From an uncultured Eubacteriales bacterium (GTDB lineage: Bacteria > Bacillota > Clostridia > Oscillospirales > CAG-382), in contig CAKSEL010000004.1 of the NCBI GenBank assembly GCA_934446675.1, positions 72,878-136,877 on the forward strand: a DNA stretch of 64,000 nucleotides. The letters run 5' to 3'. The notes under the pieces are model-generated. The model worked only from the letters and a program-made list of their open reading frames with translations. It was not told where the DNA came from and did no database searches. A program made the position numbers and the translations under genes. Shown piece after piece: positions 1 through 64,000 of this stretch. Numbering within the stretch: position 1 is the first letter of the stretch; the number at the start of each line of letters is the position of its first letter.

Positions 1-32
1 TGAAATTTTATGTATTAAGTTTCTCTATCTAC

Positions 33-61
33 TTGAAAAATGTTTTGCGATATGATAAAAT
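33..61 (+). promoter_or_regulatory. sigma-A-type promoter candidate
   Basis: TTGAAA (33-38), 17-nt spacer, TAAAAT (56-61), about 30 nt upstream of the first gene. Confidence 0.4.
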
Positions 62-94
62 TAATCATAGCATATTTACAAAGGTGTGATTATT

Positions 95-613
95 TTGAAA
101 AACAAGAAAATACTGACCATAATTCTCAGCCTTATGATATCTGCTCTTGTGCTTGTGTTTTCGGTTATTACGGTCGTCGCATATTCGTCCGACGAAGATC
201 CGCTTGTAACGCTCAGCTACTTAAACGAGGTTGTTATACCAAAGCTTAAAGCAGAGCTCGGCACATCATCACAGAACGGAAATAACGGCTCGGACAGCGT
301 TCAGACAGGCAATTTTTCAAACACGGGCGACGCGTCCGGTACATACGAAACGCTTGAGCTTGACATAGGCGATACACTGCTTGCAAAAAGCGCGCTTGAA
401 ATAATTGTCCGTCCCGGAAGCATCGTAACTGCGGTAAGCCCCTTCAAACAGCAGGGCATTGCCGACATCACCAACGGCAACGAGCTTTACGACGGCGACG
501 AATTCGCAATCAACGCCTACTGCATCATTCCGCGCGGAAACGACGGCAGAGGCATAAGAGTTTTCAGTGAAAAAGCATATGTTCTGATAAGAGGTGAATA
601 CGAAATTGGCTAA
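95..613 (+). CDS. membrane-anchored hypothetical protein
   Basis: Track ORF is 86..613. The GTG at 86 lies inside the SD AAGGTG (81-86), so TTG 95 with an 8-nt spacer is preferred. N-terminal TM helix ILTIILSLMISALVLVFSVITVV. No family recognised. Confidence 0.6.
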   Translation: MKNKKILTIILSLMISALVLVFSVITVVAYSSDEDPLVTLSYLNEVVIPKLKAELGTSSQNGNNGSDSVQTGNFSNTGDASGTYETLELDIGDTLLAKSALEIIVRPGSIVTAVSPFKQQGIADITNGNELYDGDEFAINAYCIIPRGNDGRGIRVFSEKAYVLIRGEYEIG

Positions 614-725
614 CAAAACTCCTAAATTTTCAAAAAAAGAAATAGCTGTGAGAGCAATGGCAATAGTTCTCGCCGTTCTCTTTGTTGTAACGGGTCTTAT
701 TGCCGTTCTTCCGACATTCTTTTAA
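606..725 (+). CDS. small single-TM protein (39 aa), translationally coupled
   Basis: Below the ORF-track cutoff. GAGGTG 591-596, 9-nt spacer, TTG 606. It overlaps the stop of the upstream gene. Product: MANKTPKFSKKEIAVRAMAIVLAVLFVVTGLIAVLPTFF. Confidence 0.4.
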   Translation: MANKTPKFSKKEIAVRAMAIVLAVLFVVTGLIAVLPTFF

Positions 726-800
726 TTGATAAAAGACCTGTCACAGCCTCATATGACGCCGGTATATCGCTATCCGGCGCCGCGCAATTAAACCGCATAC

Positions 801-840
801 GACGCATACTTGTTTTATTTTACCGGTATGCGTCTTGTCT
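801..840 (+). terminator. hairpin, possible terminator of the upstream two-gene unit
   Basis: GACGCATAC (801-809) pairs with GTATGCGTC (826-834). The tail TTGTCTTTC is only moderately T-rich. Confidence 0.35.
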
Positions 841-861
841 TTCACGGAAAGGGTGAAATAT

Positions 862-2310
862 ATGTCCCGCAAAACAAGATTTACGCTTATTTTCGCGCTG
901 CTCTGCGCTTTATTCATGTTTAACGCCTTTGCGGACGGTGTGAGTGCCGAAACAAAGGTAAGAGTCGGAATTTTCTACTCCTCGACGGCTTTCAAAGGTC
1001 AGGCTGCCGTAAGCTCCGAAACAGGCTTTTCGATAGGCATCTATGACGAAAACGGAGATTTTTCAGAAACCGCGCTTGAGAACACAGTCAAAAACGCATA
1101 CGTATACATAAACGACGGCGCTCTTGTTTTTGCGTCGGAGGACATGAAAGACGAAGAAAGCAATCCCGACGGCGCAATTTTCCGTGCAGAAGAAGGACAA
1201 AAGCTTATTCTCCGTCCGGCTGCGCTTTCCGATGGTGACGAAAACGGCGAGAATGATGAAGATAACGGAAACGTCGCGGCAGACACCGAAAATTACAGCG
1301 CAGATCTGTCGTATATAGGAATTTCCGGCAAAAAATATCCCGAACTTCTCGAATTTGTAATTGATCCCAACGGCAACATAAAAGTTATAAACGTCGTCGG
1401 GCTTGAACAGTACATAAAAGGCGTTCTGCCGAACGAAGTCTACACGTCATGGGAGCCGGAAGCGCTCAAAGCCGCAGCCGTCGCCACAAGAACATACACA
1501 TTAAAGAGTATGCGCGGCAAACATTCCTCCCTCGGCTTTGACCTATGCCCCACCACCGACTGCCAGGTATATGCCGGCGTTACCAAAACCGCAAAAAGCA
1601 CCGACACAGCCGTTGACGAAACCTACGGACAGGTCTTAACATACAACGGTTCTCTTATAGATGCGGTATATCATGCAATAAGCGGAGGCATAACCGAGAG
1701 CGCATGGGGCGCATGGGGCGGCGACAAAAACGCTCACCCTTATCTTACCGTCGTATCCACTCCGTTTGAAAAATACGGCGAATTAAAGCAGGGACACTGG
1801 TCCTATGTCATTCCGGCAAACACCTTAAAGAGCATTATCGACGCAAAATATCCGGACAAGCTTACCGGCGACATAAAAAGCATAGATTACAGCACCGACG
1901 GCGGCGAGTACATTCACACAATGGTAATTACCGACACCGACGGCAGGCAGATAAAGCTTACAACCTCAAGTGCCGTGCGTTCGCTGTTCAACAAATACGC
2001 GCTCAGCGCAAACTTCACTCTCGGTCGCACCTTTGCTCCGTCCGACGAAAAGACTGACGACACTGTAACCGTTGTAACCACAAAAGGCAGAGAAACTGCC
2101 GACACCGCAGACGGTCTTACTCTTATCACGGCGGACTCGACGGAAAGCTTTTCCGGACTTTCGGACGTATATTTCCTTAACGGCAAAGGCTACGGTCACG
2201 GCGTGGGAATGAGCCAGTTCGGCGCACAGTATGCGGCGCTTGAAGGCTATACCTACAAGCAGATACTTGAAACCTATTATCCCGGAACGCTCATTGTAAG
2301 CAGATATTAA
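862..2310 (+). CDS. spoIID: SpoIID/LytB-domain protein (stage II sporulation protein D-like)
   Basis: Motifs ATRTYTLKSMRGKH, CPTTDCQVY, AVYHAISGGITESA and GYGHGVGMSQFGA. Signal/TM N-terminus. GAAAGGGTG lies 6 nt before ATG 862, so the track TTG 835 is unlikely. Contains an acidic D/E/N-rich insert. Confidence 0.8.
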   Translation: MSRKTRFTLIFALLCALFMFNAFADGVSAETKVRVGIFYSSTAFKGQAAVSSETGFSIGIYDENGDFSETALENTVKNAYVYINDGALVFASEDMKDEESNPDGAIFRAEEGQKLILRPAALSDGDENGENDEDNGNVAADTENYSADLSYIGISGKKYPELLEFVIDPNGNIKVINVVGLEQYIKGVLPNEVYTSWEPEALKAAAVATRTYTLKSMRGKHSSLGFDLCPTTDCQVYAGVTKTAKSTDTAVDETYGQVLTYNGSLIDAVYHAISGGITESAWGAWGGDKNAHPYLTVVSTPFEKYGELKQGHWSYVIPANTLKSIIDAKYPDKLTGDIKSIDYSTDGGEYIHTMVITDTDGRQIKLTTSSAVRSLFNKYALSANFTLGRTFAPSDEKTDDTVTVVTTKGRETADTADGLTLITADSTESFSGLSDVYFLNGKGYGHGVGMSQFGAQYAALEGYTYKQILETYYPGTLIVSRY

Positions 2311-2340
2311 ACTCAAAATCAACCGAAAGGACTGTTATAT

Positions 2341-3012
2341 TTGATAATAAACATACTCTCCGGCGACGTCATGGGACAATATGCCGACAAGCTCGGCTTT
2401 TCCGACAAAGTTATTCCGTTCGGAGAATCAATGATCAGCGGACACCCGACAAGCGACATTTTCAGCAAGGAGTTTATTGCGGAACGCGTCGCAAGTCTGA
2501 AAACAACACCAGAAAAATACAGGAAAAAGATTGTATTTCCGCTTTCAAAGCTGCGTTCGACGGACGAGGTTCACGTCTGGTTCGGCAGAGATATGTACTG
2601 CCAGATAAATCTTGTAACGGTTCTCGCACTGCTTGAAAAAAGCGGCATAAAGTCCGCAGTATTCCACGAGGTTTTCGAGGACGACATGGTTGAAAAGTCA
2701 AAGACCAAAATATCAACCGACGGTTTTACCGACGCATATAACAGTATTCTCGTAAACAGAGAGCCGACCGTGACGGGACTTGACACAGTAAACTCGGCGC
2801 TTGAAATGTATTTTGAGTTTATAAACGCCGAACAAGGTCCGCTCTGCGACTTTATCAGAGAAAACAAAGACGATTCGGTGCTTACGCTGACGCTTAAGAT
2901 CATACGCTCCTATGCCGAATACGGGCTTGGCGACGTCGCCTGCAAAGATCTGATACTGCATGTACGCGAAAAGCAGGGCGATAATCAAAATGCCGAAGCA
3001 GAGGAAAACTGA
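2341..3012 (+). CDS. DUF1835-like hypothetical protein
   Basis: N-terminal MIINILSGDV and EVHVWFGRDMYCQINLVTVLALLEKSG resemble the DUF1835 pattern as I remember it. TTG start with GAAAGGA 9 nt upstream. Confidence 0.5.
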   Translation: MIINILSGDVMGQYADKLGFSDKVIPFGESMISGHPTSDIFSKEFIAERVASLKTTPEKYRKKIVFPLSKLRSTDEVHVWFGRDMYCQINLVTVLALLEKSGIKSAVFHEVFEDDMVEKSKTKISTDGFTDAYNSILVNREPTVTGLDTVNSALEMYFEFINAEQGPLCDFIRENKDDSVLTLTLKIIRSYAEYGLGDVACKDLILHVREKQGDNQNAEAEEN

Positions 3013-3040
3013 GTTTCAGCAAAACAACAACACAAAAACA

Positions 3041-3093
3041 AAGCCGAGTGCAGGGAGAAACAAATCTCCGTTTTACGCACCCGGCTTATTTTT
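3041..3093. terminator. long hairpin between convergent genes (bidirectional terminator)
   Basis: AAGCCGAGTGC...GCACCCGGCTT outer stem with one mismatch, inner GGAGA/TCTCC, then TATTTTT. Confidence 0.6.
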
Positions 3094-3108
3094 CGGTTTT
3101 ATTCAGTT

Positions 3109-3873
3109 TCAGCCGTTAAGCTGCTTTGCCATACCTAAGAGATCTTCGTGCGACAGTTTTCCGTCACTCTGGAAAAGCTCAAAGCTTATTCCTCCGAGTT
3201 CCCACTGAAGATGCTGCATTCTGCTTATCTTTACTTTGTCGGAACCTACGCCGAACACAAGCTCTCCGCGCTGTGCCGCAGCCTTATCCTCATCGGTATA
3301 CTCATAGTTTACCGGAACGAATTTCTGTGTATACGAACAGTATCTGTACTCAACGCCGTCCTCGGAAAATACCGTGCAGCCGGCAGCAGAGCCGTCGCCG
3401 TCCTGTTGCAGCGGAGTTTTATGGTTATCCTGTGAGAGCACGACCACATCTCCGTCTTTTTCGTAATAGAACAGCAGCGACTTATAGTTTTCAGCCGTAT
3501 TTCCGTCCCCGTCCTCAATGGTATTTGTGGCTGTTCTGCCTTCCTTAAAGGTATATACGTTATCAAAGCTTTCGACAAGCTTTGCTTCAAATCCGGCGTC
3601 GCTGACACACTGCTCCCTTGTCGGCAGCGAAGTATAATCGGGGTTTGAGCTTGAGTGTACGCCGATAGACACGGCATTCTTAACTGCGGCAAATACGCCG
3701 ACTCCGAGAACCGCAACTATTGCCGCGGCTGCGAGAATTGTTCTTTTTGACATAAAAATCTTCTCCTTTTTTGTACTTGCGGCGCTTTTTGCCGCTGAGA
3801 TGAGTATTTCTTCCGGAAGATTTTCCGGAACATTGATTTTAAGAAATGCTTTTTTCAGTTCTTCACCTTTCAT
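3109..3873 (-). CDS. membrane anti-sigma-like protein with DUF4367-like C-terminus
   Basis: Single TM ILAAAAIVAVLGVGVFAAV. C-terminal LQWELGGISFELF...SHEDLLGMAKQL resembles DUF4367. It follows the ECF sigma gene with a 1-nt gap. GGAGGG lies 7 nt before ATG 3873; the track TTG 3894 is unlikely. Confidence 0.7.
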   Translation of the reverse strand: MKGEELKKAFLKINVPENLPEEILISAAKSAASTKKEKIFMSKRTILAAAAIVAVLGVGVFAAVKNAVSIGVHSSSNPDYTSLPTREQCVSDAGFEAKLVESFDNVYTFKEGRTATNTIEDGDGNTAENYKSLLFYYEKDGDVVVLSQDNHKTPLQQDGDGSAAGCTVFSEDGVEYRYCSYTQKFVPVNYEYTDEDKAAAQRGELVFGVGSDKVKISRMQHLQWELGGISFELFQSDGKLSHEDLLGMAKQLNG

Positions 3874-3874
3874 T

Positions 3875-4363
3875 TTATTGCCCTCCGTATTCAATTTTCA
3901 GCTTTTGCCGTCCGTACTGAAGTCTTTTTCTGACTGCCGTTTCGGAACACGAAAGAATATCTGCTATCTCGGCGGTTTTATATCCCTCGGCATAAAACAG
4001 ATACAGCACCTTGCGGTATTTTTCGTCAAGCGACATAACGCTCTCCATTATTCCGTATTCCGGCGTATCATTACCGCAGTATTCACGCAGTTCATCAATA
4101 TCGGCACAGCGGTTTCTTATGCGGAATCTGCATATATCCTTTGACTTATTCGCAGCAACCTTCAAAAGCCATGCCTTTTTATGCTCCTCGCCGTTAAAAG
4201 AGGGAGAGCAGGTCATATAGCTCATAAATGTTTCCGAAAGCGCGTCCTGTGCGTCGGCATTATTGCCGAGTATTGAATAGCACAGTCTGAAAAGTGTATT
4301 TGAATACTTATGTACGGTCTGTTCTATTTCTTCATCAGCCGGCCGGACTGAATTTTTTCTCAT
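3875..4363 (-). CDS. ECF-type RNA polymerase sigma-70 family factor
   Basis: Region 2 (LFRLCYSILGNNADAQDALSETF) and region 4 HTH (YKTAEIADILSCSETAVRKRLQYGRQKL). AAAGGAG upstream of ATG 4363. Confidence 0.85.
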   Translation of the reverse strand: MRKNSVRPADEEIEQTVHKYSNTLFRLCYSILGNNADAQDALSETFMSYMTCSPSFNGEEHKKAWLLKVAANKSKDICRFRIRNRCADIDELREYCGNDTPEYGIMESVMSLDEKYRKVLYLFYAEGYKTAEIADILSCSETAVRKRLQYGRQKLKIEYGGQ

Positions 4364-4471
4364 TGCATCAGCTCCTTTCACTATATACACGTTCCGCAGC
4401 TCTGTTTTGTGACACAAAAACAAAAAAATCCGCAGCATATTTCAGCCGCGGATAAAATACCTGTCTTTTAT

Positions 4472-6025
4472 TTACTTTGCGTAGTCAACCTTACGGTTTT
4501 CTCTGATGATCATAACCTTGATCTGTCCGGGATATTCAAGCTCGTTTTCTATCTTCTTTGCAATATCGCGCGCAAGGAATACCATTTCGTCGTCCTTTAC
4601 CTCGTCGGGCTTGACCATGACTCTTATCTCACGGCCCGCCTGTATTGCAAAGCACTTTTCAACTCCGTTGAATTCGGTTGCTATCTCCTCAAGTCTCTGA
4701 AGTCTCTTGATATACGACTCGAGGTTTTCGCGTCTTGCGCCGGGACGCGCTGCGCTTATCGCGTCGGCTGCCTGTACAAGCATTGCAACGACGGTCTGAG
4801 CCTCAACGTCTCCGTGATGCGCCTCGATAGCATGTATAACGTCCTTATTCTCATGATACTTCTTTGCAAGCTCAACGCCTATCTGAACGTGCGAACCGTC
4901 AACGTCATGATCGACAGCCTTGCCTATATCATGCAGCAGACCTGCGCGCTTTGCAAGCATTGCATCTACTCCGAGTTCGCTTGCAAGCATACCTGCGATA
5001 TGTGAAACCTCGATAGAATGTATAAGCACGTTCTGACCGTAGCTTGTACGGTAACGCAGTCTGCCGAGTATCTTTATAAGTTCGGGATTTATGCCGTGAA
5101 CGCCTGTTTCAAACGTAGCCTGTTCACCGCACTGCTTGATATTCTGCTCGACTTCCTTACGGCTCTTTTCAACCATTTCCTCGATACGTGCAGGGTGTAT
5201 TCTGCCGTCGGAAATGAGCTTTTCAAGCGAAAGTCTTGCCACTTCGCGCCTTACCGGATCAAAGCTCGAAACGGTTATCGCCTCGGGCGTATCGTCGATT
5301 ATAAGGTCAACGCCGGTGAGCGTTTCAATGGTTCTGATATTACGTCCCTCGCGTCCTATAATTCTTCCCTTCATCTCGTCGTTGGGAAGCGCAACCGCGG
5401 AAACCGTAGCCTCGCTCACATAGTCGGACGCACATCTCTGAATGGCAAGAGAAATAAGGTTTCTCGCCTTATTATCCGCCTCTTCCTTGTACTCCTGCTC
5501 AATTTCGGCAATCTTCATGGACGCCTCGTGGCGAACCTCGGATTCGACCTTGTTAAGCAGGTATTCCTTTGCCTGTTCGGACGTAAATCCGGAGATCTGT
5601 TCGAGTTTCTTTACCTCGTCGGCAATTATTCCGTCGAGTTCCTCTTTCTTTGCGTCAAGTTCTTTTTCTTTCTTTGCCAGAGCCTCTTCCTTGCGCTCGC
5701 AAGCCTCTGTCTTCTTATCGAGAGACTCTTCCTTCTGCTGGGCGTGTTTCTCAAGACGCGCTACCTCGTTTCTGCGCTCCTTGATCTCACTTTCCATTTC
5801 GTTTTTGTTTTTGAGTATTTCTTCCTTGGCTTCGATCAAAGCCTCTTTTTTCTTGGTCTCGGCGTCCTTCTCGGCTTCTTCGCGGATCTTCTTTGCCTCG
5901 CCGTTTGCATTTTCGATTATGCTCTGTGCGTCCTTGCCCTTTGACTTATCGCTTACGCCTTTTATGACAAAGCCTATTGCAAAACCGATAACAACGCCTA
6001 TGACCGCTGCTATTGCAAGATTCAA
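4472..6025 (-). CDS. rny: ribonuclease Y
   Basis: N-terminal TM, long E/K-rich coiled coil, KH domain ([12 protein letters not shown]) and HD domain (LLHDIGKA). GGAGGTG lies 7 nt before TTG 6025, giving [10 protein letters not shown]...; the track start 6061 is upstream of the SD. Confidence 0.95.
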
Positions 6026-6323
6026 AATAAAAGCACCTCCTTCGTCGTACATAAATAACAAAACAGGTGCGATACAATATAAAACGGATTATTCCCGGCA
6101 TTATGAACAAAGCCGAAAACCGCGAAATTACTGCCCGAAACGCAGAATCTCCGGTAAAAAATGCGCCTTTATCTGGAGCAGAGCGCATAAAAATACGGCG
6201 TAAAAATCCGGGGAACGTGACATTTGCTTATTTTGACGATTTATATAAAAACCTTTATTGTTTCATACTGTAAAGCACTGAAAAATTTATAATTATGTTA
6301 TTTTGTAACCCTACAATAGCACT

Positions 6324-6352
6324 ATTATACAACAAAAGTGACAAATTGTCAA
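6324..6352 (-). promoter_or_regulatory. consensus sigma-A promoter upstream of rny
   Basis: Minus strand TTGACA (6352-6347), 17-nt spacer, TATAAT (6329-6324). Implies a ~290-nt leader before rny. Confidence 0.6.
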
Positions 6353-6409
6353 TAGCATATGCACATCATGCGAAAATTTACGCCGAAAATCTTAAATTTT
6401 CTTAAAAAG

Positions 6410-7375
6410 TCACTCCAGGATATAGACCACAACGTTTCGTCTGCCGAACTGTATGCACTCGTCATAAGTCGGGTACGCAAGGTCTATCTTATTGCCGATT
6501 ATCGCGCCGCCGGTATCCTCAGCCTCGCAGTATCCGTACTCGACGGAGCCTGTCACAAACATTTTTGTATGCAGCGGAACGGTATCGGGATCCACTGCGG
6601 CTATTCCCTTCTGCAGCGAACGTCCGGTCGCGGTGGTTGTGGTGGTAATTCCCGGAATATAGGTGTAGGCGGTAGCCTCCATGGGAATGTAATACGAGTA
6701 ATTATAAACGGTTCCGTCCTCTGCGGTAACGGTTCCGCCGACGCCGCGGCTTACAGTCTGTTCCGTCGGAAGCGAAAGCACGGTTTCGGAGTACATTGCC
6801 TCCTCGACGGGAGCGCCGTTTACGTATTTTACGATGTAGCTCCTCCTTGCCTCGCCTTCAACGCCGGGCGTTATTACCTCGGTCGTGCCTTTGGGTATTG
6901 TCTTTGACTCAAATTCAATGGTCTCAAACGGGATTTTCTCCACGCGCGTTTCGGTGACGTATTCAACCGAACCTATATCGACGATTATGTTATCATAGAG
7001 CACCGTATCGGGCGATATATTGATTATATCGTTTTCGCCAAGCTCTATTCCCTCATACTGCAGAAACGCAGCACAGTCAACGGGGAAAAATTCATATTTG
7101 CTGATAACTCCGTGATCCACAAGCGTCACGTTAACCGGACCTGCCATATACATAAGGCTTTCCGCGGTGTTATCCTCTGCCGATATAGAGTTTTCGGTCT
7201 GATGATCGTTATTCTCGGAGCTTTCGTTGAATACGCGTCCGGAAAATGCGCTTGTCTTTACCGTAAGCACGAACAAAACCATTATCGCCGTGCATATAAA
7301 TCCGACGGTAAATCGCGCCGCTGTTCTCAATTTGTTAACAATCACAGCCGTTCTCCTTTCAAAAAATTCCGGCAA
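6410..7375 (-). CDS. DUF348/G5/3D-domain cell-wall protein (YabE-like)
   Basis: N-terminal TM. G5-like IPFETIEFESKTIPKGTTEVITPGVEGEARRSYIVKYVNG. C-terminal 3D-domain-like AVDPDTVPLHTKMFV...AEDTGGAIIGNKIDL. Confidence 0.8.
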   Translation of the reverse strand: MPEFFERRTAVIVNKLRTAARFTVGFICTAIMVLFVLTVKTSAFSGRVFNESSENNDHQTENSISAEDNTAESLMYMAGPVNVTLVDHGVISKYEFFPVDCAAFLQYEGIELGENDIINISPDTVLYDNIIVDIGSVEYVTETRVEKIPFETIEFESKTIPKGTTEVITPGVEGEARRSYIVKYVNGAPVEEAMYSETVLSLPTEQTVSRGVGGTVTAEDGTVYNYSYYIPMEATAYTYIPGITTTTTATGRSLQKGIAAVDPDTVPLHTKMFVTGSVEYGYCEAEDTGGAIIGNKIDLAYPTYDECIQFGRRNVVVYILE

Positions 7376-7580
7376 ACAAGTTGCCTTTCTCGGTCATGGT
7401 TTCGTATCATAGCACAAAGATTTCAGTTTGTCAACCCTTTTCACAAAATTTTCACCCGACTTTGTTATTATATTCCACTGTTTCCGAAATTATGCGCGTT
7501 TTATCATAAATTTCGCAAAAAAATAACGTCCCGCGTTTTTCACGGGACGAAGTGCAAAGGTCAGCCGACCTTGTTAATAT

Positions 7581-8750
7581 TTACTTAATAATTCCGCTGT
7601 CTTTTATAACCTCAACAATGCGGTTTATTTCATCAACGCTTTTTGTTAGAGCAAAGCGGACATATTTTTTGCCGTTTTTGCCGAAAGCCTCTCCGGGAGT
7701 GCAGATAATTCCGGCTTTTTCCATGAGCAGAGTGCAGAACTCAAAGCTGTCGTCATATCCGTCGGGGAGCTTTGCCCAGACGAACATTGTCCCGTGGGAA
7801 TCCGGGACGTTCCAGCCTATTCTGCGAAGTCCTCCGCAGAGTGCGTCGCGGCGTTTCTGGTATTCTGCTTTCTGATTTTCGACAAAATCGCGCGGACATT
7901 TGAGTGCCGCAAGCGCGCCGTACTGAACCGGTCTGAATACACCGAAATCGTACTGCGAACGCAGCAGTTTCATTGCGTTTACCACGCTCTTATTGCCTAT
8001 CATAAAGGAAATACGCGCGCCGGTTACGTCAAAGGACTTTGAAAGCGAGAAAAACTCGACTCCGACTTCCCTTGCTCCGGGCAGCGACAGGAACGAAAAG
8101 CTCTCTCTGCCGTCAAAGATTATATCCGAATACGCATTATCGTTGACTATTATAAAGCCGTACTTTTTCGCGTACTCTATTGCAGTAAGGTACATCTCTT
8201 TTGTTGCGACGGCTCCGGACGGATTTGACGGATAGGAGAGAATTATGTATTTTGCGCGTTTCAGAACGTCCTCCGGTATCTTGTCAAACTCAGGCATAAA
8301 GTGACTTTCCTCGGTAAGGCTGTAAAAATACTCCTCTGCATCTCCCAGAAACGCACCTGCCTCAAACACCGGATATCCCGGATCGGGAAGCATTACAATA
8401 TCGCCCTTTGAGCAAAGCGCAAGTCCAAGATGTCCGATTCCCTCCTGAGAGCCGTGAACGCTCACTATTTCGTCGGAGAAAATTTCCGTATCAAAACGGT
8501 TTTTATAATATTCGCACAGAGCCTCCGTCAGTTCCGGAATATCCGTCATTGCATATTTATAGTTTTCGGGATTTTTTGCAGCCTCGCTTACCGCGTCCAT
8601 AACGCTCTGCGGAGGTTTGAAATCGGGAGTGCCTATCGAGAGATTATAGATCTGCCTTCCCTGCTTTAAAAGCTCCTCTTTTCTCTCGTCAAGAGCCGCA
8701 AAAATTCCTGTTTTGAAGTGTTCGAGTCTCTTTGCTTTCTGAAATTCCAT
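7581..8750 (-). CDS. class I/II PLP-dependent aminotransferase
   Basis: NLSIGTPDFKPP, SYPSNPSG, FSLSKSFDVTGARISF (PLP lysine) and RFAL near the C-terminus. AGAGGT upstream of ATG 8750; the track start 8771 is 7 codons further up. Confidence 0.85.
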   Translation of the reverse strand: MEFQKAKRLEHFKTGIFAALDERKEELLKQGRQIYNLSIGTPDFKPPQSVMDAVSEAAKNPENYKYAMTDIPELTEALCEYYKNRFDTEIFSDEIVSVHGSQEGIGHLGLALCSKGDIVMLPDPGYPVFEAGAFLGDAEEYFYSLTEESHFMPEFDKIPEDVLKRAKYIILSYPSNPSGAVATKEMYLTAIEYAKKYGFIIVNDNAYSDIIFDGRESFSFLSLPGAREVGVEFFSLSKSFDVTGARISFMIGNKSVVNAMKLLRSQYDFGVFRPVQYGALAALKCPRDFVENQKAEYQKRRDALCGGLRRIGWNVPDSHGTMFVWAKLPDGYDDSFEFCTLLMEKAGIICTPGEAFGKNGKKYVRFALTKSVDEINRIVEVIKDSGIIK

Positions 8751-9219
8751 TTTACATGACCTCTGTATCAATTATTTTTGCTTTCCTCATAAATCGGTTT
8801 ACATAATCCGCCAAAACCTTGCAATTGCGATTTCCGCACATTATGTAAACTGTTTTGGATTTTTATACAACAATTCGCGATTATACATCTGTAATTTTGG
8901 CAATATGCACAATTTGATTTTGTAACCAATTTGTAAAAACAAATCTTATCTGTACAACGTTTGTGTTTTGCGGCACGAGATATGGACAAATTATGCGCAA
9001 TGTCCGCCGTTGCGGCACAAGAGAGTTTACTTTTACCGCGAAATATGTTACAAAACTTTAAACATTGCAAAATCTCGGATTATCTGCGTCATGACGCAGG
9101 TCGTTTTTTGTACATTGTATTAAGAAAATGTAATAACGTAAACCGATTTTGTGCGGCGCACATCGGCAAAAAAACTCTGCCGGAAACCGTTTTTCTTCCT
9201 ATATATTATATATGTTTTT

Positions 9220-9879
9220 TCAGAGTCTGAGTTCAAATTTACTTCCGGTAAAATCAACCAGTCCGTCGCGTTTCATACGGTGAAGTTCCTTTGACATTGC
9301 GCACCGTTCGACGCAGAGATAATCGGCAAGCTCATGACGGTTAAAGGGTATGCTGAACGTAAGAGAACCGTGCTTTTTTGCCTGTCCCGAAAGATACGAC
9401 AGAAGTTTGTCGCGCGTGGTGCGTTTACAGATATGATTGATCTTAAATTCAAGCTCTCTGGATTTTGACGCTACCGACGAAAGCAGATTCTGTATGAGCA
9501 GAGTATGCTCCGCGCAGCCCTTTGAACAAGGTGTGCTCATTCTTTTTATGTCGAGAAACACGACGTCCGTATCCTCTTTTGCCACAACGTCGAAAACCGG
9601 CGCGTCGTTCTTTGCAAGCGCATATGCCTCGCCGAAACTGCTGCCGGCTACATATTCCGTTATTATGGATTTATTTCCCCAGACATCGCAGCTTTCGGTA
9701 TACAGCTTTCCCGAAAGTATTATTCCGACCTGCGTTACCTTTTTGCCTGCCTCCCACACGGTCTGCCCCGCGGAAAAGCTTTTCTGAGAGCTGTCAAGGC
9801 ACACAAGCATTGACTTTACTTTCTCACGCGGTATCTCCGAGAACAGCTCGGTATTCATTATTATATCGCATCTGTCCAT
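9220..9879 (-). CDS. Crp/Fnr family transcriptional regulator
   Basis: N-terminal cNMP-binding-like beta-roll (GIILSGKLY...SFGEAY) and C-terminal HTH (TRDKLLSYLSGQAKKHGS...LADYLCVERCAMSKELHRMKRDGLV). Divergent from the flavodiiron gene. Confidence 0.85.
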   Translation of the reverse strand: MDRCDIIMNTELFSEIPREKVKSMLVCLDSSQKSFSAGQTVWEAGKKVTQVGIILSGKLYTESCDVWGNKSIITEYVAGSSFGEAYALAKNDAPVFDVVAKEDTDVVFLDIKRMSTPCSKGCAEHTLLIQNLLSSVASKSRELEFKINHICKRTTRDKLLSYLSGQAKKHGSLTFSIPFNRHELADYLCVERCAMSKELHRMKRDGLVDFTGSKFELRL

Positions 9880-10048
9880 ACTGATTTCCCCGTTTTCCTA
9901 CATATATATTATATATTGTGTTTTTCATTTCAAAACCGCAAATACATATAGTGGCATTTGACACATACATTATAAGACAAATATTGTATAATGTCATTAA
10001 TAAAGATACAACAAATAATAAATTCAATGCAAATTCGGGAGGTTAATT

Positions 10049-11248
10049 ATGCACTGCGAAATTAAAATAGATGAAAATATATACTGGATTGGCGCAAACG
10101 ACAGGAGAATTGCTCTTTTTGAAAACGTTTATCCGGTTCCGAACGGCGTTTCCTACAACTCATATTTTATTGATGATGAAAAAACGGCGATTCTCGACAC
10201 GGTTGACGCGTCGGGCAGCAAAGTTTTCTTTGAAAATCTCGGCTATATCCTTGACGGCAGAAAACCCGACTATCTCATTATCAACCACACGGAACCCGAC
10301 CATGCCGCAACCGTTGCGCTCACCGCCGAAAAGTACCCCGAACTTAAACTTGTATGCAATGCAAAGACTGCGGGTATGTTAGGTCAGTTCTTTGAAAATG
10401 ATTTTTCGGACAGGGTGATTACCGTAAAAGAAGGCGACACGCTGTCCCTTGGCAAGCACACTTTGACTTTTGTAATGGCTCCTATGGTTCACTGGCCTGA
10501 GGTCATGGTTACATATGAAACCGAAACAAAGACGCTTTTCTCTGCGGACGCATTCGGAGTTTTCGGTGCGCTTTCGGGAAACATCTTTGCGGACGAAACG
10601 GATTTTGACATTTCCGAAGCACGCCGTTACTACACAAACATTGTCGGAAAGTACGGCGCTCAGGTTCAGAGCCTTTTGAAAAAGGCGTCGGCGCTTGAAA
10701 TTAACCGCATTTGTCCGCTGCACGGTCCCGTACACAGAAAAGACATCAGGGTATTGATCGAAAAGTATGACAAGTGGAGTTCCTACACGCCCGAAGACAC
10801 GTCGGTTGCGGTATTCTATGCGTCGGTATACGGCAACACCGAAAACGCCGCCGAGATTTTAACGTCAAAGCTTGCCGCAAAAGGAATTAAAAACATAAAG
10901 CTTTATGACGTTTCGGCGACTCACCCGTCATATCTTGTCGCGGAGGCTTTCAGATGTTCTCATCTTGTGTTTGCCTCGATATCGTACAATGCAGGAATTT
11001 TTGTAAACATGGAAAATTTACTTCACGACCTTGTTTCGCACAACATACAGAACCGCACAGTTTCATTTATCGAAAACGGTTCATGGGCTCCGACAAGCGC
11101 GTCTATGATGAGAAAATTTCTTGAGCCTTGCAAGAACATGACGTTTATCGAGGACAAGGTTACGGTAAAATCATCTCTCAAGCAAGAGCAGTATGAGCAG
11201 ATCGAAAAACTTGCCGACGCGGTTTACAATTCAATGAGCAAGGCTTAA
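10049..11248 (+). CDS. flavodiiron protein (FprA family: metallo-beta-lactamase-like plus flavodoxin domains)
   Basis: INHTEPDHA diiron motif, then a flavodoxin-like VAVFYASVYGNTENAA. SD GGGAGG 6 nt upstream. Confidence 0.9.
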   Translation: MHCEIKIDENIYWIGANDRRIALFENVYPVPNGVSYNSYFIDDEKTAILDTVDASGSKVFFENLGYILDGRKPDYLIINHTEPDHAATVALTAEKYPELKLVCNAKTAGMLGQFFENDFSDRVITVKEGDTLSLGKHTLTFVMAPMVHWPEVMVTYETETKTLFSADAFGVFGALSGNIFADETDFDISEARRYYTNIVGKYGAQVQSLLKKASALEINRICPLHGPVHRKDIRVLIEKYDKWSSYTPEDTSVAVFYASVYGNTENAAEILTSKLAAKGIKNIKLYDVSATHPSYLVAEAFRCSHLVFASISYNAGIFVNMENLLHDLVSHNIQNRTVSFIENGSWAPTSASMMRKFLEPCKNMTFIEDKVTVKSSLKQEQYEQIEKLADAVYNSMSKA

Positions 11249-11300
11249 AAGCATTATTATATAATATATAGGAAGAAAACCGAAAAATCAAACAGATTTA

Positions 11301-11334
11301 CCGGGCGCAGAATATAACGCGTCCGGCTTTTTTT
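11301..11334 (+). terminator. rho-independent terminator
   Basis: CCGGGCGC...GCGTCCGG stem (one G-U pair) followed by CTTTTTTT. Confidence 0.65.
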
Positions 11335-11410
11335 ATGCTTAAAATTACATTTATATATCAGTATCGGGCATAATAATATCAAAAAATGTGTTCGGGAGAA
11401 ACTGAAAAAA

Positions 11411-12352
11411 ATGAAACAGGCGGTTATAGATATAGGTTCAAACTCGGTAAGGCTTACACTTTACGAAGTGAACGGAACGGAATTCAAAATACTTTTCAGA
11501 GAAAAAATAATGGCGGGACTTGCGGGATATGTTGACGAAAACGGCAATTTAAGCCCTGCCGGAATAGAATGTGCGTGTTCGGGACTTAAAATCTTTTCCG
11601 ATATTTTAAAGTCGCTGCATATTGACAACACCGCAGTCTTTGCAACGGCGTCACTGCGCAACATAAACAACACCGGCGAGGCTGTGTCGCAGATAAAAGC
11701 CGCGTGCGGATACGATATTGAAATTCTGAGCGAAAAGGACGAGGCTTTATGCGGCTACTACGGCGCAATGCGCGAATTTGAGCTGCCTGACGGCGCGTTT
11801 ATCGACGTCGGCGGAGGAAGCACGGAGGTCGTCACGTTTGAAAATGCAAAAGTCATAGACTGTATAAGCTTTCCGATAGGCTCGCTCGGTCTGTATTCGT
11901 CATGCGTAAAGAAAATTCTTCCCGGAAAAGGCTCGAGAGAGCGAATACTCGGCGAAATCAAAAAGCAAACCGAAGGGTGCGAAATCTTTTCGTCATGTGC
12001 AAAGCACAAAGTGCTGACAGGCGTCGGAGGCACGGCAAGAGCAGTGCTCAAAATTGCAAAAAGCTGTTTTGAACTTCCCGAAAGCTGCCGCTGCATATCG
12101 GCGTATCAGCTCGGAAAACTTGCCGATTTTTTATGTTCGGGCTCAAAAAAGGCGTCTGATCTCATACTGAAGCTTGAACCGGACAGAATTCACACTATTG
12201 TTCCAGGAGTTATGATTCTGCATCACATATTCCGCCTATTGGGTGCGGACGAGCTTATTGTCAGCAAATACGGCGTCAGAGAAGGTTATTTATGCACAAA
12301 ACTTTACCCGTCGGCAAAAGAAAATACGACTGCACTCAAAACCGTGAATTAA
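11411..12352 (+). CDS. ppx: Ppx/GppA-family phosphatase (exopolyphosphatase)
   Basis: IDIGSNSVRL N-terminus, IDVGGGSTE, TGVGGTARA (ASKHA fold phosphate loops). Adjacent to ppk1. Confidence 0.85.
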   Translation: MKQAVIDIGSNSVRLTLYEVNGTEFKILFREKIMAGLAGYVDENGNLSPAGIECACSGLKIFSDILKSLHIDNTAVFATASLRNINNTGEAVSQIKAACGYDIEILSEKDEALCGYYGAMREFELPDGAFIDVGGGSTEVVTFENAKVIDCISFPIGSLGLYSSCVKKILPGKGSRERILGEIKKQTEGCEIFSSCAKHKVLTGVGGTARAVLKIAKSCFELPESCRCISAYQLGKLADFLCSGSKKASDLILKLEPDRIHTIVPGVMILHHIFRLLGADELIVSKYGVREGYLCTKLYPSAKENTTALKTVN

Positions 12353-14268
12353 GCTTGCTTGACTTTCACGGACGTGTGCTTTCGCTTGCGGAAAACAGCG
12401 ACATTCCGCCTTTGGAAAGGCTTAAATTTATAAGAATATTCTGCTCAAACGCCGACGAATTTTACAAAGTCCGCATAAACAGGCTTATCAAAGCCGCGAA
12501 AAGCAAAAATATGTGCCCGGACAGAAAATCAGGGCTTTATCCCCAAGAGCTGCTCAAATGTATTCGGCAGAAAACAAGAGAGCTGATAGCAAGGAAAAAA
12601 CTTTTGCTGTGCGGCGTTTCGGAGGAGCTTAAAAGACACGGAATAACGGAAACCGGCGTTTCGGCTCTTTCGGAAAAAGATTACGGGATTTGCGGAAAGT
12701 TTATGGAAAAAAACTTTTGCGGAGCAAAAATTCATTGCATAAAACAAGGAGAAAAAGTATCGCTGAACGGCGGCAGGCTCTACGCAGTATGCTTGACCAA
12801 AAGCAAAAAGCACCCGGCATGCATAGTTGAAATTCCGCCGCAAACCGCGCCTTTTATAAGGCTTTCGGGAGAAGAATTCAGATATACAGCAACCGAAATT
12901 CTGATACTTCATTTTTTGCCGCGCATTTTTAAAGACCTCGGAATAACGGAAATCTGCGTTGCAAAACCCATGCAGAACGGCGACATAACAATACCTGAAC
13001 GCACTTTTCGCGAGCACGGCGGCGATGTATGCAAAGCCGTATTGAAACTTGCAAAAAAGCGTGAGGGTCAGCGTGTTGTCAAACTTGAAGTCTGCAGCAA
13101 AATCTCGCCGATGCTAAAAAAAACACTGTCGGACTTTTCGGGAGTACCTCGGAAATTTATATTTGACGATTCGTATATATCGGATACAAGTTTTTTTGAC
13201 GCGTTTTACCGTGCTGCAAAGAAGAAAAATCCCAGCCTTGCATATTCCCGCCATGTGCCGGTTATTTCCGGCGAATTTCCAGTTACGCAAAGCGTTTCGG
13301 ACATTATAAAACGCCGCGACAGGCTTCTGTTTTATCCGTATGACAGCAACGACACGTTTTTAAGGCTGTTAAAAGAATCGGCATACGATAAAAAGGTCTG
13401 TTCGGTAAAAATGACAGTTTACAGGCTTGCCGAAAATTCCGTTGCCGCAAAGCTTTTATGTCTTGCCGCAGGAAACGGCAAGTCCGTCACGGTTATAATA
13501 GAGCTGCGCGCACGGTTTGACGAACAAAACAATCTCAAATGGGGGCGTATTCTCGAAAAAGCCGGCTGCCGCGTTATTTACAGAACAAGCGGTCACAAAT
13601 GCCATGCAAAAGTGTGCCTTATAACGCAAAAATCAAAAAAAGGCTGTTCGTATATTACTCAGATAAGCACCGGCAACTACAACGAGGTCACAAACACGCT
13701 GTACACCGATCTTTGCTTTTTTACGGCAGACAAAGATATCGGAAAAGACGCGTCGCGCTTTTTTAAAAGCCTTGAAAACGGCGAAGAGCCGTGCGGTTTA
13801 AAACATTTAAACGCCGCTCCTTCCGACATACGAAATGAGTTATTAAAAAGAATAGACGAGCAGGCGAACTGCGGCAAAAACGGATATATCTGCATAAAGG
13901 CAAACTCGCTTTCTGACGGAGAAGTTATAAAAAAATTAATAAATGCCTCAAAAAAAGGCGCCGAAATCCATCTTTATATACGCGGAATATGCTGTATCAA
14001 GCCGAATGTTCCGTTTTCCACCGAAAACATTGAGGTAAAAAGCATTGTCGGCAGATTTTTGGAACACGCGAGAATTTATATGTTCGGAAAAGCGCCCGAC
14101 GCGCACCTCTACATCTCATCGGCAGATCTTATGCCGAGAAATCTGCGCCGCAGAATCGAAATGCTCTGCCCCGTTCACGACAAGGCTGTACGTGAAAAGC
14201 TGTTTTCAATACTATGTGGTCAGAGCGCACAAAACCGCAATTACGCCGCAGATTACAGCGGTGCGTAA
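12292..14268 (+). CDS. ppk: polyphosphate kinase 1
   Basis: NRELSLLDFHGRVLSLAE...PPLERLKFIRIFCSNADEFYKVRI. Two PLD-like HKD motifs (CHAKVCLI; GRFLEHARIYMF). The start overlaps the ppx end by 61 nt. Confidence 0.9.
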   Translation: MHKTLPVGKRKYDCTQNRELSLLDFHGRVLSLAENSDIPPLERLKFIRIFCSNADEFYKVRINRLIKAAKSKNMCPDRKSGLYPQELLKCIRQKTRELIARKKLLLCGVSEELKRHGITETGVSALSEKDYGICGKFMEKNFCGAKIHCIKQGEKVSLNGGRLYAVCLTKSKKHPACIVEIPPQTAPFIRLSGEEFRYTATEILILHFLPRIFKDLGITEICVAKPMQNGDITIPERTFREHGGDVCKAVLKLAKKREGQRVVKLEVCSKISPMLKKTLSDFSGVPRKFIFDDSYISDTSFFDAFYRAAKKKNPSLAYSRHVPVISGEFPVTQSVSDIIKRRDRLLFYPYDSNDTFLRLLKESAYDKKVCSVKMTVYRLAENSVAAKLLCLAAGNGKSVTVIIELRARFDEQNNLKWGRILEKAGCRVIYRTSGHKCHAKVCLITQKSKKGCSYITQISTGNYNEVTNTLYTDLCFFTADKDIGKDASRFFKSLENGEEPCGLKHLNAAPSDIRNELLKRIDEQANCGKNGYICIKANSLSDGEVIKKLINASKKGAEIHLYIRGICCIKPNVPFSTENIEVKSIVGRFLEHARIYMFGKAPDAHLYISSADLMPRNLRRRIEMLCPVHDKAVREKLFSILCGQSAQNRNYAADYSGA

Positions 14269-14292
14269 CACAAAAAAATCAAACAAAAAAAT

Positions 14293-14311
14293 GACGGGAA
14301 AAAAACCCGTC
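14293..14311. terminator. bidirectional terminator between ppk and agrB
   Basis: GACGGG-A7-CCCGTC, with T-rich sequence on both strands after the stem. Confidence 0.7.
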
Positions 14312-14404
14312 TTATATTTTATATTCAAAGCGTTCATATGCGCAATTATATGGATAGGTGATTGTTTTGAGGAAAACGCACAGAACGCCGTGAAAACAAA
14401 ATAA

Positions 14405-14992
14405 CTAATTATTTTCGGCGCATTTTCCGTTATAGGCAATTCCCGCGTACATGAGTATTCCGTCGACAAACAGCGTAACGCACGCCGTTACGGCAAGTTC
14501 ATAATCAAAATACACGCCTGTAAGCGCCGCAGCCGAAAGTATGCTGCTCCAGATAACAGCCCTTATGCGGTTGCTTTTCTTTTGCTTTTCGGTAAGCTTT
14601 TTATTGGGGTGCGCCACGGGTGCGAAAATTATCACCGTCACAATGCAGAAAATGCACATAAGCGCACACATCGGAAACACAAAAGCGCTTTTTGCGGCAA
14701 AGTACGAAACCGCAAGCACCGTACCGAAAGTTACAAGCATTGAGGTTCTGCACAGCGCAAAAGTTTTTGCGTGAAATCCGCCCGAATAGCGTCTTACCGT
14801 CCAGAGAAATGCAAGAAATACGACGGAATCAAAGAATCTTCCGAAAAGCGCGCCTATTATCCCTACCATTGCAAAATTTATAATGTCGGCAAAAATAAGC
14901 TTAAATCCGTAGCTGTATATCTCGCGTTTTTCGTCAGGTATGCATTTTTTCTTTACGTAATAATCCGTTATTCCGTCTGCCAGTCTGTCCAT
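14405..14992 (-). CDS. agrB: AgrB-family accessory gene regulator protein B (autoinducer-peptide processing membrane peptidase)
   Basis: Polytopic membrane protein with VRRYSGGFHAKTFALCRTS, an AgrB-type His...Cys pair with 7-residue spacing. The N-terminus MDRLADGITDYYVKK..EKREIYSYGFKLIF is typical. ATG 14992 is preferred (GGTGG SD). An alternative ATG 15040 has a GGAGG SD buried in a hairpin. Confidence 0.8.
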   Translation of the reverse strand: MDRLADGITDYYVKKKCIPDEKREIYSYGFKLIFADIINFAMVGIIGALFGRFFDSVVFLAFLWTVRRYSGGFHAKTFALCRTSMLVTFGTVLAVSYFAAKSAFVFPMCALMCIFCIVTVIIFAPVAHPNKKLTEKQKKSNRIRAVIWSSILSAAALTGVYFDYELAVTACVTLFVDGILMYAGIAYNGKCAENN

Positions 14993-15113
14993 GTTTCCAC
15001 CGCCGTGTGTAATAGTTATTATGCGCGAAGCGCATTTCATGTGCCCCTCCGGGCACTTTTCATGAAACTTTAGTTTCAATTCATGCCGGAACGGCAATTC
15101 ATTCTTATAGAGT

Positions 15114-15122
15114 ATTATATCA
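15114..15122 (-). promoter_or_regulatory. extended -10 element (TGATATAAT) upstream of agrB
   Basis: Read directly on the minus strand. No good -35, which fits an activator-dependent promoter. Confidence 0.4.
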
Positions 15123-15147
15123 CAGACAGCCGAAAAATGTCGCTTTT

Positions 15148-15189
15148 GGCACAACTAACACAAATAGCGGCACAACTAACACAAAGTGC
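15148..15189. promoter_or_regulatory. perfect tandem direct repeat, 21-bp period (candidate LytTR/AgrA-type activator site)
   Basis: GGCACAACTAACACAAA at 15148-15164 and again at 15169-15185 with a 4-nt spacer. It lies about 25 nt upstream of the agrB -10. The minus strand reads TGTGTTAGT, close to the LytTR 9-mer consensus. Confidence 0.5.
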
Positions 15190-15349
15190 TTGGTTTTTCG
15201 TTCCGTATTCTCACAAAAAGTCACAAATCGTTATATAAATTTTCCTCGGAATTTGACGTTATCCATTATTTCCGGGAGATCTTCACGTTTCCTTTTGCCG
15301 TCAGCCGACGGAAAAAATCTGAGCGGCAAAAAAAGACAGTTTATCTGTG

Positions 15350-15384
15350 AACCAAAACAAAAAAGCCGGATTTCAAGTCCGGCT
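15350..15384 (-). terminator. rho-independent terminator of the P-type ATPase gene
   Basis: Minus strand AGCCGGA-cttgaaa-TCCGGCT followed by TTTTTTGTTTTGG. Confidence 0.7.
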
Positions 15385-15404
15385 CATTATATTAATTTTA
15401 TATG

Positions 15405-17837
15405 TTATTTTTGTAACAATTTTGTTTTAAGCTTCAGATATTTCAGCCGTACAAATTCAAATGCGGCGGAAATATAATTCTGCACCGTCATCATAGGAAG
15501 AATAAGCAGCACCGTAAGAAGAACGCAGCCTATGTCAAGCCTTGATATATTGAAAAACTCAGGCAGCAACGCGATACACAGTATATACAGTATTCCCATT
15601 GCCGAAAACAGAGTTATATGCCACGTGTTGAACGGCTTGCAGACCTTATAGAGCATCATATATCCGGCAGCGGAATAGACTATGCAGGCGACGGTCGACA
15701 TCATCGCGTATTCTATGCCGAAAGACTGTGCGAACACAATAAGACATTCTACGAGGAACACCGCTGTAAGCGCAGTCGGAAACGCACGGTAAAGCACATT
15801 TCGCAGAAACTTTCCCTTTACAAGCTCCTTATTCGGTTCAAGCGCTAAGAAAAACGACGGTATTCCTATCATCATGCACGAGGCGAGCGAGATCTGAACG
15901 GGCTTTAACGGATAGTACGACACGGTTATTATTGAAAGCAGCGTCATAAAGAAAGAAAAAATATTCTTGACCAAGAACATTGACGCCGTTCTTTCTATAT
16001 TATTTATAACGCGTCTGCCCTCATCTACAACGTGCGGCATACTCGAAAAATCGGAATTTACAAGCACCATATCCGAAACATTTGCCGCGGCTTTGCTGCC
16101 CGACGCCATAGCCACGCTGCAATCTGCGTCCTTTAATGCAAGCACGTCGTTTACTCCGTCGCCTGTCATTGCAACGGTATGCTTATTCTTTTTGAGTGCG
16201 CGTATTATCAGCCTTTTCTGTTCGGGGCTTACCCTGCCGAACACGGTACATTCAAGAGTTTTTGCAAAAGTCAGTTCTTCGTCCGAAAGCTTTGACGCGT
16301 CAACGTACTTATCGGCATTCGGTATACCTGCCTTTGCCGCAACAGCCGCGACAGCCGCCGGATTATCACCCGAAATCACCTTTACGTTTACGCCCTGCGA
16401 AGCAAAATACGAAAAAGTCTGCGCCGCGCTCTGTCTTATCGGGTTTGACAGCACCGCAAACAACAGCGGTTCTATTTTAACATTGCAGCCGTTTTCCGAA
16501 AGAACGCTGTCCGAATCTTCGCCGTCAGACACCTTGCCGAAAGCAAGCACGCGTTTACCGCCCGAAATATATTCCGGAATTCTCCCGTCATACTGTGCAA
16601 AGTCACTGCCGAGCAGCATTTCGGGCGCGCCGAAAACATAGGTATTTCCGTCGTCAAGGCTGCACGCGCTGTATTTTGTAAGAGATGAAAACTCTTTCTT
16701 TCGCACTGCTTTGCCAAACGGCTTTATATCATTTTGTACAAAATAATTCGTAACGGCGTCGGAGGTCACGTTCTGCGTTTCCATTGCCGAAACAAGGCTG
16801 CAAAGCTTTTGCAGTGCGCCGCTCTGATCTTGACACACCGGTACTATCTCATCAAGCGCCATTTCAGGCTCGGTTATGGTTCCGGTCTTATCTACGCATA
16901 TGACGTCTACTCTTGCAAGGCTCTCTATGCACTTCATATCGTGAACCAGCGTTCCGCCCTTTGCAAGTCTTATTGTGCTTGCGGCAAGCGCTACGCTTGT
17001 AAGCAGATACAGTCCTTCGGGTATCATGCCTATCGACGAGGCAACGGCGTTCTCCACGCTTTCCTTTACCGAAAGTCCGAGCGTTGCGTGCTGATTGAAG
17101 TACATTATCAGCGCAAACGGGATTATGATTATGCCTATTGCCATTATGAGTATATTAAGCGAACGCATCATTCCGGGACGGGTGCGTTTTTTGGTCTTTT
17201 TCGCGTCGGACATCAGCCTTGAGGCAAAGGATTCATCTCCCACGGCGTCAAGTCTTGCGCGGCACTTTCCCGACACCGCAAAGCTTCCCGAAAGCAGTCT
17301 GTCGCCGGTTACTTTTTTTATCTCGTCCGCCTCTCCCGTGACAAGCGACTCGTTTACGAAAATCTCTCCGCTTACAACTACCGCGTCGGCAGGTATCTGA
17401 TCGCCGCTTTCAAGCTCTGTTATATCGTCGAGTACAAGATCTTCGCTGTTTACCGTCATCTTTATGCCGCCGCGTATAACATTGCTTGTCGGGCACGCCA
17501 TGAGGTTAAGCTTATCGAGCATTTTCCGCGAACGCAGTTCCTGCACTATGCCTATTACGGTATTTGAAACCACAACGCCCAAAAAAGCCATATGATTATA
17601 CGACCTCTGCCACAGAAGCACTGCGGCAAACACAAAGAAAATTATATTGAAATAAGTAAATACATTCTTTGTTATTATCTTTGCCGTGCCGTAACGGTCG
17701 TCGCCTGCGGTTTTATTGGTAAGGTTCTGCGCCTGTCTTTCGCTCACCTTTTGTGCGTCAAGTCCGTATTCCGGATCGGGCGTATAACGGTACACCGTAT
17801 ATTCGGCTTTTGAATTTTCCTGCTTTTTATTCAACAC
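15405..17837 (-). CDS. cation-translocating P-type ATPase (HAD-IC family)
   Basis: DKTGTIT phosphorylation motif, TGEA actuator motif, MTGDGVNDVLALKDAD hinge, about 10 TM helices. GTG start. Confidence 0.9.
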   Translation of the reverse strand: MLNKKQENSKAEYTVYRYTPDPEYGLDAQKVSERQAQNLTNKTAGDDRYGTAKIITKNVFTYFNIIFFVFAAVLLWQRSYNHMAFLGVVVSNTVIGIVQELRSRKMLDKLNLMACPTSNVIRGGIKMTVNSEDLVLDDITELESGDQIPADAVVVSGEIFVNESLVTGEADEIKKVTGDRLLSGSFAVSGKCRARLDAVGDESFASRLMSDAKKTKKRTRPGMMRSLNILIMAIGIIIIPFALIMYFNQHATLGLSVKESVENAVASSIGMIPEGLYLLTSVALAASTIRLAKGGTLVHDMKCIESLARVDVICVDKTGTITEPEMALDEIVPVCQDQSGALQKLCSLVSAMETQNVTSDAVTNYFVQNDIKPFGKAVRKKEFSSLTKYSACSLDDGNTYVFGAPEMLLGSDFAQYDGRIPEYISGGKRVLAFGKVSDGEDSDSVLSENGCNVKIEPLLFAVLSNPIRQSAAQTFSYFASQGVNVKVISGDNPAAVAAVAAKAGIPNADKYVDASKLSDEELTFAKTLECTVFGRVSPEQKRLIIRALKKNKHTVAMTGDGVNDVLALKDADCSVAMASGSKAAANVSDMVLVNSDFSSMPHVVDEGRRVINNIERTASMFLVKNIFSFFMTLLSIITVSYYPLKPVQISLASCMMIGIPSFFLALEPNKELVKGKFLRNVLYRAFPTALTAVFLVECLIVFAQSFGIEYAMMSTVACIVYSAAGYMMLYKVCKPFNTWHITLFSAMGILYILCIALLPEFFNISRLDIGCVLLTVLLILPMMTVQNYISAAFEFVRLKYLKLKTKLLQK

Positions 17838-17959
17838 TTTTTCATTATCCTTTTTGTTTACAATAATATACTCAGTATTTTATCACCGTTTTTGCATTTG
17901 GGATATGAAAATGTGTAAAATTTACAAATTATTACAAATTGGCGCCCTGTTCTTTTTCG

Positions 17960-17994
17960 CAAAGGAAAACCCTGTCCGCTTTTGGCAGACAGGG
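17960..17994 (-). terminator. rho-independent terminator
   Basis: CCCTGTC (17970-76) pairs with GACAGGG (17988-94). The minus strand is followed by TTTTCCTTTG. Confidence 0.55.
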
Positions 17995-18085
17995 AAGGAG
18001 AGAGTAGAGCGATTTACTTATTAAAGCAAATCTGTAATCACACATTTATATAATGCGTGGTTAGTCTGATTGAATTTTTCCGGGA

Positions 18086-21000
18086 TCACATCTCAGATGT
18101 TTCCGATATTTTCCCGAACGCATATACCGCGAAGTTATCCGCGTCAAGCTCTGCGGCTTTTCTTATGCAGAGGTCAGCCTCGCCGTATTTTTCCATACCG
18201 TACAGGGCATATGCTTTAAGAATATTGCCGGCAACAAGGTTATTCTTTACAATATCAAGCTCGAACGGCATGGGGCTTGGCGAACCTACGCCGTAATATG
18301 TGCGCATATCGCAGTTATTTATGAGGTTATCCGCGCTTTCTTCCATTTCGTCAAGAACTGCGTTTGCCTCGTCGTTCTTTCCGAGTTCTTTAAGCGCAAG
18401 CGCCCTGAACAGCGATATTTCCGACACTGCGGCTTTATATTCGGCTGCCTTTTCGAGATCTGCCGTATATTTTTCCGTATTATTCTCACGCTGTTCAAGC
18501 TTTGCAAGATAATAGTATATATGAGCCTCCTGATTGAAGAAGGTCTTAGCCTCGCCGTAGGATTTCGGCATATTTATGCCGTCGTTATAAATTTTCCTTG
18601 CTTTGTCAAGCTTTCCGTCCTTTACAAGCTCGTTTGCATAGAGCACATGCATCCATGCGTGCTGTTTGGTAAGCTTTCCTTCTCCGCCTTCATAGATGTG
18701 GAAGTGCTTTGATCTTGCCATATCTATTGCCTCTTTATACATTCCCTTCTGAGAAAGCAGAGTAAGCTTATCGAGATAGCAGTCGTCGCGTTTGGAGAGA
18801 AGTTCGGGGTACTTGTCGTACACTTCAAGTCTTTCATCGATAGAATGACCGCTGTTTTTAAGCAGCTGTTCGTATTCGAGCAGCAGTCTCGGATCTTCGG
18901 GACGGTATTTCAGCGCATTCTGCATACATTCGAGCGCCTTATCCGGCATATTTGCTTTATCAAAGTAATAAAGCGAGAGATTTCTCCATGCCTTGCCGTG
19001 TTTTTCATCTGTTCTTACGCACTCATTCCAGAGTTGTGCAGCCTCGTCATATCTGAACTTATCGTAAAACAGATTTCCGAGATAATAGCGCGCGTTTGCG
19101 GCATTTTTATCTTTATTCACAGCGTATTCAAGCACGGCAATATCCGAAAGCTCCGACGGGAAACAATATCCCGTATCAAGCTTTTCGGCAGACTTTATAT
19201 ACTCGCCTTTTCCCGTAAGATATGCAAGATAGTAGTTTACGAGAGGACTTGCCTTATCGGCAAATCCGAGAGCATAGACCGCGTCCTCATTAAATCCGGC
19301 TTTCATATAATCTCTTGCGGTATCGAGCATATTTTCTGCCTTTTTTGCAAACTGCGCAATCTTATCCGTTACGTTTTCATAGTGCGAATACTCGACAAGC
19401 GCAAGCACGTCAAGCTTATCGTCGTTGACGCCTTCAAGTGCGCTGCTCTGTGCAAGAGGACTTCCGAGCTTTCTCAGAACCGCGCTCTTTAAATTCTTAG
19501 CCTTTGTATGCCCCTTATTGAGTCCAAGGGATTCGTCAAGCTTTTGCAGTGCCGAATCATAATCTCCGTTACGGCAGTCTATGCACGCAAGCTCATACAT
19601 TGCGGCGCTTCTGTGAGCATAGTTCCATGCCGCCATATACAAAACGTCATAAGCTTTGTCATATTCTCCGAGATATTCCAGTGCCACGCCTTTAAGATAG
19701 AGTGCCTCGGTATCCGTCGGGTGCATATTTCTGCTTGTAAGGCGCTCTATTGCCTTATCGCAGTATTTTACGCAGTCATTAAACTTTCCGTTTTTGAGCG
19801 ACAGACGCGCCATAGACGTGTTGCATCGTATATCGCCGCCGTCTCTCTTTAAGCCTTCAAGGTAGTAATCTTCGGGCTTATAGTTATGCTGCTTATACTG
19901 TTCGAGATGATAGCCGTTGATATAAAGCTCCTCTACGGTCTTATACTCGCAGGGGCGTTTTACCGGCTTTCTTACCTCTATGGGCTGCTTTTTGCCGCGC
20001 TTATAAGGCTTATATTCCACAAGCACTTTGCCGTCGGCAGAAGAGAGAGTTACGGTTATATTATGAATATCGGAAATCTCTGTGTCTATGTACTTATGGT
20101 ACGCTTTATCGGGCGACATATCGGTATTTTCCGAATAAACCGTCTTTTGTCCGTCGCGCACCTCAATTTTGCAATTTTCAAATACGCCCGTTACGTTAAA
20201 TCCGACATACAGCTTATTATCGCGCTTTTCAACATTTACGCAGGCGTCAATAGTCGCGTTCTTTATCTCGCCTATCTCGCGAACGGGATACCAATACTGT
20301 TCAAATTCGCGCGTTTCATACGGTGCAATCCAGGTAAAGTCAGGCTGATTGTCGGTATACACGCCTGTCATAAGCTCAATATAAGGTCCGTTCTTATCAG
20401 TAAGGTTCGAGCACCACATATCTCCGAAATCGCCTGTTCCCCAATGCCACATTTTCTTGCCGGGCGAGATGTGGTGGTTTGCTACGGTCGCAATACCCTT
20501 GCCGAGTCCCGTATCATATCCGCTTATAAAGTCCATATCCGACTGTCCCTGAGATATAAGATAGGACGAGGGTACTTTTACGGCGTCGTAGTGCGAAAGG
20601 TCGGTTCCCTTGCCGAAATTATACGGGCGCGCGGTCTTATATATACCCTTTGCTATGGGCCATTCGAGTACGGCGCGTCTGTCATGGTCGTTTACCCATT
20701 CGCAGTCCGGCGGAAACACGGTGCGGTAATTGTTGTTTACGGGAACTGCGAGGTTTGCCCACCACATAAAAAGCTGCGGAAGGCTTGTTCTGTTATAAAC
20801 GCGTACTTTTGCCTTTATGTAGCTTCTGCCTTTATCGAGCGTGATACCTGCCATACCCTTCATTCTTCCGAAAGGCTCGACTTCACCGGTCCAGACGGTC
20901 TTTCCGCCGTCGGGATTTTCTTCGCAAACCGCTTCAAGCGGCATAAACGTCGTAGGTCTGTGGTGCTGCGGCCAGTTGAACTCTATTCCGCCGGAGATCC

Positions 21001-21328
21001 AGGGCCCTGCAAGTCCGACAAGCGCAGGCTTTACCACTTCGTTATAATAGATAAAATCATAATCTGACGTCTTATCGTATCCGCGGAGAATTTTTCCTCC
21101 GAGCTCGGGCGCCACAACGGTTTTTATGTACTCGTTTTCCAGTGTGAACACATTATATTCCACATCTGTTTTATTATCGGAAATTCCGTCGCAGTAAGGT
21201 ATCGGGTACACGCGTCCCGACGCTCCCTGATAGGGTTTGTTTTCAAAAAACATGGGCAGCTCGTGCGCCTTCTGCGGTATGTACGTCGGTATTGTCATGC
21301 CGTGGTTTTTACAGGTTACTTCTGACAT
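18086..21328 (-). CDS. DUF5107-like N-terminal domain plus multi-TPR protein (about 1080 aa)
   Basis: N-terminus PMFFENKPYQGASGRVYPIPY...LGGKILRGYDK...GGIEFNWPQHHRPTTF matches my memory of DUF5107 (E. coli YphG-like). The C-terminal two thirds are TPR-like repeats. GGAGG upstream of ATG 21328; the track start 21547 would run into the divergent gene. Confidence 0.7.
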   Translation of the reverse strand: MSEVTCKNHGMTIPTYIPQKAHELPMFFENKPYQGASGRVYPIPYCDGISDNKTDVEYNVFTLENEYIKTVVAPELGGKILRGYDKTSDYDFIYYNEVVKPALVGLAGPWISGGIEFNWPQHHRPTTFMPLEAVCEENPDGGKTVWTGEVEPFGRMKGMAGITLDKGRSYIKAKVRVYNRTSLPQLFMWWANLAVPVNNNYRTVFPPDCEWVNDHDRRAVLEWPIAKGIYKTARPYNFGKGTDLSHYDAVKVPSSYLISQGQSDMDFISGYDTGLGKGIATVANHHISPGKKMWHWGTGDFGDMWCSNLTDKNGPYIELMTGVYTDNQPDFTWIAPYETREFEQYWYPVREIGEIKNATIDACVNVEKRDNKLYVGFNVTGVFENCKIEVRDGQKTVYSENTDMSPDKAYHKYIDTEISDIHNITVTLSSADGKVLVEYKPYKRGKKQPIEVRKPVKRPCEYKTVEELYINGYHLEQYKQHNYKPEDYYLEGLKRDGGDIRCNTSMARLSLKNGKFNDCVKYCDKAIERLTSRNMHPTDTEALYLKGVALEYLGEYDKAYDVLYMAAWNYAHRSAAMYELACIDCRNGDYDSALQKLDESLGLNKGHTKAKNLKSAVLRKLGSPLAQSSALEGVNDDKLDVLALVEYSHYENVTDKIAQFAKKAENMLDTARDYMKAGFNEDAVYALGFADKASPLVNYYLAYLTGKGEYIKSAEKLDTGYCFPSELSDIAVLEYAVNKDKNAANARYYLGNLFYDKFRYDEAAQLWNECVRTDEKHGKAWRNLSLYYFDKANMPDKALECMQNALKYRPEDPRLLLEYEQLLKNSGHSIDERLEVYDKYPELLSKRDDCYLDKLTLLSQKGMYKEAIDMARSKHFHIYEGGEGKLTKQHAWMHVLYANELVKDGKLDKARKIYNDGINMPKSYGEAKTFFNQEAHIYYYLAKLEQRENNTEKYTADLEKAAEYKAAVSEISLFRALALKELGKNDEANAVLDEMEESADNLINNCDMRTYYGVGSPSPMPFELDIVKNNLVAGNILKAYALYGMEKYGEADLCIRKAAELDADNFAVYAFGKISETSEM

Positions 21329-21431
21329 TTTCTTTCTGACCTCCGTGAAACTTTTTATATACAACATTTTAGCAGAACTGCCGCAAATGCAACAGACTGA
21401 ATATCGTGTAAAAAAAGACGAAAATTTCTCA

Positions 21432-21460
21432 TTGTCAAAACGCTTTTTGCATGTTACAAT
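21432..21460 (+). promoter_or_regulatory. promoter candidate for the LuxR-type regulator gene
   Basis: TTGTCA, 17-nt spacer, TACAAT. Confidence 0.45.
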
Positions 21461-21482
21461 ATAAATATACTCCTGAAAGCAG

Positions 21483-22550
21483 GTGATTAAAACGGTATGC
21501 ATTATAACAGAGCCGTCATACGGCAGCAGCATGTGGGGTAAAGTCATGGCGGAATCGTTAAAGGCTCAGCTTAAACAAAAACGTATTCCCTTTGAAGAAA
21601 ATCCGGGTGAGATAAGCACGGACACCGAATGTGTATTTCTTATCGCATCGGACGAAGTATGGATAAAAAACAACATACGGCTCACGGCAGGCGCAGGATT
21701 CAAGACCGTTTTATTATGCAGCCGCCGCACCGAAATTCAGGGATATGTTTACGGCAGCGTCTATTCGGATATTTCGGGCTCGTTAAAGCACATGATTTCA
21801 AAATATTTCATTCCCGGCAAAACAAGGGCGGTACTTTATGCCGTAAACCAAAGTTCGGCGTCGGACACGGGAAAGTTAAACGCTCTGCGCTGCTGCACGG
21901 GAGAATTTTTCGATTCGTTCACGGCTATTCTAAACACAGGATCTCTTAAAAAATGCTTTGAAGAATTTGAGCCTGCGGCGCATAACACCGACCTATGCAT
22001 TGCCTTTAACGATTTTGCGGCAATTTCGCTTGTGCAGAATATAAAGAGAAACTGTCCCGAAGTTTTGGAAAAACTCAAAATTATAAGCTTTGCACAAACG
22101 GAGCTTTCGTCATTTTACAGAAAATATTTTGAAAGCATAGACACAAACTACGAAAGTTTCGGAAAAGCTGCGGTTTTCATATACGAAAAGCTGGGAAAAC
22201 ACCCGTACATGACGGGGATTTCGATAGGCGTCGGCACATATCCCGAAAGTGACGAAAAAAGCGCCGTCAAGGCTGTATGTCCCGACGGCACGACAGGTTC
22301 GGCATCATTCTATTCCGACAGCGAGCTGCACTCTCTTTTGGCAGCCGAATGTTTCCTTAACACAAGCAACGAAACCGACAGGGAGATATTCCGTATGCTG
22401 TGTCACGGCTTTACGCTTGAGCAGACGGCGGAAAAGTGCTTTCTTACGGAAAGCGGCGTAAAATACCGCATAAAAAGGCTGGTTTCGCTGTGCAAAGTCA
22501 AAGGGCGCGACGAGCTTTGCGGGATACTTACACGTTACAATATCTTCTGA
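21483..22550 (+). CDS. transcriptional regulator: periplasmic-binding-protein-like sensor domain plus C-terminal LuxR-type HTH
   Basis: C-terminus REIFRMLCHGFTLEQTAEKCFLTESGVKYRIKRLVSLCKV (LuxR/GerE HTH). The N-terminal beta-alpha pattern resembles a LacI/PBP-type sugar-binding fold. Divergent from the DUF5107/TPR gene. Confidence 0.7.
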   Translation: MIKTVCIITEPSYGSSMWGKVMAESLKAQLKQKRIPFEENPGEISTDTECVFLIASDEVWIKNNIRLTAGAGFKTVLLCSRRTEIQGYVYGSVYSDISGSLKHMISKYFIPGKTRAVLYAVNQSSASDTGKLNALRCCTGEFFDSFTAILNTGSLKKCFEEFEPAAHNTDLCIAFNDFAAISLVQNIKRNCPEVLEKLKIISFAQTELSSFYRKYFESIDTNYESFGKAAVFIYEKLGKHPYMTGISIGVGTYPESDEKSAVKAVCPDGTTGSASFYSDSELHSLLAAECFLNTSNETDREIFRMLCHGFTLEQTAEKCFLTESGVKYRIKRLVSLCKVKGRDELCGILTRYNIF

Positions 22551-23536
22551 CTTACAACATCGACAGACGATATTTTCCCTGCCCTGTCAAGTGCATTTTT
22601 TCTGCTCTCTATATACTCATACGCCTGTATTGCGGCAACCGCACCGTCAGAAGCTGCGGTTATAAGCTGATGCAGCGGCTTTTTTCTTACGTCTCCGGCA
22701 GCAAAAACGCCGGGGACATTTGTTTGCATATTTTCGTCCGTAACAATATAACCGCGAGCGTCAAGCGTCAGTTCATTTCTGAAAATATCGGAGTTCGGCT
22801 CAAATCCTACGAACACAAACACGCCGAACGCGTCCTCTGTACTGTTTACGGTATATTCCGTAAACTTATTGTCCTTTGTATTTTCGCAAAGCACTGTTTT
22901 TATGCTGTCATATCCCGAAACCTTACGCATTTCGGTATTATACAGCACCTCTATATTATCTCTTTCTTCAAGTTTCTTTTTCAGATCCTCAGCGCACTTA
23001 AAACTGTCCGCGCGAACAAGGCATTTTACACTCCGGCAGATACGCGAAAGATATATCGACTCCTTTGCTGCGCTCTCACCGCCGCCGATTACGAAAACGT
23101 CCTTTCCGCGCCAGAAAAAACCGTCGCACACGGCGCATCTGCTCACTCCGCGTCCCGCATATTCGTTCTCACCTTCAAAACCGGCTTTTCTCGGTCTTGC
23201 ACCCGACGCGCATATAACGGTTTTTGCGCCGAACACGCCTTTATCTGTAATACAGGTCTTTATAAGTTCGGAAAGCTTTGTTTCGAGCAGTTTACAGTTT
23301 ACAAGCTCCGCGCCGAAGGACTCTGCCTGTTTGAGCAGATTTTCCGCAAGCTTTGTACCGGAAATTTCCGAAAATCCGGGGTAATTTCTTATATCGTCGG
23401 TTATGGTCGCCTGTCCGCCGATTATGCCCTGTTCAAAGATCACGGTATGAAGTCCGGCGCGTGCCGAATAAAGTCCTGCGCAGAGTCCCGCAACTCCTCC
23501 GCCGGCAATTACAACATCATAAAGCTTTTCAGACAC
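22535..23536 (-). CDS. trxB: thioredoxin-reductase-family flavoprotein (TrxB-like)
   Basis: YDVVIAGGGVAGL FAD motif, redox CAVCDG, second dinucleotide motif VIGGGESA, GVFAAGDV. AAAGGAAG lies 8 nt before GTG 23536. The canonical HRRxxxR NADPH motif is replaced by VRADSFK. Confidence 0.8.
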   Translation of the reverse strand: MSEKLYDVVIAGGGVAGLCAGLYSARAGLHTVIFEQGIIGGQATITDDIRNYPGFSEISGTKLAENLLKQAESFGAELVNCKLLETKLSELIKTCITDKGVFGAKTVICASGARPRKAGFEGENEYAGRGVSRCAVCDGFFWRGKDVFVIGGGESAAKESIYLSRICRSVKCLVRADSFKCAEDLKKKLEERDNIEVLYNTEMRKVSGYDSIKTVLCENTKDNKFTEYTVNSTEDAFGVFVFVGFEPNSDIFRNELTLDARGYIVTDENMQTNVPGVFAAGDVRKKPLHQLITAASDGAVAAIQAYEYIESRKNALDRAGKISSVDVVSQKIL

Positions 23537-23679
23537 AAAAAGCACTTCCTTTATATTTTTTCTTAGTATCTGCAAAAGCTTTCAAAAGCATACGCAAAAA
23601 TTTCCGTTCGGGAAACGCAAAAAAACAGCCCGACAGAACTTTTTTGTCCTGCCGAGCCGTATATATTCAATTTATTTGT

Positions 23680-26625
23680 TTATTTTTTAAGGTATATCTT
23701 ATTGCCCTTTATCTCATACGTATATCCGAAGAGATCTGCATATTCGTCGAGAGATACCGACGGAATTCCGTCCTTGAGATATACGGGACGCGCGAGAGTA
23801 AAGCTTTCTCCGTTCTTTTCGGCGTATGCCTTGCCGACGGTGAATGTCAGCTTATCCTCACCGTGAGTTACTTCAAGTATACCCTCGTCCTTGTGCCATT
23901 CGTAACGGCAGTCTTTAAGAATACCGCTTGACGGATCGAGAGGAACATATATTTTTCCGTTCTTTGTTTCGGGATAATCGCCGAAGAACATCTGCTTTCC
24001 GTCATAATCATATACGGTGGTATGCTCAACGCCTGCAAAGAACGATATGCTCTCTATCTCAAACTCGCCGGGATTTATTGTCGGGTAGAACTTGATGCCG
24101 TTTATTATTCCCGTCCAGCAGGGCTTGGTATCGAGCTGAATTATATGCTGTTCTCTTTCGGTTGACGCTGCCCAATGGTCAAAGCGTGCGTTTATGTCGA
24201 AGTTTTCGCCGTCGTTTGAAGGTATGAATCTCGACAGAGCCGTTCCGCCGCCGGCAGGTTTTCCGGAAATGATTATCTTTGCATAAGCGATATCCGCGCA
24301 GTCAAGTCCGCAGCCGCGAAGCGTCATTGAAGCTTCTCTTTCGGTTGCCTTGCCGACAAGCTTTCCGTCCTTTATCTCGGCTTTATCCATGTTCTCGAAC
24401 GTCCATGCGTCAAGGTCTGCCTTTGTCTTGAACTCAAACTTCTTTACAAGAGTATCGGCCGCAGGGAATGGTCTTGAATCATACTTTGTTCTTGCGAGCT
24501 TTCTTCTCGACTGAACGTGCAGATAGCAGATACGCGAAAGCTGTTCTTCATTCGGAGCTACATTTTCATGCGGAGTATCTGCGCATACCGCTTTTCTTAC
24601 GGCGTCGAGATACCCGAATCCGTTAAGTCCCGACGGCATCATATACGTACCCTCTCCGTACTCGTTCCATGTGGAAAGGTGCAGCATTTTCGACTTCCAA
24701 GAGTTTTTCTCGTATTTCGGAAGTATCTCGTCCATGCAGTACACAAGTCCGTTATACATATCCTGGCACAAAAGGTTGGGACGTCTGTCTCCTCCCCAGC
24801 CTACATTCTTAAATCCTACGCTTACGGTCGGAACTATATGAACCTGATTCATATTTATATTATTGAGATTGCACTCAATGTTCTTTTCGAGCTTATACCC
24901 TTCTCCGCCCCAGTGATATGCGTGGAACGCGTCAAATCCGAGTCTCTTCAGGTCATGCGGATTTGCATGGCAGCCCATTATGATAAGGTCGTCGTAACCG
25001 AGTTTTTTGACCTCATCTCTGAGATACTGAAGTCCCTCTCTTGTATTTGCCTCGCCGCCGAGATCTCTCTCAACGCAGTTTACGCCGAAGCATGACATTA
25101 TTGCCTTATTATCTATGCTTGCATATCTCGGATCGGAGAAGAAGTAGTCTATCCAGTACGGTACAAGATACTTCTTGAATGCCTCAAGTCCGTTCGGGTG
25201 CGCGCAGTTTGCAGCCTCCCACAAAAGCGCAAGCTTCATATTATCGGCATATTTTGCATGGAAATGTCCCTGATGTATCGCATACGAAAGTCCGGTTGAC
25301 TTAAGAGGCGCGTCGGATTCGGAGGAATACCAGCAATAAAGCTCATAGTCAACACCGTGCTCCGCAAGGAACTTTATTTCCCAGTCCGCAGTCTCCGGAA
25401 GTCCCTCGTCATAATATCCAAGAACCGGCTTTACGTCGTCGAACGGCGTTATTGCGTCCCAGCCGAAGTGCGAGCCTTCATGCCAGAGCGAGCAGATATT
25501 CATACCTACGAAATAGTCGCCCTTCTTTTTGGGTATAACGGGCGCCGGAACATAATCTTCGGGTTCGTCGGGCATATTCCAGACGAGTATATCTGTAAAC
25601 ATTGCGTCGGCTGCCTTTTTGCCCTCAAACGAGAACTCAAACGCGTCGGCAAAAGCTGCGGGTTCGTCAAAATCAAGCACCTTTGTCTTTTTGCCGTTGA
25701 GCCATACGAGAACCTTGCCGGTTCTTGTGTCAGCCTCCATTCTCATGGTCTGCCATACGTTTACGTGATGTGAACGTAACATCGTATCGCCGTGCATAAG
25801 CGCGTCGCCGTCGTCATATACCGAAAGCAGGGTATTGCTGCCGTTTTTAAGTTTCAATGTCACTCTGCCGCACTTTGACGGTGTGTGATACTTTATTTCA
25901 AACGCGGTTCTGCCTTCGGATTTTTCAAATACTCTCGAAACGGCAGCGCCGGTATTCTTTGCAGCCTTTATAAAGTAGCAAAGCGCCGTTTTTCCTTCTA
26001 CTCTGTAATCTTTTTCAACCTTTGCGCCGTTTGATGATACAAGGTATTCTTCGGGAAGAGCGCCGGTTATTCCCTGTCTTACAAAGTCGTTTACAAGATA
26101 GTTTACATACAGCTTTGTGAATGCAACGGCACAAGCGCCCATGTCCTTTTTGCCATATCCTATACGTATGCAGGACATATCGAGTCCGGTTCTCTCAAAG
26201 TCATATTCTCCGCGGAACTTATCGTCCACCATGAGTTTTGCTTTACCGATTCTCATATCCATTACGGCTTTGATATATCTTCTTCCGTAGTCAAATCCGC
26301 ACACACCGGTATTTCCGGCATAAAGCACGTTTCCTACGGTGTGCAGATCCAAAAACGCGTCGTCGCGCGAGCCGAAAATTATATGCAGTCCGTCGCCACT
26401 CTTATTATCTATAACACCCTCATATGTGAGCACTCCGCCGTTAAACGCGCGGACGTCTCTGCGGTACAGAACCTCTCCGTCCTTATCGGAATTGAGGAAA
26501 TTCTTGCCGTGCTCCGGACCTTCTCCGTCGCCGAAGTAATCCCAGCCGGAACGAAGTCCTCCCCAACCGTACATATCATTGTCATCAATAAGATAGACAG
26601 CTTCTTTAATTTCTTTATTCATCAT
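23680..26625 (-). CDS. large multidomain protein with central GH99-like/WbsX-like domain and C-terminal copper-amine-oxidase-N-like domain
   Basis: The central ICSLWHEGSHFGWDAITPF..KPVLGYYDEGLPETADWEIKFLAEHGVDYELYCWY resembles the WbsX/GH99-like family (from memory). The C-terminal ~90 aa look like the Clostridial stalk domain. No signal peptide. ATG 26625 has a better-spaced GGGAGAG SD than GTG 26634. Confidence 0.55.
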   Translation of the reverse strand: MMNKEIKEAVYLIDDNDMYGWGGLRSGWDYFGDGEGPEHGKNFLNSDKDGEVLYRRDVRAFNGGVLTYEGVIDNKSGDGLHIIFGSRDDAFLDLHTVGNVLYAGNTGVCGFDYGRRYIKAVMDMRIGKAKLMVDDKFRGEYDFERTGLDMSCIRIGYGKKDMGACAVAFTKLYVNYLVNDFVRQGITGALPEEYLVSSNGAKVEKDYRVEGKTALCYFIKAAKNTGAAVSRVFEKSEGRTAFEIKYHTPSKCGRVTLKLKNGSNTLLSVYDDGDALMHGDTMLRSHHVNVWQTMRMEADTRTGKVLVWLNGKKTKVLDFDEPAAFADAFEFSFEGKKAADAMFTDILVWNMPDEPEDYVPAPVIPKKKGDYFVGMNICSLWHEGSHFGWDAITPFDDVKPVLGYYDEGLPETADWEIKFLAEHGVDYELYCWYSSESDAPLKSTGLSYAIHQGHFHAKYADNMKLALLWEAANCAHPNGLEAFKKYLVPYWIDYFFSDPRYASIDNKAIMSCFGVNCVERDLGGEANTREGLQYLRDEVKKLGYDDLIIMGCHANPHDLKRLGFDAFHAYHWGGEGYKLEKNIECNLNNINMNQVHIVPTVSVGFKNVGWGGDRRPNLLCQDMYNGLVYCMDEILPKYEKNSWKSKMLHLSTWNEYGEGTYMMPSGLNGFGYLDAVRKAVCADTPHENVAPNEEQLSRICYLHVQSRRKLARTKYDSRPFPAADTLVKKFEFKTKADLDAWTFENMDKAEIKDGKLVGKATEREASMTLRGCGLDCADIAYAKIIISGKPAGGGTALSRFIPSNDGENFDINARFDHWAASTEREQHIIQLDTKPCWTGIINGIKFYPTINPGEFEIESISFFAGVEHTTVYDYDGKQMFFGDYPETKNGKIYVPLDPSSGILKDCRYEWHKDEGILEVTHGEDKLTFTVGKAYAEKNGESFTLARPVYLKDGIPSVSLDEYADLFGYTYEIKGNKIYLKK

Positions 26626-26804
26626 TCTAATCACTCTCCCGTTTGATTTTCAGCCTGAATTCGGCTTGAGTTTAGTTAAGTTTAGCAAAAGAGCAAAGGT
26701 TCGTCAAGCGAAAAAGCAAAAAAAAAACCAATTTAAGCCGTCGGCTTGAAAATACTCTCATTTTCTCATTATTTTTCTTAAAAACTCACAATTTAGTTAA
26801 TAAG

Positions 26805-26850
26805 GCACAAAAAAACGACCGTGTTTCAGTCAAATAAACCAAAACACAGC
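26805..26850 (-). terminator. terminator after the sugar-phosphate isomerase gene
   Basis: Minus strand CTGTGTTT...AAACACGG stem followed by TCGTTTTTTT. Confidence 0.5.
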
Positions 26851-26911
26851 CGTCAAACCAAAAAAGTATTTTAAGAATGTTGAAAAAAACTCTGCAAAAC
26901 GCCGGATATTC

Positions 26912-27754
26912 TCAGATTCTGTCAAGAATATCGCAGAGAGCCTTATATGCGCAGGCATATCTTCTGGAATTTACTTCGGTAAACTCGCTTACGGGTTTTC
27001 CTGCGTCTGCCGGAACTTCATAATTGGACAGGTGCGGCTCAAGGCTTAAAAATCCGTTATAGCCGTTCTTATAGAGGTCTTTGAGAATAGCCTCAACATT
27101 GCCGTCACCGAATCCGACGGGAACAACGTGACCGTTCTTTATGCAGTCCTTGATATGTATATATTCAATATAAGGCTTTAACATATCGTAAGCTTCGAGA
27201 GTATCCTGCGAGCACTCTACAAAGTTTGAGAAGTCAAACACTGCTCTGAAACTGTCGGACTTTATCTGCTCAAACAGCGTCTTGCATCTTACGGCAATAT
27301 TTCCGTATATGCCCTTTTCGTTTTCATGGAGAAGAACGACGCCGTTCTGCGCCGCGTATTCAACCAGCTTTCCGAGCTTTTCAACGACAAATCCGGTATA
27401 ATCCTCCGGCTTTTCGTTTTCGGGCATAAAGAAACTGAACGCTCTTATATACTTTGCTCCGAGAGTGTTTGCAACCTCAACGGTATTCTTGAAAAGATCA
27501 AAATGAGCGTCAAAATCGTCCGTCATCTTGATCTTGCCTATCGGAGAACCTATCGACGACGCCGAAATTCCGTAGCAGCCCATTATTTTTTTAAGAGTTG
27601 CAGTCTCGTATTTATTGAGATTTGAAACATTCTTGCCGTCGATTACACGGGGCTCGAAATATTTGATTCCGAGCTTTGAAATAACGTCGAACTGCTTTAT
27701 TATACCGGCGTCTATTTCGTCAGAAAATCCTGATATGTGATAATTCTTATTCAT
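26912..27754 (-). CDS. sugar phosphate isomerase/epimerase (xylose-isomerase-like TIM barrel)
   Basis: AP_endonuc_2-like pattern: ISGFSDE, YFEPR, YIRAFSF, LLHENE, IHIKD, FLSLEPH. Confidence 0.8.
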   Translation of the reverse strand: MNKNYHISGFSDEIDAGIIKQFDVISKLGIKYFEPRVIDGKNVSNLNKYETATLKKIMGCYGISASSIGSPIGKIKMTDDFDAHFDLFKNTVEVANTLGAKYIRAFSFFMPENEKPEDYTGFVVEKLGKLVEYAAQNGVVLLHENEKGIYGNIAVRCKTLFEQIKSDSFRAVFDFSNFVECSQDTLEAYDMLKPYIEYIHIKDCIKNGHVVPVGFGDGNVEAILKDLYKNGYNGFLSLEPHLSNYEVPADAGKPVSEFTEVNSRRYACAYKALCDILDRI

Positions 27755-27866
27755 TGCTTTTACCCTCCTGCGGTACTCTGAAAATTATACCAAAAGTATC
27801 CGTTTATATCAACATTTTCAGTGCGTTTGACATTCGATATTGATATTTTCTTATACGATTCTGATA

Positions 27867-29180
<1,314 letters not shown>

Positions 29181-29248
29181 TTATTATCAACAAAAGGCCA
29201 CCGGATTATCCGACAGCCTTGTTTTAACCGTATGAATTTTGAGAAAAC

Positions 29249-29527
29249 TTACGCCTCGTAGACGCTTACTTTCTTTCTTCCGCCGGAAATATGCTCAAAC
29301 TTAACCTTGCCTGCGGTAAGAGCGAAAAGTGTATCATCGGTTCCGATACCTACGTTTGTACCGGGATGAATGTGAGTTCCTCTCTGTCTTACAATTATGT
29401 TGCCTGCAACAACAGGCTGACCGTCAGCCTTCTTTACGCCGAGACGCTTGGACTCGGAATCACGGCCGTTCTTTGTAGAACCGACACCTTTTTTATGAGC
29501 AAAAAACTGAATGCCTAATCTTAACAT
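29249..29527 (-). CDS. rpmA: 50S ribosomal protein L27 (with Prp-cleavable N-terminal extension)
   Basis: [39 protein letters not shown] lies 7 nt upstream. Confidence 0.95.
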
Positions 29528-29531
29528 TACC

Positions 29532-29876
29532 TTACACCTCCGTTGTTATTTCTACGAATTCGGGATAGCTCTCGGACAGATCCGAAACAAACTGCGCATA
29601 TCCCTCAATTATACGTCTTGCCATCTCCGACTGCTCTTTTGTGCAGCTCAATGAAAGACGCGCTTTCGGAACATCACCGTCAAAGTCCGTATCAAAATCA
29701 ATATCGGATTTTTCAAGTATGTCCATTACAAGTTCAAGTGCCGATGAAAGCGCCGCGCACACTATATCGCTCCCGTTTTCCGAATACCCCGAATGTCCTT
29801 CGGAAAGCACCGTATACGTAAACTGCTCATGTCCGTTATGCTTTGCTTTTGCGGCTTTAACGAAAACCTGCGTCAT
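29532..29876 (-). CDS. prp: ribosomal-processing cysteine protease Prp
   Basis: GHSGY...[10 protein letters not shown] catalytic His/Cys pattern. Located between rplU and rpmA, as is conserved in Firmicutes. Confidence 0.9.
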
Positions 29877-29890
29877 AACCGATTCTTCAA

Positions 29891-30196
29891 TCAGCCGATC
29901 TTATTGATCTGAACCTTGGAATAGGGCTGTCTGTGTCCCTGCTTCTTCTTTTCGTTCTTCTTGGACTTATACTTAAGAATAACGACTTTCTTTGCCTTGG
30001 CGTTTCTGAGAACAGTACCTTCAGCCTTAACACCGTCTACAAACGGAGTTCCGACCTTGATTCCGTTATCGTCGGAAAGAGCCACTACGTCAAACGATAC
30101 GTTTGCGTTTTCTTCAACGCCGAGCTTCTCAACGAAGATGATGTCGCCCTCTGCTACTTTATACTGCTTTCCGCCGGTCTGAATAACTGCGTACAC
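29891..30196 (-). CDS. rplU: 50S ribosomal protein L21
   Basis: (M)YAVIQTGGKQYKVAEGD. GAGGTG lies 7 nt before GTG 30196; the track GTG 30205 lies inside the SD. Confidence 0.95.
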   Translation of the reverse strand: MYAVIQTGGKQYKVAEGDIIFVEKLGVEENANVSFDVVALSDDNGIKVGTPFVDGVKAEGTVLRNAKAKKVVILKYKSKKNEKKKQGHRQPYSKVQINKIG

Positions 30197-30300
30197 GAAA
30201 AGCACCTCACTTTCTTAATAAGACTCGCTGAACACGGGCTTCCGGTTTCTTCCATATATTATATAAAAGCGCACGGAATTAGCTACCCTTATCATGCGGC
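30197..30300 (-). promoter_or_regulatory. 5' leader of the rplU operon (possible L21-leader-type element)
   Basis: About 100 nt lie between the consensus promoter and rplU. Firmicutes are known to carry an L21 leader motif here. I cannot verify the fold by eye. Confidence 0.3.
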
Positions 30301-30306
30301 TTTACT

Positions 30307-30335
30307 ATTATATCATATGAAAACACCTATGTCAA
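30307..30335 (-). promoter_or_regulatory. consensus sigma-A promoter of the rplU-prp-rpmA-obg operon
   Basis: Minus strand TTGACA (30335-30330), 17-nt spacer, TATAAT (30312-30307). Confidence 0.65.
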
Positions 30336-30376
30336 GGGTTTTGAGAGATTTTTTTGGCATTTATCGGGCAAAAACG

Positions 30377-30405
30377 TTGCATTTTCAGTATTTGCGGTGT
30401 ATAAT
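30377..30405 (+). promoter_or_regulatory. near-consensus promoter of the micropeptide transcript
   Basis: TTGCAT (30377-82), 17-nt spacer, TATAAT (30400-05). The predicted 5' end forms the hairpin TGCCGGT-gtaaaa-ACCGGCA (30412-30431). Confidence 0.55.
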
Positions 30406-30497
30406 AGCTCTTGCCGGTGTAAAAACCGGCAGGGCAGAATCTCTTTGCGGTGGATTTCACCGGCGGTTGCGCCGCCTCTGTAAAGGAGGTGGTGGCT

Positions 30498-30569
30498 ATG
30501 GAAAAGTACATAAGAACCTTTATCTTTGCATTTTTCCTTATATTAGCTTTTACTTTAAAAGCAAAATAA
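30498..30569 (+). CDS. 23-aa hydrophobic micropeptide (candidate type I toxin / small membrane peptide)
   Basis: Not in the ORF track. AAAGGAGGTG SD lies 7 nt before the ATG. Product: MEKYIRTFIFAFFLILAFTLKAK (charged ends, 14-aa hydrophobic core). It has its own promoter, a structured 5' UTR and a convergent antisense promoter. Confidence 0.45.
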   Translation: MEKYIRTFIFAFFLILAFTLKAK

Positions 30570-30645
30570 CCGCCCCTTCGCCAAAAGAGTAGCGGTTATT
30601 AAAACCTAATCATTTCGGCGCAACCGTTTGAGGTCTTGCCTTTGT
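30555..30645 (-). ncRNA. candidate ~90-nt antisense sRNA, convergent with the micropeptide gene
   Basis: Starts downstream of the consensus minus-strand promoter at 30652-30680. Ends at the 9-bp hairpin AATAACCGC/GCGGTTATT (30565-30600), followed on the minus strand by TTGCTTTT. The hairpin covers the peptide stop codon. No meaningful ORF. Confidence 0.4.
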
Positions 30646-30651
30646 ACTTAT

Positions 30652-30680
30652 ATTATATCCGCAAAACCGATATTTGTCAA
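30652..30680 (-). promoter_or_regulatory. consensus sigma-A promoter for the antisense sRNA
   Basis: Minus strand TTGACA (30680-30675), 17-nt spacer, TATAAT (30657-30652). Confidence 0.55.
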
Positions 30681-30730
30681 CATATATGCGAAAAATCTTT
30701 TATATGTTTACATTATTTATATTATATGTC

Positions 30731-30759
30731 TTGACAAAGGTGTGCGCTTGCTATATAAT
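30731..30759 (+). promoter_or_regulatory. consensus sigma-A promoter of the SAM riboswitch-metK transcript
   Basis: TTGACA (30731-36), 17-nt spacer, TATAAT (30754-59). Confidence 0.7.
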
Positions 30760-30782
30760 ATGCTTAAATTTATAAATCTTAA

Positions 30783-30968
30783 TCTTATCAAGAGCGGCTG
30801 AGGGAACAGGACCGAAGATGCCCGGCAACCTGTCCGAACAAAATCCGGACAAGGTGCTACTTCCTGCATGATACCGGCGTTTGCGAAAACGCGCTGCGGT
30901 TATCATGAAAGATGAGAAGTAAACGACTTCTTCCCTGCTCTGATTTTTTCGGTGCAGGGTGTTTTTTT
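30783..30968 (+). promoter_or_regulatory. SAM-I (S-box) riboswitch with terminator expression platform
   Basis: CTTATCAAGAGCGGCTGAGGGA..GGACC..GAAGATGCCCGGCAACC...GGTGCTACTTCCTGCA...GAAAGATGAGAAG matches the S-box core. The terminator is CCCTGCTCTGA/TCGGTGCAGGG (30933-59) plus a T-run. Located upstream of metK. Confidence 0.9.
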
Positions 30969-30995
30969 CGGCACGGCAAAAGAAAGGAATTCAAA

Positions 30996-32180
30996 ATGAA
31001 AAAAGTATTATTCACATCGGAATCGGTAACGGAAGGACACCCCGACAAGATATGCGACGCCATATCCGACGCGGTGCTTGACGCCATAATCGAAAAGGAT
31101 CCGACGGCACGCGTTGCCTGCGAAACGGCTATAACCACGGGACTTGTACTCGTAACCGGAGAAGTTACGGCAAACTGCTATGTTGACATTCAGGGAATCG
31201 TGCGCGACACGATACGCGAAATAGGATACGACAGAGCAAAATACGGCTTTGACAGCGACACCTGCGCGGTTATCAGCTCAATTCACGAACAGTCTCCCGA
31301 CATCGCTCTCGGCGTTGACAAATCGCTTGAAGCAAAAGAGGGCGATACCGACAAGTATGACACCGGCGCCGGCGACCAGGGACTTATCTTCGGATATGCC
31401 TGCAACGAAACCAAGGAGCTTATGCCGCTCCCCATCTCTCTTGCGCACAAGCTCGCAAAACGCCTTACCGAGGTCAGAAAGAACGGCACTCTGCCTTATC
31501 TGCGTCCCGACGGAAAAACTCAGGTTACGGTTGAGTACACAGACGGAAAACCGTCAAGAGTCGACGCGGTTGTCGTTTCCTCTCAGCATGATCCCAAAGC
31601 CGAACTTGCGGCTATCAGACGCGACATCATAAGAGAAGTTATCCGTCCCGTAATTCCCGAAGAACTGCTCGACGAAAACACAAGATTCTTTATCAACCCG
31701 ACGGGACGTTTTGTAATAGGCGGTCCCAACGGCGACACCGGTCTTACCGGAAGAAAGATCATTGTCGATACATACGGCGGATATGCGCGTCACGGCGGCG
31801 GAGCATTCTCCGGAAAAGACCCGACAAAGGTTGACAGAAGTGCTGCATATGCCGCAAGATACGTTGCGAAAAACATTGTTGCGGCAGGTCTTGCGGACAA
31901 GTGCGAGGTTCAGATAGCATACGCGATAGGCGTTGCACACCCGATCTCGGTTCTGGTTGACACCTTCGAAACGGCAAAAGCCGACGAGGAAAAAATTTCA
32001 AAGGCTGTTTACAAGTGCTTCGATCTTCGTCCGGCTGCCATAATCGAAATGCTCGACCTCAGAAAGCCTATCTACAAGCAGCTCTCGGCTTACGGTCATC
32101 TCGGCAGAGAAGAACTCGGTGTTACATGGGAAAAAACCGACCGCGCAGAGGCTCTCAAAAAGGCGGTTGCGGAACTTTAA
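30996..32180 (+). CDS. metK: S-adenosylmethionine synthetase
   Basis: [64 protein letters not shown] 30996 follows AAAGAAAGGAA; the track start 30912 lies inside the riboswitch. Confidence 0.97.
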
Positions 32181-32492
32181 ACTGCAGCGCGTAGTGTTAC
32201 ATCATGTATAACATCGGCAAACAATTAAATATCGTTATTTTGCACATTAAAACGCACCGATTTATATGCCGTGCAGGAAATTTGAAAATATTTTCTCTCG
32301 TTTTCTCAAAAATTCTCGCATATACTCTGTGTTTTGATGTTTTTTGTAAGATGTATACAAATTAGAGAGCGAAAATTTGGGAAGAAATAATCTTTTCTTT
32401 TTCAGAAAAATTTGGTATTATATAGTAGATAATTCAGAAACTCTAAAATTGTTTAAAGTTACAGGTGTCTGATCTTTAGGAGGTTACAACAG

Positions 32493-33608
32493 ATGGCAAG
32501 TGTTTCGTTAAAGCACATTTTCAAAAGATATCCAGGCGGCGTTACAGCCGTAAACGATTTCTGCCTTGAAATCAAGGACAAGGAATTCATTATACTCGTA
32601 GGTCCTTCCGGCTGCGGCAAGTCAACCACTCTGCGTATGATTGCCGGACTTGAAGAAATTACCGAAGGCGAACTTTACATAGGCGACAGAATAGTAAACG
32701 ACGTTGCGCCTAAGGACAGAGACATCGCGATGGTTTTCCAGAACTATGCTCTTTATCCGCATATGACAGTATTTGAAAACATGGCTTTCGGTCTTAAGCT
32801 CAGAAAAACACCGAAGGAAGAAATAAAGAGACGCGTTGAAGAGGCAGGAAGAATCCTCGACATAAGCCACCTTCTCGACAGACGCCCGAAGGCTTTGTCC
32901 GGCGGTCAGAGACAGCGTGTTGCTCTCGGACGTGCCATTGTCCGCGAACCTAAGGTATTCCTTCTCGACGAACCGCTCTCAAACCTCGACGCAAAGCTCC
33001 GTGCTGCGATGAGAACCGAGATCACAAAGCTTCATAAGAAGCTCGGTACAACCTTCATCTACGTTACGCATGACCAGGTAGAGGCTATGACCATGGCTTC
33101 GAGAATCGTCGTTATGAAAGACGGTATTATTCAGCAGGTCGATACTCCTCAGAACCTTTACGATCTGCCCTGCAACCTCTTCGTAGCAGGATTTATCGGA
33201 ACTCCTCAGATGAACTTCATTCATGCAAACCTCACCAAGGAAGGTTCCGACGTATTCGTTGAATTCGACGGCTGCAAGTTCAAGCTTCCGACCGAAAAGG
33301 CTCAGAATCCGGCGCTTGCGGACTACTTCGGAAAAGAAGTTATCCTCGGCGTTCGTCCCGAATGTATCCACGACGAGCCTATGTACCTCTCCTCCCTTGA
33401 GGACTGGACAACAGACGTTCAGATCGACGTTACAGAGCTTATGGGTGCTGAAATTTACCTTTACTTCACTCTCGGCGAGGACAACAACCTCATCGCAAGA
33501 GTATCTTCCAGAAGCAAGGCAAAGAGCGGCGACACCGTTAAGGTTGCGTTCGATATTTCTCACATTCACATTTTCGATAAAGACACCGAAAAGTGCATCG
33601 CACACTGA
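32493..33608 (+). CDS. msmX: multiple-sugar ABC transporter ATP-binding protein (MsmX/MalK type)
   Basis: Walker [10 protein letters not shown], signature LSGGQRQRV, Walker [13 protein letters not shown]-terminal regulatory TOBE-like domain. Very similar to B. subtilis MsmX as I remember it. No cognate permease genes nearby. Confidence 0.88.
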
Positions 33609-33627
33609 TTATATTTGCAATAATTAC

Positions 33628-33663
33628 GGCAGGCTGCTTTTACGGCGGCTTGCCTTTCTTTTT
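33628..33663 (+). terminator. rho-independent terminator
   Basis: GGCAGGC...GCTTGCC stem (one G-U pair), then TTTCTTTTT. Confidence 0.6.
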
Positions 33664-33704
33664 AAATAGCCAAAGATACTGATTTTCGCGAAAGGAAAAC
33701 AAAA

Positions 33705-34934
33705 ATGAAATACGTCATAATAATAGGCGACGGAATGGCGGACTACAAAATCGAATCTATCGGCAACAAAACTCCGCTCATGGTTGCAAAAAAGCCGAGA
33801 ATGGACTACATGGCGTCTCACGGCGTTATCGGATATTCCCACAACGTACCGGAAGGCATGGTCCCCGAAAGCGACACGGCAAACCTTGCGGTTATGGGAT
33901 ATGATCCAAAGATATACTCAAAGGGACGTTCTCCTCTTGAGGCGTTGAGCATGGGCATTGAAATGCAGCCCGACGAAACCGCATTCAGAATCAACACGGT
34001 TGCTCTTACGGAAAACGACTGCGACTACGAACATCAGGTAATAATCGACCACGGTGCCGACGAGATACCGACAGAGGAATCGGCAGAGCTTATAAAAACT
34101 CTTGACAAGGAACTTGGCGACGAAAACCGCAAGTATTATCCCGGCGTAAGCTACCGCCACTGCCTTATATGGAAAAATGCACCCGAAATATTCCCGTTCA
34201 TGCGTCCGCATGACATACTCGGCAAAACGATAGGCGAATATCTGCCGAGCGGCGAAATCGGCGCGCCGTATCTCGAAATAATGAAAAAGAGCTACGAGAT
34301 ATTAAAGAACCACCCCATAAACATTGACAGAAAAAAGCGCGGACTTCTGCCCGCAAACTCGCTTTGGATATGGAGCCCCGGCAAAAAGCCGCAGCTCAAA
34401 TCATTTGAAGAAAAGTACGGCATAAAAGGCACCGTAATCTCGGCGGTTGACCTTATAAAGGGTATCGGAAAATGTGCAAAGATGAACGTCCCCGACATTG
34501 AGGGCGCAACCGGCAACATCAACACAAACTTCCACGGCAAGGCTGTCGCTGCGGTTGAGGCGCTCAGAAACGGCGACGATCTTGTATACGTCCATGTCGA
34601 AGCACCCGACGAATGCGGTCACAGAGCCGAGCTTGAAAACAAGATAAAGTCTATCGAGTACATCGACGAGCAGGTAATCGGATATATTGAGGACGAGCTG
34701 AAAAAGGACGGCGAAGAATACCGTTTTCTCATACTTCCCGACCACCCGACTCCCATTGCTCTCAGAACGCATACCATGGACGCCGTGCCTTACATCATGT
34801 ACACAAGCACAAACGAAGTAAACTCCGGCGCGCCTTGCTACGACGAACAGTTCGGCGTTGAGGATTCTGCGGTTCTCGGACTTAAAAACTACGACAAGGG
34901 CGAAAAAATCATGGACGATTTTCTCGGAAAATAA
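33705..34934 (+). CDS. apgM: cofactor-independent phosphoglycerate mutase, archaeal ApgM type (metalloenzyme superfamily)
   Basis: MKYVIIIGDGMADY, VPESDTANLAVMGYDP, VHVEAPDECGHR, ILPDHPTP. Confidence 0.8.
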   Translation: MKYVIIIGDGMADYKIESIGNKTPLMVAKKPRMDYMASHGVIGYSHNVPEGMVPESDTANLAVMGYDPKIYSKGRSPLEALSMGIEMQPDETAFRINTVALTENDCDYEHQVIIDHGADEIPTEESAELIKTLDKELGDENRKYYPGVSYRHCLIWKNAPEIFPFMRPHDILGKTIGEYLPSGEIGAPYLEIMKKSYEILKNHPINIDRKKRGLLPANSLWIWSPGKKPQLKSFEEKYGIKGTVISAVDLIKGIGKCAKMNVPDIEGATGNINTNFHGKAVAAVEALRNGDDLVYVHVEAPDECGHRAELENKIKSIEYIDEQVIGYIEDELKKDGEEYRFLILPDHPTPIALRTHTMDAVPYIMYTSTNEVNSGAPCYDEQFGVEDSAVLGLKNYDKGEKIMDDFLGK

Positions 34935-34957
34935 AATTTTTAAGGAGGTAAACAAAC

Positions 34958-35122
34958 ATGGAAAACACAGTTTTTTCGGTTATAATTATGCTCATGTTTG
35001 CCGTTGTCGGCTTTTTTGCCGGAGCATTTTTAGACAACAACGCTTTCAGCGGTGCAATTCTGTTTGCGCTTATTTCCGGAATTGCCTGCATTGTTCATGC
35101 GATTGAAAGCAAAAAGCAGTAA
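34958..35122 (+). CDS. small two-TM membrane protein (54 aa)
   Basis: Below the track cutoff. AAGGAGG lies 8 nt before ATG 34958. Product: MENTVFSVIIMLMFAVVGFFAGAFLDNNAFSGAILFALISGIACIVHAIESKKQ. Followed by a strong terminator. Confidence 0.55.
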   Translation: MENTVFSVIIMLMFAVVGFFAGAFLDNNAFSGAILFALISGIACIVHAIESKKQ

Positions 35123-35154
35123 ACCGCATAAATTCAAGTAAAAATAATGCAAAA

Positions 35155-35200
35155 TCTCCCGTGTCCGGTACGCATATGTACTCACGGGAGATAATTTTTT
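35155..35200 (+). terminator. rho-independent terminator
   Basis: TCTCCCGTG (35155-63) pairs with CACGGGAGA (35183-91), then TAATTTTTT. Confidence 0.75.
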
Positions 35201-35245
35201 GCTTACAAAGCAGCACAATCTATAAATTTGGATTGCATAAAGCTC

Positions 35246-35575
35246 TTACTGTTCCACAACAGACTTATAATAGTTTCCGAAATCCGCAAGAGCGTCAATG
35301 ATCGGCAGCATCTGCCGTCCAAGCTCAGTCAGCCCGTACTCAACTCTCGGCGGAAGTTCCATGTAGTCGCGCCTGTACGCAAGCCCGTCGTCTATCATCT
35401 GTCGCAGGCTGTCTGTCAGCACTTTCTGGGATATTCCGTCAAGATCTCTCTGCAGTTCATTAAATCTCCACGGGCGCGCTTTAAGATTACGCAGTATAAG
35501 CAGTTTCCATTTCCCGCCGATAAGAGATACGGCTGTCGCAACCGGACACGCCGGCAATTCCTGTTTTGTTTTCAT
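35246..35575 (-). CDS. HxlR-family (MarR-like) transcriptional regulator
   Basis: CPVATAVSLIGGKWKLLILRNL..RFNELQRDLDGISQKVLTDSLRQMIDDGL...PPRVEYGLTELG. GAGGTG upstream of ATG 35575. Confidence 0.85.
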   Translation of the reverse strand: MKTKQELPACPVATAVSLIGGKWKLLILRNLKARPWRFNELQRDLDGISQKVLTDSLRQMIDDGLAYRRDYMELPPRVEYGLTELGRQMLPIIDALADFGNYYKSVVEQ

Positions 35576-35846
35576 TGCTTCTTCACCTCTCAGATATATT
35601 ACACCATGAAGCAAAATGCTTGCTTGCAATGGCATTTTGCAAAACCGTCAATTTCGCAGCCGCCGAACGGCGGAGGCGGCAACGCCGCCAAAGGCTTGCG
35701 AAGCAAGGCTTTCTGCGTATATTATAACACACATTTGTAAAAAAGTATACAGTAACAAAAAAGTGCGTACTTGTTTTTATATGTACACCGTGATACAATA
35801 CAATCAAGCAAAGGACATTTGCAAAACACACACGGAGGTATTCACC

Positions 35847-36200
35847 ATGAAAAACTACACCAAAACAAACATAGGCAACGAAGGCAGAACTGAGCTTCAC
35901 GAAAAACTCGCGCTTACCGGCGCAGAAATCAGCATAAACAATCTTCCGGCAGGAGCAGGCGTTCCGTTCGTTCACTCACACAAGACCAACGAAGAGATTT
36001 ACGGCGTCATTTCCGGCAAAGGCAAGGTTGTTATTGACGGAGACGAAATTGAGCTTAATGCAGGCGACTGGCTCAAAATTTCACCTGCCGCAAAGCGTCA
36101 GTTCTCGGCAGCGGCTGACAGCGGAATTACTTTTGTCTGTATTCAGGTAAAAGAGAACTCTCTCGGCGGATTTACAGCGGACGACGCTGTTGTATATTAA
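35847..36200 (+). CDS. cupin-domain protein
   Basis: PFVHSHKTNEEIYGVISGKG...GDWLKISP (cupin motifs). ACGGAGG SD before ATG 35847. Divergent from the HxlR regulator. Confidence 0.75.
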   Translation: MKNYTKTNIGNEGRTELHEKLALTGAEISINNLPAGAGVPFVHSHKTNEEIYGVISGKGKVVIDGDEIELNAGDWLKISPAAKRQFSAAADSGITFVCIQVKENSLGGFTADDAVVY

Positions 36201-36218
36201 TCGGACAACAAAAATAAT

Positions 36219-36258
36219 GAGCATGGTTACGGTAAATTCCGCAGCTATGCTCTTTTTT
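36219..36258. terminator. bidirectional terminator between the cupin and LOG genes
   Basis: GAGCATGG...CTATGCTC stem with T-runs on both strands. Confidence 0.6.
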
Positions 36259-36286
36259 ATGCTTATGTAAATTAAAAGGTGCGCAT

Positions 36287-36823
36287 TTATTGCTTTTCAA
36301 GCGCGGAGATCACTTCGTCCAGATCTTCGGCAAAGCATATTCCCTCCTGGCGTTCTTTTGACGACAGACCTTTGTCTATCATCTTGTCAAGCAACGCTTT
36401 AAGGCTGTCGTAATATCCGTTCAGATTATAGAGAATACACGGTGCGTCAAGCTGTTTTAAGGACACCTTTGACATAACCTCGGATATTTCCTCAAGCGTT
36501 CCGGTTCCGCCGGGAAAGGCGATAAAAGCGTCGCCGAGTTCTATCATCTTTGCTTTTCTTTCCGACATACCGCGCGTCACTATAAGCTCTGTCAGGTCGT
36601 CATACAAAAAGCCCATATCCACAAAAAACTGCGGTTCGACGCCCGTCACTTTTCCGCCCGAATTCAAAACGCTTTCGGCAATCTCGCCCATAAGTCCGTT
36701 TTTCGAGCCGCCGTAAACAAGTGAATGTCCGTTTGTTCCTATCCAGTGTCCAAGCTCTCTTGCCGCTTTTAGCAAAGCAGGATCATTACCCTCGTTCGCC
36801 CCGAGATAAACCGTAATATTCAT
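36287..36823 (-). CDS. LOG-family protein (TIGR00730, nucleotide 5'-monophosphate nucleosidase-like)
   Basis: VYGGSKNGLMG and AFPGGTGTLEEISE motifs. Confidence 0.85.
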   Translation of the reverse strand: MNITVYLGANEGNDPALLKAARELGHWIGTNGHSLVYGGSKNGLMGEIAESVLNSGGKVTGVEPQFFVDMGFLYDDLTELIVTRGMSERKAKMIELGDAFIAFPGGTGTLEEISEVMSKVSLKQLDAPCILYNLNGYYDSLKALLDKMIDKGLSSKERQEGICFAEDLDEVISALEKQ

Positions 36824-36905
36824 TTAAAATCAACCTTTCCAAACAATACAAAAACATTCAATGCTGCGTCTGCAATCATAACAGTTACATTTGCGGCGCC
36901 GTATC

Positions 36906-37214
36906 TTAACACTCCCAAAGCTGAAGTTTAAGGTCTACATTTCCGTTTGCCTTAAAAGTCACCCCCTCAGCCTCAAGCAGCCCTCTCTGCTCCTGCCAGC
37001 CGGGAACCAATCTTCCGCAGTGATTTACAACCCGATGGCACGGATAATCTCCGTAAAACTCTGCCATGCTTAATACCTTTCCCACAAGCCTGGAATTGTT
37101 ATCTCTGCCGACAAGCTTTGCTATCTGGCCATAGGTTGCCGTTTTTCCGCAGGGTATTTCGCTTACAACGGACAGTATTTCATAAATCAAATTTGTGTCG
37201 GATATTTTACTCAT
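36906..37214 (-). CDS. MGMT-family DNA-binding domain protein (methylated-DNA-protein-cysteine methyltransferase C-terminal domain only)
   Basis: IPCGKTATYGQIAKLVG and YPCHRVV (PCHR active-site motif). 102 aa. Confidence 0.8.
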   Translation of the reverse strand: MSKISDTNLIYEILSVVSEIPCGKTATYGQIAKLVGRDNNSRLVGKVLSMAEFYGDYPCHRVVNHCGRLVPGWQEQRGLLEAEGVTFKANGNVDLKLQLWEC

Positions 37215-37235
37215 TTTGTCATTATCCCCCAGCTT

Positions 37236-37721
37236 TTAAGTATGTTTTTGCAAATCCGGCATATAGAGAAAACTGTCCCTGTCGGGATATGAGTACGGCA
37301 CGGGCAATTCATCTTTGCTTATTCTGCGAAATCCGTTCTTTTCATAAAATTTATGCGATACGCACGCAACCGACGGCGTATCCAGTATGATGTGTCTGAC
37401 GCCGGCGTTCTCTGCAAATTCAAGCAGTTTATTATACAGTGCAAGTCCGACTTTCTGCGAACGGAACTCTTTTTTTACAAAAAACTTTTTCATTACGGCA
37501 CAATTACGCTCTTTCATCATAAGTCCGAGAGTTCCGATAACATTTCCGTCCGACAATGCAAGCCAGAATTCACCGCCGTTCTGACGATAACTTGCTTCTA
37601 TATCGAGCAAATCAGGCTGCTCTATGAGCGTCAGTCCGATTTTTGCTTCGTTATTCTGAATATCAAGAATCAGCGACACAATTTCTTTATCATATTTTCC
37701 GCTGTATGTTTCTATATGCAA
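37236..37721 (-). CDS. GNAT-family N-acetyltransferase
   Basis: KKFFVKKEFRSQKVGLALYNKLLEFAENAG (acetyl-CoA-binding motif A) and FYEKNGF. Confidence 0.8.
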   Translation of the reverse strand: MHIETYSGKYDKEIVSLILDIQNNEAKIGLTLIEQPDLLDIEASYRQNGGEFWLALSDGNVIGTLGLMMKERNCAVMKKFFVKKEFRSQKVGLALYNKLLEFAENAGVRHIILDTPSVACVSHKFYEKNGFRRISKDELPVPYSYPDRDSFLYMPDLQKHT

Positions 37722-37758
37722 TCTTAAAACACCTCAAAATTAATCTTATACAAACATT

Positions 37759-38199
37759 CTACGAAAGTTTCATATACAAAAGCGGATAAGGATTTCCCTG
37801 TTCGTCGGTTTTTGTTCTTTTAAAAGTTTCAAAGCCCATATGCTCATAAAATCCGGCAGCTTGCGGGTTTTGTTCGTTTACAGCAACCTCATTTACCCCG
37901 TAATTTTCAATGCCGTATCTTAAAAGCCGTTTTCCGAGACCCTTGCCGCGCTCATTTGGTGACAAAAACAGCATTTCCAGACGGTTATCCTGCGTTCCCA
38001 TAAATGCTATCGGTTCTCCGGAACGGTTTTCGGCAATTATCAAGTGCTGCACGCCGCAAAGAGCTTTCGGAACATATTTTTTGATACTGCTTATTTCTTC
38101 ATCGGAGAGAAAAAGGTGAGTTTCGCGCACCGAGGCTTCCCAAACGTTCAAAAGCGGCGTCAGCAGAGACGTTCTGTCATGTACTTCGTATATTTTCAT
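37759..38199 (-). CDS. GNAT-family N-acetyltransferase
   Basis: LFLSPNERGKGLGKRLLRYGIE and FYEHMGF. Confidence 0.8.
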   Translation of the reverse strand: MKIYEVHDRTSLLTPLLNVWEASVRETHLFLSDEEISSIKKYVPKALCGVQHLIIAENRSGEPIAFMGTQDNRLEMLFLSPNERGKGLGKRLLRYGIENYGVNEVAVNEQNPQAAGFYEHMGFETFKRTKTDEQGNPYPLLYMKLS

Positions 38200-38272
38200 T
38201 GTTTCACCTTATGTCTGATTATACCTCAGGTAAAAAACTTGTCTGTAACGGTATTTTTACGCGGTTGTAAAT

Positions 38273-38809
38273 TTACGCTTTCTCATTCAGCACGGCATAT
38301 TCAAGCTCGTCTTCCCAGTGTACGCCATCCGACTTCACATATCTGCATTTCTGTATGTAATGCGCCTCTCTGCGCATTGCGCATTTTTCCATTACTTTCC
38401 ATGAGGCGATATTATCAGGGTGGCAAAGCGCATAAACGCGGTGTACTTTTAATTCTTCAAAGCAATATTTAATCAGCGCTTTTGCCGTCTCCGCGGCATA
38501 GCCTTTTCCCCACTCGCCCTTTAAAAGCATCCAGCCTATCATTGCGGATTCCTCGTCATAGTTACGGGTAATCTCGGCTCTGCCTATCTTTTGGTTTGTC
38601 AGTTTATTTATTACTGCCATTTCATAATTTATCTGCGGCACTTTTCTCCACCCTGCCGTGATTTTTGCAAGGTGATCTTTTGCCGCGTCAATATCCATTA
38701 CCGGCAGCGGCATATATTTCATTATTTCTTCGTCAGAGTAAAGCTTAAAAATGATGTCAAGATCATCGTTGTCAAAAGCTCTTAAAATGAGACGTTCTGT
38801 TTCTATCAT
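38273..38809 (-). CDS. GNAT-family N-acetyltransferase (RimJ/RimL-like)
   Basis: MIETERLILRAF N-terminus, WGKGYAAETAKALIKYCFEEL, ALCHPDNIASWKVMEKCAMRRE. AAGGAAG upstream of ATG 38809. Confidence 0.8.
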   Translation of the reverse strand: MIETERLILRAFDNDDLDIIFKLYSDEEIMKYMPLPVMDIDAAKDHLAKITAGWRKVPQINYEMAVINKLTNQKIGRAEITRNYDEESAMIGWMLLKGEWGKGYAAETAKALIKYCFEELKVHRVYALCHPDNIASWKVMEKCAMRREAHYIQKCRYVKSDGVHWEDELEYAVLNEKA

Positions 38810-39067
38810 AAAATTCTTCCTTTTGAACATATACGATTTTATTATACAGATAAAGAGGTACAAACTGAACAACACGCGGTTAAAACTGTGTTGATTTTAA
38901 AGATCTTTTGACAAATTCATCAATTCAAAATTGCACTCCGCAGCAAAATCATAAAAATCCTATTTTGCAAATATGCTTTGTCAAAATAATTGTAACACAT
39001 TTTTCCGGTTTCTTCAATATATAAAATCCCTCTTTTTCTGCACAGAAAATTTGTACGGCTCGTTATG

Positions 39068-39129
39068 ACATATGCAAATTGCATATGTTCTTATTTTTGG
39101 TTTTTTAGTTATTCGTTTGGCATATGCAA
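39068..39129. promoter_or_regulatory. three copies of CATATGCAAWTT: a 21-bp perfect palindrome plus a third half-site next to the promoter (candidate operator set)
   Basis: ACATATGCAA-A-TTGCATATGT at 39068-39088 and CATATGCAA at 39121-39129, just upstream of the -35 of the HTH-protein gene. Confidence 0.4.
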
Positions 39130-39137
39130 TTTAGAGA

Positions 39138-39166
39138 TAGACAGCGCCCGGACATTATAGTATAAT
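39138..39166 (+). promoter_or_regulatory. promoter candidate of the AT-rich three-gene islet
   Basis: TAGACA, 17-nt spacer, TATAAT (39161-66). The SD GAAAGTGAGG follows. Confidence 0.45.
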
Positions 39167-39190
39167 AACCGTGAAAGTGAGGTATACAAT

Positions 39191-40429
39191 ATGTTTAAGA
39201 TCAACAGAGAAGAAATCGGGAATTACATTTCAAAAAGGATTTCCGATAATTCCACCAAATTCAAAAGCGACAGAGATTTTTGCCGTGAGTGGCTGAAACT
39301 AAACAATGAGGAAATAAATCCAGACAACATCCAAAACAAAGCCAACAAATTGTCACAGATAAAAAAGGGTACCAAAGGAATTCAGATTGATGATTTACCG
39401 GCTTTCTCCGAACTGCTCGGAGTATCATTTGAGCAAATTCTCAGCGCCGGAAATTCAGGGAAGGCAAACGAAAAAAGAATGACAAATTATTACATAGCAC
39501 AATCGCACAGTCAACAGGAATGGCAGGAATACATAGACAGAGAAGACAAGCCTATTTTGTGCAAAGACGAATTCGGCATAAACATCATTGAATACGCTAT
39601 ACAATTTCAAAACTATGATTTTCTAAAATTTCTGACAGAAAAAGGCTATATATGGTTTGACAGCCAGAAAGATGAAGACTATGTCACAACTTTCGGTGCA
39701 GGAACAAGCATTCAGAAAATCAACTTTGAAGACCGCGGAAACGGCATATTTGTACGCACCCCCGACATGAATGATATGGAATACAAATTAGCAACCGAGG
39801 ATCAGCTCAGAATGTATATGATAGCACTCGCCTGCGACAACGGGGATACTGATATGCTGGAAAAATTGCGTGCCAGAGAAATTCCCGGGCTATACTACAT
39901 GGCACATTATTTGTCGTGCTCGCATCCCGACATTAATGCAAGTTATAATGAGGCTGCCAAGAGTGCCGTGAAGAGAATCGCAAAATCAAGACACAAAGAA
40001 ATTTTAGAATACTTCACCGACAGTTTTGAAGTACGAGATCATGTCAAGTATAACGACGGCAGCAAGAGAAAACACGTTTTTGTCTACCCGTTTATTTCTC
40101 AATTATTAGATTATTTAATATCATATAACAGTCGTTTTACAGATATGGCGCTGAAAAAAATGATTGAATATAACAATTCCGTTTACGATAAACTGAAAAA
40201 ACTGATCAAAAATTCGACAGAAAACGGATGTTACACCGGCGACAGCTGGAAAAAGGAGCTTGACTTTTATAAAAACGGAAACATCGTAAGTTTCAGAGAT
40301 ACATATGCCGTTACCGGTATCATTACGAATATTGCGAATGCAACAAAGACATCAAAGAATCCCGAAACCAACAAACTGATTGATGAACTGCATAAAACAT
40401 ATGATCAAATCAGGCATTTAGGAAGGTGA
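39191..40429 (+). CDS. hypothetical protein with N-terminal XRE-like HTH and helical (ankyrin-like?) repeats
   Basis: 412-aa ORF with a good SD. The N-terminal ...GIQIDDLPAFSELLGVSFEQILS resembles HTH_3/XRE. INIIEYAIQFQNYDFLKFLTEKG and YMIALACDNGDTDMLEKL look like ankyrin-like repeats. AT-rich relative to its neighbours. Confidence 0.65.
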   Translation: MFKINREEIGNYISKRISDNSTKFKSDRDFCREWLKLNNEEINPDNIQNKANKLSQIKKGTKGIQIDDLPAFSELLGVSFEQILSAGNSGKANEKRMTNYYIAQSHSQQEWQEYIDREDKPILCKDEFGINIIEYAIQFQNYDFLKFLTEKGYIWFDSQKDEDYVTTFGAGTSIQKINFEDRGNGIFVRTPDMNDMEYKLATEDQLRMYMIALACDNGDTDMLEKLRAREIPGLYYMAHYLSCSHPDINASYNEAAKSAVKRIAKSRHKEILEYFTDSFEVRDHVKYNDGSKRKHVFVYPFISQLLDYLISYNSRFTDMALKKMIEYNNSVYDKLKKLIKNSTENGCYTGDSWKKELDFYKNGNIVSFRDTYAVTGIITNIANATKTSKNPETNKLIDELHKTYDQIRHLGR

Positions 40430-40433
40430 TTTC

Positions 40434-40603
40434 ATGACCGGAACATTCTTTGATTTTGACGATGGTGACTTTGCATACTTAATATGGCAATTGATTCTGA
40501 AGGAAATATGCTGCTACGCATAGCCGATAACATGGCCATGGATATAGAAACCGGCGATTTCCATATCGTTTCCGGCTGGAATGACGGCGAAGATGACTGC
40601 TGA
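40434..40603 (+). pseudogene. small acidic repeat-peptide gene split by an apparent 1-nt frameshift (29-aa plus 39-aa ORFs; about 56 aa if fused)
   Basis: Frame A is 40434-40523 (MTGTFFDFDDGDFAYL...). Frame B is 40484-40603 (MAIDSEGNMLLRIADNMAMDIETGDFHIVSGWNDGEDDC). The D-x-[DE]-x-G-[DN]-[FM] motif occurs once in A and twice in B. The frame A SD (GGAAGG) overlaps the upstream stop. The frame B stop overlaps the downstream SD. Confidence 0.35.
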
Positions 40604-40617
40604 AAGGAAAATTACTT

Positions 40618-41226
40618 ATGAATTCCACAAATTATGAATACCGAGATATTCCCGAAACGCAAAAAAAGAGAAGTCATAAAAAAATTATAATCACCGCAAC
40701 AGTCTTATCAATTATTGCAATCTCCGTGATATGCACTGTATTTGTAATCGGCAAGGAAAAAGAGATTATTTACTATGACAATCTGGAAAACGCCGCATAC
40801 AAAATGATTGACGGTGCGGCAAATGCAGAAAGTGCCGGCAATCTGATAACAGACGTCTGGTATAACGCAATTATGAACGAATATGATGATGATACGGACA
40901 AATTCACGCTGAAAGACGGTCAATTCGTTGATGATTTTAACGACGCGTTAGAAAATTTGTTTGCCGACGAGGCGTTTCTTGAGAACATATATGAAATCCG
41001 GGACAATCAGGATGAAGTTCTTTATCTGATGAAACAGCTCAAAAGTCCACCTGCAAAATACAAAGAGGCATATTCTGTTCTGAAAGAATATTACGGCAAT
41101 TATTTGTCAATGACCAACATGGTCATATCCCCATCCGGAAGTTTTCAATCATTTTCGGACGACTTAACCCAAGCGGATAAGGCGACGGCAAGCTCGTTTG
41201 ATAAGATTAAATTATATCTTAACTAA
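40618..41226 (+). CDS. membrane-anchored hypothetical protein (N-in, single TM, acidic helical ectodomain)
   Basis: Basic N-terminus, TM IIITATVLSIIAISVICTVFVIG, then a D/E/N-rich helical region. GAAAGGAAA SD. No family recognised. Confidence 0.65.
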   Translation: MNSTNYEYRDIPETQKKRSHKKIIITATVLSIIAISVICTVFVIGKEKEIIYYDNLENAAYKMIDGAANAESAGNLITDVWYNAIMNEYDDDTDKFTLKDGQFVDDFNDALENLFADEAFLENIYEIRDNQDEVLYLMKQLKSPPAKYKEAYSVLKEYYGNYLSMTNMVISPSGSFQSFSDDLTQADKATASSFDKIKLYLN

Positions 41227-41274
41227 TGAAATATAAAAAGGCAGGCTTAATTTGCACTGTCTTTTTTCTGTCAT

Positions 41275-41309
41275 ACAAAAAATCCCCCTGCCTGTTATTT
41301 GGCAGAGGG
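41275..41309 (-). terminator. rho-independent terminator of ppdK (about 150-nt 3' UTR)
   Basis: Minus strand CCCTCTGCC-aaataaca-GGCAGGGGG followed by ATTTTTTG. Confidence 0.7.
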
Positions 41310-41456
41310 ACTCATTTCGGATATAAATTGTATCACTTTGTCTTGCCCTTATGACGGCGCGAAGAAGGTATATGCCGCGGTCATTTGCCGCAAAACATAT
41401 TACCGTTTCCGTCAGGTCGTCAACCGGCAATTTTCAAGCAGCGGACAAACTTTGTC

Positions 41457-44084
41457 TCAGTGCTCCTTGATTGCAGCCTGTGCAGCAGCAAGTCTTGCTA
41501 TCGGCACACGGAACGGCGAGCAGGATACATAGGAAAGACCGATCTTATGGCAGAATTCAACGGAGGAAGGATCGCCGCCGTGTTCGCCGCAGATACCGAT
41601 ATGCATATCGGGTCTTACGCCTCTGCCAAGCTTAACTGCCATTTCCATGAGCTTACCTACGCCGACCTGGTCGAGCTTTGCGAAAGGATCGTTCTCGAAG
41701 ATCTTTGCGTCATAGTATGCATTGAGGAACTTACCGGCGTCATCTCTGGAGAAGCCGTAGGTCATCTGGGTGAGGTCGTTTGTACCGAAGCAGAAGAACT
41801 CAGCGTCCTTAGCTATATCGTCAGCGGTGAGTGCTGCTCTCGGTATCTCTATCATTGTACCTACTTCATACTTGAGGTCGGAGCCGCTTTCCTTGATGAT
41901 AGCGTCAGCAGTCTCAACAACGAAGTTCTTAACGTACTTGAGTTCCTTTTCATCTCCTACGAGAGGAATCATGATTTCGGGAACGATTGTCCAGTCGGGA
42001 TGAGCCTTCTTTACATTGATGGCAGCCTTGATTACAGCGCTTGTCTGCATCTTTGCGATTTCGGGATAAGTTACGGTAAGACGGCAGCCTCTGTGACCCA
42101 TCATCGGGTTGAACTCATGGAGAGATGCGATGATGTTCTTAATGGTCTCAACGCTCTTGCCCTGTGCCTGTGCGAGTGCAAGAATGTCAGCCTCTTCGGT
42201 GGGTACGAACTCATGAAGCGGAGGATCGAGGAATCTGATGGTTACAGGGTTGCCTTCGAGTGCCTCATAGAGCTTTTCAAAGTCGCTCTGCTGCATAGGT
42301 TCGATCTTTGCAAGAGCCGCTTCTCTTTCCTCAACGGTATCGGAGCAGATCATTTCTCTGAATGCTGCGATCCTGTCGGGATCGAAGAACATATGCTCTG
42401 TACGGCAAAGTCCTATACCTTCCGCACCGAGTTCTCTTGCCTTCTTAGCGTCGGTAGGAGTATCGGCGTTGGTTCTTACCTTAAGTCTTCTGTACTTATC
42501 TGCCCAGCCCATGATTCTGCCGAACTCGCCTGCGATCTTTGCGTCAACAGTCGGGATAATACCGTCGTAGATATTACCGGTAGAACCGTCTATGGAGATG
42601 AAGTCGCCTTCATGGAAGGTCTTGCCTGCAAGGACGAACTTCTTGTTTTCTTCGTCCATCTTTATGTCGCCGCAGCCGGATACGCAGCAGGTTCCCATAC
42701 CTCTTGCAACAACCGCTGCATGAGAAGTCATACCGCCGCGAACGGTGAGTATACCCTGAGATACCTTCATACCGGTGATGTCTTCGGGAGAAGTTTCAAG
42801 TCTTACGAGAACTACCTTTTCGCCCTTAGCAGCCCAGTTTTCAGCGTCTTCAGCGGTGAATACGATCTTACCGCAGGCAGCTCCGGGAGATGCGCCGAGA
42901 CCCTTGCCCATAGGAGTAGCAGCCTTGAGTGCCTTTGCGTCGAACTGCGGGTGGAGAAGTGTATCGAGGTTTCTCGGATCTATCATGAGAACTGCCTCTT
43001 CTTCGGTCTTCATGCCTTCGTCAACGAGGTCGCATGCGATCTTGAGAGCAGCCTGTGCGGTTCTCTTACCGTTTCTGGTCTGGAGCATATAGAGCTTCTT
43101 GTTTTCAACGGTGAACTCCATATCCTGCATATCGTGATAATGGTCTTCGAGAGTCTTGCAGACTTCGGTGAACTGCTTGAAAGCTTCGGGGAACTTGTTT
43201 TCCATTTCCTGAATCTTCATAGGAGTACGAACGCCCGCAACAACGTCTTCGCCCTGTGCGTTTACAAGGAATTCGCCCATGAGCTTCTTTTCGCCGGTAG
43301 CGGGATCACGTGTGAACGCAACGCCTGTGCCGCAATCGTCGCCCATGTTACCGAATGCCATCATCTGTACGTTGACTGCGGTACCCCATGAATAAGGAAT
43401 ATCGTTGTCACGTCTGTAAACGTTTGCTCTGGGGTTATCCCATGAACGGAATACCGCCTTGATTGCGCCCATGAGCTGTTCCTTAGGATCGGACGGGAAG
43501 TCTGTGCCGATCTTGGACTTATATTCAGCCTTGAACTGTTCAGCGAGTTCCTTAAGATCGTCAGCGGTAAGCTCTACATCAAAGGTAACTCCCTTCTTTT
43601 CTTTCATTTCGTCGATGAGCTGCTCAAAATACTTCTTGCCGACTTCCATAACGACGTCGGAGTACATCTGAATAAATCTTCTGTAACAGTCATATGCCCA
43701 TCTGGGGTTGCCCGACTTCTTTGCCATAACCTCTACAACCTCTTCGTTAAGACCGAGGTTAAGAATGGTATCCATCATACCGGGCATGGATGCACGCGCA
43801 CCCGAACGAACCGATACAAGCAGAGGATTCTCATGGTCGCCGAACTTCTTACCGGTGATATGTTCCATCTTGTCGATGTATTCCATGATCTGTGCCTGAA
43901 TCTCGTCGTTGATCTGTCTGCCGTCCTCATAATACTGAGTACAAGCCTCTGTTGAAATGGTGAAGCCCTGAGGAACAGGAAGACCGATCTTGGTCATTTC
44001 CGCAAGGTTCGCGCCTTTACCGCCGAGAAGCTCACGCATGGAAGCGTCGCCTTCGCTGAAAAGGTATACATACTTTTTGCTCAT
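41457..44084 (-). CDS. ppdK: pyruvate, phosphate dikinase
   Basis: MSKKYVYLFSEGDASMRELLGGKGANLAEMTKIGLPVPQGFTI, phosphohistidine loop GGMTSHAAVVARG, C-terminal PEP-utilizer TIM barrel GICGEHGGDP. Confidence 0.97.
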   Translation of the reverse strand: MSKKYVYLFSEGDASMRELLGGKGANLAEMTKIGLPVPQGFTISTEACTQYYEDGRQINDEIQAQIMEYIDKMEHITGKKFGDHENPLLVSVRSGARASMPGMMDTILNLGLNEEVVEVMAKKSGNPRWAYDCYRRFIQMYSDVVMEVGKKYFEQLIDEMKEKKGVTFDVELTADDLKELAEQFKAEYKSKIGTDFPSDPKEQLMGAIKAVFRSWDNPRANVYRRDNDIPYSWGTAVNVQMMAFGNMGDDCGTGVAFTRDPATGEKKLMGEFLVNAQGEDVVAGVRTPMKIQEMENKFPEAFKQFTEVCKTLEDHYHDMQDMEFTVENKKLYMLQTRNGKRTAQAALKIACDLVDEGMKTEEEAVLMIDPRNLDTLLHPQFDAKALKAATPMGKGLGASPGAACGKIVFTAEDAENWAAKGEKVVLVRLETSPEDITGMKVSQGILTVRGGMTSHAAVVARGMGTCCVSGCGDIKMDEENKKFVLAGKTFHEGDFISIDGSTGNIYDGIIPTVDAKIAGEFGRIMGWADKYRRLKVRTNADTPTDAKKARELGAEGIGLCRTEHMFFDPDRIAAFREMICSDTVEEREAALAKIEPMQQSDFEKLYEALEGNPVTIRFLDPPLHEFVPTEEADILALAQAQGKSVETIKNIIASLHEFNPMMGHRGCRLTVTYPEIAKMQTSAVIKAAINVKKAHPDWTIVPEIMIPLVGDEKELKYVKNFVVETADAIIKESGSDLKYEVGTMIEIPRAALTADDIAKDAEFFCFGTNDLTQMTYGFSRDDAGKFLNAYYDAKIFENDPFAKLDQVGVGKLMEMAVKLGRGVRPDMHIGICGEHGGDPSSVEFCHKIGLSYVSCSPFRVPIARLAAAQAAIKEH

Positions 44085-44340
44085 TACTTATGAACCTCCT
44101 GAATTTTAAAATACTTTTTTAGTTTTTTCTATGTCGCACATGGTATTATAGCACCTATTTTCAAATATTTCTACATATTTTCTCAACAAAAAACACTTTT
44201 TACATTATGTTCAAATTTTCACATACATAACGCCGTCAATTTTTTCCAAATGCGGAAAGCCGTGAATTATTTTACTCCGTCCGGCAATACTCATAGAGTA
44301 AGCATCACGAAAAAATGCCTAAAGTAAGGGGACGGAAAAT

Positions 44341-45114
44341 ATGCACGGCGGAAAGGTTGAAATCTGCGGAGTCAACACATCGAGCTTAAAGGTTTTATCG
44401 GCATCGGAAAAGAAGGAGCTGCTTGCCAGAGTCAAAAACGGCGACATGGAAGCGCGCGACGAGCTTATACGCGGAAATTTAAAGCTTGTTCTGAGCGTAG
44501 TCAAACGCTTTTCGGGAAGAGGAGAAAACCCGGATGATTTATTTCAGGTCGGCTGCATAGGGCTTATAAAGGCTATCGACAACTTTGACGATTCACACAA
44601 CGTTCAGTTCAGCACATATGCCGTCCCGATGATCATAGGAGAGCTGCGCAGGTATCTGCGCGACAACAACGCGATAAGGGTCTCGCGCTCCATGAGAGAT
44701 CTTGCATACAAGGCTCTCGGCGTAAGAGAGGAGCTTTCGGCAAAGCTTTCGAGAGAACCGAAGATCGAGGAGATTGCAAAGCAGCTCGGCGCACAGAAAG
44801 CCGACGTTGCGGCGGCGCTTGACGCCATTGTGGATCCAATTTCCCTGTACGAGCCCGTTTTTTCCGAAAGCGGAGATTCGGTATATGTAATGGATCAGGT
44901 AAGCGATGACAAAAACACCGACGAAAGCTGGCTTGAAAGCATTGCTATCTCGCAGGCAATAGACAAGCTCTCTCCGAGAGAACGCAGGATAGTCACCATG
45001 CGCTTTTTCGATGGCAAAACCCAGATGGAGGTCGCAAACGAAATACACATAAGCCAGGCTCAGGTCTCACGCCTTGAAAAAGGCGCTCTTATTAAAATAA
45101 GGAAAGAAATTTAA
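44341..45114 (+). CDS. sigG: sporulation sigma factor SigG
   Basis: Near-colinear with B. subtilis SigG as I remember it: KVEICGVNTSSL, GNLKLVLSVVKRF, DDLFQVGCIGLIKAIDNFD, FSTYAVPMIIGELRRYLRDNN, GKTQMEVANEIHISQAQVSRLEK. Confidence 0.88.
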   Translation: MHGGKVEICGVNTSSLKVLSASEKKELLARVKNGDMEARDELIRGNLKLVLSVVKRFSGRGENPDDLFQVGCIGLIKAIDNFDDSHNVQFSTYAVPMIIGELRRYLRDNNAIRVSRSMRDLAYKALGVREELSAKLSREPKIEEIAKQLGAQKADVAAALDAIVDPISLYEPVFSESGDSVYVMDQVSDDKNTDESWLESIAISQAIDKLSPRERRIVTMRFFDGKTQMEVANEIHISQAQVSRLEKGALIKIRKEI

Positions 45115-45125
45115 ACGGTTTTTAC

Positions 45126-45173
45126 GCGGTGCGCCGGACAAAATTACGGACGCCGCATTTTTTATGTGGATTT
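45126..45173 (+). terminator. terminator after sigG
   Basis: Imperfect GC-rich hairpin GCGGTGCGCCGG...CGGACGCCGC followed by ATTTTTTAT. Confidence 0.5.
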
Positions 45174-45228
45174 TTTCCAAAAACCGTGTCCGAAAAGCCC
45201 AAATGTATAAATATTTTTGCGAAAACTG

Positions 45229-45257
45229 TTGACTTATCGGCGTCAAAAAGGTATAAT
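45229..45257 (+). promoter_or_regulatory. near-consensus promoter of secDF
   Basis: TTGACT (45229-34), 17-nt spacer, TATAAT (45252-57). Confidence 0.55.
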
Positions 45258-45303
45258 ATATGGCATAAGCGACTTTTTCTAACAAGAAAGGAAGAAAACT
45301 TTA

Positions 45304-46590
45304 ATGAAAAACAGCGTATGTTCCTTTGTGCTTATGCTGCTGCTTGTCGTTCTCGTAACGGCTGTGGCTGTTTTCGGCATAGGCGCATTCAATCTTCCCG
45401 GCGCGTTCGACGACGACGCCATAAGCAAAGGACTTGACCTTGTCGGCGGTTCTTCCATAACTTATGTTGCAGAACCCGATGAAAATGCCGAAAACTTCGA
45501 CATGGCAACGGCTCTCGACACGGTTGAATCAATGCTCAGACAGCGTCTTGACACTCTCGGCTACACCGAAGCTACCATCGCAAAGATGGGCACGGACAGA
45601 ATAAGAGTTGAAATTCCGGGTATCGACGATCCCGAAGACGCTCTTAAAAAGCTCGGCTCCACGGCAAAGCTTGAATTCCTCGATTCTTCGGGAAACGTTA
45701 TCCTTGAAGGCAAGGACGTCAAGGAAGCCGTAGCAAACTACGGTCAGACAAGCGAAAGTTCCATGGGTTCGCAGTATTACGTTTCGCTCACCTTCAATGA
45801 CAGCGGCAGACAGAAATTCGCCGACGCCACCGAAGAAATGGCAAAGCTTGCTTCTTCAAGCATGAATTACATTGACATCGAGCTTGACGGCGAGAATATT
45901 TCGAGAGCCTCCGTTTCGTACAGAATAGACAGCGACAGCTGCATGATTTCGGGCAACTTCTCAAAGGACGAGGCAGTTTACCTTGCAGAGCTTATCTCCT
46001 CCGGTCAGCTTCCCGTTGTTCTCCGTGAGATCGAACTGAGATACGTAGGACCTACGCTCGGTTCCGAAGCGCTTGCTTCGAGCATAAGAGCCGGTCTTAT
46101 CGGTACTCTTATCGTAATGCTGTTCATGATCCTTGTTTACAGACTTCCCGGTCTTGTATCGGCGATAGCTCTTGTAAGCTACATTTCGATCTTCGCTGTT
46201 CTTATAATCGTATTCAAGGTCAACCTCTCGCTGCCCGGTATCGCAGGTATCATACTTACTATCGGTATGGCGGTTGACTCAAACGTAGTCATATACGAAA
46301 GAATCAAGGAAGAACTCAACACCGGAAAGAGCACCAGAGCCGCAGTTAAATCCGGTTTCGGCAGAGCTTTCTCGGCAATTCTCGACTCCAACGTAACTAC
46401 GATAATCGCGTCCGTCGTACTTTGGTACTTCGGCACGGGTGCGGTAAGAGGATTTGCAATCACGCTCTTCATAGGCGTTGTGGTTTCTCTCTTCACGGCA
46501 CTTTGCGTAACGCGCGTTCTTCTCAACTCAGTCACCAACATGGGTGCCGGCAGATGGCTGCTCGGCGCCAGAAAATCGCAGCAGGCGTAA
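45304..46590 (+). CDS. secD: protein translocase subunit SecD
   Basis: LDLVGGSSITY, large periplasmic domain, six-TM SecD/F core (GIAGIILTIGMAVDSNVVIYERIKEE). Confidence 0.9.
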   Translation: MKNSVCSFVLMLLLVVLVTAVAVFGIGAFNLPGAFDDDAISKGLDLVGGSSITYVAEPDENAENFDMATALDTVESMLRQRLDTLGYTEATIAKMGTDRIRVEIPGIDDPEDALKKLGSTAKLEFLDSSGNVILEGKDVKEAVANYGQTSESSMGSQYYVSLTFNDSGRQKFADATEEMAKLASSSMNYIDIELDGENISRASVSYRIDSDSCMISGNFSKDEAVYLAELISSGQLPVVLREIELRYVGPTLGSEALASSIRAGLIGTLIVMLFMILVYRLPGLVSAIALVSYISIFAVLIIVFKVNLSLPGIAGIILTIGMAVDSNVVIYERIKEELNTGKSTRAAVKSGFGRAFSAILDSNVTTIIASVVLWYFGTGAVRGFAITLFIGVVVSLFTALCVTRVLLNSVTNMGAGRWLLGARKSQQA

Positions 46591-46605
46591 CGGAGGTGCG
46601 GAAGA

Positions 46606-47748
46606 ATGAAAAATTTCAGCTTTACTAAAAACAAAAATATATTCTTTATACTCACCGCAATAATGATTATCGCGGGAATATGCTCTTTCGTTATCCGCAG
46701 CTTCAATTTCGACATTGAATTCGTAGGCGGTACCGAAATCAGCTACGACCTCAAAAAGGCCGTTGAAAAGTCCGACGAGGAAGCTATCAAGAAAATGGTG
46801 ACCGACATTATCGGTGCGGACAACTTCTCCTCACTTCGTATTGTCGGCGACAACAAGAACACTGTTGTCATCAGAACCAAGCTTGTTTCGGCTGACGACG
46901 AGGGCAAGTGGGACGCTGCTGCTGCCGACGTTGAAGCTGCCGTAAAAGCGCTTTATCCCGATTCGACCACAGTTTCAAGCGCAGAGGGCAACTCGATATT
47001 CAGCCTTTACACCGAGGAAAGCGCAACTGCCGCTACCGAGGACGATACAAACGCTATTAATGAGGCACTTACCGACGTTGTGCCCGACGCTACCGTTACA
47101 ATAAGAGATGACGGCACGGTGAACGTTTCATTCGACGTTGCAGGCCAAATCTCCGAATACAGAGAAGCTATCTCAACTCAGATCAAAGAGCTTTATCCCG
47201 ACGCAGTCTGGGAATCCACCGACACTGTAAGCGCAGAGGTCAGCACAAGCCTCAAGAAGTCGGCTATCGTTTCTGCTGTTGCGGCTATCGCGCTCATGCT
47301 GCTCTACATTGCATTCAGATTTGACTTCGGTTCGGCGTTTGCAGCAGTTCTCTGCCTTGCTCACGACGTATTCGTAATGCTCGTTGCGTACTCCGTTTTC
47401 CAGATACCCGTTGGTTCTACCGTAATCGCAACGGTGCTTACAATTCTCGGTTACTCAATCAACGCAACTATTATTATATTTGACCGTGTGCGCGAGAACG
47501 TAAAGCAGATGCCTGTCGGCATTCCTTTCTCTGAAAAGGTTGACGACGGTATAAGATCCACCCTCATGCGTTCTTTGAACACCACAATTACAACGCTTGT
47601 TACGATAGGTCTTATATACATTCTCGGCGTTACCTCGATAAAGCAGTTTGCACTTCCCCTTATCGTAGGTATCATCGCAGGCGCATATTCTTCTATCTGC
47701 CTTGCAGGTAACTTCTGGACAATATTCAGAAGCAAGAAAAAGAGATAA
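46606..47748 (+). CDS. secF: protein translocase subunit SecF (with enlarged periplasmic domain)
   Basis: FDIEFVGGTEI, C-terminal core LTILGYSINATIIIFDRVREN. ACGGAGGTG SD. About 80 aa longer than the typical SecF I remember. Confidence 0.9.
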   Translation: MKNFSFTKNKNIFFILTAIMIIAGICSFVIRSFNFDIEFVGGTEISYDLKKAVEKSDEEAIKKMVTDIIGADNFSSLRIVGDNKNTVVIRTKLVSADDEGKWDAAAADVEAAVKALYPDSTTVSSAEGNSIFSLYTEESATAATEDDTNAINEALTDVVPDATVTIRDDGTVNVSFDVAGQISEYREAISTQIKELYPDAVWESTDTVSAEVSTSLKKSAIVSAVAAIALMLLYIAFRFDFGSAFAAVLCLAHDVFVMLVAYSVFQIPVGSTVIATVLTILGYSINATIIIFDRVRENVKQMPVGIPFSEKVDDGIRSTLMRSLNTTITTLVTIGLIYILGVTSIKQFALPLIVGIIAGAYSSICLAGNFWTIFRSKKKR

Positions 47749-47899
47749 AAACCGACAATCGGATTTTGCGGGCCGCAGCAATGCGGCTCTTTTTTTGCAC
47801 ATATATGCACCGCACGAAGAAAATTTATCTTTTGTCTCTTTACATAGACTCATTTACAATGTATAATGTATAGTAATCACACAAGAAAGGCGGTGCTTT

Positions 47900-49387
47900 A
47901 TGCAGACGGACACACAGACGCAAAATTCCGAAAATACGGCTTTGCAGCAGCCCAATTCCGGTTCAAAATTCCGTTCGGCAAAGAAAATACCGCCGCCCAA
48001 AGAAAAAAATTCGGGCATTACGCGCGTTTATACCGAAAAAACTCACGGCAGAGTAAATATAATAACAAATTCGCGCTACAACACACAAAGCTCCTCGCGT
48101 CTCATGTCGCCTCTCGACGCCGAGCAGAGAAATGCGGCGCTTTACGGCGCAACCTCCAACAGTGCGCTGCGCAAAAAACGAAAGCCGTCGCGCAGACTTT
48201 CACTCAAAAAAGCGCCTATCGTCCCGACAGCGCCAAAAGATCCGGTTACGATAAAGAAAAACTGGCTAATAAATCAGATAAAGCAGCACGTTGCCTCGCT
48301 TGACATTCCGCTTTTGATTACGGCGCTGTTTATGTGCTTTGCCGGACTCATCTCTGTCAACAGCGCAACGCTTACATACGGCACTCACAGATTTGTTATC
48401 GTACAGTTCTGCGCCTGCATTCTCGGATTTTGCGTAATGACGCTGCTTTCCGTCGCGGATTACAGGCAGCTTATACGGCAGTACAGAACAATAATCGCAC
48501 TAAACGCCCTTATGCTGATAGTGACCTACATTTTCGGCAGCAGCGTTACCGAAAGCTCCAACGCGAACTGGATAGACCTCGGTTTTATCAAAATTCAGCC
48601 GTCAGAGTTTTCAAAGCTTATGTTTATTTACAGCTTTTCGGTACATCTGAGCTTAGTAAAGGACAGGCTGAACAAAATTTCAACATTTATCACGCTGTTT
48701 ATACACGCGTGTCTTATCTTCGGGCTTGTGCTGCTTCAGAGAGACCTCGGATCGCTTACCATCTTCCTTATGATATTTGTGGCAATGTGTTTTGCGGCAG
48801 GGCTGAGCATATGGTACTACATTGCGGGCGCTGCGATTGCCGTAGGATTATCGCCGTTTATATGGCGGCACCTCGGAGTATATCAGCAGAACCGAATACT
48901 GCTCTGCTTTGACAGTTCGATAGATCCCGGCGGCACAGGCATACGCTATCAGCAGCTGCGCAGCCAGACCGCAATCGGAAACGGCGGACTTTTCGGCACG
49001 GGCTATACACACGGCACGGTAACGCAGGGACTTTCGGACGGGCTCCCGGCAAAGCACACCGACATGATCTTCGCAACGGTCTGCGAGGAATGGGGGCTTA
49101 TAGGCGCGCTTGTAATTCTCGGCGCTACCTGCTATCTCATCTACCGCATACTTAAAATAGCGCTTGAATGTGAAAATCCCGTCGGACGGTACATATGCGT
49201 GGGCGTTGCGGCGCTGCTTATAACTCAGGTCGCAGAAAACGTCGGAATGTGCCTTGGCATAATGCCAGTAATCGGCATTACATTCCCGTTTTTAAGCTAC
49301 GGCGGTTCTTCCGCACTCAGCACGTTCCTTGCAATAGGCATGGCGCTGTCGGTGCGCTCGCACAGAGAAAAAACCTTCTTTTCATAA
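47900..49387 (+). CDS. FtsW/RodA/SpoVE (SEDS) family peptidoglycan glycosyltransferase with ~125-aa basic disordered N-terminal extension
   Basis: SEDS core: IKIQPSEFSKL, LLQRDLGS, LPAKHTDMIFATVCEEWGLIG, PVIGITFPFLSYGGSS. The N-terminal 125 aa are Q/S/K/R/P-rich with no TM. Confidence 0.85.
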   Translation: MQTDTQTQNSENTALQQPNSGSKFRSAKKIPPPKEKNSGITRVYTEKTHGRVNIITNSRYNTQSSSRLMSPLDAEQRNAALYGATSNSALRKKRKPSRRLSLKKAPIVPTAPKDPVTIKKNWLINQIKQHVASLDIPLLITALFMCFAGLISVNSATLTYGTHRFVIVQFCACILGFCVMTLLSVADYRQLIRQYRTIIALNALMLIVTYIFGSSVTESSNANWIDLGFIKIQPSEFSKLMFIYSFSVHLSLVKDRLNKISTFITLFIHACLIFGLVLLQRDLGSLTIFLMIFVAMCFAAGLSIWYYIAGAAIAVGLSPFIWRHLGVYQQNRILLCFDSSIDPGGTGIRYQQLRSQTAIGNGGLFGTGYTHGTVTQGLSDGLPAKHTDMIFATVCEEWGLIGALVILGATCYLIYRILKIALECENPVGRYICVGVAALLITQVAENVGMCLGIMPVIGITFPFLSYGGSSALSTFLAIGMALSVRSHREKTFFS

Positions 49388-49407
49388 AATTCACGGAGGA
49401 AACCAAA

Positions 49408-50061
49408 TTGAACGACTACACCAACGAAAATGCTGATATTTTCGACGAACCTCAAAAGAAAAAAGGCTTTACGTTCGGAAAGCTTATTAAATGGATCTGC
49501 CTTGCGTTTATAATAGCGGTATGTGCGATACTTTTTGCACGGTGCTATATGTACAGCGACTCACCCATAGTCAAAAAGGTAATAACCGACAGCAAGTTTA
49601 CCGACGCATACAATGCCGATAAAGAAAATTTTGAAGTTCTGCAATACGGAATTAAGTCCTCGTGGGTTGCGATAAAGGAAAACCGCCTTATCGAGTTCAA
49701 CTATCTGTACTATGTTCCCAAAACCGAACAGCTCCAGTTTTCGGTAAAATACAACCTCGATCTTCCCGGAGAAGATGTCGGGCTTCCATTTAGGTTCAAG
49801 CTTACGGACTCCGACGGAAACGAGTACACATCATACACATACGAATTTGAAAAACGCTACGGCTACGGATATTACCGCCTTTGCTTTGACGGCATTAAGC
49901 TCGAAAAAGACGATACTGCCGAAACCGACAAAAATAAAAGCTACACCGTAGCCATTGACATGAAGGACGCAGACGGCAACTATTCAGAGCTTTGCACAAA
50001 CGAGATCTACAACGGTTCTACGGTATGCCGTCCGGTTGATTTTTCAAAATACTTAAAGTAA
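49408..50061 (+). CDS. membrane-anchored hypothetical protein
   Basis: GGAGGAA lies 7 nt before TTG 49408; the track ORF 49195.. overlaps the SEDS gene. One TM (LIKWICLAFIIAVCAILFA), then a beta-rich domain. No family recognised. Confidence 0.6.
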   Translation: MNDYTNENADIFDEPQKKKGFTFGKLIKWICLAFIIAVCAILFARCYMYSDSPIVKKVITDSKFTDAYNADKENFEVLQYGIKSSWVAIKENRLIEFNYLYYVPKTEQLQFSVKYNLDLPGEDVGLPFRFKLTDSDGNEYTSYTYEFEKRYGYGYYRLCFDGIKLEKDDTAETDKNKSYTVAIDMKDADGNYSELCTNEIYNGSTVCRPVDFSKYLK

Positions 50062-50081
50062 AAGTAAAAAAGGAGCGCATT

Positions 50082-51086
50082 ATGAAACGCATAACTCTTT
50101 CGGACATTGCAAAAATGACCGGATATTCAATAAACACCGTTTCCCATGCTCTCAACGACAAAAACGACATTTCGGAAAAAACCAAAGCCGAAATAAAAAA
50201 AGCCGCGGTAAGTCTCGGATATATAGGCAATTCCTCCGCAAGCTTTTTGAGAAGCGGAAAAAGCCGCGCCGTCGCGGTAATAATTCCCGACATTGCAAAT
50301 CCGCACTTCTCGATAATGATTAAGGAAATGCAGCTTGCTTTGAGAAATGCAGGCTACACAGCCGTTGTTTTCAACACCGACGAGGACGAAAAAAACGAAA
50401 CAGACGCTATTATGACCTCTCTCCGGCAGAACGTTGACGGAATTATAATCTGTCCCGTGCAGAAAACCGTGGATAACATCGAATATCTCGAAAAATGCGG
50501 CGTTCCCTTTGTGCTTATAGGCAGATGTTTTGACAAAAACAAGCACAGCTACGTTGTATGCGACAACAAAAACGGCGGATTTCTGGCAGGCAAAGAGGCT
50601 ATCCGCGTAAGCTGCGGAAAACCCGTGCTGTTTCTCAACGCAAGCTCATTTATTACGACCTCGCGCGAACGTCTTGACGGCATAAAGCAAGCTTTTGAGG
50701 TTTCGGGCATACCTCTTTCAAATCTCAGAGTACACGAGGTTTCCCCAATGCTGTCCGACGGCGGAGATATTGCAAAGATACTTTCGGACGCAAAAAATTA
50801 CGGCGCCGTCATATGCTTTTCGGACCTGCTTGCAATGAAAGTCTGTATGCTGCTGCGCGGTATGTCTCTTGAAATACCCAAAGACATAAGCGTTATAGGC
50901 TTTGACGACATTGTTTCAAAATTCGCGCTGCCCATAATGCTAAGTTCGGTTTCTTCGTCGAAAACTCTTATGTCATCAAAGGCGGTCGAGTTCCTTTTTG
51001 AGCTTATCGGCGGCAAAAAAGCCGAAAATTTGCGTGCAGTTCTCCCGACCGAGCTTGTAAGACGCGAAACCACAAAAAATATCTGA
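50082..51086 (+). CDS. LacI-family transcriptional regulator
   Basis: N-terminal HTH MKRITLSDIAKMTGYSINTVSHALND, followed by a PBP-type sugar-binding domain (AVAVIIPDIANPHFS). Confidence 0.9.
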   Translation: MKRITLSDIAKMTGYSINTVSHALNDKNDISEKTKAEIKKAAVSLGYIGNSSASFLRSGKSRAVAVIIPDIANPHFSIMIKEMQLALRNAGYTAVVFNTDEDEKNETDAIMTSLRQNVDGIIICPVQKTVDNIEYLEKCGVPFVLIGRCFDKNKHSYVVCDNKNGGFLAGKEAIRVSCGKPVLFLNASSFITTSRERLDGIKQAFEVSGIPLSNLRVHEVSPMLSDGGDIAKILSDAKNYGAVICFSDLLAMKVCMLLRGMSLEIPKDISVIGFDDIVSKFALPIMLSSVSSSKTLMSSKAVEFLFELIGGKKAENLRAVLPTELVRRETTKNI

Positions 51087-51097
51087 ACAAATTTCAC

Positions 51098-51124
51098 GGC
51101 GGCTATTGACATTCCGCCTTTTTT
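51098..51124 (+). terminator. terminator after the LacI gene (overlaps the next promoter)
   Basis: GGCGG-ctattgacatt-CCGCC followed by TTTTTT. Confidence 0.5.
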
Positions 51125-51134
51125 GTGGCACAAT
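51106..51134 (+). promoter_or_regulatory. promoter candidate of the GRE operon
   Basis: TTGACA (51106-11), 17-nt spacer, CACAAT (51129-34) preceded by TGG. Confidence 0.5.
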
Positions 51135-51136
51135 AT

Positions 51137-51150
51137 CATTAACGTTAATG
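51137..51150. promoter_or_regulatory. perfect 14-bp palindrome with central CG: LacI/GalR-type operator
   Basis: CATTAACGTTAATG lies immediately downstream of the -10 and 22 nt upstream of the GRE start codon. Confidence 0.6.
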
Positions 51151-51172
51151 TAAATATTTCCGGAGGCAGGTT

Positions 51173-53143
51173 ATGACAGACAGATTATACAACTTCGTAC
51201 TTCACAAAGAGCATCACAAATACAGAACCGACGCCAAAATAAGCATTGATTATTCCGCAAGCCCGATTGAGCGCATGACAAGCAGATTTGAGCAGATGTG
51301 CGCACTCCAGACGCCGGTCATACTTCCCGACGAGCAGATCGTTCTTATAAGAACGACAAAAGATCTTCCGGACATAATGACGGAACAGGAGTGGGTGGAA
51401 ATAGAGAAAACGCATTTCAGGCACGAACTCGGATATATGTCGAACCTTTCGCCCGACTACGGCAGAATTATCTCGACAGGGCTTTCCGAGTGCGCAAAGA
51501 CCGCCGACGAATACGGAAAAAGAGAAATTGCGGCAATTATCTCGCTTTGCAAAAGATACCGTGATTTTGCGCGCAAAAACGGACGGGACGATGTTGCGGA
51601 CATACTCGGAAACGTACCCGAAAAACCGGCAAAAAGCTTTCGCGAGGCGCTTCAGTTTTTCAGAATAATACACTTTGCGCTCTGGCTCGAAGGAAACTAT
51701 CATGTTACCGTCGGACGCTTTGACAAATATATGTACCCCTATTTCAAAGCCGACCTTGACAGCGGCGTTCTCACCAAAACCGAAGCGTTTGAGCTGTTAT
51801 GCGACTTTTTCCTCTCTTTCAACAAGGACAGCGACATGTATCCCGGCGTTCAGCAGGGCGACAACGGTCAGAGCATGGTTCTCGGAGGCACGGACGAAAA
51901 CGGAAACGAGGTTTTCAGCGAGCTCAGCGCCATGTGTCTTGAGGCAAGCGGCAGACTGCTCATGATAGATCCGAAAATAAATCTGAGAGTAAACTCAAAA
52001 ACGCCGGACGAGGTATACATAAGAGCAAGCACGCTTACAAAAGCAGGACTCGGATTTCCGCAGTATTCCAACGACGACGTGGTTATCCCGGCTCTCGAAA
52101 AAATGGGATACGACAAAAAGGACGCGGCAAACTATGTTGTTGCGGCTTGCTGGGAGTTTATAATACCCGGAATCGGCGCGGATATTGCAAACATCGCCGC
52201 CCTCTCTTTCCCGAAAGTAATAGACGTCTGTCTGCACAGGGATCTTGAAAAATGCAAAGACTTTGACGAATTTTTAAGCTGCGTTAAAAAGCAGATACAC
52301 GACGAATGCGAAAATATCTGCGGCAGCATAAAAAAGCCCTGGTTCGTACCCTCTCCGTTTATGAACGTCTGCATGGACGTAAACATATACGAGGGCGGAA
52401 AATACAACAATTACGGTATTCACGGCACCGGCATTTCAACGGCTGCGGACTCGCTGTCGGCAATCAAAAAATATGTCTTTGACGAAAAGAGCATAAGCGC
52501 AAAAGAGCTTATCAGCGCAGTTGACGGCGACTTCAAAAATACGCCCGAACTTCTTGCAAAATTAAGATACGAAACTCCCAAAATGGGCAGCGACGACGAC
52601 ACTGCGGACGGTTTCGGAACAATGCTTCTCGACGAATTTTCGGCAAGTCTTTCCGGAAAGAAAAATTCACGCGGAGGAATATACCGCGCAGGCACCGGAA
52701 GCGCTATGTTCTATCTCTGGCACGCGGACGAAATAGGCGCGTCGCCCGACGGCAGACGCAAAGGCGAACCCTTTGCGGCAAACTTCTCTCCGAGCCTGTT
52801 TGCAAAGACGTCCGGACCTTTCGGAATTATCAAATCCTTTTCAAAGCAGCACTTTATAAACGCCGCAAACGGCGGTCCGCTCACGCTTGAATTTCACAGC
52901 AGTATGTTTGACGGCGACGACGGCATAAAGAAAGTCGCAATGCTGGTAAAGGCTTACATGGCTCTCGGCGGCGAACAGTTACAGCTGAACGCGGTAAATC
53001 TCGAAACGCTCAAAGACGCCAAGATCCACCCCGAAAACCACCGTCAGCTCGTGGTCAGAATATGGGGCTGGAGCGCATATTTCGTCGAGCTTGACGAGAG
53101 ATACCAGAACCACGTTATGAAACGCTGCGAATACAAGCTATGA
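51173..53143 (+). CDS. glycyl radical enzyme, PFL2/dehydratase-like family, unusually compact (656 aa)
   Basis: C-terminal glycyl loop VVRIWGWSAYFVEL (Gly about residue 632), ASPDGRRKGEPFAANFSPS, Cys loop VVAACWEFIIPG (Cys about 326, C-x-E pattern), QQGDNGQSMVLGG. GGAGG SD. Confidence 0.85.
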   Translation: MTDRLYNFVLHKEHHKYRTDAKISIDYSASPIERMTSRFEQMCALQTPVILPDEQIVLIRTTKDLPDIMTEQEWVEIEKTHFRHELGYMSNLSPDYGRIISTGLSECAKTADEYGKREIAAIISLCKRYRDFARKNGRDDVADILGNVPEKPAKSFREALQFFRIIHFALWLEGNYHVTVGRFDKYMYPYFKADLDSGVLTKTEAFELLCDFFLSFNKDSDMYPGVQQGDNGQSMVLGGTDENGNEVFSELSAMCLEASGRLLMIDPKINLRVNSKTPDEVYIRASTLTKAGLGFPQYSNDDVVIPALEKMGYDKKDAANYVVAACWEFIIPGIGADIANIAALSFPKVIDVCLHRDLEKCKDFDEFLSCVKKQIHDECENICGSIKKPWFVPSPFMNVCMDVNIYEGGKYNNYGIHGTGISTAADSLSAIKKYVFDEKSISAKELISAVDGDFKNTPELLAKLRYETPKMGSDDDTADGFGTMLLDEFSASLSGKKNSRGGIYRAGTGSAMFYLWHADEIGASPDGRRKGEPFAANFSPSLFAKTSGPFGIIKSFSKQHFINAANGGPLTLEFHSSMFDGDDGIKKVAMLVKAYMALGGEQLQLNAVNLETLKDAKIHPENHRQLVVRIWGWSAYFVELDERYQNHVMKRCEYKL

Positions 53144-53928
53144 CAGGCACGGTTTTTGACATAAAAGAGGGTGCGGTACACGACGGTCCGGGACTTCGCA
53201 CCACGGTATTCTTAAAAGGGTGTCCTTTAAGGTGCGTCTGGTGCCACAATCCCGAAGGTCTGTCAAAAGAACCGCAGCTTATGGTAAAGCAAAACCTGTG
53301 CGTCGGCTGCGGAACCTGCCGCAAAGGCTGCAGCCACCCGGAATGTGCGCCGTTTTCGCGCTGCGTTCACGCCTGTCCCAACGGCTGTCTTTCGGTAAGC
53401 GGAAAAGAGTACACGTCCGAAGAACTGTGTTCGGAACTTTCAAAAAACCGCCTGTTCTTTCAGATGTCGGACGGCGGAGTAACGTTTTCCGGCGGAGAAC
53501 CGTTATTTCAGGGCGGATTTTTACTCGAATGTCTCGATATTCTGCAAAAGGACGGTATAAACACCGCGATAGAAACAAGCGGTTACTGCGATGCGGACTT
53601 ATTCGGAAAGGTTTGCGACAAATGCGGCTTTATAATTATGGACATAAAGCTTTTTGACAGAGATACGCACAAGAAATACACCGGCGTTTACAACGACGCG
53701 GTTCTCGACAATGCGAAGTTTCTTATGAACTGCGGCAAGCCGTTTCTGTTCCGCACTCCGCTTATTCCGCACATAACCGACACAAAAGAAAATCTCTGCA
53801 AAATACGGGACTTTATAAAAGACTCTCCTTGGGAGAAACTAAAATACAACGACATGGCAGATCTTAAATACAAAATGCTCGGAATGGAATATCCTTACGG
53901 CAGCATGGAGGTAAAAAATGAAAATTAA
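53140..53928 (+). CDS. glycyl-radical enzyme activating protein (radical SAM)
   Basis: CPLRCVWCHNPE radical-SAM cluster motif, extra ferredoxin-like Cys clusters (CVGCGTCRKGC; CVHACPNGC), GGVTFSGGEPL. ATGA overlap with the GRE stop. Confidence 0.9.
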   Translation: MTGTVFDIKEGAVHDGPGLRTTVFLKGCPLRCVWCHNPEGLSKEPQLMVKQNLCVGCGTCRKGCSHPECAPFSRCVHACPNGCLSVSGKEYTSEELCSELSKNRLFFQMSDGGVTFSGGEPLFQGGFLLECLDILQKDGINTAIETSGYCDADLFGKVCDKCGFIIMDIKLFDRDTHKKYTGVYNDAVLDNAKFLMNCGKPFLFRTPLIPHITDTKENLCKIRDFIKDSPWEKLKYNDMADLKYKMLGMEYPYGSMEVKNEN

Positions 53929-55828
53929 CGCGCAAATGTACAATGCAGACGGCGCACTGCCCTGCGCTTTTGAAGAAAAATCAATTTCAAACGGAGTAAC
54001 AGCCGTAACGGTAAGTGCCAAAAGCGCCGCGGCTCTTGACGCTTTATGTGCGGTGAAGCTAAGTCTTATACCCGACAACGCTTTTTCCGAATACACCTCG
54101 GTATACCGCCATTCCGAGTATTGGTGCAGACCGCAGTTCGGAAACGACCTTTCTTCAATTCCCGACGAAACGCAGACGCTTATACTCAAAAACTCCGACG
54201 GCAGCTATACCGTAATTCTACCGGTTGTTTCTGAGCTTTACAGGTGCGTTATAGAGTCCGGAAAGACAAAAAACGAGTTCTGTGCGCGTCTGTTTACATA
54301 TGCCGACGGTTTAACCGAGTGCAATGCCCTTTCTTTGGTATACAAGACGGGAGATAATCCGTTTTCCGTCATGCACGACTGCGTAAACGCCGCGATAAAG
54401 CAGCTCGGAAACAAAATACTTCCGGCAGAACAAAGAAAATATCCCGAAATATTTGAATATCTCGGCTGGTGCAGCTGGGACGCGCTGCACATTGAAGTAA
54501 ACGAAAAAGGCTTACTCGAAAAGTGCAGAGAATTCAAAGAAAAGAACCTTCCCGTCCGCTGGGCGATACTCGACGATATGTGGGCAGACGTTCCGAACTT
54601 CAAAAACCATACATACTCGGATTTCGGCGAGATGATAAAGCTCATGCACTCAAGCTCTCTGCGCTCCATGGAGGCTGATCCCGAAAGATTTCCCGACGGT
54701 CTTAAACATACCGTTACCGAGATGAAAAAATACCTCACGTGGATAGGTATGTGGCACCCGACGACCGGGTACTGGTTCGGAATTGAACCCGGCAGCAAAC
54801 TTTTTGAAAAGTACAAAGAGCATCTTTACAAAACCGCGGACGGCAGATACATATTAAAACCGGATTACGAAAGCTATCACGCGTTTCTCGATGAGTGGCA
54901 CGCTTTCTTCAGGGACTGCGGCGCAGACTTTGTAAAGGTTGACAATCAGAGCATTATAAGGCGGTTTTACAAGCACACGCGCCCGATAGGCGAAATTGCA
55001 CACGATATGCACGCGGCAATAGAACAGTCAACTCAAAAGCATTTTGGCGGTGCGCTCATCAACTGCATGGGCTGTGCAAACGACAACATCTGGAACAGAC
55101 CGTCAAGCGCCGTTTCACGCTGTTCCGACGACTTTCAGCCAAACAACCGCGAATGGTTCACAAAGCACATTCTTCAGTGCTCCTTTGCGTCGTTCATGCA
55201 GAGAGACATTATCACCTGCGACTGGGATATGTGGTGGACAAACGATCCTCAGGGTATCAAAAACAGCGTCATACGTGCGGTTTCGGGCGGTCCGATATAC
55301 ATAAGCGACGAGATAGGAAAGAGCGAGCGAAACGTAATTATGCCGCTCATACTCTCCGACGGAAAAATACTCCGCTGCGACAAACCAGCCGTTCCGACTG
55401 CCGACTGTCTGACAGGCAATCCCGAAACAAACGGCAGAATTTTCAAGCTTCAGAACACGGCAAAAGGCAGCGGTGTGCTTGCGGTATTCAACATTGACGC
55501 ATCAGACTGCGCGGCGCACGGCAGCATAAGCCCAGACGACATTGACGGACTCTGCGGAGAAGAATTTGCGGTATACGAGCACTTCACAAAGCAGGCGTTC
55601 ACCGTGAAAAAAGGTCAGAGAATACCTCTTACTCTCGAAACACGCGACAATTTCAGGCTGTACAACTTTGTACCTATCAAGGACGGCTTTGCCGCACTCG
55701 GAGATGTCAGCAAGTTCATATGTCCTCTCACCGTAAAGAGCGCGGACAAAAATTCCGGTGCCGAAACGCTCGAACACACCGACTGCCTTATCTTTAAGGA
55801 CGGTAAATTCGAGGCGGTAAAGGCATAA
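53918..55828 (+). CDS. GH36-clan raffinose-synthase/Sip1-like glycosidase or transglycosidase
   Basis: YLGWCSWDALHIEV, WAILDDMW, GADFVKVDNQ (nucleophile-Asp motif) and RCSDDFQPN (acid/base motif), as in plant raffinose synthase/Sip1 and GH36. 11-nt overlap with the activase gene. No signal peptide. Confidence 0.75.
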   Translation: MKINAQMYNADGALPCAFEEKSISNGVTAVTVSAKSAAALDALCAVKLSLIPDNAFSEYTSVYRHSEYWCRPQFGNDLSSIPDETQTLILKNSDGSYTVILPVVSELYRCVIESGKTKNEFCARLFTYADGLTECNALSLVYKTGDNPFSVMHDCVNAAIKQLGNKILPAEQRKYPEIFEYLGWCSWDALHIEVNEKGLLEKCREFKEKNLPVRWAILDDMWADVPNFKNHTYSDFGEMIKLMHSSSLRSMEADPERFPDGLKHTVTEMKKYLTWIGMWHPTTGYWFGIEPGSKLFEKYKEHLYKTADGRYILKPDYESYHAFLDEWHAFFRDCGADFVKVDNQSIIRRFYKHTRPIGEIAHDMHAAIEQSTQKHFGGALINCMGCANDNIWNRPSSAVSRCSDDFQPNNREWFTKHILQCSFASFMQRDIITCDWDMWWTNDPQGIKNSVIRAVSGGPIYISDEIGKSERNVIMPLILSDGKILRCDKPAVPTADCLTGNPETNGRIFKLQNTAKGSGVLAVFNIDASDCAAHGSISPDDIDGLCGEEFAVYEHFTKQAFTVKKGQRIPLTLETRDNFRLYNFVPIKDGFAALGDVSKFICPLTVKSADKNSGAETLEHTDCLIFKDGKFEAVKA

Positions 55829-55839
55829 AAGTATATAAT

Positions 55840-55872
55840 GCACGTCTTTTTACATAAAGGACGTGCTTTTTT
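55840..55872. terminator. bidirectional terminator (GRE operon / MATE gene)
   Basis: GCACGTC (55840-46) pairs with GACGTGC (55860-66), then TTTTTTAT. Confidence 0.7.
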
Positions 55873-57289
55873 ATTTTACGGCACTCTCCTTTTCGGCTTT
55901 TGACAGGCTTTTGCACACGCCGAATATCACGGCAGCGGAAATAATAAACGTAAGCGTATCGGCAACAGGCATAAAATAAAGAATTCCGTAAAGTCCGAAA
56001 CAAACCGGCAGCACAAGCACAAGTCCGACGCCGAACACTATTTCACGAAGCAGCGACAGCAGCGCCGATTCCCATGCCTTTCCTATCGACTGCAAAAATA
56101 TAAACGTACCCTTATTCACCATAGCAAACGCCGTCATGCACATAAACAGCCTTATGCATTTCAGCGCAAATTCATTATAGTAAACGCTCTCGTGCGCCGC
56201 ACCGAATATATTGATAAAAAACTGCGGAAAGCACAAAAACACCAACGCGGCAGCAAATCCAACAGCTGCCTGAATCGCGGTAAGATACAAAAGCAGCTTT
56301 TTTACGCGCGAATATCTGCACGCGCCCATATTATACCCTGCAACCGGTATGCAGCCTGCCGAAAGCCCGACGGATACGGATATTACTATCTGAAAGAACT
56401 TCATTACTATGCCTATTACCGCAGTCGGAATATGCGCATACATTTCTTTTCCGAAGATCTCATCTCTTGCTCCGTATTTGCGGCACATATTGAGTACAGC
56501 CGCCATTGTAAACACTATCGACACCTGTGAAAGAAAGCTTGTAAAGCCGAGAGAAAGTATTTTCTTTACGCAGTAAAAATCAGGCTTAAAGCACTCACGG
56601 CTAAGCTTTACCGATTTAAAGAAAAACACGTAATACAGCGAAAATGCCGCCGATATTATCTGTCCGATTACGGTTGCAACCGCGGCTCCCGTCATTCCCA
56701 TATGAAAAGTATAGATAAACAGCGGATCAAGCACACAGTTTGCCGCAGCTCCGCAAAGCAGCGACACCATTGCAAAACGCGGACTTCCGTCGGAACGTAT
56801 TATCGGGTTCAGTGCCTGACCGAACATATAGAACGGTATGCCGAGGCTTATCCAAAAGAAATATTCCTTTGACAAAGCATATGTTTCGGCGTTTACCTGC
56901 GCCCCGAACGCGCAAAGAATTCCGTCTGCGAACACAAGATATACAGCCGTCACTACAATGCCCGAAAGCACCGTCATAACAAGCGCGTTTCCTATACTTT
57001 TGGCAGCACTTTCGTCCTGTCTTGCGCCGAGAGTCATGCTGAAAAATGCACTTGTTCCGTCGCCTGTCATTGTGGCGACAGCCAGGGCTATTACCGTCAT
57101 TGGAAAGACGACCGAATTTGCCGCGTTTCCGTATGATCCGAGATATTCGGCGTTTGCTATATATATCTGATCCACGATATTATACAGCGCGCCCACAAGC
57201 AGCGATATTATACACGGCAGGGAATATTTACATATAAGCTTTCCGAGCTTTTGGGTTTCAAGATACCTGTTTTGTGCGGTATTTGTCAT
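55871..57289 (-). CDS. MATE-family efflux transporter
   Basis: 12-TM protein. N-terminus KLGKLICKYSLPCIISLLVGALYNIVDQIYI is typical of MATE/NorM. AAGGAGG upstream of ATG 57289. Confidence 0.9.
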   Translation of the reverse strand: MTNTAQNRYLETQKLGKLICKYSLPCIISLLVGALYNIVDQIYIANAEYLGSYGNAANSVVFPMTVIALAVATMTGDGTSAFFSMTLGARQDESAAKSIGNALVMTVLSGIVVTAVYLVFADGILCAFGAQVNAETYALSKEYFFWISLGIPFYMFGQALNPIIRSDGSPRFAMVSLLCGAAANCVLDPLFIYTFHMGMTGAAVATVIGQIISAAFSLYYVFFFKSVKLSRECFKPDFYCVKKILSLGFTSFLSQVSIVFTMAAVLNMCRKYGARDEIFGKEMYAHIPTAVIGIVMKFFQIVISVSVGLSAGCIPVAGYNMGACRYSRVKKLLLYLTAIQAAVGFAAALVFLCFPQFFINIFGAAHESVYYNEFALKCIRLFMCMTAFAMVNKGTFIFLQSIGKAWESALLSLLREIVFGVGLVLVLPVCFGLYGILYFMPVADTLTFIISAAVIFGVCKSLSKAEKESAVK

Positions 57290-57412
57290 TTTATTTTTCC
57301 TCCTTACCCGTGCAGACAAAAAAATCCCGGTACAAAACAAAAGCTCTTGTCACTTTGTCTCGTATCGGGAAAAAATCCTTGTATCGTTTCGGGCAAATAT
57401 TTATTTTTATGT

Positions 57413-57441
57413 ATTTTATCAGAGATTTTACGTTTTGTCAA
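57413..57441 (-). promoter_or_regulatory. promoter candidate of the MATE gene
   Basis: Minus strand TTGACA (57441-36), 17-nt spacer, TAAAAT (57418-13). Confidence 0.5.
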
Positions 57442-57460
57442 GGGCAAAAATCACCGAAAA

Positions 57461-58070
57461 TCACCCGTTTCTGAAGTCAAGATATTTCAAAAATTCCTTT
57501 GCTGCGGCGCTCAGAGCTTTTTTGCTTTTAAAAGCAACCCCGATTTTTCTGTATGCCGGAACGCTGAGCGGCTTTACGCATATATCATACGGTATTCTCC
57601 TTAAAATAAGTTCGGGCAGCACGCTTATGCCGAGTCCGCACTCGACCATCGACATTATCGCATAGTCGTCCCATGTGGTAAACTTTATATCGGGTTTCAG
57701 AGAATATTTTTCAAACAGCGCTGAAATATCGGTGTTGTTATCCTTATCGAGCAGCATAAACGGCTCGCTGCACAGTTCTTCTATCGGAAATACCTCGCTT
57801 TTTGCAAGCCTGTGATTTTTGGGTATTACGGCGCAGAGCCTGTCGTCCTCAAGAAATATGCTCTCAAAATCCCCTTCCGACGGCAGCCGCAGAAATCCGA
57901 AGTCTGCCCTGCCCTTCTCTATCCATGTTTCTGTTTCGGAATAGTCGCCCAAAAGCAGTTCGTATTCTATTTCGGGATAATCCTTTCTGAACGCCCGTAT
58001 TATATTCGGCAGCCAGTGCGCCGCAACGCTTGAAAAAGTGCCTATGCGTATAATTCCGCGGTTTATAAGT
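57461..58070 (-). pseudogene. LysR-family regulator remnant: substrate-binding domain only, HTH missing
   Basis: GIIRIGTFSSVAAHWLPNIIRAFRKDYPEIEYELLLGDY... to the C-terminus is a full LysR_substrate domain. The 97 residues upstream in the ORF are not an HTH and are antisense to the EamA fragment. Confidence 0.6.
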
Positions 58071-58074
58071 ATTC

Positions 58075-58319
58075 CGCAAGGCAGCGTTTTTCCTCTCATA
58101 TTTCTCGGATTTATAAATACGGGTCTCGGCTGTTTATTATACTTTTCCTCAATATCCGCGCTGCCCGTAAAGACAGTTGCGGTGTGCGGATACCTCGAAC
58201 CGCTGTCGGCGGTGCTTATGTCATGCATATTCTTGCACGAAACACTGACGCCGTTCCAGACTGTCGGCGCTTTTCTGATAGTCGGCGGCGCGGTATTTGC
58301 GGAGCTGAAAAAGAAATAG
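58075..58319 (+). pseudogene. EamA/DMT transporter remnant: last ~3 TM helices only
   Basis: VFPLIFLGFINTGLGCLLYFSSISALPVKTVAVCGYLEPLSAVLMSCIFLHETLTPFQTVGAFLIVGGAVFAE matches the C-terminal EamA repeat. No N-terminal ~200 aa, promoter or SD. Confidence 0.55.
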
Positions 58320-58415
58320 GGTACATCAATAAAATTACCGTCCGGCAAGTTTTTTCATGCAGGACGGTTTTTGCCGTATTTATATGCGGAATATGTGAAA
58401 CAATAATACAAAGCG

Positions 58416-59165
58416 TCACATAAACCTTACGTTCTCATATTCGTCGTCAAGATAGCTCTTTATATCGACGTCACTTATCACAATGTCAAGCTCCGAAACT
58501 CCGCAGAGCTTATATGCCGAATAGTGGTTGAGCTTGCTGTTATCGCACAGAAACACTTTTTTTTCGGCGTTCTTTATCATAAGCTTTCTCGGCATTATCT
58601 CGCTTGAAAAGCAGTCGTAAAGCGCGCCGTCCTTTGTGAGCGACTGTACCGAGAAAAAGCAGAAATCGGTATGGAACGAATTTATAAATTCCTCGGTCTG
58701 GGAACCGACGCAGCACGAAGGATTTTCGGTGCTCAGCTTTCCTCCTGTAAAATACGCGTTGATGGAATATTCCGAACACGCCGTCATGCTTGCAAGGCTG
58801 TTGGTTATAACGGTTATGTTCTTGATATTTTTTAAGTGCTCAACGCAGAAATACGTACTTGTTGAGCTGTCGAGAAACACAACGTCTCCGGGTCTTACAA
58901 GCGACGCCGCCTTGCTTGCGACAATAGCCTTTTCCTTGGTATTTTTATGGCTTCTGAGAAAGAACGGTATCTGCTTATTTACGGAATTCTTTATCTCGGC
59001 TCCTCCGTAGCTTCTCGACACAAGCCCTTTCATTTCAAGCCGTTTCAGATCCCTGCGTATACTCGACGGGCTTATATGTATCTTTTCCGCAAGATATTCC
59101 ACCGTCGCATACGCATTCTGCGAAAGTATATTCATTATCTCCTTTTCACGCTCGTTGCTGTACAT
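58416..59165 (-). CDS. DeoR/GlpR-family transcriptional regulator
   Basis: N-terminal wHTH EREKEIMNILSQNAYATVEYLAEKIHISPSSIRRDLKRLEMKGLVSRSYGGA and a C-terminal DeoR sugar-phosphate sensor domain. Divergent from the glpA-like operon. Confidence 0.9.
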   Translation of the reverse strand: MYSNEREKEIMNILSQNAYATVEYLAEKIHISPSSIRRDLKRLEMKGLVSRSYGGAEIKNSVNKQIPFFLRSHKNTKEKAIVASKAASLVRPGDVVFLDSSTSTYFCVEHLKNIKNITVITNSLASMTACSEYSINAYFTGGKLSTENPSCCVGSQTEEFINSFHTDFCFFSVQSLTKDGALYDCFSSEIMPRKLMIKNAEKKVFLCDNSKLNHYSAYKLCGVSELDIVISDVDIKSYLDDEYENVRFM

Positions 59166-59180
59166 ATAAAAACCTCCTCT

Positions 59181-59259
59181 TGCTCATTTCTGCTCATTTT
59201 ACATATATAAATATAAAATCTGTCTTATTTTTCGCCGTTGTTGATTTTTGTTGCTCATT
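59181..59259. promoter_or_regulatory. TGCTCATT repeats in the DeoR / glpA-like divergent region (candidate operators)
   Basis: Tandem TGCTCATTTC TGCTCATTTT at 59181-59200. A third TGCTCATT at 59252-59259 lies between a TTGATT (-35) and TATAAT (59265-70). Confidence 0.35.
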
Positions 59260-59325
59260 AATTATATAATAATAACAGAGATTTGTAAATAGCAAATTTG
59301 CATTTTTGTAAAAAAAGAGGAGAGA

Positions 59326-60765
59326 GTGAAATTGTACGATACGGCGATAATCGGTGCCGGGGTAATCGGTTCAATGATTGCAAGAGAGCTTTCGCGCTAC
59401 GATCTTAAAGTATGCGTTCTCGAAAAGCAGAACGACGCCGCGTGCGGAGCCACCAAAGCAAACTCCGCGATAGTCCATGCCGGCTTTGACGCAAAGCCCG
59501 GAACGCTCAAAGCAAAGCTCAATGTTTTGGGTTCCGAACTTATGGAACAGACCGCAAAAGAACTCGGTGTAAAATACAAAAACAACGGCGCGCTTGTTAT
59601 AGGCTTCAACGACAGTGATTACGAAAAGATTTCAAAGCTTTACGAACAGGGCTTAAAAAACGGCGTAAAAAATTTAAGAATTATAAACTCGGACGAGCTT
59701 CACAAGCTTGAGCCAAAGCTTTCCGAAAAGGCAGTCTGCGCTCTTTACGCGCCCACAAGCTCTATCGTATGTCCTTATGAGCTTTGCATTGCGGCTCTCG
59801 GAAACGCCATGGACAACGGCACGGAGTTTATAAGAAACTTCGAGGTTAAGTCAATCGAAAAGAAAAACGGCTGCTACGAAATAAAATCCGAAAATTCGAG
59901 CGTCTGTGCAAAATACGTAGTAAACGCCGCAGGTCTGTATGCCGACAGCATTGCAAACATGGTATCCTCCTGCGGATTTACCATTCACCCGCGCCGCGGA
60001 GAATACATTCTTCTCGACAAGGAATGCGGAGATCTCACCGAGCGCACAATATTCAGAACGCCGACCGACAAGGGCAAAGGAATTCTTCTCTCCCCGACCG
60101 TTGACGGCAACTTCTTAACAGGTCCTACCGCAACAGACTGCGAAGACAAGTCGGACAAGAGCACGACCAATTCGGGGCTTCTTCTTGTCATGTCGCAGGC
60201 ACGCGAAAATCTGCCCGGAATTCCTTTCGGCAAGACTATCACCTCTTTCTGCGGTCTGCGCGCCGTAGGAAGCACCGGAGATTTTATAATAAACGCCGCA
60301 AACGACAACTTTATAAACGTTGCCGGAATAGAATCCCCCGGACTTTCCGCGTCTCCGGCAATAGCAAAATACGTTGCCGATATGCTGGCGCAGCACGGAC
60401 TTGAACTCACGCCGAAAAAAGACTTTAATCCCATAAGAAAGCCGAGCCATTATTTCAGAGAGGCGTCAATAGAAGAAAAAAATGAAGTCATAAAGAAAGA
60501 TCCCTCATACGGCAGAATTATTTGCCGCTGTGAGGGTATCAGTGAAGGCGAGATAAAAGCCGCGATACACGAAAATCCGGGCGCTGTCGATCTTGACGGC
60601 ATTAAGCGCAGAACGCGTGCAGGCATGGGCAGATGTCAGAGCGGTTTCTGTCTGCCGTATACGGCGGAAATTCTTGCGCGCGAGCTTAATATTCCGTTTG
60701 AAAGCGTTACAAAGTCCGGCGGAGATTCAAAAATTGTCCTCGGCAAGACAAAGGAGGATAAGTAA
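59326..60765 (+). CDS. FAD-dependent glycerol-3-phosphate dehydrogenase/oxidase-like protein with BFD-like [2Fe-2S] domain
   Basis: YDTAIIGAGVIGSMIARELS FAD fold and C-terminal CRCEGISEGEIKAAI (BFD-like). The start may be TTG 59332, since its SD spacing is better than for GTG 59326. Confidence 0.85.
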   Translation: MKLYDTAIIGAGVIGSMIARELSRYDLKVCVLEKQNDAACGATKANSAIVHAGFDAKPGTLKAKLNVLGSELMEQTAKELGVKYKNNGALVIGFNDSDYEKISKLYEQGLKNGVKNLRIINSDELHKLEPKLSEKAVCALYAPTSSIVCPYELCIAALGNAMDNGTEFIRNFEVKSIEKKNGCYEIKSENSSVCAKYVVNAAGLYADSIANMVSSCGFTIHPRRGEYILLDKECGDLTERTIFRTPTDKGKGILLSPTVDGNFLTGPTATDCEDKSDKSTTNSGLLLVMSQARENLPGIPFGKTITSFCGLRAVGSTGDFIINAANDNFINVAGIESPGLSASPAIAKYVADMLAQHGLELTPKKDFNPIRKPSHYFREASIEEKNEVIKKDPSYGRIICRCEGISEGEIKAAIHENPGAVDLDGIKRRTRAGMGRCQSGFCLPYTAEILARELNIPFESVTKSGGDSKIVLGKTKEDK

Positions 60766-62004
60766 ATGACTGAGCTTGTTATAATAGGCGGCGGCCCTGC
60801 CGGAATGAGCGCCGCGGCTGCGGCATACGAAAGCGGTATCCGCGACATTCTTATCCTGGAGCGCGACGAACGTCTCGGCGGCATTTTAAGGCAGTGCATA
60901 CACAACGGTTTCGGACTTCACAAGTTCGGACAAGAGCTTACGGGACCTGAATACGCGTACAGGTACGAATGTAAGATGGAAGAATACGGTATTCCCGTAA
61001 AGCTTGACACCATGGTTCTCGACATAACGCACGACAAGGTTATTACCGCCGTAAACAAACACGACGGGGTATTTCAGATACAGGCAAAGGCAATTATACT
61101 CGCAATGGGCTGCCGCGAACGTTCAAAAGGCGCGCTGAATATTGCGGGCAGCCGTCCGGCAGGCATTTACAGTGCCGGAACCGCGCAGAAGCTTGTTAAC
61201 ATGAAAGGTTTTATGCCGGGCAAAGACGTGGTTATCCTGGGTTCGGGCGACATAGGTCTTATAATGGCGCGCAGAATGACGCTTGAGGGCGCAAAGGTTC
61301 ATGCGGTCTGCGAACTTATGCCGTATTCCGGCGGTCTTGCACGCAACATAGAACAGTGTTTACACGACTTTGACATTCCGCTTATGCTCAGCCACACCGT
61401 AACTAAAATTCACGGCAAAGACCGTCTTGAAGGCGTGACCATAAGCAAGGTTGACGAAAACAGGCGTCCCGTTCCGGGCAGCGGAGAGTACATTGCCTGC
61501 GATACGCTTTTGCTTTCCGTCGGTCTTATTCCCGAAAACGAGCTTACAAAAAAAGCCGACATTGATCTCGACAGAATAACCAACGGCGCGGAGGTTGACG
61601 AAAACAGACAGACATCGGCAGAGGGTATTTTTGCGTGCGGCAATGTGCTTCACGTCCACGACCTTGTGGATTTTGTGTCTGACGAGGCTGAAATTGCCGG
61701 AAAAGCCGCTGCGGAATACATCAGAAACGGCGGAACAGCCGCTGAAAACTGCGTTCGCGTCACAACCGACGGCAAGGTGCGCTACACCGTTCCGCAGAAG
61801 ATAACCTGCACAAAGGATACCGACGTTTTCTTCAGGGTAAGCGACGTATTCAAGAACGTAAAAGTCGTTATCAAAAACGGCGGCGAGGTAATTTTCTCAA
61901 AGAAACTGAAAAAGGCAGCGCCCGGTGAAATGAACCGTATTACTCTTAAAAAGGAAATTCTGAGCGGCGTCGGGCAGTTAAGTTTCGGACTGGAGGAAGC
62001 ATGA
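60766..62004 (+). CDS. NAD(P)/FAD-dependent pyridine-nucleotide-disulfide-type oxidoreductase
   Basis: LVIIGGGPAGMSAA, VVILGSGDIGLIMA, GIFACGNV. Abuts the upstream stop codon. Confidence 0.85.
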   Translation: MTELVIIGGGPAGMSAAAAAYESGIRDILILERDERLGGILRQCIHNGFGLHKFGQELTGPEYAYRYECKMEEYGIPVKLDTMVLDITHDKVITAVNKHDGVFQIQAKAIILAMGCRERSKGALNIAGSRPAGIYSAGTAQKLVNMKGFMPGKDVVILGSGDIGLIMARRMTLEGAKVHAVCELMPYSGGLARNIEQCLHDFDIPLMLSHTVTKIHGKDRLEGVTISKVDENRRPVPGSGEYIACDTLLLSVGLIPENELTKKADIDLDRITNGAEVDENRQTSAEGIFACGNVLHVHDLVDFVSDEAEIAGKAAAEYIRNGGTAAENCVRVTTDGKVRYTVPQKITCTKDTDVFFRVSDVFKNVKVVIKNGGEVIFSKKLKKAAPGEMNRITLKKEILSGVGQLSFGLEEA

Positions 62005-62336
62005 TGAAGAGAGAGCTTACGTGCATTGTCTGCCCTATCGGCTGTCAGATAAGCGTTACCGAAAAGGACGGCAAGCTTGAAATAACCGGAAACAGCTGTC
62101 CGAGAGGCGCAGAATATGCCAAAAACGAATGTACAAACCCAACAAGAGTCGTCACTTCGACAATGCTGACAAAAAGCGGACTTCCGAGACCTGTAAAAAC
62201 CGACCGTCCGATTCCGAAATCAAAAATTTTCGAATGCATGAAGATAATCAACTCGTCGGTACTTGACGACGGCGCGAAAATCGGCGACATTGCCGTAAAA
62301 GACGTTTTCGGCAGCAACATAGTCGTATCCGGCTGA
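62001..62336 (+). CDS. DUF1667-domain protein
   Basis: ELTCIVCPIGCQI...GNSCPRGAEYA. ATGA overlap with the upstream gene. This is the usual third gene of this glp-like trio. Confidence 0.85.
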   Translation: MMKRELTCIVCPIGCQISVTEKDGKLEITGNSCPRGAEYAKNECTNPTRVVTSTMLTKSGLPRPVKTDRPIPKSKIFECMKIINSSVLDDGAKIGDIAVKDVFGSNIVVSG

Positions 62337-62375
62337 AAACCTGTTATTAAAATAAAAAAACAACGGAGATATACC

Positions 62376-63164
62376 ATGACTTTAAAGGACAAACGCTTTT
62401 TTCTGCTTGACATGGACGGTACGATATATCTTGACGACGATCTTTTCGACGGAACTCTCGATTTTCTGAAGTACGTAAAGGACATCGGCGGAAAGTACAT
62501 TTTCATGACAAACAACTCTTCAAAAAGCGTTGACAAATACGTACAAAAGCTTGCAAAACTCGGAATATGTGCGGACAAGGACGATTTTCTGACTTCTGCC
62601 GACGCGACGGCGCTTTATCTTCTCGAAAAGAACTACCGCAAAATATATGTTTTGGGTACACGTTCGCTCAAAGATCAGCTGCGTCATTCGGGACTTACCA
62701 TAACCAACCGACTCAGCTCGGACATAGACTGTCTCTGCATGGGTTTTGACACAGAGCTTACCTTCAAAAAGCTTGAGGACGCCTGTATTCTTCTCGGACG
62801 CGGCGTAGACTACATTGCTACAAACCCCGATCTTGTATGTCCGACGAAATACGGCTACGTTCCCGACTGCGGCTCTGTCAGCACAATGCTTTACAATGCC
62901 ACAAAGAGAATGCCGTTATTTATCGGCAAACCGCAGCCCGAAATGCCTTATCTTGCAATGAAAAAATACGGCTTCAAGCCTAGCGAAACGGTAATTATCG
63001 GCGACAGGCTGTACACAGACATTGCCTGCGGAGTAAATGCGGGAATAAGCACGATCTTCGTTCTCAGCGGCGAAGGTACTCTTGAAGACGCCGAGAAAAG
63101 CGACGCAAAACCTGAGTACATCTACCAAAACATACGCGCATTATACAACGATTTAAAACGATAG
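62376..63164 (+). CDS. HAD-IIA family sugar-phosphate phosphatase (NagD-like)
   Basis: FFLLDMDGTIYL (DxD nucleophile motif), FMTNNSS, GKP, IIGDRLYTDI. Confidence 0.85.
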   Translation: MTLKDKRFFLLDMDGTIYLDDDLFDGTLDFLKYVKDIGGKYIFMTNNSSKSVDKYVQKLAKLGICADKDDFLTSADATALYLLEKNYRKIYVLGTRSLKDQLRHSGLTITNRLSSDIDCLCMGFDTELTFKKLEDACILLGRGVDYIATNPDLVCPTKYGYVPDCGSVSTMLYNATKRMPLFIGKPQPEMPYLAMKKYGFKPSETVIIGDRLYTDIACGVNAGISTIFVLSGEGTLEDAEKSDAKPEYIYQNIRALYNDLKR

Positions 63165-63239
63165 GAGAGAGTGAGAAAACTGCAAAAGCGGCATCGGAAA
63201 TCAAAGAAAACCATGCCGCGGCAGTATAATCACATTAAA

Positions 63240-63270
63240 GGGCGGTGCTTTCGCACCGCCCGTATTTTTT
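63240..63270. terminator. terminator between convergent HAD and PEPCK genes
   Basis: GGGCGGTGC-tttc-GCACCGCCC 9-bp stem followed by GTATTTTTT. Confidence 0.75.
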
Positions 63271-63284
63271 ATGCTGAGTTTTAA

Positions 63285-64000
63285 TTACTTTTTGAGGTTT
63301 GCTTCAAGCTTATCAAGCTCGTTCTGCATAGCCTTGGGAAGTCTGTCGCCGAACTGTGCGAAGTACTTTCTGATACCGGTTTCGGGATCTTCGATATCTT
63401 CGATCCAGTGTACCTTATCAACTGCAAGCAGATTCTTAAGTGTTTCCTTGGAAACGTCAAGTCCCTCAACGTCTATATCCTCAACCTTCGGAACATAGCC
63501 TATTGCGGTTTCCTCTGCGTCTACCTTGCCCTCGCATCTGTCAAGAATCCAGAGAAGAACTCTCATGTTATCGCCGAAACCGGGCCACATGAAGTTACCC
63601 TCATCATCTTTTCTGAACCAGTTAACGTGGAAGATCTTAGGAGCTTTATCGCCGAGCTTTTCGCCCATTTCAAGCCAATGACCCCAGTAATCTGCCATGT
63701 TATATCCGACAAACGGCTTCATAGCCATCGGGTCACGTCTTACTACGCCGACTGCACCTGCGGCTGCTGCGGTAGTCTCAGACGCCATTGTTGCGCCGAC
63801 AAACGTACCGTGAGTCCAGTCTCTCGACTGATATACAAGGGGTGCGCACTTTGCACGGCGTCCGCCGAATACGATTGCGGATACCGGCACTCCGAGAGGA
63901 TTCTCGAATTCGGAAGAAATGCACGGGCAGTTGATTGCGGGTGCAGTAAATCTGGAGTTCGGATGAGCAAGCTTGCCGCCGTTTGCGGTAACTTCCTTAC
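63285..64000 (-). CDS. pckG: phosphoenolpyruvate carboxykinase (GTP), C-terminal part; gene runs off the window
   Basis: AHPNSRFTAPAINCP, GVPVSAIVFGGRR, FHVNWFRKDDEGNFMWPGFGDNMRVLLWI. The frame stays open up to 63998, so the track M at 63890 is an internal GTG. Confidence 0.9.
   Translation of the reverse strand, partial: KEVTANGGKLAHPNSRFTAPAINCPCISSEFENPLGVPVSAIVFGGRRAKCAPLVYQSRDWTHGTFVGATMASETTAAAAGAVGVVRRDPMAMKPFVGYNMADYWGHWLEMGEKLGDKAPKIFHVNWFRKDDEGNFMWPGFGDNMRVLLWILDRCEGKVDAEETAIGYVPKVEDIDVEGLDVSKETLKNLLAVDKVHWIEDIEDPETGIRKYFAQFGDRLPKAMQNELDKLEANLKK

Follow-up and report, generated by a model that had tools for sequence, protein, structure and literature searches.

A LacI-family gene followed by three overlapping genes, encoding a compact, oxygen-sensitive glycyl-radical enzyme (GRE), its radical-SAM activase and a GH36/raffinose-synthase-like glycosidase (GH36L), is found in a stretch of 64,000 nucleotides of DNA from a clostridial gut bacterium, which we refer to in its full length as the window. 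With a probability of roughly 0.55, we read the locus as one repressor-controlled unit in which the glycosidase would act first and the GRE would then carry out radical C-O cleavage of the hydrolysis product. Many further gut and rumen bacteria have the same pairing of GRE and GH36L, which therefore probably represents a hitherto undescribed step in the anaerobic breakdown of plant sugars.

Layout and control region of the operon

All four genes lie on the plus strand and were identified from open reading frames and Pfam matches, complemented by NCBIfam for the activase. The LacI-family gene (50082-51086, 334 aa) is followed by those for the GRE (51173-53143, 656 aa), the activase (53140-53928, 262 aa) and GH36L (53918-55828, 636 aa). 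The GRE stop and activase start codons share an ATGA overlap read from the DNA (53140-53143), the activase and GH36L coding regions overlap by 11 nt (53918-53928) and a GGAGG ribosome-binding site is located 7 nt 5' of the GH36L start codon. This layout is consistent with co-transcription of the three genes. Both overlaps had been reported in a first-pass annotation, whose sequence features were all recovered at the same positions. The operon is flanked by FtsW/SpoVE-type and MATE genes, the latter convergent with GH36L; like several related loci, the module is surrounded by unrelated housekeeping genes. As had also been noted, no aldehyde dehydrogenase, microcompartment shell or sugar-transporter genes were detected with Pfam and NCBIfam inside or adjoining the operon. 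The operon encodes no downstream enzyme for the GRE product.

The regulator matches Pfam LacI HTH (E=4.5e-11) and Peripla_BP_1/3/4 and reaches no NCBIfam equivalog cut-off, the best match being an RbsR-type model (190 bits, cut-off 382). Homologs with 41-97% identity are located directly 5' of the GRE gene in 11 of 80 related loci (13 by ORF clustering). The predicted sigma-70-type promoter of the GRE operon (51106-51134, plus strand; TTGACA-17 nt-CACAAT with an extended -10 TG) is a 10/12 match, joint best with two other plus-strand sites in 49000-57500, and a TTGACA-17-TATAAT-like arrangement precedes the GRE gene in 11/11 LacI-upstream loci. Two nucleotides past the -10 box lies the predicted LacI-type operator CATTAACGTTAATG (51137-51150, no strand assigned), a perfect CG-centred 14-bp palindrome of which no second copy was found within the 64-kb window with up to 3 mismatches allowed. 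A lone site of this kind is not above chance, and we take the operator as real because it is conserved: CATTAACGWTAATG, or in one case CATTATCGATAATG, occupies the position behind the -10 box in all 11 LacI-upstream loci. Their GREs are 62-96% identical to that of the window, and the operator is kept also in those loci that have no GH36L. The LacI gene, promoter and palindrome ahead of the three genes are as first annotated. Sugar-type control by LacI is predicted for the window and these 11 loci; most members of the GRE family use a divergent AraC-type regulator instead (27 of 80 GRE loci). In the mechanism we propose, the LacI-family protein bound to the palindrome abutting the -10 box would block transcription until a carbohydrate effector releases it, and derepression would yield the three translationally coupled proteins.

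Similar control is found in raffinose and melibiose operons of Firmicutes and Enterobacteria, in which a GH36 alpha-galactosidase is under a regulator of the LacI or AraC type. They share with the window a sugar-type repressor, a CG-centred palindromic operator over the promoter and an intracellular alpha-galactosidase-type enzyme. They differ in encoding a transporter and enzymes for sucrose handling and in lacking a radical enzyme; the window regulator is conserved together with the GRE and not with the glycosidase.

Between the convergent GH36L and MATE genes lies an intrinsic terminator with an 11-bp stem and a T run (55840-55876, plus strand). It had been described as strong in both directions, which is accurate for the plus strand, where the hairpin (55840-55866; -15.6 kcal/mol, z=-7.5) is followed by UUUUUUAUUUU, but only in part for the minus strand, where it is weaker (-11.6 kcal/mol, z=-4.5) and has a poorer U tail.

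Sequence and structure of the encoded enzymes

The GRE matches Pfam PFL-like (E=2.6e-86) and Gly_radical (E=4.6e-18), and the hallmarks previously ascribed to it can all be read in the translation: the Gly loop RIWG632WSAYF (Gly632 codon at 53066-53068), the SPDGRRKGEP motif and the Cys loop AAC326WE328F (AAC326-W-E328 at 52148-52156). The identification of the second protein as a radical-SAM activase was similarly upheld. It scores above the cut-off of NCBIfam TIGR02494, 'glycyl-radical enzyme activating protein' (257.7 bits versus 174), matches Pfam Radical_SAM and Fer4_12 and contains C28x3C32x2C35 plus an eight-Cys ferredoxin-like insert; a homolog gene comes next 3' of the GRE gene in at least 73 of the 80 loci. 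The AF2 model of the GRE (pTM 0.79) aligns with GRE eliminases at Foldseek TM 0.74-0.81 and 21-26% identity, and is of low confidence precisely at the Cys and Gly loops, where active-site geometry is not readable from it. Judged by its Gly loop, Cys loop, activase and predicted fold, the GRE is a genuine, active-type enzyme, on whose Gly632 the activase would install the radical.

The best sequence and structure matches share its superfamily and fold: the B12-independent glycerol dehydratase DhaB1 of Clostridium butyricum (1r8w), which has the activase DhaB2, and the 1,2-propanediol dehydratases (5i2a, 9rco). The closest solved relative is 1r8w (E=3.3e-82; 23% identity in the Foldseek alignment). 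In common with the window GRE, these enzymes have a C-X-E Cys loop, a Gly-radical domain, His281 (H177 in the GRE, conserved in its family) and a neighboring radical-SAM activase that bears a ferredoxin-like insert. Unlike DhaB1 and canonical GREs, the window GRE is about 130 residues shorter, and its residues 1-106 align with no solved GRE. Moreover, Asn91 (51443-51445) occupies the alignment position of the GHxxxDY His, glycerol dehydratase His164, and Asn340 that of Asp447; both Asn residues are invariant across the GRE family. A 2026 review of GREs assigns the C-X-E motif to all 1,2-eliminases and isomerases. Simple diol-type dehydration is nevertheless not assured, because Asn stands in for the His proposed to protonate the leaving hydroxyl. 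The window also differs from these dehydratase systems in its sugar-type regulator and in having no 1,3-propanediol dehydrogenase or microcompartment genes.

Relatives of the GRE are encoded in more than 582 species genomes. Across 100 sequences with identities down to 47%, 183 of the 656 positions show at least 97% invariance. This set includes every candidate active-site residue, has a high share of Gln, Asn, Asp, Thr, Ser and His, and suggests that the family probably has one function. Compact GREs form about 30 clusters at 50% identity, as against the canonical GREs of 720-820 aa. All NCBIfam scores are below cut-off, with 327 for the PFL2-3 subfamily model (cut-off 678) and 165-278 for the eliminase and decarboxylase equivalogs (cut-offs about 1000-1150), and the family is absent from the 2026 review. 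Pyruvate formate-lyase and glycerol dehydratase were rejected as identities of the GRE on these scores, far under cut-offs, and on the 23% identity. The GRE thus falls outside the characterized isofunctional groups, as first proposed, and probably represents a separate, uncharacterized and isofunctional family.

GH36L matches Pfam Raffinose_syn (PF05691, E=3.4e-70) and carries, as annotated, both Asp motifs of GH36/raffinose-synthase-like enzymes: KVD342, with the predicted nucleophile D342 (54941-54943), and SD404D405F, with the predicted acid/base (55127-55132). Residues 57-528 match the Arabidopsis RS6/alkaline alpha-galactosidase structures 7exf and 7exg (E=2.6e-57), the only solved structures related to it by sequence, and D342 aligns with the Asp mutated to Ala in 7exg. 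The plant alkaline alpha-galactosidases and raffinose/stachyose synthases of this family (RS6 is also known as AtAkαGal3) share with GH36L the KVD, SDDF, DDxW, DWDMW and GGPxYxSD motifs. In 11 GRE-linked homologs, neither the catalytic nor the sugar-site motifs vary. Unlike the plant enzymes, the bacterial GH36L is cytoplasmic, with no signal peptide seen in its translation, and is shorter by about 110 residues. We classify it from sequence as a cytoplasmic GH36 glycosidase of the raffinose-synthase/alkaline alpha-galactosidase type; no bacterial PF05691 member was found among sequence-matched solved structures or open-access papers citing PF05691.

Genomic neighborhoods of GRE and GH36L

Conservation of the gene pair was surveyed in 80 GRE loci, counting GH36L within 10 kb, and in 80 GH36L loci. 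GH36L is present in 17-18 of the 80 GRE loci (about 21%), which makes it the commonest non-regulatory neighbor, and absent from the remaining ~79%. Reciprocally, a GRE gene adjoins GH36L in 28/80 loci, or in 14 of the 30 (47%) that are flanked by 3.5 kb or more on each side; about half of the well-flanked GH36L loci have no GRE (for example, L163). The pairs occur in at least four gene orders with short intergenic gaps and are spread over the entire GRE tree, reaching into a deep clade (47-58% identity). A functional link between GRE and GH36L is supported, since linkage in these sequences is reciprocal, tree-wide and found in several gene orders. The GH36-like gene had been expected to be a conserved neighbor, and the association is indeed non-random, but it is not part of a fixed three-gene unit. 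The conserved unit is regulator-GRE-activase, an autonomous module of which GH36L is the most frequent accessory.

Other glycosidase genes also occur near GRE (melibiase-type GH36, GH51, GH43, GH3, GH78, GH88, GH127 and GH2), as do GDSL and SASA esterase genes; the specificities are many and no single sugar is singled out. A DUF4867 gene, encoding a proposed ketose ring isomerase, is present in 8 GRE loci and in some is embedded in the GRE-activase unit, and some loci carry fucose-isomerase-like, FGGY kinase and class II aldolase genes. These neighbors hint at a monosaccharide substrate rather than at the alpha-galactoside of a polyol put forward in the first-pass annotation. Because the module lies among unrelated housekeeping genes in several loci, the substrate need not derive from GH36L.

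Candidate reactions of the GRE

Sugar-acting GREs have been known since 2024; YbiW and PflD, the isomerases of E. coli 'anhydroglycolysis' (8id7, 8yjo, 8id0), are missing from the known GREs named in the first-pass annotation. E. coli pflD-pflC adjoins the AraC-type yijO and PTS genes; a sugar-linked GRE therefore has precedent, while an operon link between a GRE and a glycosidase is, as claimed, without one. YbiW and PflD resemble the window GRE in their C-X-E motif and act on carbohydrate-derived substrates, the pflD cluster has sugar-type regulation, and PflD is a top-three sequence match. They differ in length (765-810 aa), in retaining the GHxxxDY His, in sequence (28% identity) and in using phosphorylated 1,5-anhydro-alditols that are PTS-delivered and aldolase-linked; the window operon has no PTS, kinase or aldolase gene, and its partner is a glycoside hydrolase.

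In our main reading, GH36L would cleave an imported alpha-galactoside or close analog in the cytoplasm. With a thiyl radical on Cys326 and with Glu328 acting as base, the GRE would then perform an oxygen-free radical C-O cleavage (dehydration or ring-opening isomerization) of the neutral polyhydroxylated product. Our leading guess at the substrate is a neutral sugar or polyol freed by GH36L; tentatively, it may be the monosaccharide that GH36L releases (D-galactose or a close relative), which the GRE would turn into a deoxy-keto sugar.

A rather unlikely variant, essentially that of the first-pass annotation, has the GRE dehydrate the aglycone polyol to an aldehyde or ketone; this polyol would be glycerol if set free from leaf-galactolipid galactosylglycerols, or a cyclitol such as myo-inositol if the galactoside is of the galactinol type. 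Among solved enzymes, glycerol and 1,2-propanediol dehydratases come closest, the C-X-E motif and H177 are conserved, and GH36L resembles plant enzymes handling galactinol and raffinose; GDSL-type esterase genes recur by the GRE (about 10 among scanned neighbors) and in L039, L045 and L080 lie between GRE and activase. However, the replacements of His164 and Asp447 are family-invariant, no gene for a 1,3-propanediol dehydrogenase, an aldehyde dehydrogenase or an inositol pathway was seen in the scanned neighborhoods, and the neighboring rhamnosidases and arabinofuranosidases do not release such polyols. The replaced His also speaks against a short-chain diol dehydratase of the 1,2-propanediol type, serving as an electron sink in deoxy-sugar fermentation and only indirectly close to the glycosidase. 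We consider this doubtful even though the top structural matches include 1,2-propanediol dehydratases, GH78 rhamnosidase genes lie 3' of GH36L in 5 linked loci, the fucose-isomerase-like, kinase and aldolase genes flank the GRE in L022 and L039, and a few loci have SDR, aldo-keto reductase or Zn-ADH genes. The scanned neighborhoods showed no gene for a microcompartment shell or for a PduP/PduL-type or CoA-acylating aldehyde dehydrogenase, the strongly polar invariant pocket residues suit a polyhydroxylated ligand better than propanediol, and the most frequent partner is of alpha-galactosidase type, not a fucosidase or rhamnosidase.

By analogy with YbiW and PflD, C-X-E enzymes that cleave a C1-O bond (ring C1-O5) beside a C2 hydroxyl in pyranose-like rings, the GRE might attack the glycoside itself, abstracting hydrogen at C2 and eliminating the anomeric substituent, with GH36L acting before or after on a related compound. 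PflD is among its best sequence and structure matches, and DUF4867 lies within some GRE-activase units. Nothing points directly to a glycoside substrate, though, YbiW and PflD retain the His that is replaced here and most family members have no adjacent glycosidase-type partner, which makes this quite improbable. Least probable of all is that GH36L and the GRE module adjoin merely through shared carbohydrate-gene-rich regions. GRE neighborhoods are very variable and many GH36L genes have no GRE nearby, but linkage is reciprocal (21% and 47%) and persists at 47-58% GRE and 40-46% GH36L identity in at least four gene orders. In most linked loci the two genes run in the same direction and are closely spaced or overlapping, and by a rough, uncomputed estimate (one of at most 3 copies within about 18 genes of the GRE, a genome of about 2,500 genes) chance would account for about 2%.

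Organisation of the operon and its surroundings

The first-pass annotation, made from the sequence alone, had described four same-strand genes at 50082-55828, and open reading frame and domain searches confirmed them. A LacI-family gene (50082-51086, + strand) is followed by a 656-aa protein with PFL-like and Gly_radical domains (the compact glycyl radical enzyme, GRE; 51173-53143, +), a 262-aa radical-SAM activase (53140-53928, +) and a 636-aa Raffinose_syn (PF05691) protein (hereafter GH36L; 53918-55828, +). Both coding overlaps that it had reported, ATGA at 53140-53143 and 11 nt at 53918-53928, were read directly from the sequence, and all of its motifs were found: RIWG632WSAYF, SPDGRRKGEP and AAC326WE328F in the GRE, KVD342 and SD404D405F in GH36L. 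A promoter, TTGACA-17-CACAAT with a TG extension, lies 5' of the GRE gene at 51106-51134, and two bases past it is the perfect palindrome CATTAACGTTAATG (51137-51150), which occurs once in the window even when three mismatches are allowed; a regulon search across the window found no further operator sites. The regulator combines an N-terminal LacI HTH with a periplasmic-binding-protein-like effector domain, which together with the CG-centred palindrome at the promoter, its predicted operator, is consistent with the LacI/GalR family. Past the LacI stop, GGCGG-N11-CCGCC followed by TTTTTT (51100-51126) forms a weak terminator-like hairpin that overlaps the -35 box of the GRE promoter, and the sequence is identical in L001, a locus of the same species.

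Between the 3' end of the operon and a convergent MATE gene lies an 11-bp hairpin with a T run (55840-55876). This terminator had been called strong and bidirectional; its fold is strong on the + strand (-15.6 kcal/mol, z=-7.5) but weaker on the - strand. An Rfam scan of 44000-64000 detected no RNA element. The remainder of the window is housekeeping, including sporulation genes, RNase Y, polyphosphate kinase, Obg, MetK, PPDK, SecDF and FtsW. Directly upstream of the LacI gene, here and in loci L001, L002 and L007, is a protein (49195-50061, +) with one predicted membrane anchor and no Pfam match. Its reading frame overlaps the end of an FtsW-like ORF (47900-49387), its true start is probably after 49387, and it likely belongs with the upstream cell-division/sporulation unit rather than with the GRE operon. 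The ORF at 57461-58348 (-) matches the LysR substrate-binding domain only (residues 97-290); it lacks an HTH, starts with TTG and begins with an odd stretch of 96 residues. A LysR-family gene that is damaged or mis-started is the probable explanation. At 58416-62004, 2.6 kb from the operon, a DeoR-family regulator (- strand) stands beside a divergent GlpA-like FAD-dependent dehydrogenase with a BFD [2Fe-2S] domain and a pyridine-nucleotide-disulfide oxidoreductase, a cluster of glycerol-3-phosphate-dehydrogenase type. We set it aside as a clue to glycerol, since among the loci examined the whole cluster adjoins the operon only in the same-species L001. Far from the operon and without relation to it, 18086-21544 (-) encodes a 1152-aa protein in which a DUF5107 domain is combined with many TPR repeats.

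The compact enzyme among characterised glycyl radical enzymes

The GRE matches both the barrel domain (PF02901, E=2.6e-86) and the C-terminal glycine-radical domain (PF01228, E=4.6e-18). R629-I-W-G632-W-S-A and C326 are invariant across 100 family sequences and align with the loops of PflD and YbiW, while the activase scores 257.7 bits with TIGR02494 (cut-off 174.35) and carries CX3CX2C. These features mark the protein as a genuine GRE of active type, with its cognate activase alongside. An AF2 model (pLDDT 73, pTM 0.79) matched solved GREs by Foldseek with probability 1.00, and GRE eliminases at TM 0.74-0.81 and 21-26% identity; the Cys and Gly loops have pLDDT <50 with a shallow alignment, which precludes an active-site reading from this model. 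B12-independent glycerol dehydratase (E=3.3e-82), PflD and 1,2-propanediol dehydratase are the best solved relatives, in alignments that begin only at about residue 107 of the GRE. Several deletions in the N-terminal helical region leave it about 130 residues shorter than canonical GREs; that region is a conserved dimer interface in these enzymes (2026 review, PMC13450708). The invariant C326-W327-E328 places the family in the 1,2-eliminase/isomerase class, to all members of which the C-X-E motif is assigned (PMC13450708).

The expectation that the GRE lies outside every characterised functional group was borne out, and its identification with any characterised GRE was rejected, on NCBIfam scores below cut-offs, on comparison with solved structures and on two replacements, His164 to Asn and Asp447 to Asn. 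The equivalog models of eliminases and decarboxylases (HypD, HpfG, HpsG, CutC, indoleacetate and 4-hydroxyphenylacetate decarboxylases, PflD-like) gave 165-278 against cut-offs of about 1000-1150. Glycerol dehydratase was rejected at 23% identity in the Foldseek alignment, with a PFL2-3 subfamily score of 327 against a cut-off of 678. It has a conserved G-H-x-x-x-D-Y motif with His164 (numbering verified), also kept in PflD and YbiW, whereas the GRE has Asn91 there; its Asp447 corresponds to Asn340. His164 is the proposed proton donor to the leaving hydroxyl (PMC13450708). Pyruvate formate-lyase was rejected on the Cys loop, A-A-C-W-E without a Cys-Cys pair. As the TIGR01255 (PflB) score is also low (75 bits, cut-off 994) and PflB structures match at E ~1e-16 only, across the C-terminal part, the database names 'pyruvate formate-lyase' and 'formate C-acetyltransferase' are unsupported. 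Against a YbiW/PflD-type anhydro-alditol-phosphate isomerase stand 28% identity and a score of 273 (cut-off 1109) with NF007437, NCBI's 'formate C-acetyltransferase' model, which at 765 positions equals E. coli PflD in length; a PTS or Fsa-type aldolase is absent from the window and from most loci.

The first-pass annotation correctly held that no characterised GRE shares an operon with a glycosidase; its list of known GREs had nevertheless omitted the sugar-acting YbiW and PflD, known since 2024. In E. coli K-12 (L161; NC_000913.3, 4140000-4152000), pflD-pflC, encoding the anhydromannitol-6-phosphate GRE and its activase, is flanked by frw PTS genes and the AraC-type yijO, a precedent for sugar-type control of a GRE. 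What is new here is thus a compact family with an altered catalytic residue and a new kind of partner, sugar-acting GREs being already known. A 2026 review lists eliminases (GD, PD, HpfG, HypD, HpyG, HpzG, CutC, IslA/IseG, HpsG), isomerases (HplG, YbiW, PflD), decarboxylases, X-succinate synthases, formate lyases and aminoacyl-radical enzymes, and stresses that whole GRE clades are still unassigned (PMC13450708); no group in it corresponds to the compact family. A search of the open-access literature, with subscription-only papers outside its scope, likewise returned nothing on this family or its link to GH36, raffinose synthase or PF05691.

The family is large and uniform. A degenerate-pattern scan, with one genome per GTDB species, found a relative in at least 582 genomes. 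In a 50%-identity library the compact architecture (640-710 aa, aligned from a residue below 40) occurs in about 30 clusters, whereas alignments of canonical GREs (720-820 aa), at 31-35% identity, begin no earlier than about residue 105-140. In a set of 100 family sequences with identities as low as 47%, invariance reaches at least 97% at 183 of the 656 positions, including N91, H177, T179, Q227, D230, N231, Q233, C326-W-E328, D337, N340, Y411, H417, M512, Y514, N537, S539, N566-G-G-P, T571, E573 and G632. Such invariance argues for a single function, and the family is probably isofunctional; the polar residues of the set suggest a neutral, polyhydroxylated ligand.

Genomic neighbourhoods and linkage to GH36L

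We sampled neighbourhoods of ±10 kb at 80 retrieved GRE loci, mostly from Acutalibacteraceae, Oscillospiraceae and other 'Clostridia' MAGs of human, goat, deer, buffalo and chicken guts and including a cultured carrier, Ructibacterium gallinarum DSM 107454, whose locus L035 holds LacI, GRE and activase. The activase is 3' of the GRE in at least 73 of the 80. Next most constant is a sugar-type regulator, encoded by a divergent AraC-family gene (27/80) or an upstream LacI-family gene (11-13/80). In each of the 11 loci where LacI precedes the GRE, a near-consensus promoter stands in front of the GRE, with CATTAACGWTAATG (CATTATCGATAATG in one) directly past the -10 box. GH36L is missing from six of these 11 (L016, L029, L035, L041, L051 and L057), and the retained operator suggests a repressor that serves the GRE module specifically. 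As in the window, unrelated housekeeping genes surround the module in several loci, so that regulator, GRE and activase behave as an autonomous cassette. The original interpretation of a LacI-controlled GRE, activase and glycosidase operon holds for the functional link and for the distance from known GREs, and needs revision as to the core unit, the dominant type of regulator and precedent. Four loci, L063 (4953-7478), L065, L077 and L079, carry a second GRE no more than 10 kb from the compact one; that of L063 is of canonical length (841 aa), and those of L063 and L077 have their own activase.

The remaining neighbourhood is variable and dominated by carbohydrate-active genes: Melibiase-type GH36 in about seven loci, GH51 in four, and GH43, GH3, GH78, GH88, GH127, GH2 and GH94. 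ABC sugar-transporter components and SDR, aldo-keto reductase and Zn-ADH genes also occur, as do about ten GDSL and SASA esterases. A GDSL esterase is found between GRE and activase in L039 (12119-12886), L045 and L080 (12002-12739). DUF4867, a metal-binding cupin (SftX) of ketose-metabolism clusters and proposed ring isomerase (PMC11968277), is present in eight loci, in two of them between GRE and activase (L022, 6808-7458; L030, 11999-12649). Such tight embedding suggests that these proteins act on the GRE substrate or product. The units of L022 and L039 adjoin fucose-isomerase-like, FGGY kinase, DUF4432 or aldose-epimerase, and class II aldolase genes. When 142 same-strand neighbours and selected loci were scanned with Pfam, no aldehyde dehydrogenase, microcompartment shell, PTS, kinase or transporter recurred; the scans gave only the variable carbohydrate-active set, and a constant downstream pathway was rejected on this ground.

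GH36L scores 237 bits with PF05691 (cut-off 20). Its D342 aligns with the Asp mutated in structure 7exg, D405 is invariant in 11/11 GRE-linked homologues, D404 is the consensus residue, and nucleophile, acid/base and other family motifs are conserved. By HMM and catalytic Asp residues it is a GH36 protein of the raffinose-synthase/alkaline alpha-galactosidase subgroup; some homologues are named alpha-galactosidase by NCBI, by similarity only. No signal peptide was seen in its translation. Of the 80 GRE loci, 17-18 have a homologue at 36-95% identity no more than 10 kb away, and GH78 stands directly 3' of GH36L in five linked loci. In the reverse direction, a compact GRE was found at 28 of 80 metagenome loci retrieved with a GH36L alignment (40-99% identity), and at 14 of the 30 GH36L loci with at least 3.5 kb on both sides. 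The order GRE-activase-GH36L is the commonest (20/28), next to GH36L-GRE-activase, divergent and interrupted layouts. Linked pairs occur throughout the GRE tree, also in a deep clade at 47-58% identity, and about half of GH36L genes have no linked GRE, as in L163. Conservation of the neighbour is thus partial, being reciprocal and far above chance but reaching only 17-18 of 80 GRE loci.

Candidate substrates and proposed chemistry

A compact C-X-E GRE with its activase, a sugar-type repressor and operator, the coding overlap with a GH36-type glycosidase and their broad reciprocal linkage together underpin the following model. A carbohydrate effector would release the repressor, the glycosidase, presumably cytoplasmic, would cleave an imported alpha-galactoside, and the Cys326 thiyl radical of the GRE would abstract a hydrogen from a neutral polyhydroxylated product, in which Glu328 may deprotonate the adjacent hydroxyl as the neighbouring C-O bond is cleaved. 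We favour a monosaccharide, galactose or a close analogue, as the GRE substrate, at a probability of roughly 0.3. Regulators of sugar type point this way, as do the DUF4867 genes embedded in the unit, the isomerase, kinase and aldolase sets found on occasion and the polar character of the invariant residues. That the radical chemistry acts directly on an unphosphorylated plant monosaccharide or glycoside, by dehydration of galactose (or L-arabinose) to a deoxy-keto sugar, by anomeric C-O cleavage or even by epimerisation, is put forward still more tentatively.

After the monosaccharide comes an aglycone polyol such as glycerol or a cyclitol, which we regard as doubtful; for glycerol the nearest solved enzyme is at hand, with two of its active-site residues replaced in the GRE. 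A short-chain diol, the substrate type of 1,2-propanediol dehydratase, is less probable again. The His-to-Asn change indicates that the chemistry may differ in detail from diol dehydration. Direct attack of the GRE on the glycoside ranks below the diol and appears quite improbable. Least probable is that GRE and GH36L adjoin by chance; we put chance adjacency at about 2%, as a rough, uncomputed figure. Sulfoquinovose, raised by the identity of DUF4867 with SftX, was rejected, since no function is assigned to DUF4867 and most of its occurrences are in ordinary aldose/ketose clusters; the Arg/Arg/Gln sulfonate triad of C-S lyases is not evident in the GRE.

GREs catalyse reactions otherwise beyond anaerobes, and newly assigned families have exposed gut pathways from choline to TMA, for hydroxyproline, from isethionate and DHPS to sulfide, and for anhydroglucitol. 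Were direct radical sugar chemistry true, many gut and rumen Clostridia would have a Leloir-independent, anoxia-dependent alpha-galactoside route, and theirs would be the first known case of a GRE supplied directly by a glycoside hydrolase. The family, highly conserved and mis-named 'pyruvate formate-lyase', combines a trimmed architecture with an altered catalytic residue, and its partner represents an equally uncharacterised bacterial branch of the plant raffinose-synthase/alkaline alpha-galactosidase family. The defined three-gene operon, the predicted operator and repressor and the cultured R. gallinarum offer experimental handles that could reveal a new anaerobic step in dietary plant glycoside breakdown, a widespread and tractable lead for GRE and gut-carbohydrate specialists rather than a categorical surprise.

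In five proteins that belong to the compact clade at greater distance (33-46% identity, 640-700 aa), P0287, P0324, P0337, P0341 and P0354, the catalytic Cys has been lost, with SSRGEP, SDFGTP, SSLDTP or ASGGEF as Cys loops. The Gly loop is also lost in some of them, P0324 having Ser at the Gly632 position (RLWSSG). These proteins may be either degenerate pseudo-enzymes or variants of aminoacyl-radical type.

Follow-up and report, generated by a model that had tools for sequence, protein, structure and literature searches.

The window analyzed here, a stretch of 64,000 nucleotides from an uncultured Eubacteriales bacterium, encodes a compact glycyl radical enzyme (GRE) of 656 aa in which two tryptophans flank the radical glycine (Trp-Gly-Trp, W-G-W). 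Is such a protein an intact enzyme, to which family does it belong, and which reaction does it likely catalyze? Work on GREs, an oxygen-sensitive family, has repeatedly brought to light new anaerobic pathways that matter in the gut (choline to TMA, hydroxyproline, isethionate to H2S, anhydroglycolysis), and whole GRE clades are still without validation according to a 2026 review (PMC13450708).

An intact gene for a compact GRE

The GRE gene (51173..53143, + strand) was delineated from the ORF list, our own translation, Pfam profiles, a multiple sequence alignment (MSA) and an AlphaFold2 (AF2) model. Our translation agrees with an earlier, sequence-only reading of this DNA on the length of 656 aa and on the positions of Cys326 and Gly632. 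The Cys loop (AACWEF, NYVVAACWEFIIPG) carries a C-x-E motif at Cys326, and the glycyl loop (RIWGWSAYF, QLVVRIWGWSAYFVEL) carries W-G-W around Gly632. The codons of Cys326-Trp327-Glu328 (52148..52156, + strand) encode a family-invariant triplet aligning with Cys433-Val434-Glu435 of the dehydratase GD and with C-V-E of PflD, and the glycyl radical motif R629-I-W-G632-W-S-A-Y-F637 (53057..53083, + strand) was located by translation and by a motif survey of close clusters. Positions 202-638 of the 647 in the Pfam PFL-like profile align with residues 104-509, while residues 536-638 match Gly_radical with 66 bits for a cut-off of 22. From R629 onward, the C-terminus (R629-I-W-G-W-SAYFVE-L-DERY-Q-NH-V-MK-R651) matches the published GRE fingerprint that contains the radical Gly, RVxG[FWY]x6-8[FL]x4Qx2[IV]x2R, except for Ile instead of Val at position 2 (PMC13450708). 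The description of W-G-W as atypical thus holds for its first half: Trp before Gly is unusual (Ala in the six solved GREs compared), whereas Trp after Gly fits RVxG[FWY] and is seen in Archaeoglobus fulgidus PFL2. The catalytic Cys is predicted to lie between the half-barrels, as judged from the alignment of Cys326, its invariance and the predicted strands 322-323 and 329-330. By its fingerprint, Cys loop, predicted barrel and activase, the window protein is a PFL-like member of the GRE superfamily.

A short GRE gene might be truncated, mis-started or a pseudogene, or might simply encode a pyruvate formate-lyase (PFL), and this explanation has in its favor a protein ~135 aa shorter than canonical GREs and the automatic database name 'pyruvate formate-lyase'. 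A wrong start or a pseudogene is ruled out by in-frame stop codons upstream of the ATG, by the gene's own ribosome binding site (GGAGG, 7 nt 5' of the ATG) and by family-wide conservation of length: the 120 closest clusters at the 90% level, whose identity to the window GRE is 64-98%, are all 634-677 aa long, which bears out the earlier claim that the enzyme is really compact and contradicts the possibility, raised at the same time, that it is N-terminally truncated relative to its close homologs. RIWGWSAYF is present in 117 of these clusters and RVWGWSAYF in the other 3, and C326, W327, E328, W631, G632 and W633 do not vary in a 50-sequence alignment. Since length and motif are kept in 120/120 clusters and the motif residues are invariant, these features are under selection and not due to chance. 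At least 166 GTDB species genomes encode a GRE of the window type, and the identical protein is present on 9 contigs. As for PFL, its adjacent Cys-Cys pair is replaced by one Cys in the A-A-C-W-E loop, which is of the eliminase/isomerase type; the sequence-only reading had likewise set C-x-E, as used by 1,2-eliminase-type GREs, apart from the CC of PFL. TIGR01255 (PFL) gives 75 bits for a cut-off of 994, and the E. coli PFL structures match with just 61 bits, over the C-terminal third. The probability of a defective gene or a plain PFL is close to nil: the GRE gene is intact, under selection and a full-length member of its clade.

Internal deletions and predicted fold

Compared with 15 canonical relatives (781-811 aa), the window GRE is shorter by ~108 residues ahead of the Cys and by ~27 behind it, a total shortfall of ~135 residues. 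The earlier estimate of about 100 residues absent before the Cys was close, but their loss from the N-terminus was not borne out. The MSA places the N-terminal helices and beta1 among the retained segments and distributes the deletions internally (14 aa before beta1, 57 between beta1 and beta2, then 20, 12 and 5 aa, and 27 after the Cys loop), which rules out a simple N-terminal truncation. The deletion between beta1 and beta2, both strands of the barrel, is the biggest of them at ~57 aa.

The ten-stranded beta/alpha barrel, with its cap helix and Gly-loop hairpin, appears to be retained in the AF2 model (pLDDT 84, pTM 0.87), which speaks to the earlier question whether the barrel is complete despite the short N-terminus. 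This model shows both hairpins, the strands of each half-barrel and, following beta2, a cap helix, with strands predicted at residues ~62-63, 92, 177-181, 234-238 and 268-273 in the first half, and at 338-345, 414-419, 503-507, 570-575 and 602-608 thereafter. An extra strand is predicted just ahead of the Cys loop (297-300), helices at 96-108 follow beta2, and the Gly-loop hairpin spans 627-636, while the active-site loop 511-542 is modeled with low confidence. Foldseek aligns the model with GD, PD, CutC, HypD and PflD at TMq 0.77-0.83 for 22-25% identity. In BSS, the loop that follows beta1 helps to form the substrate channel, and the clade would represent a natural 'minimal' GRE devoid of the segment that canonically includes this channel loop.

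A large clade marked by the W-G-W glycyl loop

Whether W-G-W defines a clade, as the sequence-only reading suspected, was addressed with a neighbor-joining (NJ) tree and a table of motifs. In this tree and table, W-G-W marks a single clade of proteins of 641-709 aa found in several phyla. Besides this length, its signature consists of R[IV]WGWS[AG]YF, VAACWE[FYL], Asn at the site of GD His164, GDNGQ, DPKINLR and NGGPxT, and the window protein shows all of these features, as do 10/10 divergent representatives. A profile of the clade matches 7064 of the 8000 candidates scored at E<=1e-50, the best 120 listed being 674-710 aa long. Among representatives that are 35-43% identical, N91, D230, G232, Q233, D266, K268, N270, Q297, C326-W-E, R505, G507, G509, T571 and W-G-W are invariant.

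The Asn91 codon (51443..51445, + strand) occupies, in the MSA, the site of GD His164, on the 'GHxxPDY' strand, where canonical eliminases have a conserved His; Asn is found at this site in 10/10 W-G-W representatives, and His in 15/15 canonical proteins (residues 155-165). Across 105 representatives, Asn at position 91 accompanies Trp at Gly-1 in 42/54 whereas 49/51 of the others have His, and Trp at Cys+1 accompanies Trp at Gly-1 in 44/54 compared with 5/51 otherwise, these being raw counts that include shared ancestry. The sequence alignment also places Gly232 at the site of GD Tyr339, Gly509 at Tyr640, Asn340 at Asp447 and Trp327 at Val434. By alignment to GD, the predicted pocket of the clade is remodeled and very polar.

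No curated family or solved structure covers the W-G-W clade, and no paper on it was found in the literature searched by motif and by GRE and sugar-context topics. Its members bear only the automatic name 'pyruvate formate-lyase' in databases and pass no curated NCBIfam cut-off. All scores against the named equivalogs HypD, CutC, HpsG/HpfG, IAD, HPAD, PFL and PflD are 3-13 times under cut-off. The earlier proviso that W-G-W and this length might be common in a known family thus proved half right: they are common, in thousands of database proteins, but the family has no name. The clade is large, unnamed and uncharacterized, and its defining traits are W-G-W, A-A-C-W-E, Asn in place of His and the beta1-beta2 deletion.

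Operon organization and regulation

The GRE gene heads a three-gene operon in which it is followed by a radical SAM activase gene and by a GH36 alpha-galactosidase-like gene, the overlapping genes being probably translationally coupled. The GRE-activating enzyme (AE; 53140..53928, + strand; 262 aa) scores 257.7 bits against TIGR02494 for a cut-off of 174.35, and its start overlaps the GRE stop (ATGA). Its CX3CX2C motif (C28-x3-C32-x2-C35) is 100% conserved, and seven additional Cys residues (54, 57, 60, 64, 69, 75 and 79) are 95-96% conserved and consistent with auxiliary clusters. The AE gene adjoins the GRE gene in ~72/80 species loci. The third gene (53918..55828, + strand) overlaps the AE gene by 11 nt and encodes a GH36-type alpha-galactosidase-like protein of 636 aa of the Raffinose_syn/Sip1 family (Pfam PF05691, 3.4e-70), whose nearest solved relative is Arabidopsis RS6 (7exf) and which keeps the GWC(S/T)WDA, VKVD and SDDF motifs. 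An intrinsic terminator-like hairpin (55840..55876, + strand), made of an 11-bp stem followed by a T-run (TTTTTTATTT), lies 12 nt past the GH36-like stop and closes the operon. A search of the locus against Rfam gave no match.

Upstream of the GRE gene, a LacI-family transcriptional regulator of 334 aa (50082..51086, + strand; Pfam LacI HTH and Peripla_BP_1/3/4) passes no NCBIfam equivalog (best RbsR, 190 bits for a cut-off of 382) and is the probable repressor of the operon. A LacI gene is found directly 5' of the GRE gene in 14/80 species loci. A sigma-70-like promoter (51106..51134, + strand; TTGACA, 17-nt spacer, (TG)CACAAT) agrees with 10/12 consensus positions and has an extended -10 TG, a match by consensus alone given that the 6.2-kb region holds 4 such sites and shuffled sequences 6.5 on average. 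Between the -10 and the ribosome binding site, a perfect 14-bp palindrome (CATTAACGTTAATG; 51137..51150, unstranded) reads as a putative LacI-type operator, and its 12-bp core (ATTAACGTTAAT) has one match in the 64-kb window. An ATTAACG(A/T)TAAT box (at most one mismatch) is located 29-56 nt 5' of the GRE start in 11/11 LacI-linked loci and in 0/12 loci without LacI.

Genomic neighborhood across the clade

In 80 species of the window subclade, the immediate neighbors of the GRE gene include AraC (19), Raffinose_syn (15), LacI (11), SGNH (9), GH31 (6), GH51 (3-4) and GH127 (3), and a member of the Raffinose_syn family lies within 8 kb of it in 23/80 loci. In the wider clade, 50 dereplicated loci contain MFS Sugar_tr transporters (8), CUT2-type sugar ABC transporters (7), aldose 1-epimerase (4), Melibiase (4), Raffinose_syn (4), GH127 (3) and GH51 (3). 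A block of epimerase, sugar transporter, AE and GRE genes, plus GH51 or Melibiase, recurs in long contigs, in one of which the epimerase comes after the GRE. Enzymes that release L-arabinose or D-galactose are among the clade neighbors; neighbors recur at modest rates (4-23 of 50-80 loci), which are raw counts from CAZyme-rich genomes. HAD phosphatase genes neighbor the GRE in ~5 loci, and sulfatases are present in one. No recurrent kinase, aldolase, dehydrogenase or microcompartment shell gene was found near the GRE in the 80 and 50 loci. Neighboring NrdD/NrdG/TrxB, Met-tRNA ligase, TatD, SpoIVB and asparagine synthase genes were set aside as coincidental lineage synteny.

Proposed reaction and substrate

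Our best reading, to which we give about even chances, is that the window GRE is a new Cys-x-Glu radical enzyme that cleaves a C-O bond of a free, probably galacto-configured monosaccharide, in a LacI-operator operon. The C326-W-E328 triplet is the C-x-E motif common to all GRE eliminases and isomerases (PMC13450708). The activase would take the pro-S hydrogen of Gly632, and the resulting glycyl radical would in turn generate a thiyl radical on Cys326, which would abstract a hydrogen from a substrate carbon that bears a hydroxyl. [quoted passage not shown] The substrate would be a free, unphosphorylated monosaccharide, most likely D-galactose and/or L-arabinose, freed by the adjacent glycosidase and, elsewhere in the clade, imported by transporters and anomerized by aldose 1-epimerase. 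The Trp preceding Gly632 and the one following Cys326 seem to have co-evolved as a packing pair at the meeting point of the two finger loops, and the loss of the beta1-beta2 excursion together with the Tyr-to-Gly changes of the pocket may enlarge and open the site for a pyranose-sized, strongly hydrogen-bonded ligand.

Proximity to GD and PD makes a second reading worth weighing, in which the window GRE dehydrates diols or polyols in the way of GD and PD, its substrate being an aglycone or small polyol freed by the alpha-galactosidase (galactosylglycerol, for instance, as a source of glycerol, or galactinol and galactosyl cyclitols as sources of myo-inositol or pinitol). GH36/Sip1-type enzymes hydrolyze galactosyl polyols, GD and PD are the best matches of the window GRE (280 bits for 1r8w, Foldseek ranks 1-4), and the C-x-E motif is in place. 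Nevertheless, the GD pocket is lost, His164, Tyr339, Asp447 and Tyr640 being replaced by Asn91, Gly232, Asn340 and Gly509, and TIGR01774 (PFL2-glycerol dehydratase subfamily) gives 327.1 bits for a cut-off of 678.2, over profile positions 227-786 only. Aldehyde or alcohol dehydrogenase and microcompartment genes occur in none of the contexts examined, and the aldose 1-epimerase and monosaccharide transporters of the clade suggest a reducing sugar rather than a polyol. We consider this reading unlikely. In GD, His164 is the general acid (PMC13450708); because this His is absent, a GD-type dehydration mechanism cannot, as far as the aligned residues tell, simply be transferred to the window GRE.

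PflD/YbiW offer a precedent for sugar C-O cleavage (PMC13450708), and the window GRE could similarly be an isomerase whose sugar substrate is phosphorylated or otherwise anionic (for example a sulfated sugar, a sugar acid or the phosphate of an anhydro-sugar). PflD ranks second among the PDB sequence matches (245 bits), R60, K268 and R505 are basic and clade-invariant, and these residues, together with the HAD phosphatase genes that adjoin some GRE genes and the sulfatases of one locus, could point to an anionic substrate (phosphate, carboxylate or sulfate). Several observations speak against such an enzyme: the PflD equivalog NF007437 gives 272.9 bits for a cut-off of 1109, the PflD pocket segments differ from those of the window GRE in the alignment, the phosphosugar context is absent, with no PTS or kinase among the 25 commonest neighbor families, and the nearby transporters are of neutral-monosaccharide types. 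We regard an anionic-sugar isomerase as distinctly improbable.

The varied CAZyme loci in which the GRE gene resides are also compatible with a radical ether- or glycoside-cleaving 1,2-eliminase that removes an O-linked sugar substituent, either methanol from an O-methyl sugar or the aglycone of a glycoside resistant to hydrolases. Such a reaction would parallel the chemistry of CutC and PflD, in which a ketyl radical expels the adjacent leaving group; the loss of the general-acid His could suit another leaving group, and deletion of the post-beta1 loop, a channel loop in BSS, may open the site. This idea is inferential throughout and has no specific contextual marker, and the mutarotase and monosaccharide importers suggest a free reducing monosaccharide in the cytoplasm. 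It is, in our estimation, very improbable.

Returning to C-O cleavage of a free monosaccharide, the stronger proposal that the W-G-W clade is the first GRE family to have an ordinary aldose without a phosphate group (L-arabinose and/or D-galactose) as its direct substrate is put forward tentatively, and we hold it rather doubtful. Metal-dependent pathways for arabinose and galactose already exist, which counts against a sugar substrate and leaves the need for a radical enzyme unexplained.

Implications

The W-G-W clade is large, phylogenetically broad, common in gut and rumen Clostridia and tied to plant-glycan breakdown, and models of fiber fermentation would gain a node once its reaction is assigned. 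The label 'pyruvate formate-lyase' is wrong, and correcting this systematic misannotation would stop inflated predictions of formate production. If the clade does act on aldoses, it would provide a previously unknown radical route by which pentoses and hexoses enter catabolism, either dehydrated to deoxy-keto or deoxy-lactone sugars or opened in a radical aldose-to-ketose conversion of the ring, and anaerobes from several phyla in the gut, the rumen and sediments would widely possess it. The route would also rest on a pared-down GRE scaffold, without the beta1-beta2 excursion and the general-acid His, whose radical-transfer core is rebuilt around a Trp pair. The presence of Trp in place of a small residue before the Gly bears on the recognition of Gly loops by activases and could be of use in GRE engineering. 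Direct tests are within reach, given the conserved operator and a cultured host, Ructibacterium gallinarum DSM 107454, which has two copies.

Comparison with known GREs

GD of C. butyricum (1r8w) and PD of R. inulinivorans (5i2g) are the best sequence and fold matches of the window GRE (280 bits for 1r8w, Foldseek E 3e-39, TMq ~0.8). They share with it the C-x-E loop, the Gly radical domain, the GA(S/T)PDGR loop, R-F-D, PxxxND and a dedicated activase bearing the Cys motifs of auxiliary clusters. The window GRE is only ~25% identical to them and 131 residues shorter, with the beta1-beta2 excursion deleted; it differs from GD by His164 to Asn, Tyr339 and Tyr640 to Gly, Asp447 to Asn, Val434 to Trp and the pre-Gly Ala to Trp, and, unlike GD and PD, has no dehydrogenase or microcompartment context.

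PflD/YbiW (8yjo, 8id0, 8id7), isomerases of 1,5-anhydrohexitol 6-phosphates, are the only characterized GREs that cleave a sugar-ring C-O bond, and resemble the window GRE in fold (TMq 0.80-0.83), in C-x-E chemistry and in their link to carbohydrate catabolism. They are ~765-810 aa long and only 22-24% identical to it, and they act on phosphorylated, PTS-linked substrates, whereas the W-G-W clade sits with MFS and ABC monosaccharide importers and mutarotase. CutC and HypD/HpyG/HpzG/HplG belong to the same fold class with C-x-E (TMq ~0.8), but are ~785-850 aa long, have Ala before the radical Gly and act on amine or amino acid substrates.

PFL2 of A. fulgidus (2f3o), an uncharacterized GRE of debated function, has a Trp right after the radical Gly (RVAGWSAYF), but is 776 aa long, has Ala before the Gly and is 23% identical to the window GRE. 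Unnamed and uncharacterized metagenome GREs with an RVWGF motif (637-765 aa) share the Trp before the radical Gly and, for most of them, C-W-E, Asn at the His164 site and a short beta1-beta2 link; they differ by Phe after the Gly and by other pocket residues, such as Leu or Phe at positions 508-509 and Asp at 571, and form separate branches of the NJ tree.

An Intact Compact Enzyme and Its Operon

The glycyl radical enzyme (GRE) of the window is intact, conserved, paired with an activase and, on comparative grounds, repressor-controlled. Its ORF (51173-53143, +) comprises 656 codons, and translation places Cys326 within AACWEF, the sole eliminase-type Cys-x-Glu (C-x-E) motif of the protein, and Gly632 at the center of the Trp-Gly-Trp (W-G-W) motif RIWGWSAYF, as the sequence-only reading had counted them (656 aa, Cys near 326, radical Gly near 632). 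Pfam assigns residues 104-509 to PFL-like (profile positions 202-638 of 647) and residues 536-638 to Gly_radical; given where the former match begins, the first ~100 residues replace about 200 profile positions. This shortness is no start-codon artifact, since GGAGG lies 7 nt ahead of the ATG and stop codons occupy the upstream frame. The best 120 clusters at 90% identity are all 634-677 aa long, are 64-98% identical to the window GRE, and carry RIWGWSAYF (117) or RVWGWSAYF (3). Short length is a family trait, and both a wrong start and a truncated gene are ruled out.

The GRE stop codon overlaps the start of the activase gene (ATGA). The 262-aa activase passes TIGR02494, with an invariant CX3CX2C motif and seven conserved auxiliary Cys, and its gene overlaps by 11 nt that of a 636-aa Raffinose_syn/Sip1 (GH36-type) protein. 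Alignment of the latter to Arabidopsis RS6 reveals retained VKVD and SDDF motifs, the sites of the nucleophile and acid/base; a hairpin with a T-run (55840-55876) follows. Upstream of the GRE lie, in order, a LacI-family gene, a promoter-like TTGACA-17-CACAAT and a perfect palindrome, CATTAACGTTAATG, located between the -10 element and the ribosome-binding site. The same box, ATTAACG(A/T)TAAT, precedes the GRE by 29-56 nt in 11/11 loci of other species that have a linked LacI gene, and in 0/12 loci without LacI; this comparison gives good evidence of direct GRE control by a sugar-type repressor.

Elsewhere in the window, a SAM riboswitch (RF00162, 68 bits; 30782-30918, +) directly precedes the S-adenosylmethionine synthetase gene (30912-32180, +), whose listed start overlaps the aptamer, so the gene probably begins later than listed. 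The operon is followed at 3.5 kb by an oxidoreductase pair (59326-62004, +; FAD-dependent DAO + BFD [2Fe-2S], and Pyr_redox_2) that resembles the anaerobic glycerol-3-phosphate dehydrogenase type. Two large proteins (18086-21547, - and 23680-26634, -) carry DUF5107 + TPR and WbsX-like + Cu_amine_oxidN1 domains, respectively; a WbsX/Cu_amine_oxidN1 protein is also encoded near the GRE at two related loci, L082 and L083.

A Distinct Clade with a Remodeled Core

The window GRE belongs to a distinct, large and unnamed clade with a remodeled core and pocket. Among 1.84 billion 50%-identity representatives, its nearest relatives are 640-710 aa long, their Gly loop reading RVWGWSGYF or RIWGWSAYF and their Cys loop VAACWEFIIPG; a second tier (637-765 aa) carries RVWGF, and canonical RVAGY enzymes of ~790 aa appear only near 290 bits. 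All W-G-W sequences fall within one clade of a neighbor-joining tree, the outcome for which the sequence-only reading had proposed to look. The broader, unnamed RVWGF set (P0151-P0270, 637-765 aa) displays Cys loops such as TSACWEPLIPG, NDGCSELLVQG and CGGCWETTVPG, and most of its aligned members have Asn at the site of His164 of glycerol dehydratase (GD); these proteins form additional, likewise uncharacterised, groups of compact GREs.

Residues were counted between anchor positions in an alignment of 10 W-G-W, 12 W-G-F and 15 canonical (781-811 aa) representatives. Relative to the canonical median, the window GRE is ~14 aa shorter across the N-terminal helices and beta1, has 30 aa versus 87 from beta1 to beta2, loses 20, 12 and 5 aa in the next three segments and 27 aa after the Cys loop, and is identical in length from residue ~418 to the C-terminus. 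The shortness ahead of the Cys had been read correctly; the ~100 absent residues are not a missing N-terminus, and the largest loss falls between beta1 and beta2. In GREs the conserved dimer interface is built from N-terminal helices, and in BSS part of the substrate channel is formed by the loop that follows beta1 (PMC13450708); loss of the beta1-beta2 excursion may therefore alter access or oligomerization.

Column comparison and invariance over 13 representatives only 35-43% identical yielded a signature composed of the invariant G-D230-N-G-Q233, D266-P-K-I-N270-L-R, Q297, C-W327-E, R505-x-G-x-G509-x-A, N-G-G-P-x-T571 and W-G-W, the nearly invariant His177 and Asn340, and the invariant Asn91, which replaces the canonical "GH" His (His164 of GD, proposed to act as general acid; PMC13450708). 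In the sequence alignment, GD Tyr339, Asp447, Tyr640 and Val434 correspond to Gly232, Asn340, Gly509 and Trp327. Across 105 representatives, Trp immediately before the radical Gly coincides with Trp immediately after the Cys in 44/54 versus 5/51 otherwise (Fisher p = 3e-14, a statistic that ignores phylogeny) and with Asn91 in 42/54, versus His in 49/51 lacking that Trp; the median length is 690 aa when it is present and 788 aa when it is absent. Since the barrel center is where the Gly and Cys loops come together (PMC13450708), we read Trp631 and Trp327 as a putative co-evolved packing pair. Only part of the W-G-W motif is atypical as had been claimed: the residue before the radical Gly is Ala in 6/6 solved GREs with the motif printed, while Trp follows it in A. 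fulgidus PFL2 and the published fingerprint permits [FWY] there (PMC13450708), so that the truly unusual residue is Trp631.

An AlphaFold2 model built on a 50-sequence alignment (pLDDT 84.1, pTM 0.87) contains strands for both half-barrels, answering the earlier query about barrel completeness, together with both finger hairpins and helices 96-108 at the expected place of the post-beta2 cap helix. Residues 511-527 and 539-542 (nt about 52703-52798) score below pLDDT 50, and the sequence there (GASPDGRRKGEP...) is invariant in the family; in the light of the model, they may form a mobile active-site loop or become ordered only upon substrate binding. Foldseek against the PDB retrieved GD, 1,2-propanediol dehydratase (PD), CutC, PflD, HypD and others (TMq 0.77-0.83, TMt 0.61-0.71, 21-25% identity), and no closer solved relative.

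Distribution and Gene Neighborhoods

Close relatives are encoded in at least 166 GTDB species genomes, 80 of which were kept for context counts; almost all of these are MAGs of Clostridia from gut or rumen (Acutalibacteraceae, Oscillospiraceae, Lachnospiraceae), with two cultured organisms, Ructibacterium gallinarum DSM 107454 and 'Bacterium 1xD8-48'. The window GRE is found unchanged on 9 public contigs, and the nearest genome, an uncultured Ruminococcus sp. MAG (96% identity), has the same gene order. In R. gallinarum (L072, about 5000-12750), the system is duplicated: two compact GRE + activase pairs lie in tandem (668 + 297 aa, then 649 + 271 aa), with a GH36-like gene behind them.

The activase adjoins the GRE in about 72/80 species. 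The single nearest non-activase neighbors on each side include AraC-type regulators (19), Raffinose_syn (15; 23 within 8 kb), LacI (11), SGNH esterases (9), GH31 (6), NrdD (5) and GH51 (3), and GH127, GH43, GH78, GH94, GH123 and Melibiase also occur nearby. A second, shorter activase directly adjoins the pair at six loci (L014, L033, L053, L065, L070, L071), and in L033, L053, L065 and L070 the next genes encode NrdD, the class III ribonucleotide reductase, and a thioredoxin-reductase-like protein, which places two glycyl-radical systems at one locus; we judge this proximity to be lineage synteny. L082 and L083 encode an identical GRE (P0065), and one of the two contigs carries WYL, HTH and DUF5906 genes instead of the downstream activase, a replacement that looks like a mobile-element insertion and may represent natural activase loss. 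Immediately next to GRE/activase in L010, L022 (between the two genes), L044, L059 and two wider-clade loci is a gene for a DUF4867 protein of about 216 aa, a candidate for an accessory enzyme or one acting downstream.

Wider-clade members (685-692 aa) occur in Bacillota such as Biomaibacter acetigenes, Lentisphaerota and Bacteroidota, one of the latter with SusC/D next door. On four long contigs, aldose 1-epimerase and an MFS sugar transporter recur in varying order beside the pair, along with arabinofuranosidases (GH51, GH127, GH43) and/or Melibiase, and an AraC regulator in 3/4. The two nearest neighbors on each side at 50 dereplicated metagenome and genome loci include Sugar_tr (8), CUT2-type sugar ABC components (7), LacI (5), Melibiase, Aldose_epim and Raffinose_syn (4 each), and GH127 and GH51 (3 each). 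No recurrent kinase, aldolase, dehydrogenase or microcompartment gene was found across the 80 subclade and 50 wider-clade loci.

Proposed Reaction and Substrate

MFS Sugar_tr transporters and CUT2 ABC systems bring monosaccharides into the cell, and mutarotases act on free reducing sugars. GH51, GH43 and GH127 enzymes release L-arabinose, whose pyranose form shares its ring configuration with D-galactopyranose; GH36 and GH27 enzymes liberate D-galactose, and beta-L-arabinopyranosidases also occur among them. The title of PMC4598101 names one from GH27. The substrate would most plausibly be a free monosaccharide, L-arabinose or D-galactose, although the neighbor frequencies are modest and are raw counts only, and we know of no need for radical chemistry on either sugar, which weakens this proposal. 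The invariant basic residues and the occasional HAD phosphatases among the neighbors would suit an anionic substrate, which could be used instead of a neutral sugar.

The polar residues of the signature, with the replacement of Tyr by Gly, would give a larger pocket capable of hydrogen bonding. The Gly radical would generate a Cys thiyl radical that acts with the Glu of C-x-E, and standard logic would then break a C-O bond beside a hydroxyl-bearing carbon. The outcome would be either dehydration or a PflD/YbiW-like ring opening, the latter converting an aldopyranose to a ketose.

Standing Among Known GREs

The window GRE possesses the defining superfamily features and the C-x-E hallmark, and falls below every curated subfamily and equivalog threshold. 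As first read, Cys-x-Glu stands in place of the CC of pyruvate formate-lyase, an identity rejected by this loop and by those thresholds. Unlike GD-type dehydratases, it lacks their His and the GD pocket. A June 2026 review lists six C-O, one C-N and three C-S eliminases and three isomerases, describes no compact GRE family, and states that entire GRE clades await validation (PMC13450708); motif and keyword searches of the accessible literature yielded no paper on the W-G-W clade. Since the superfamily features are present while no curated family or retrieved publication accounts for the protein, we rate it as a member of an uncharacterised GRE clade whose architecture is distinctive and whose link to carbohydrates can be tested, rather than as a new category of system.
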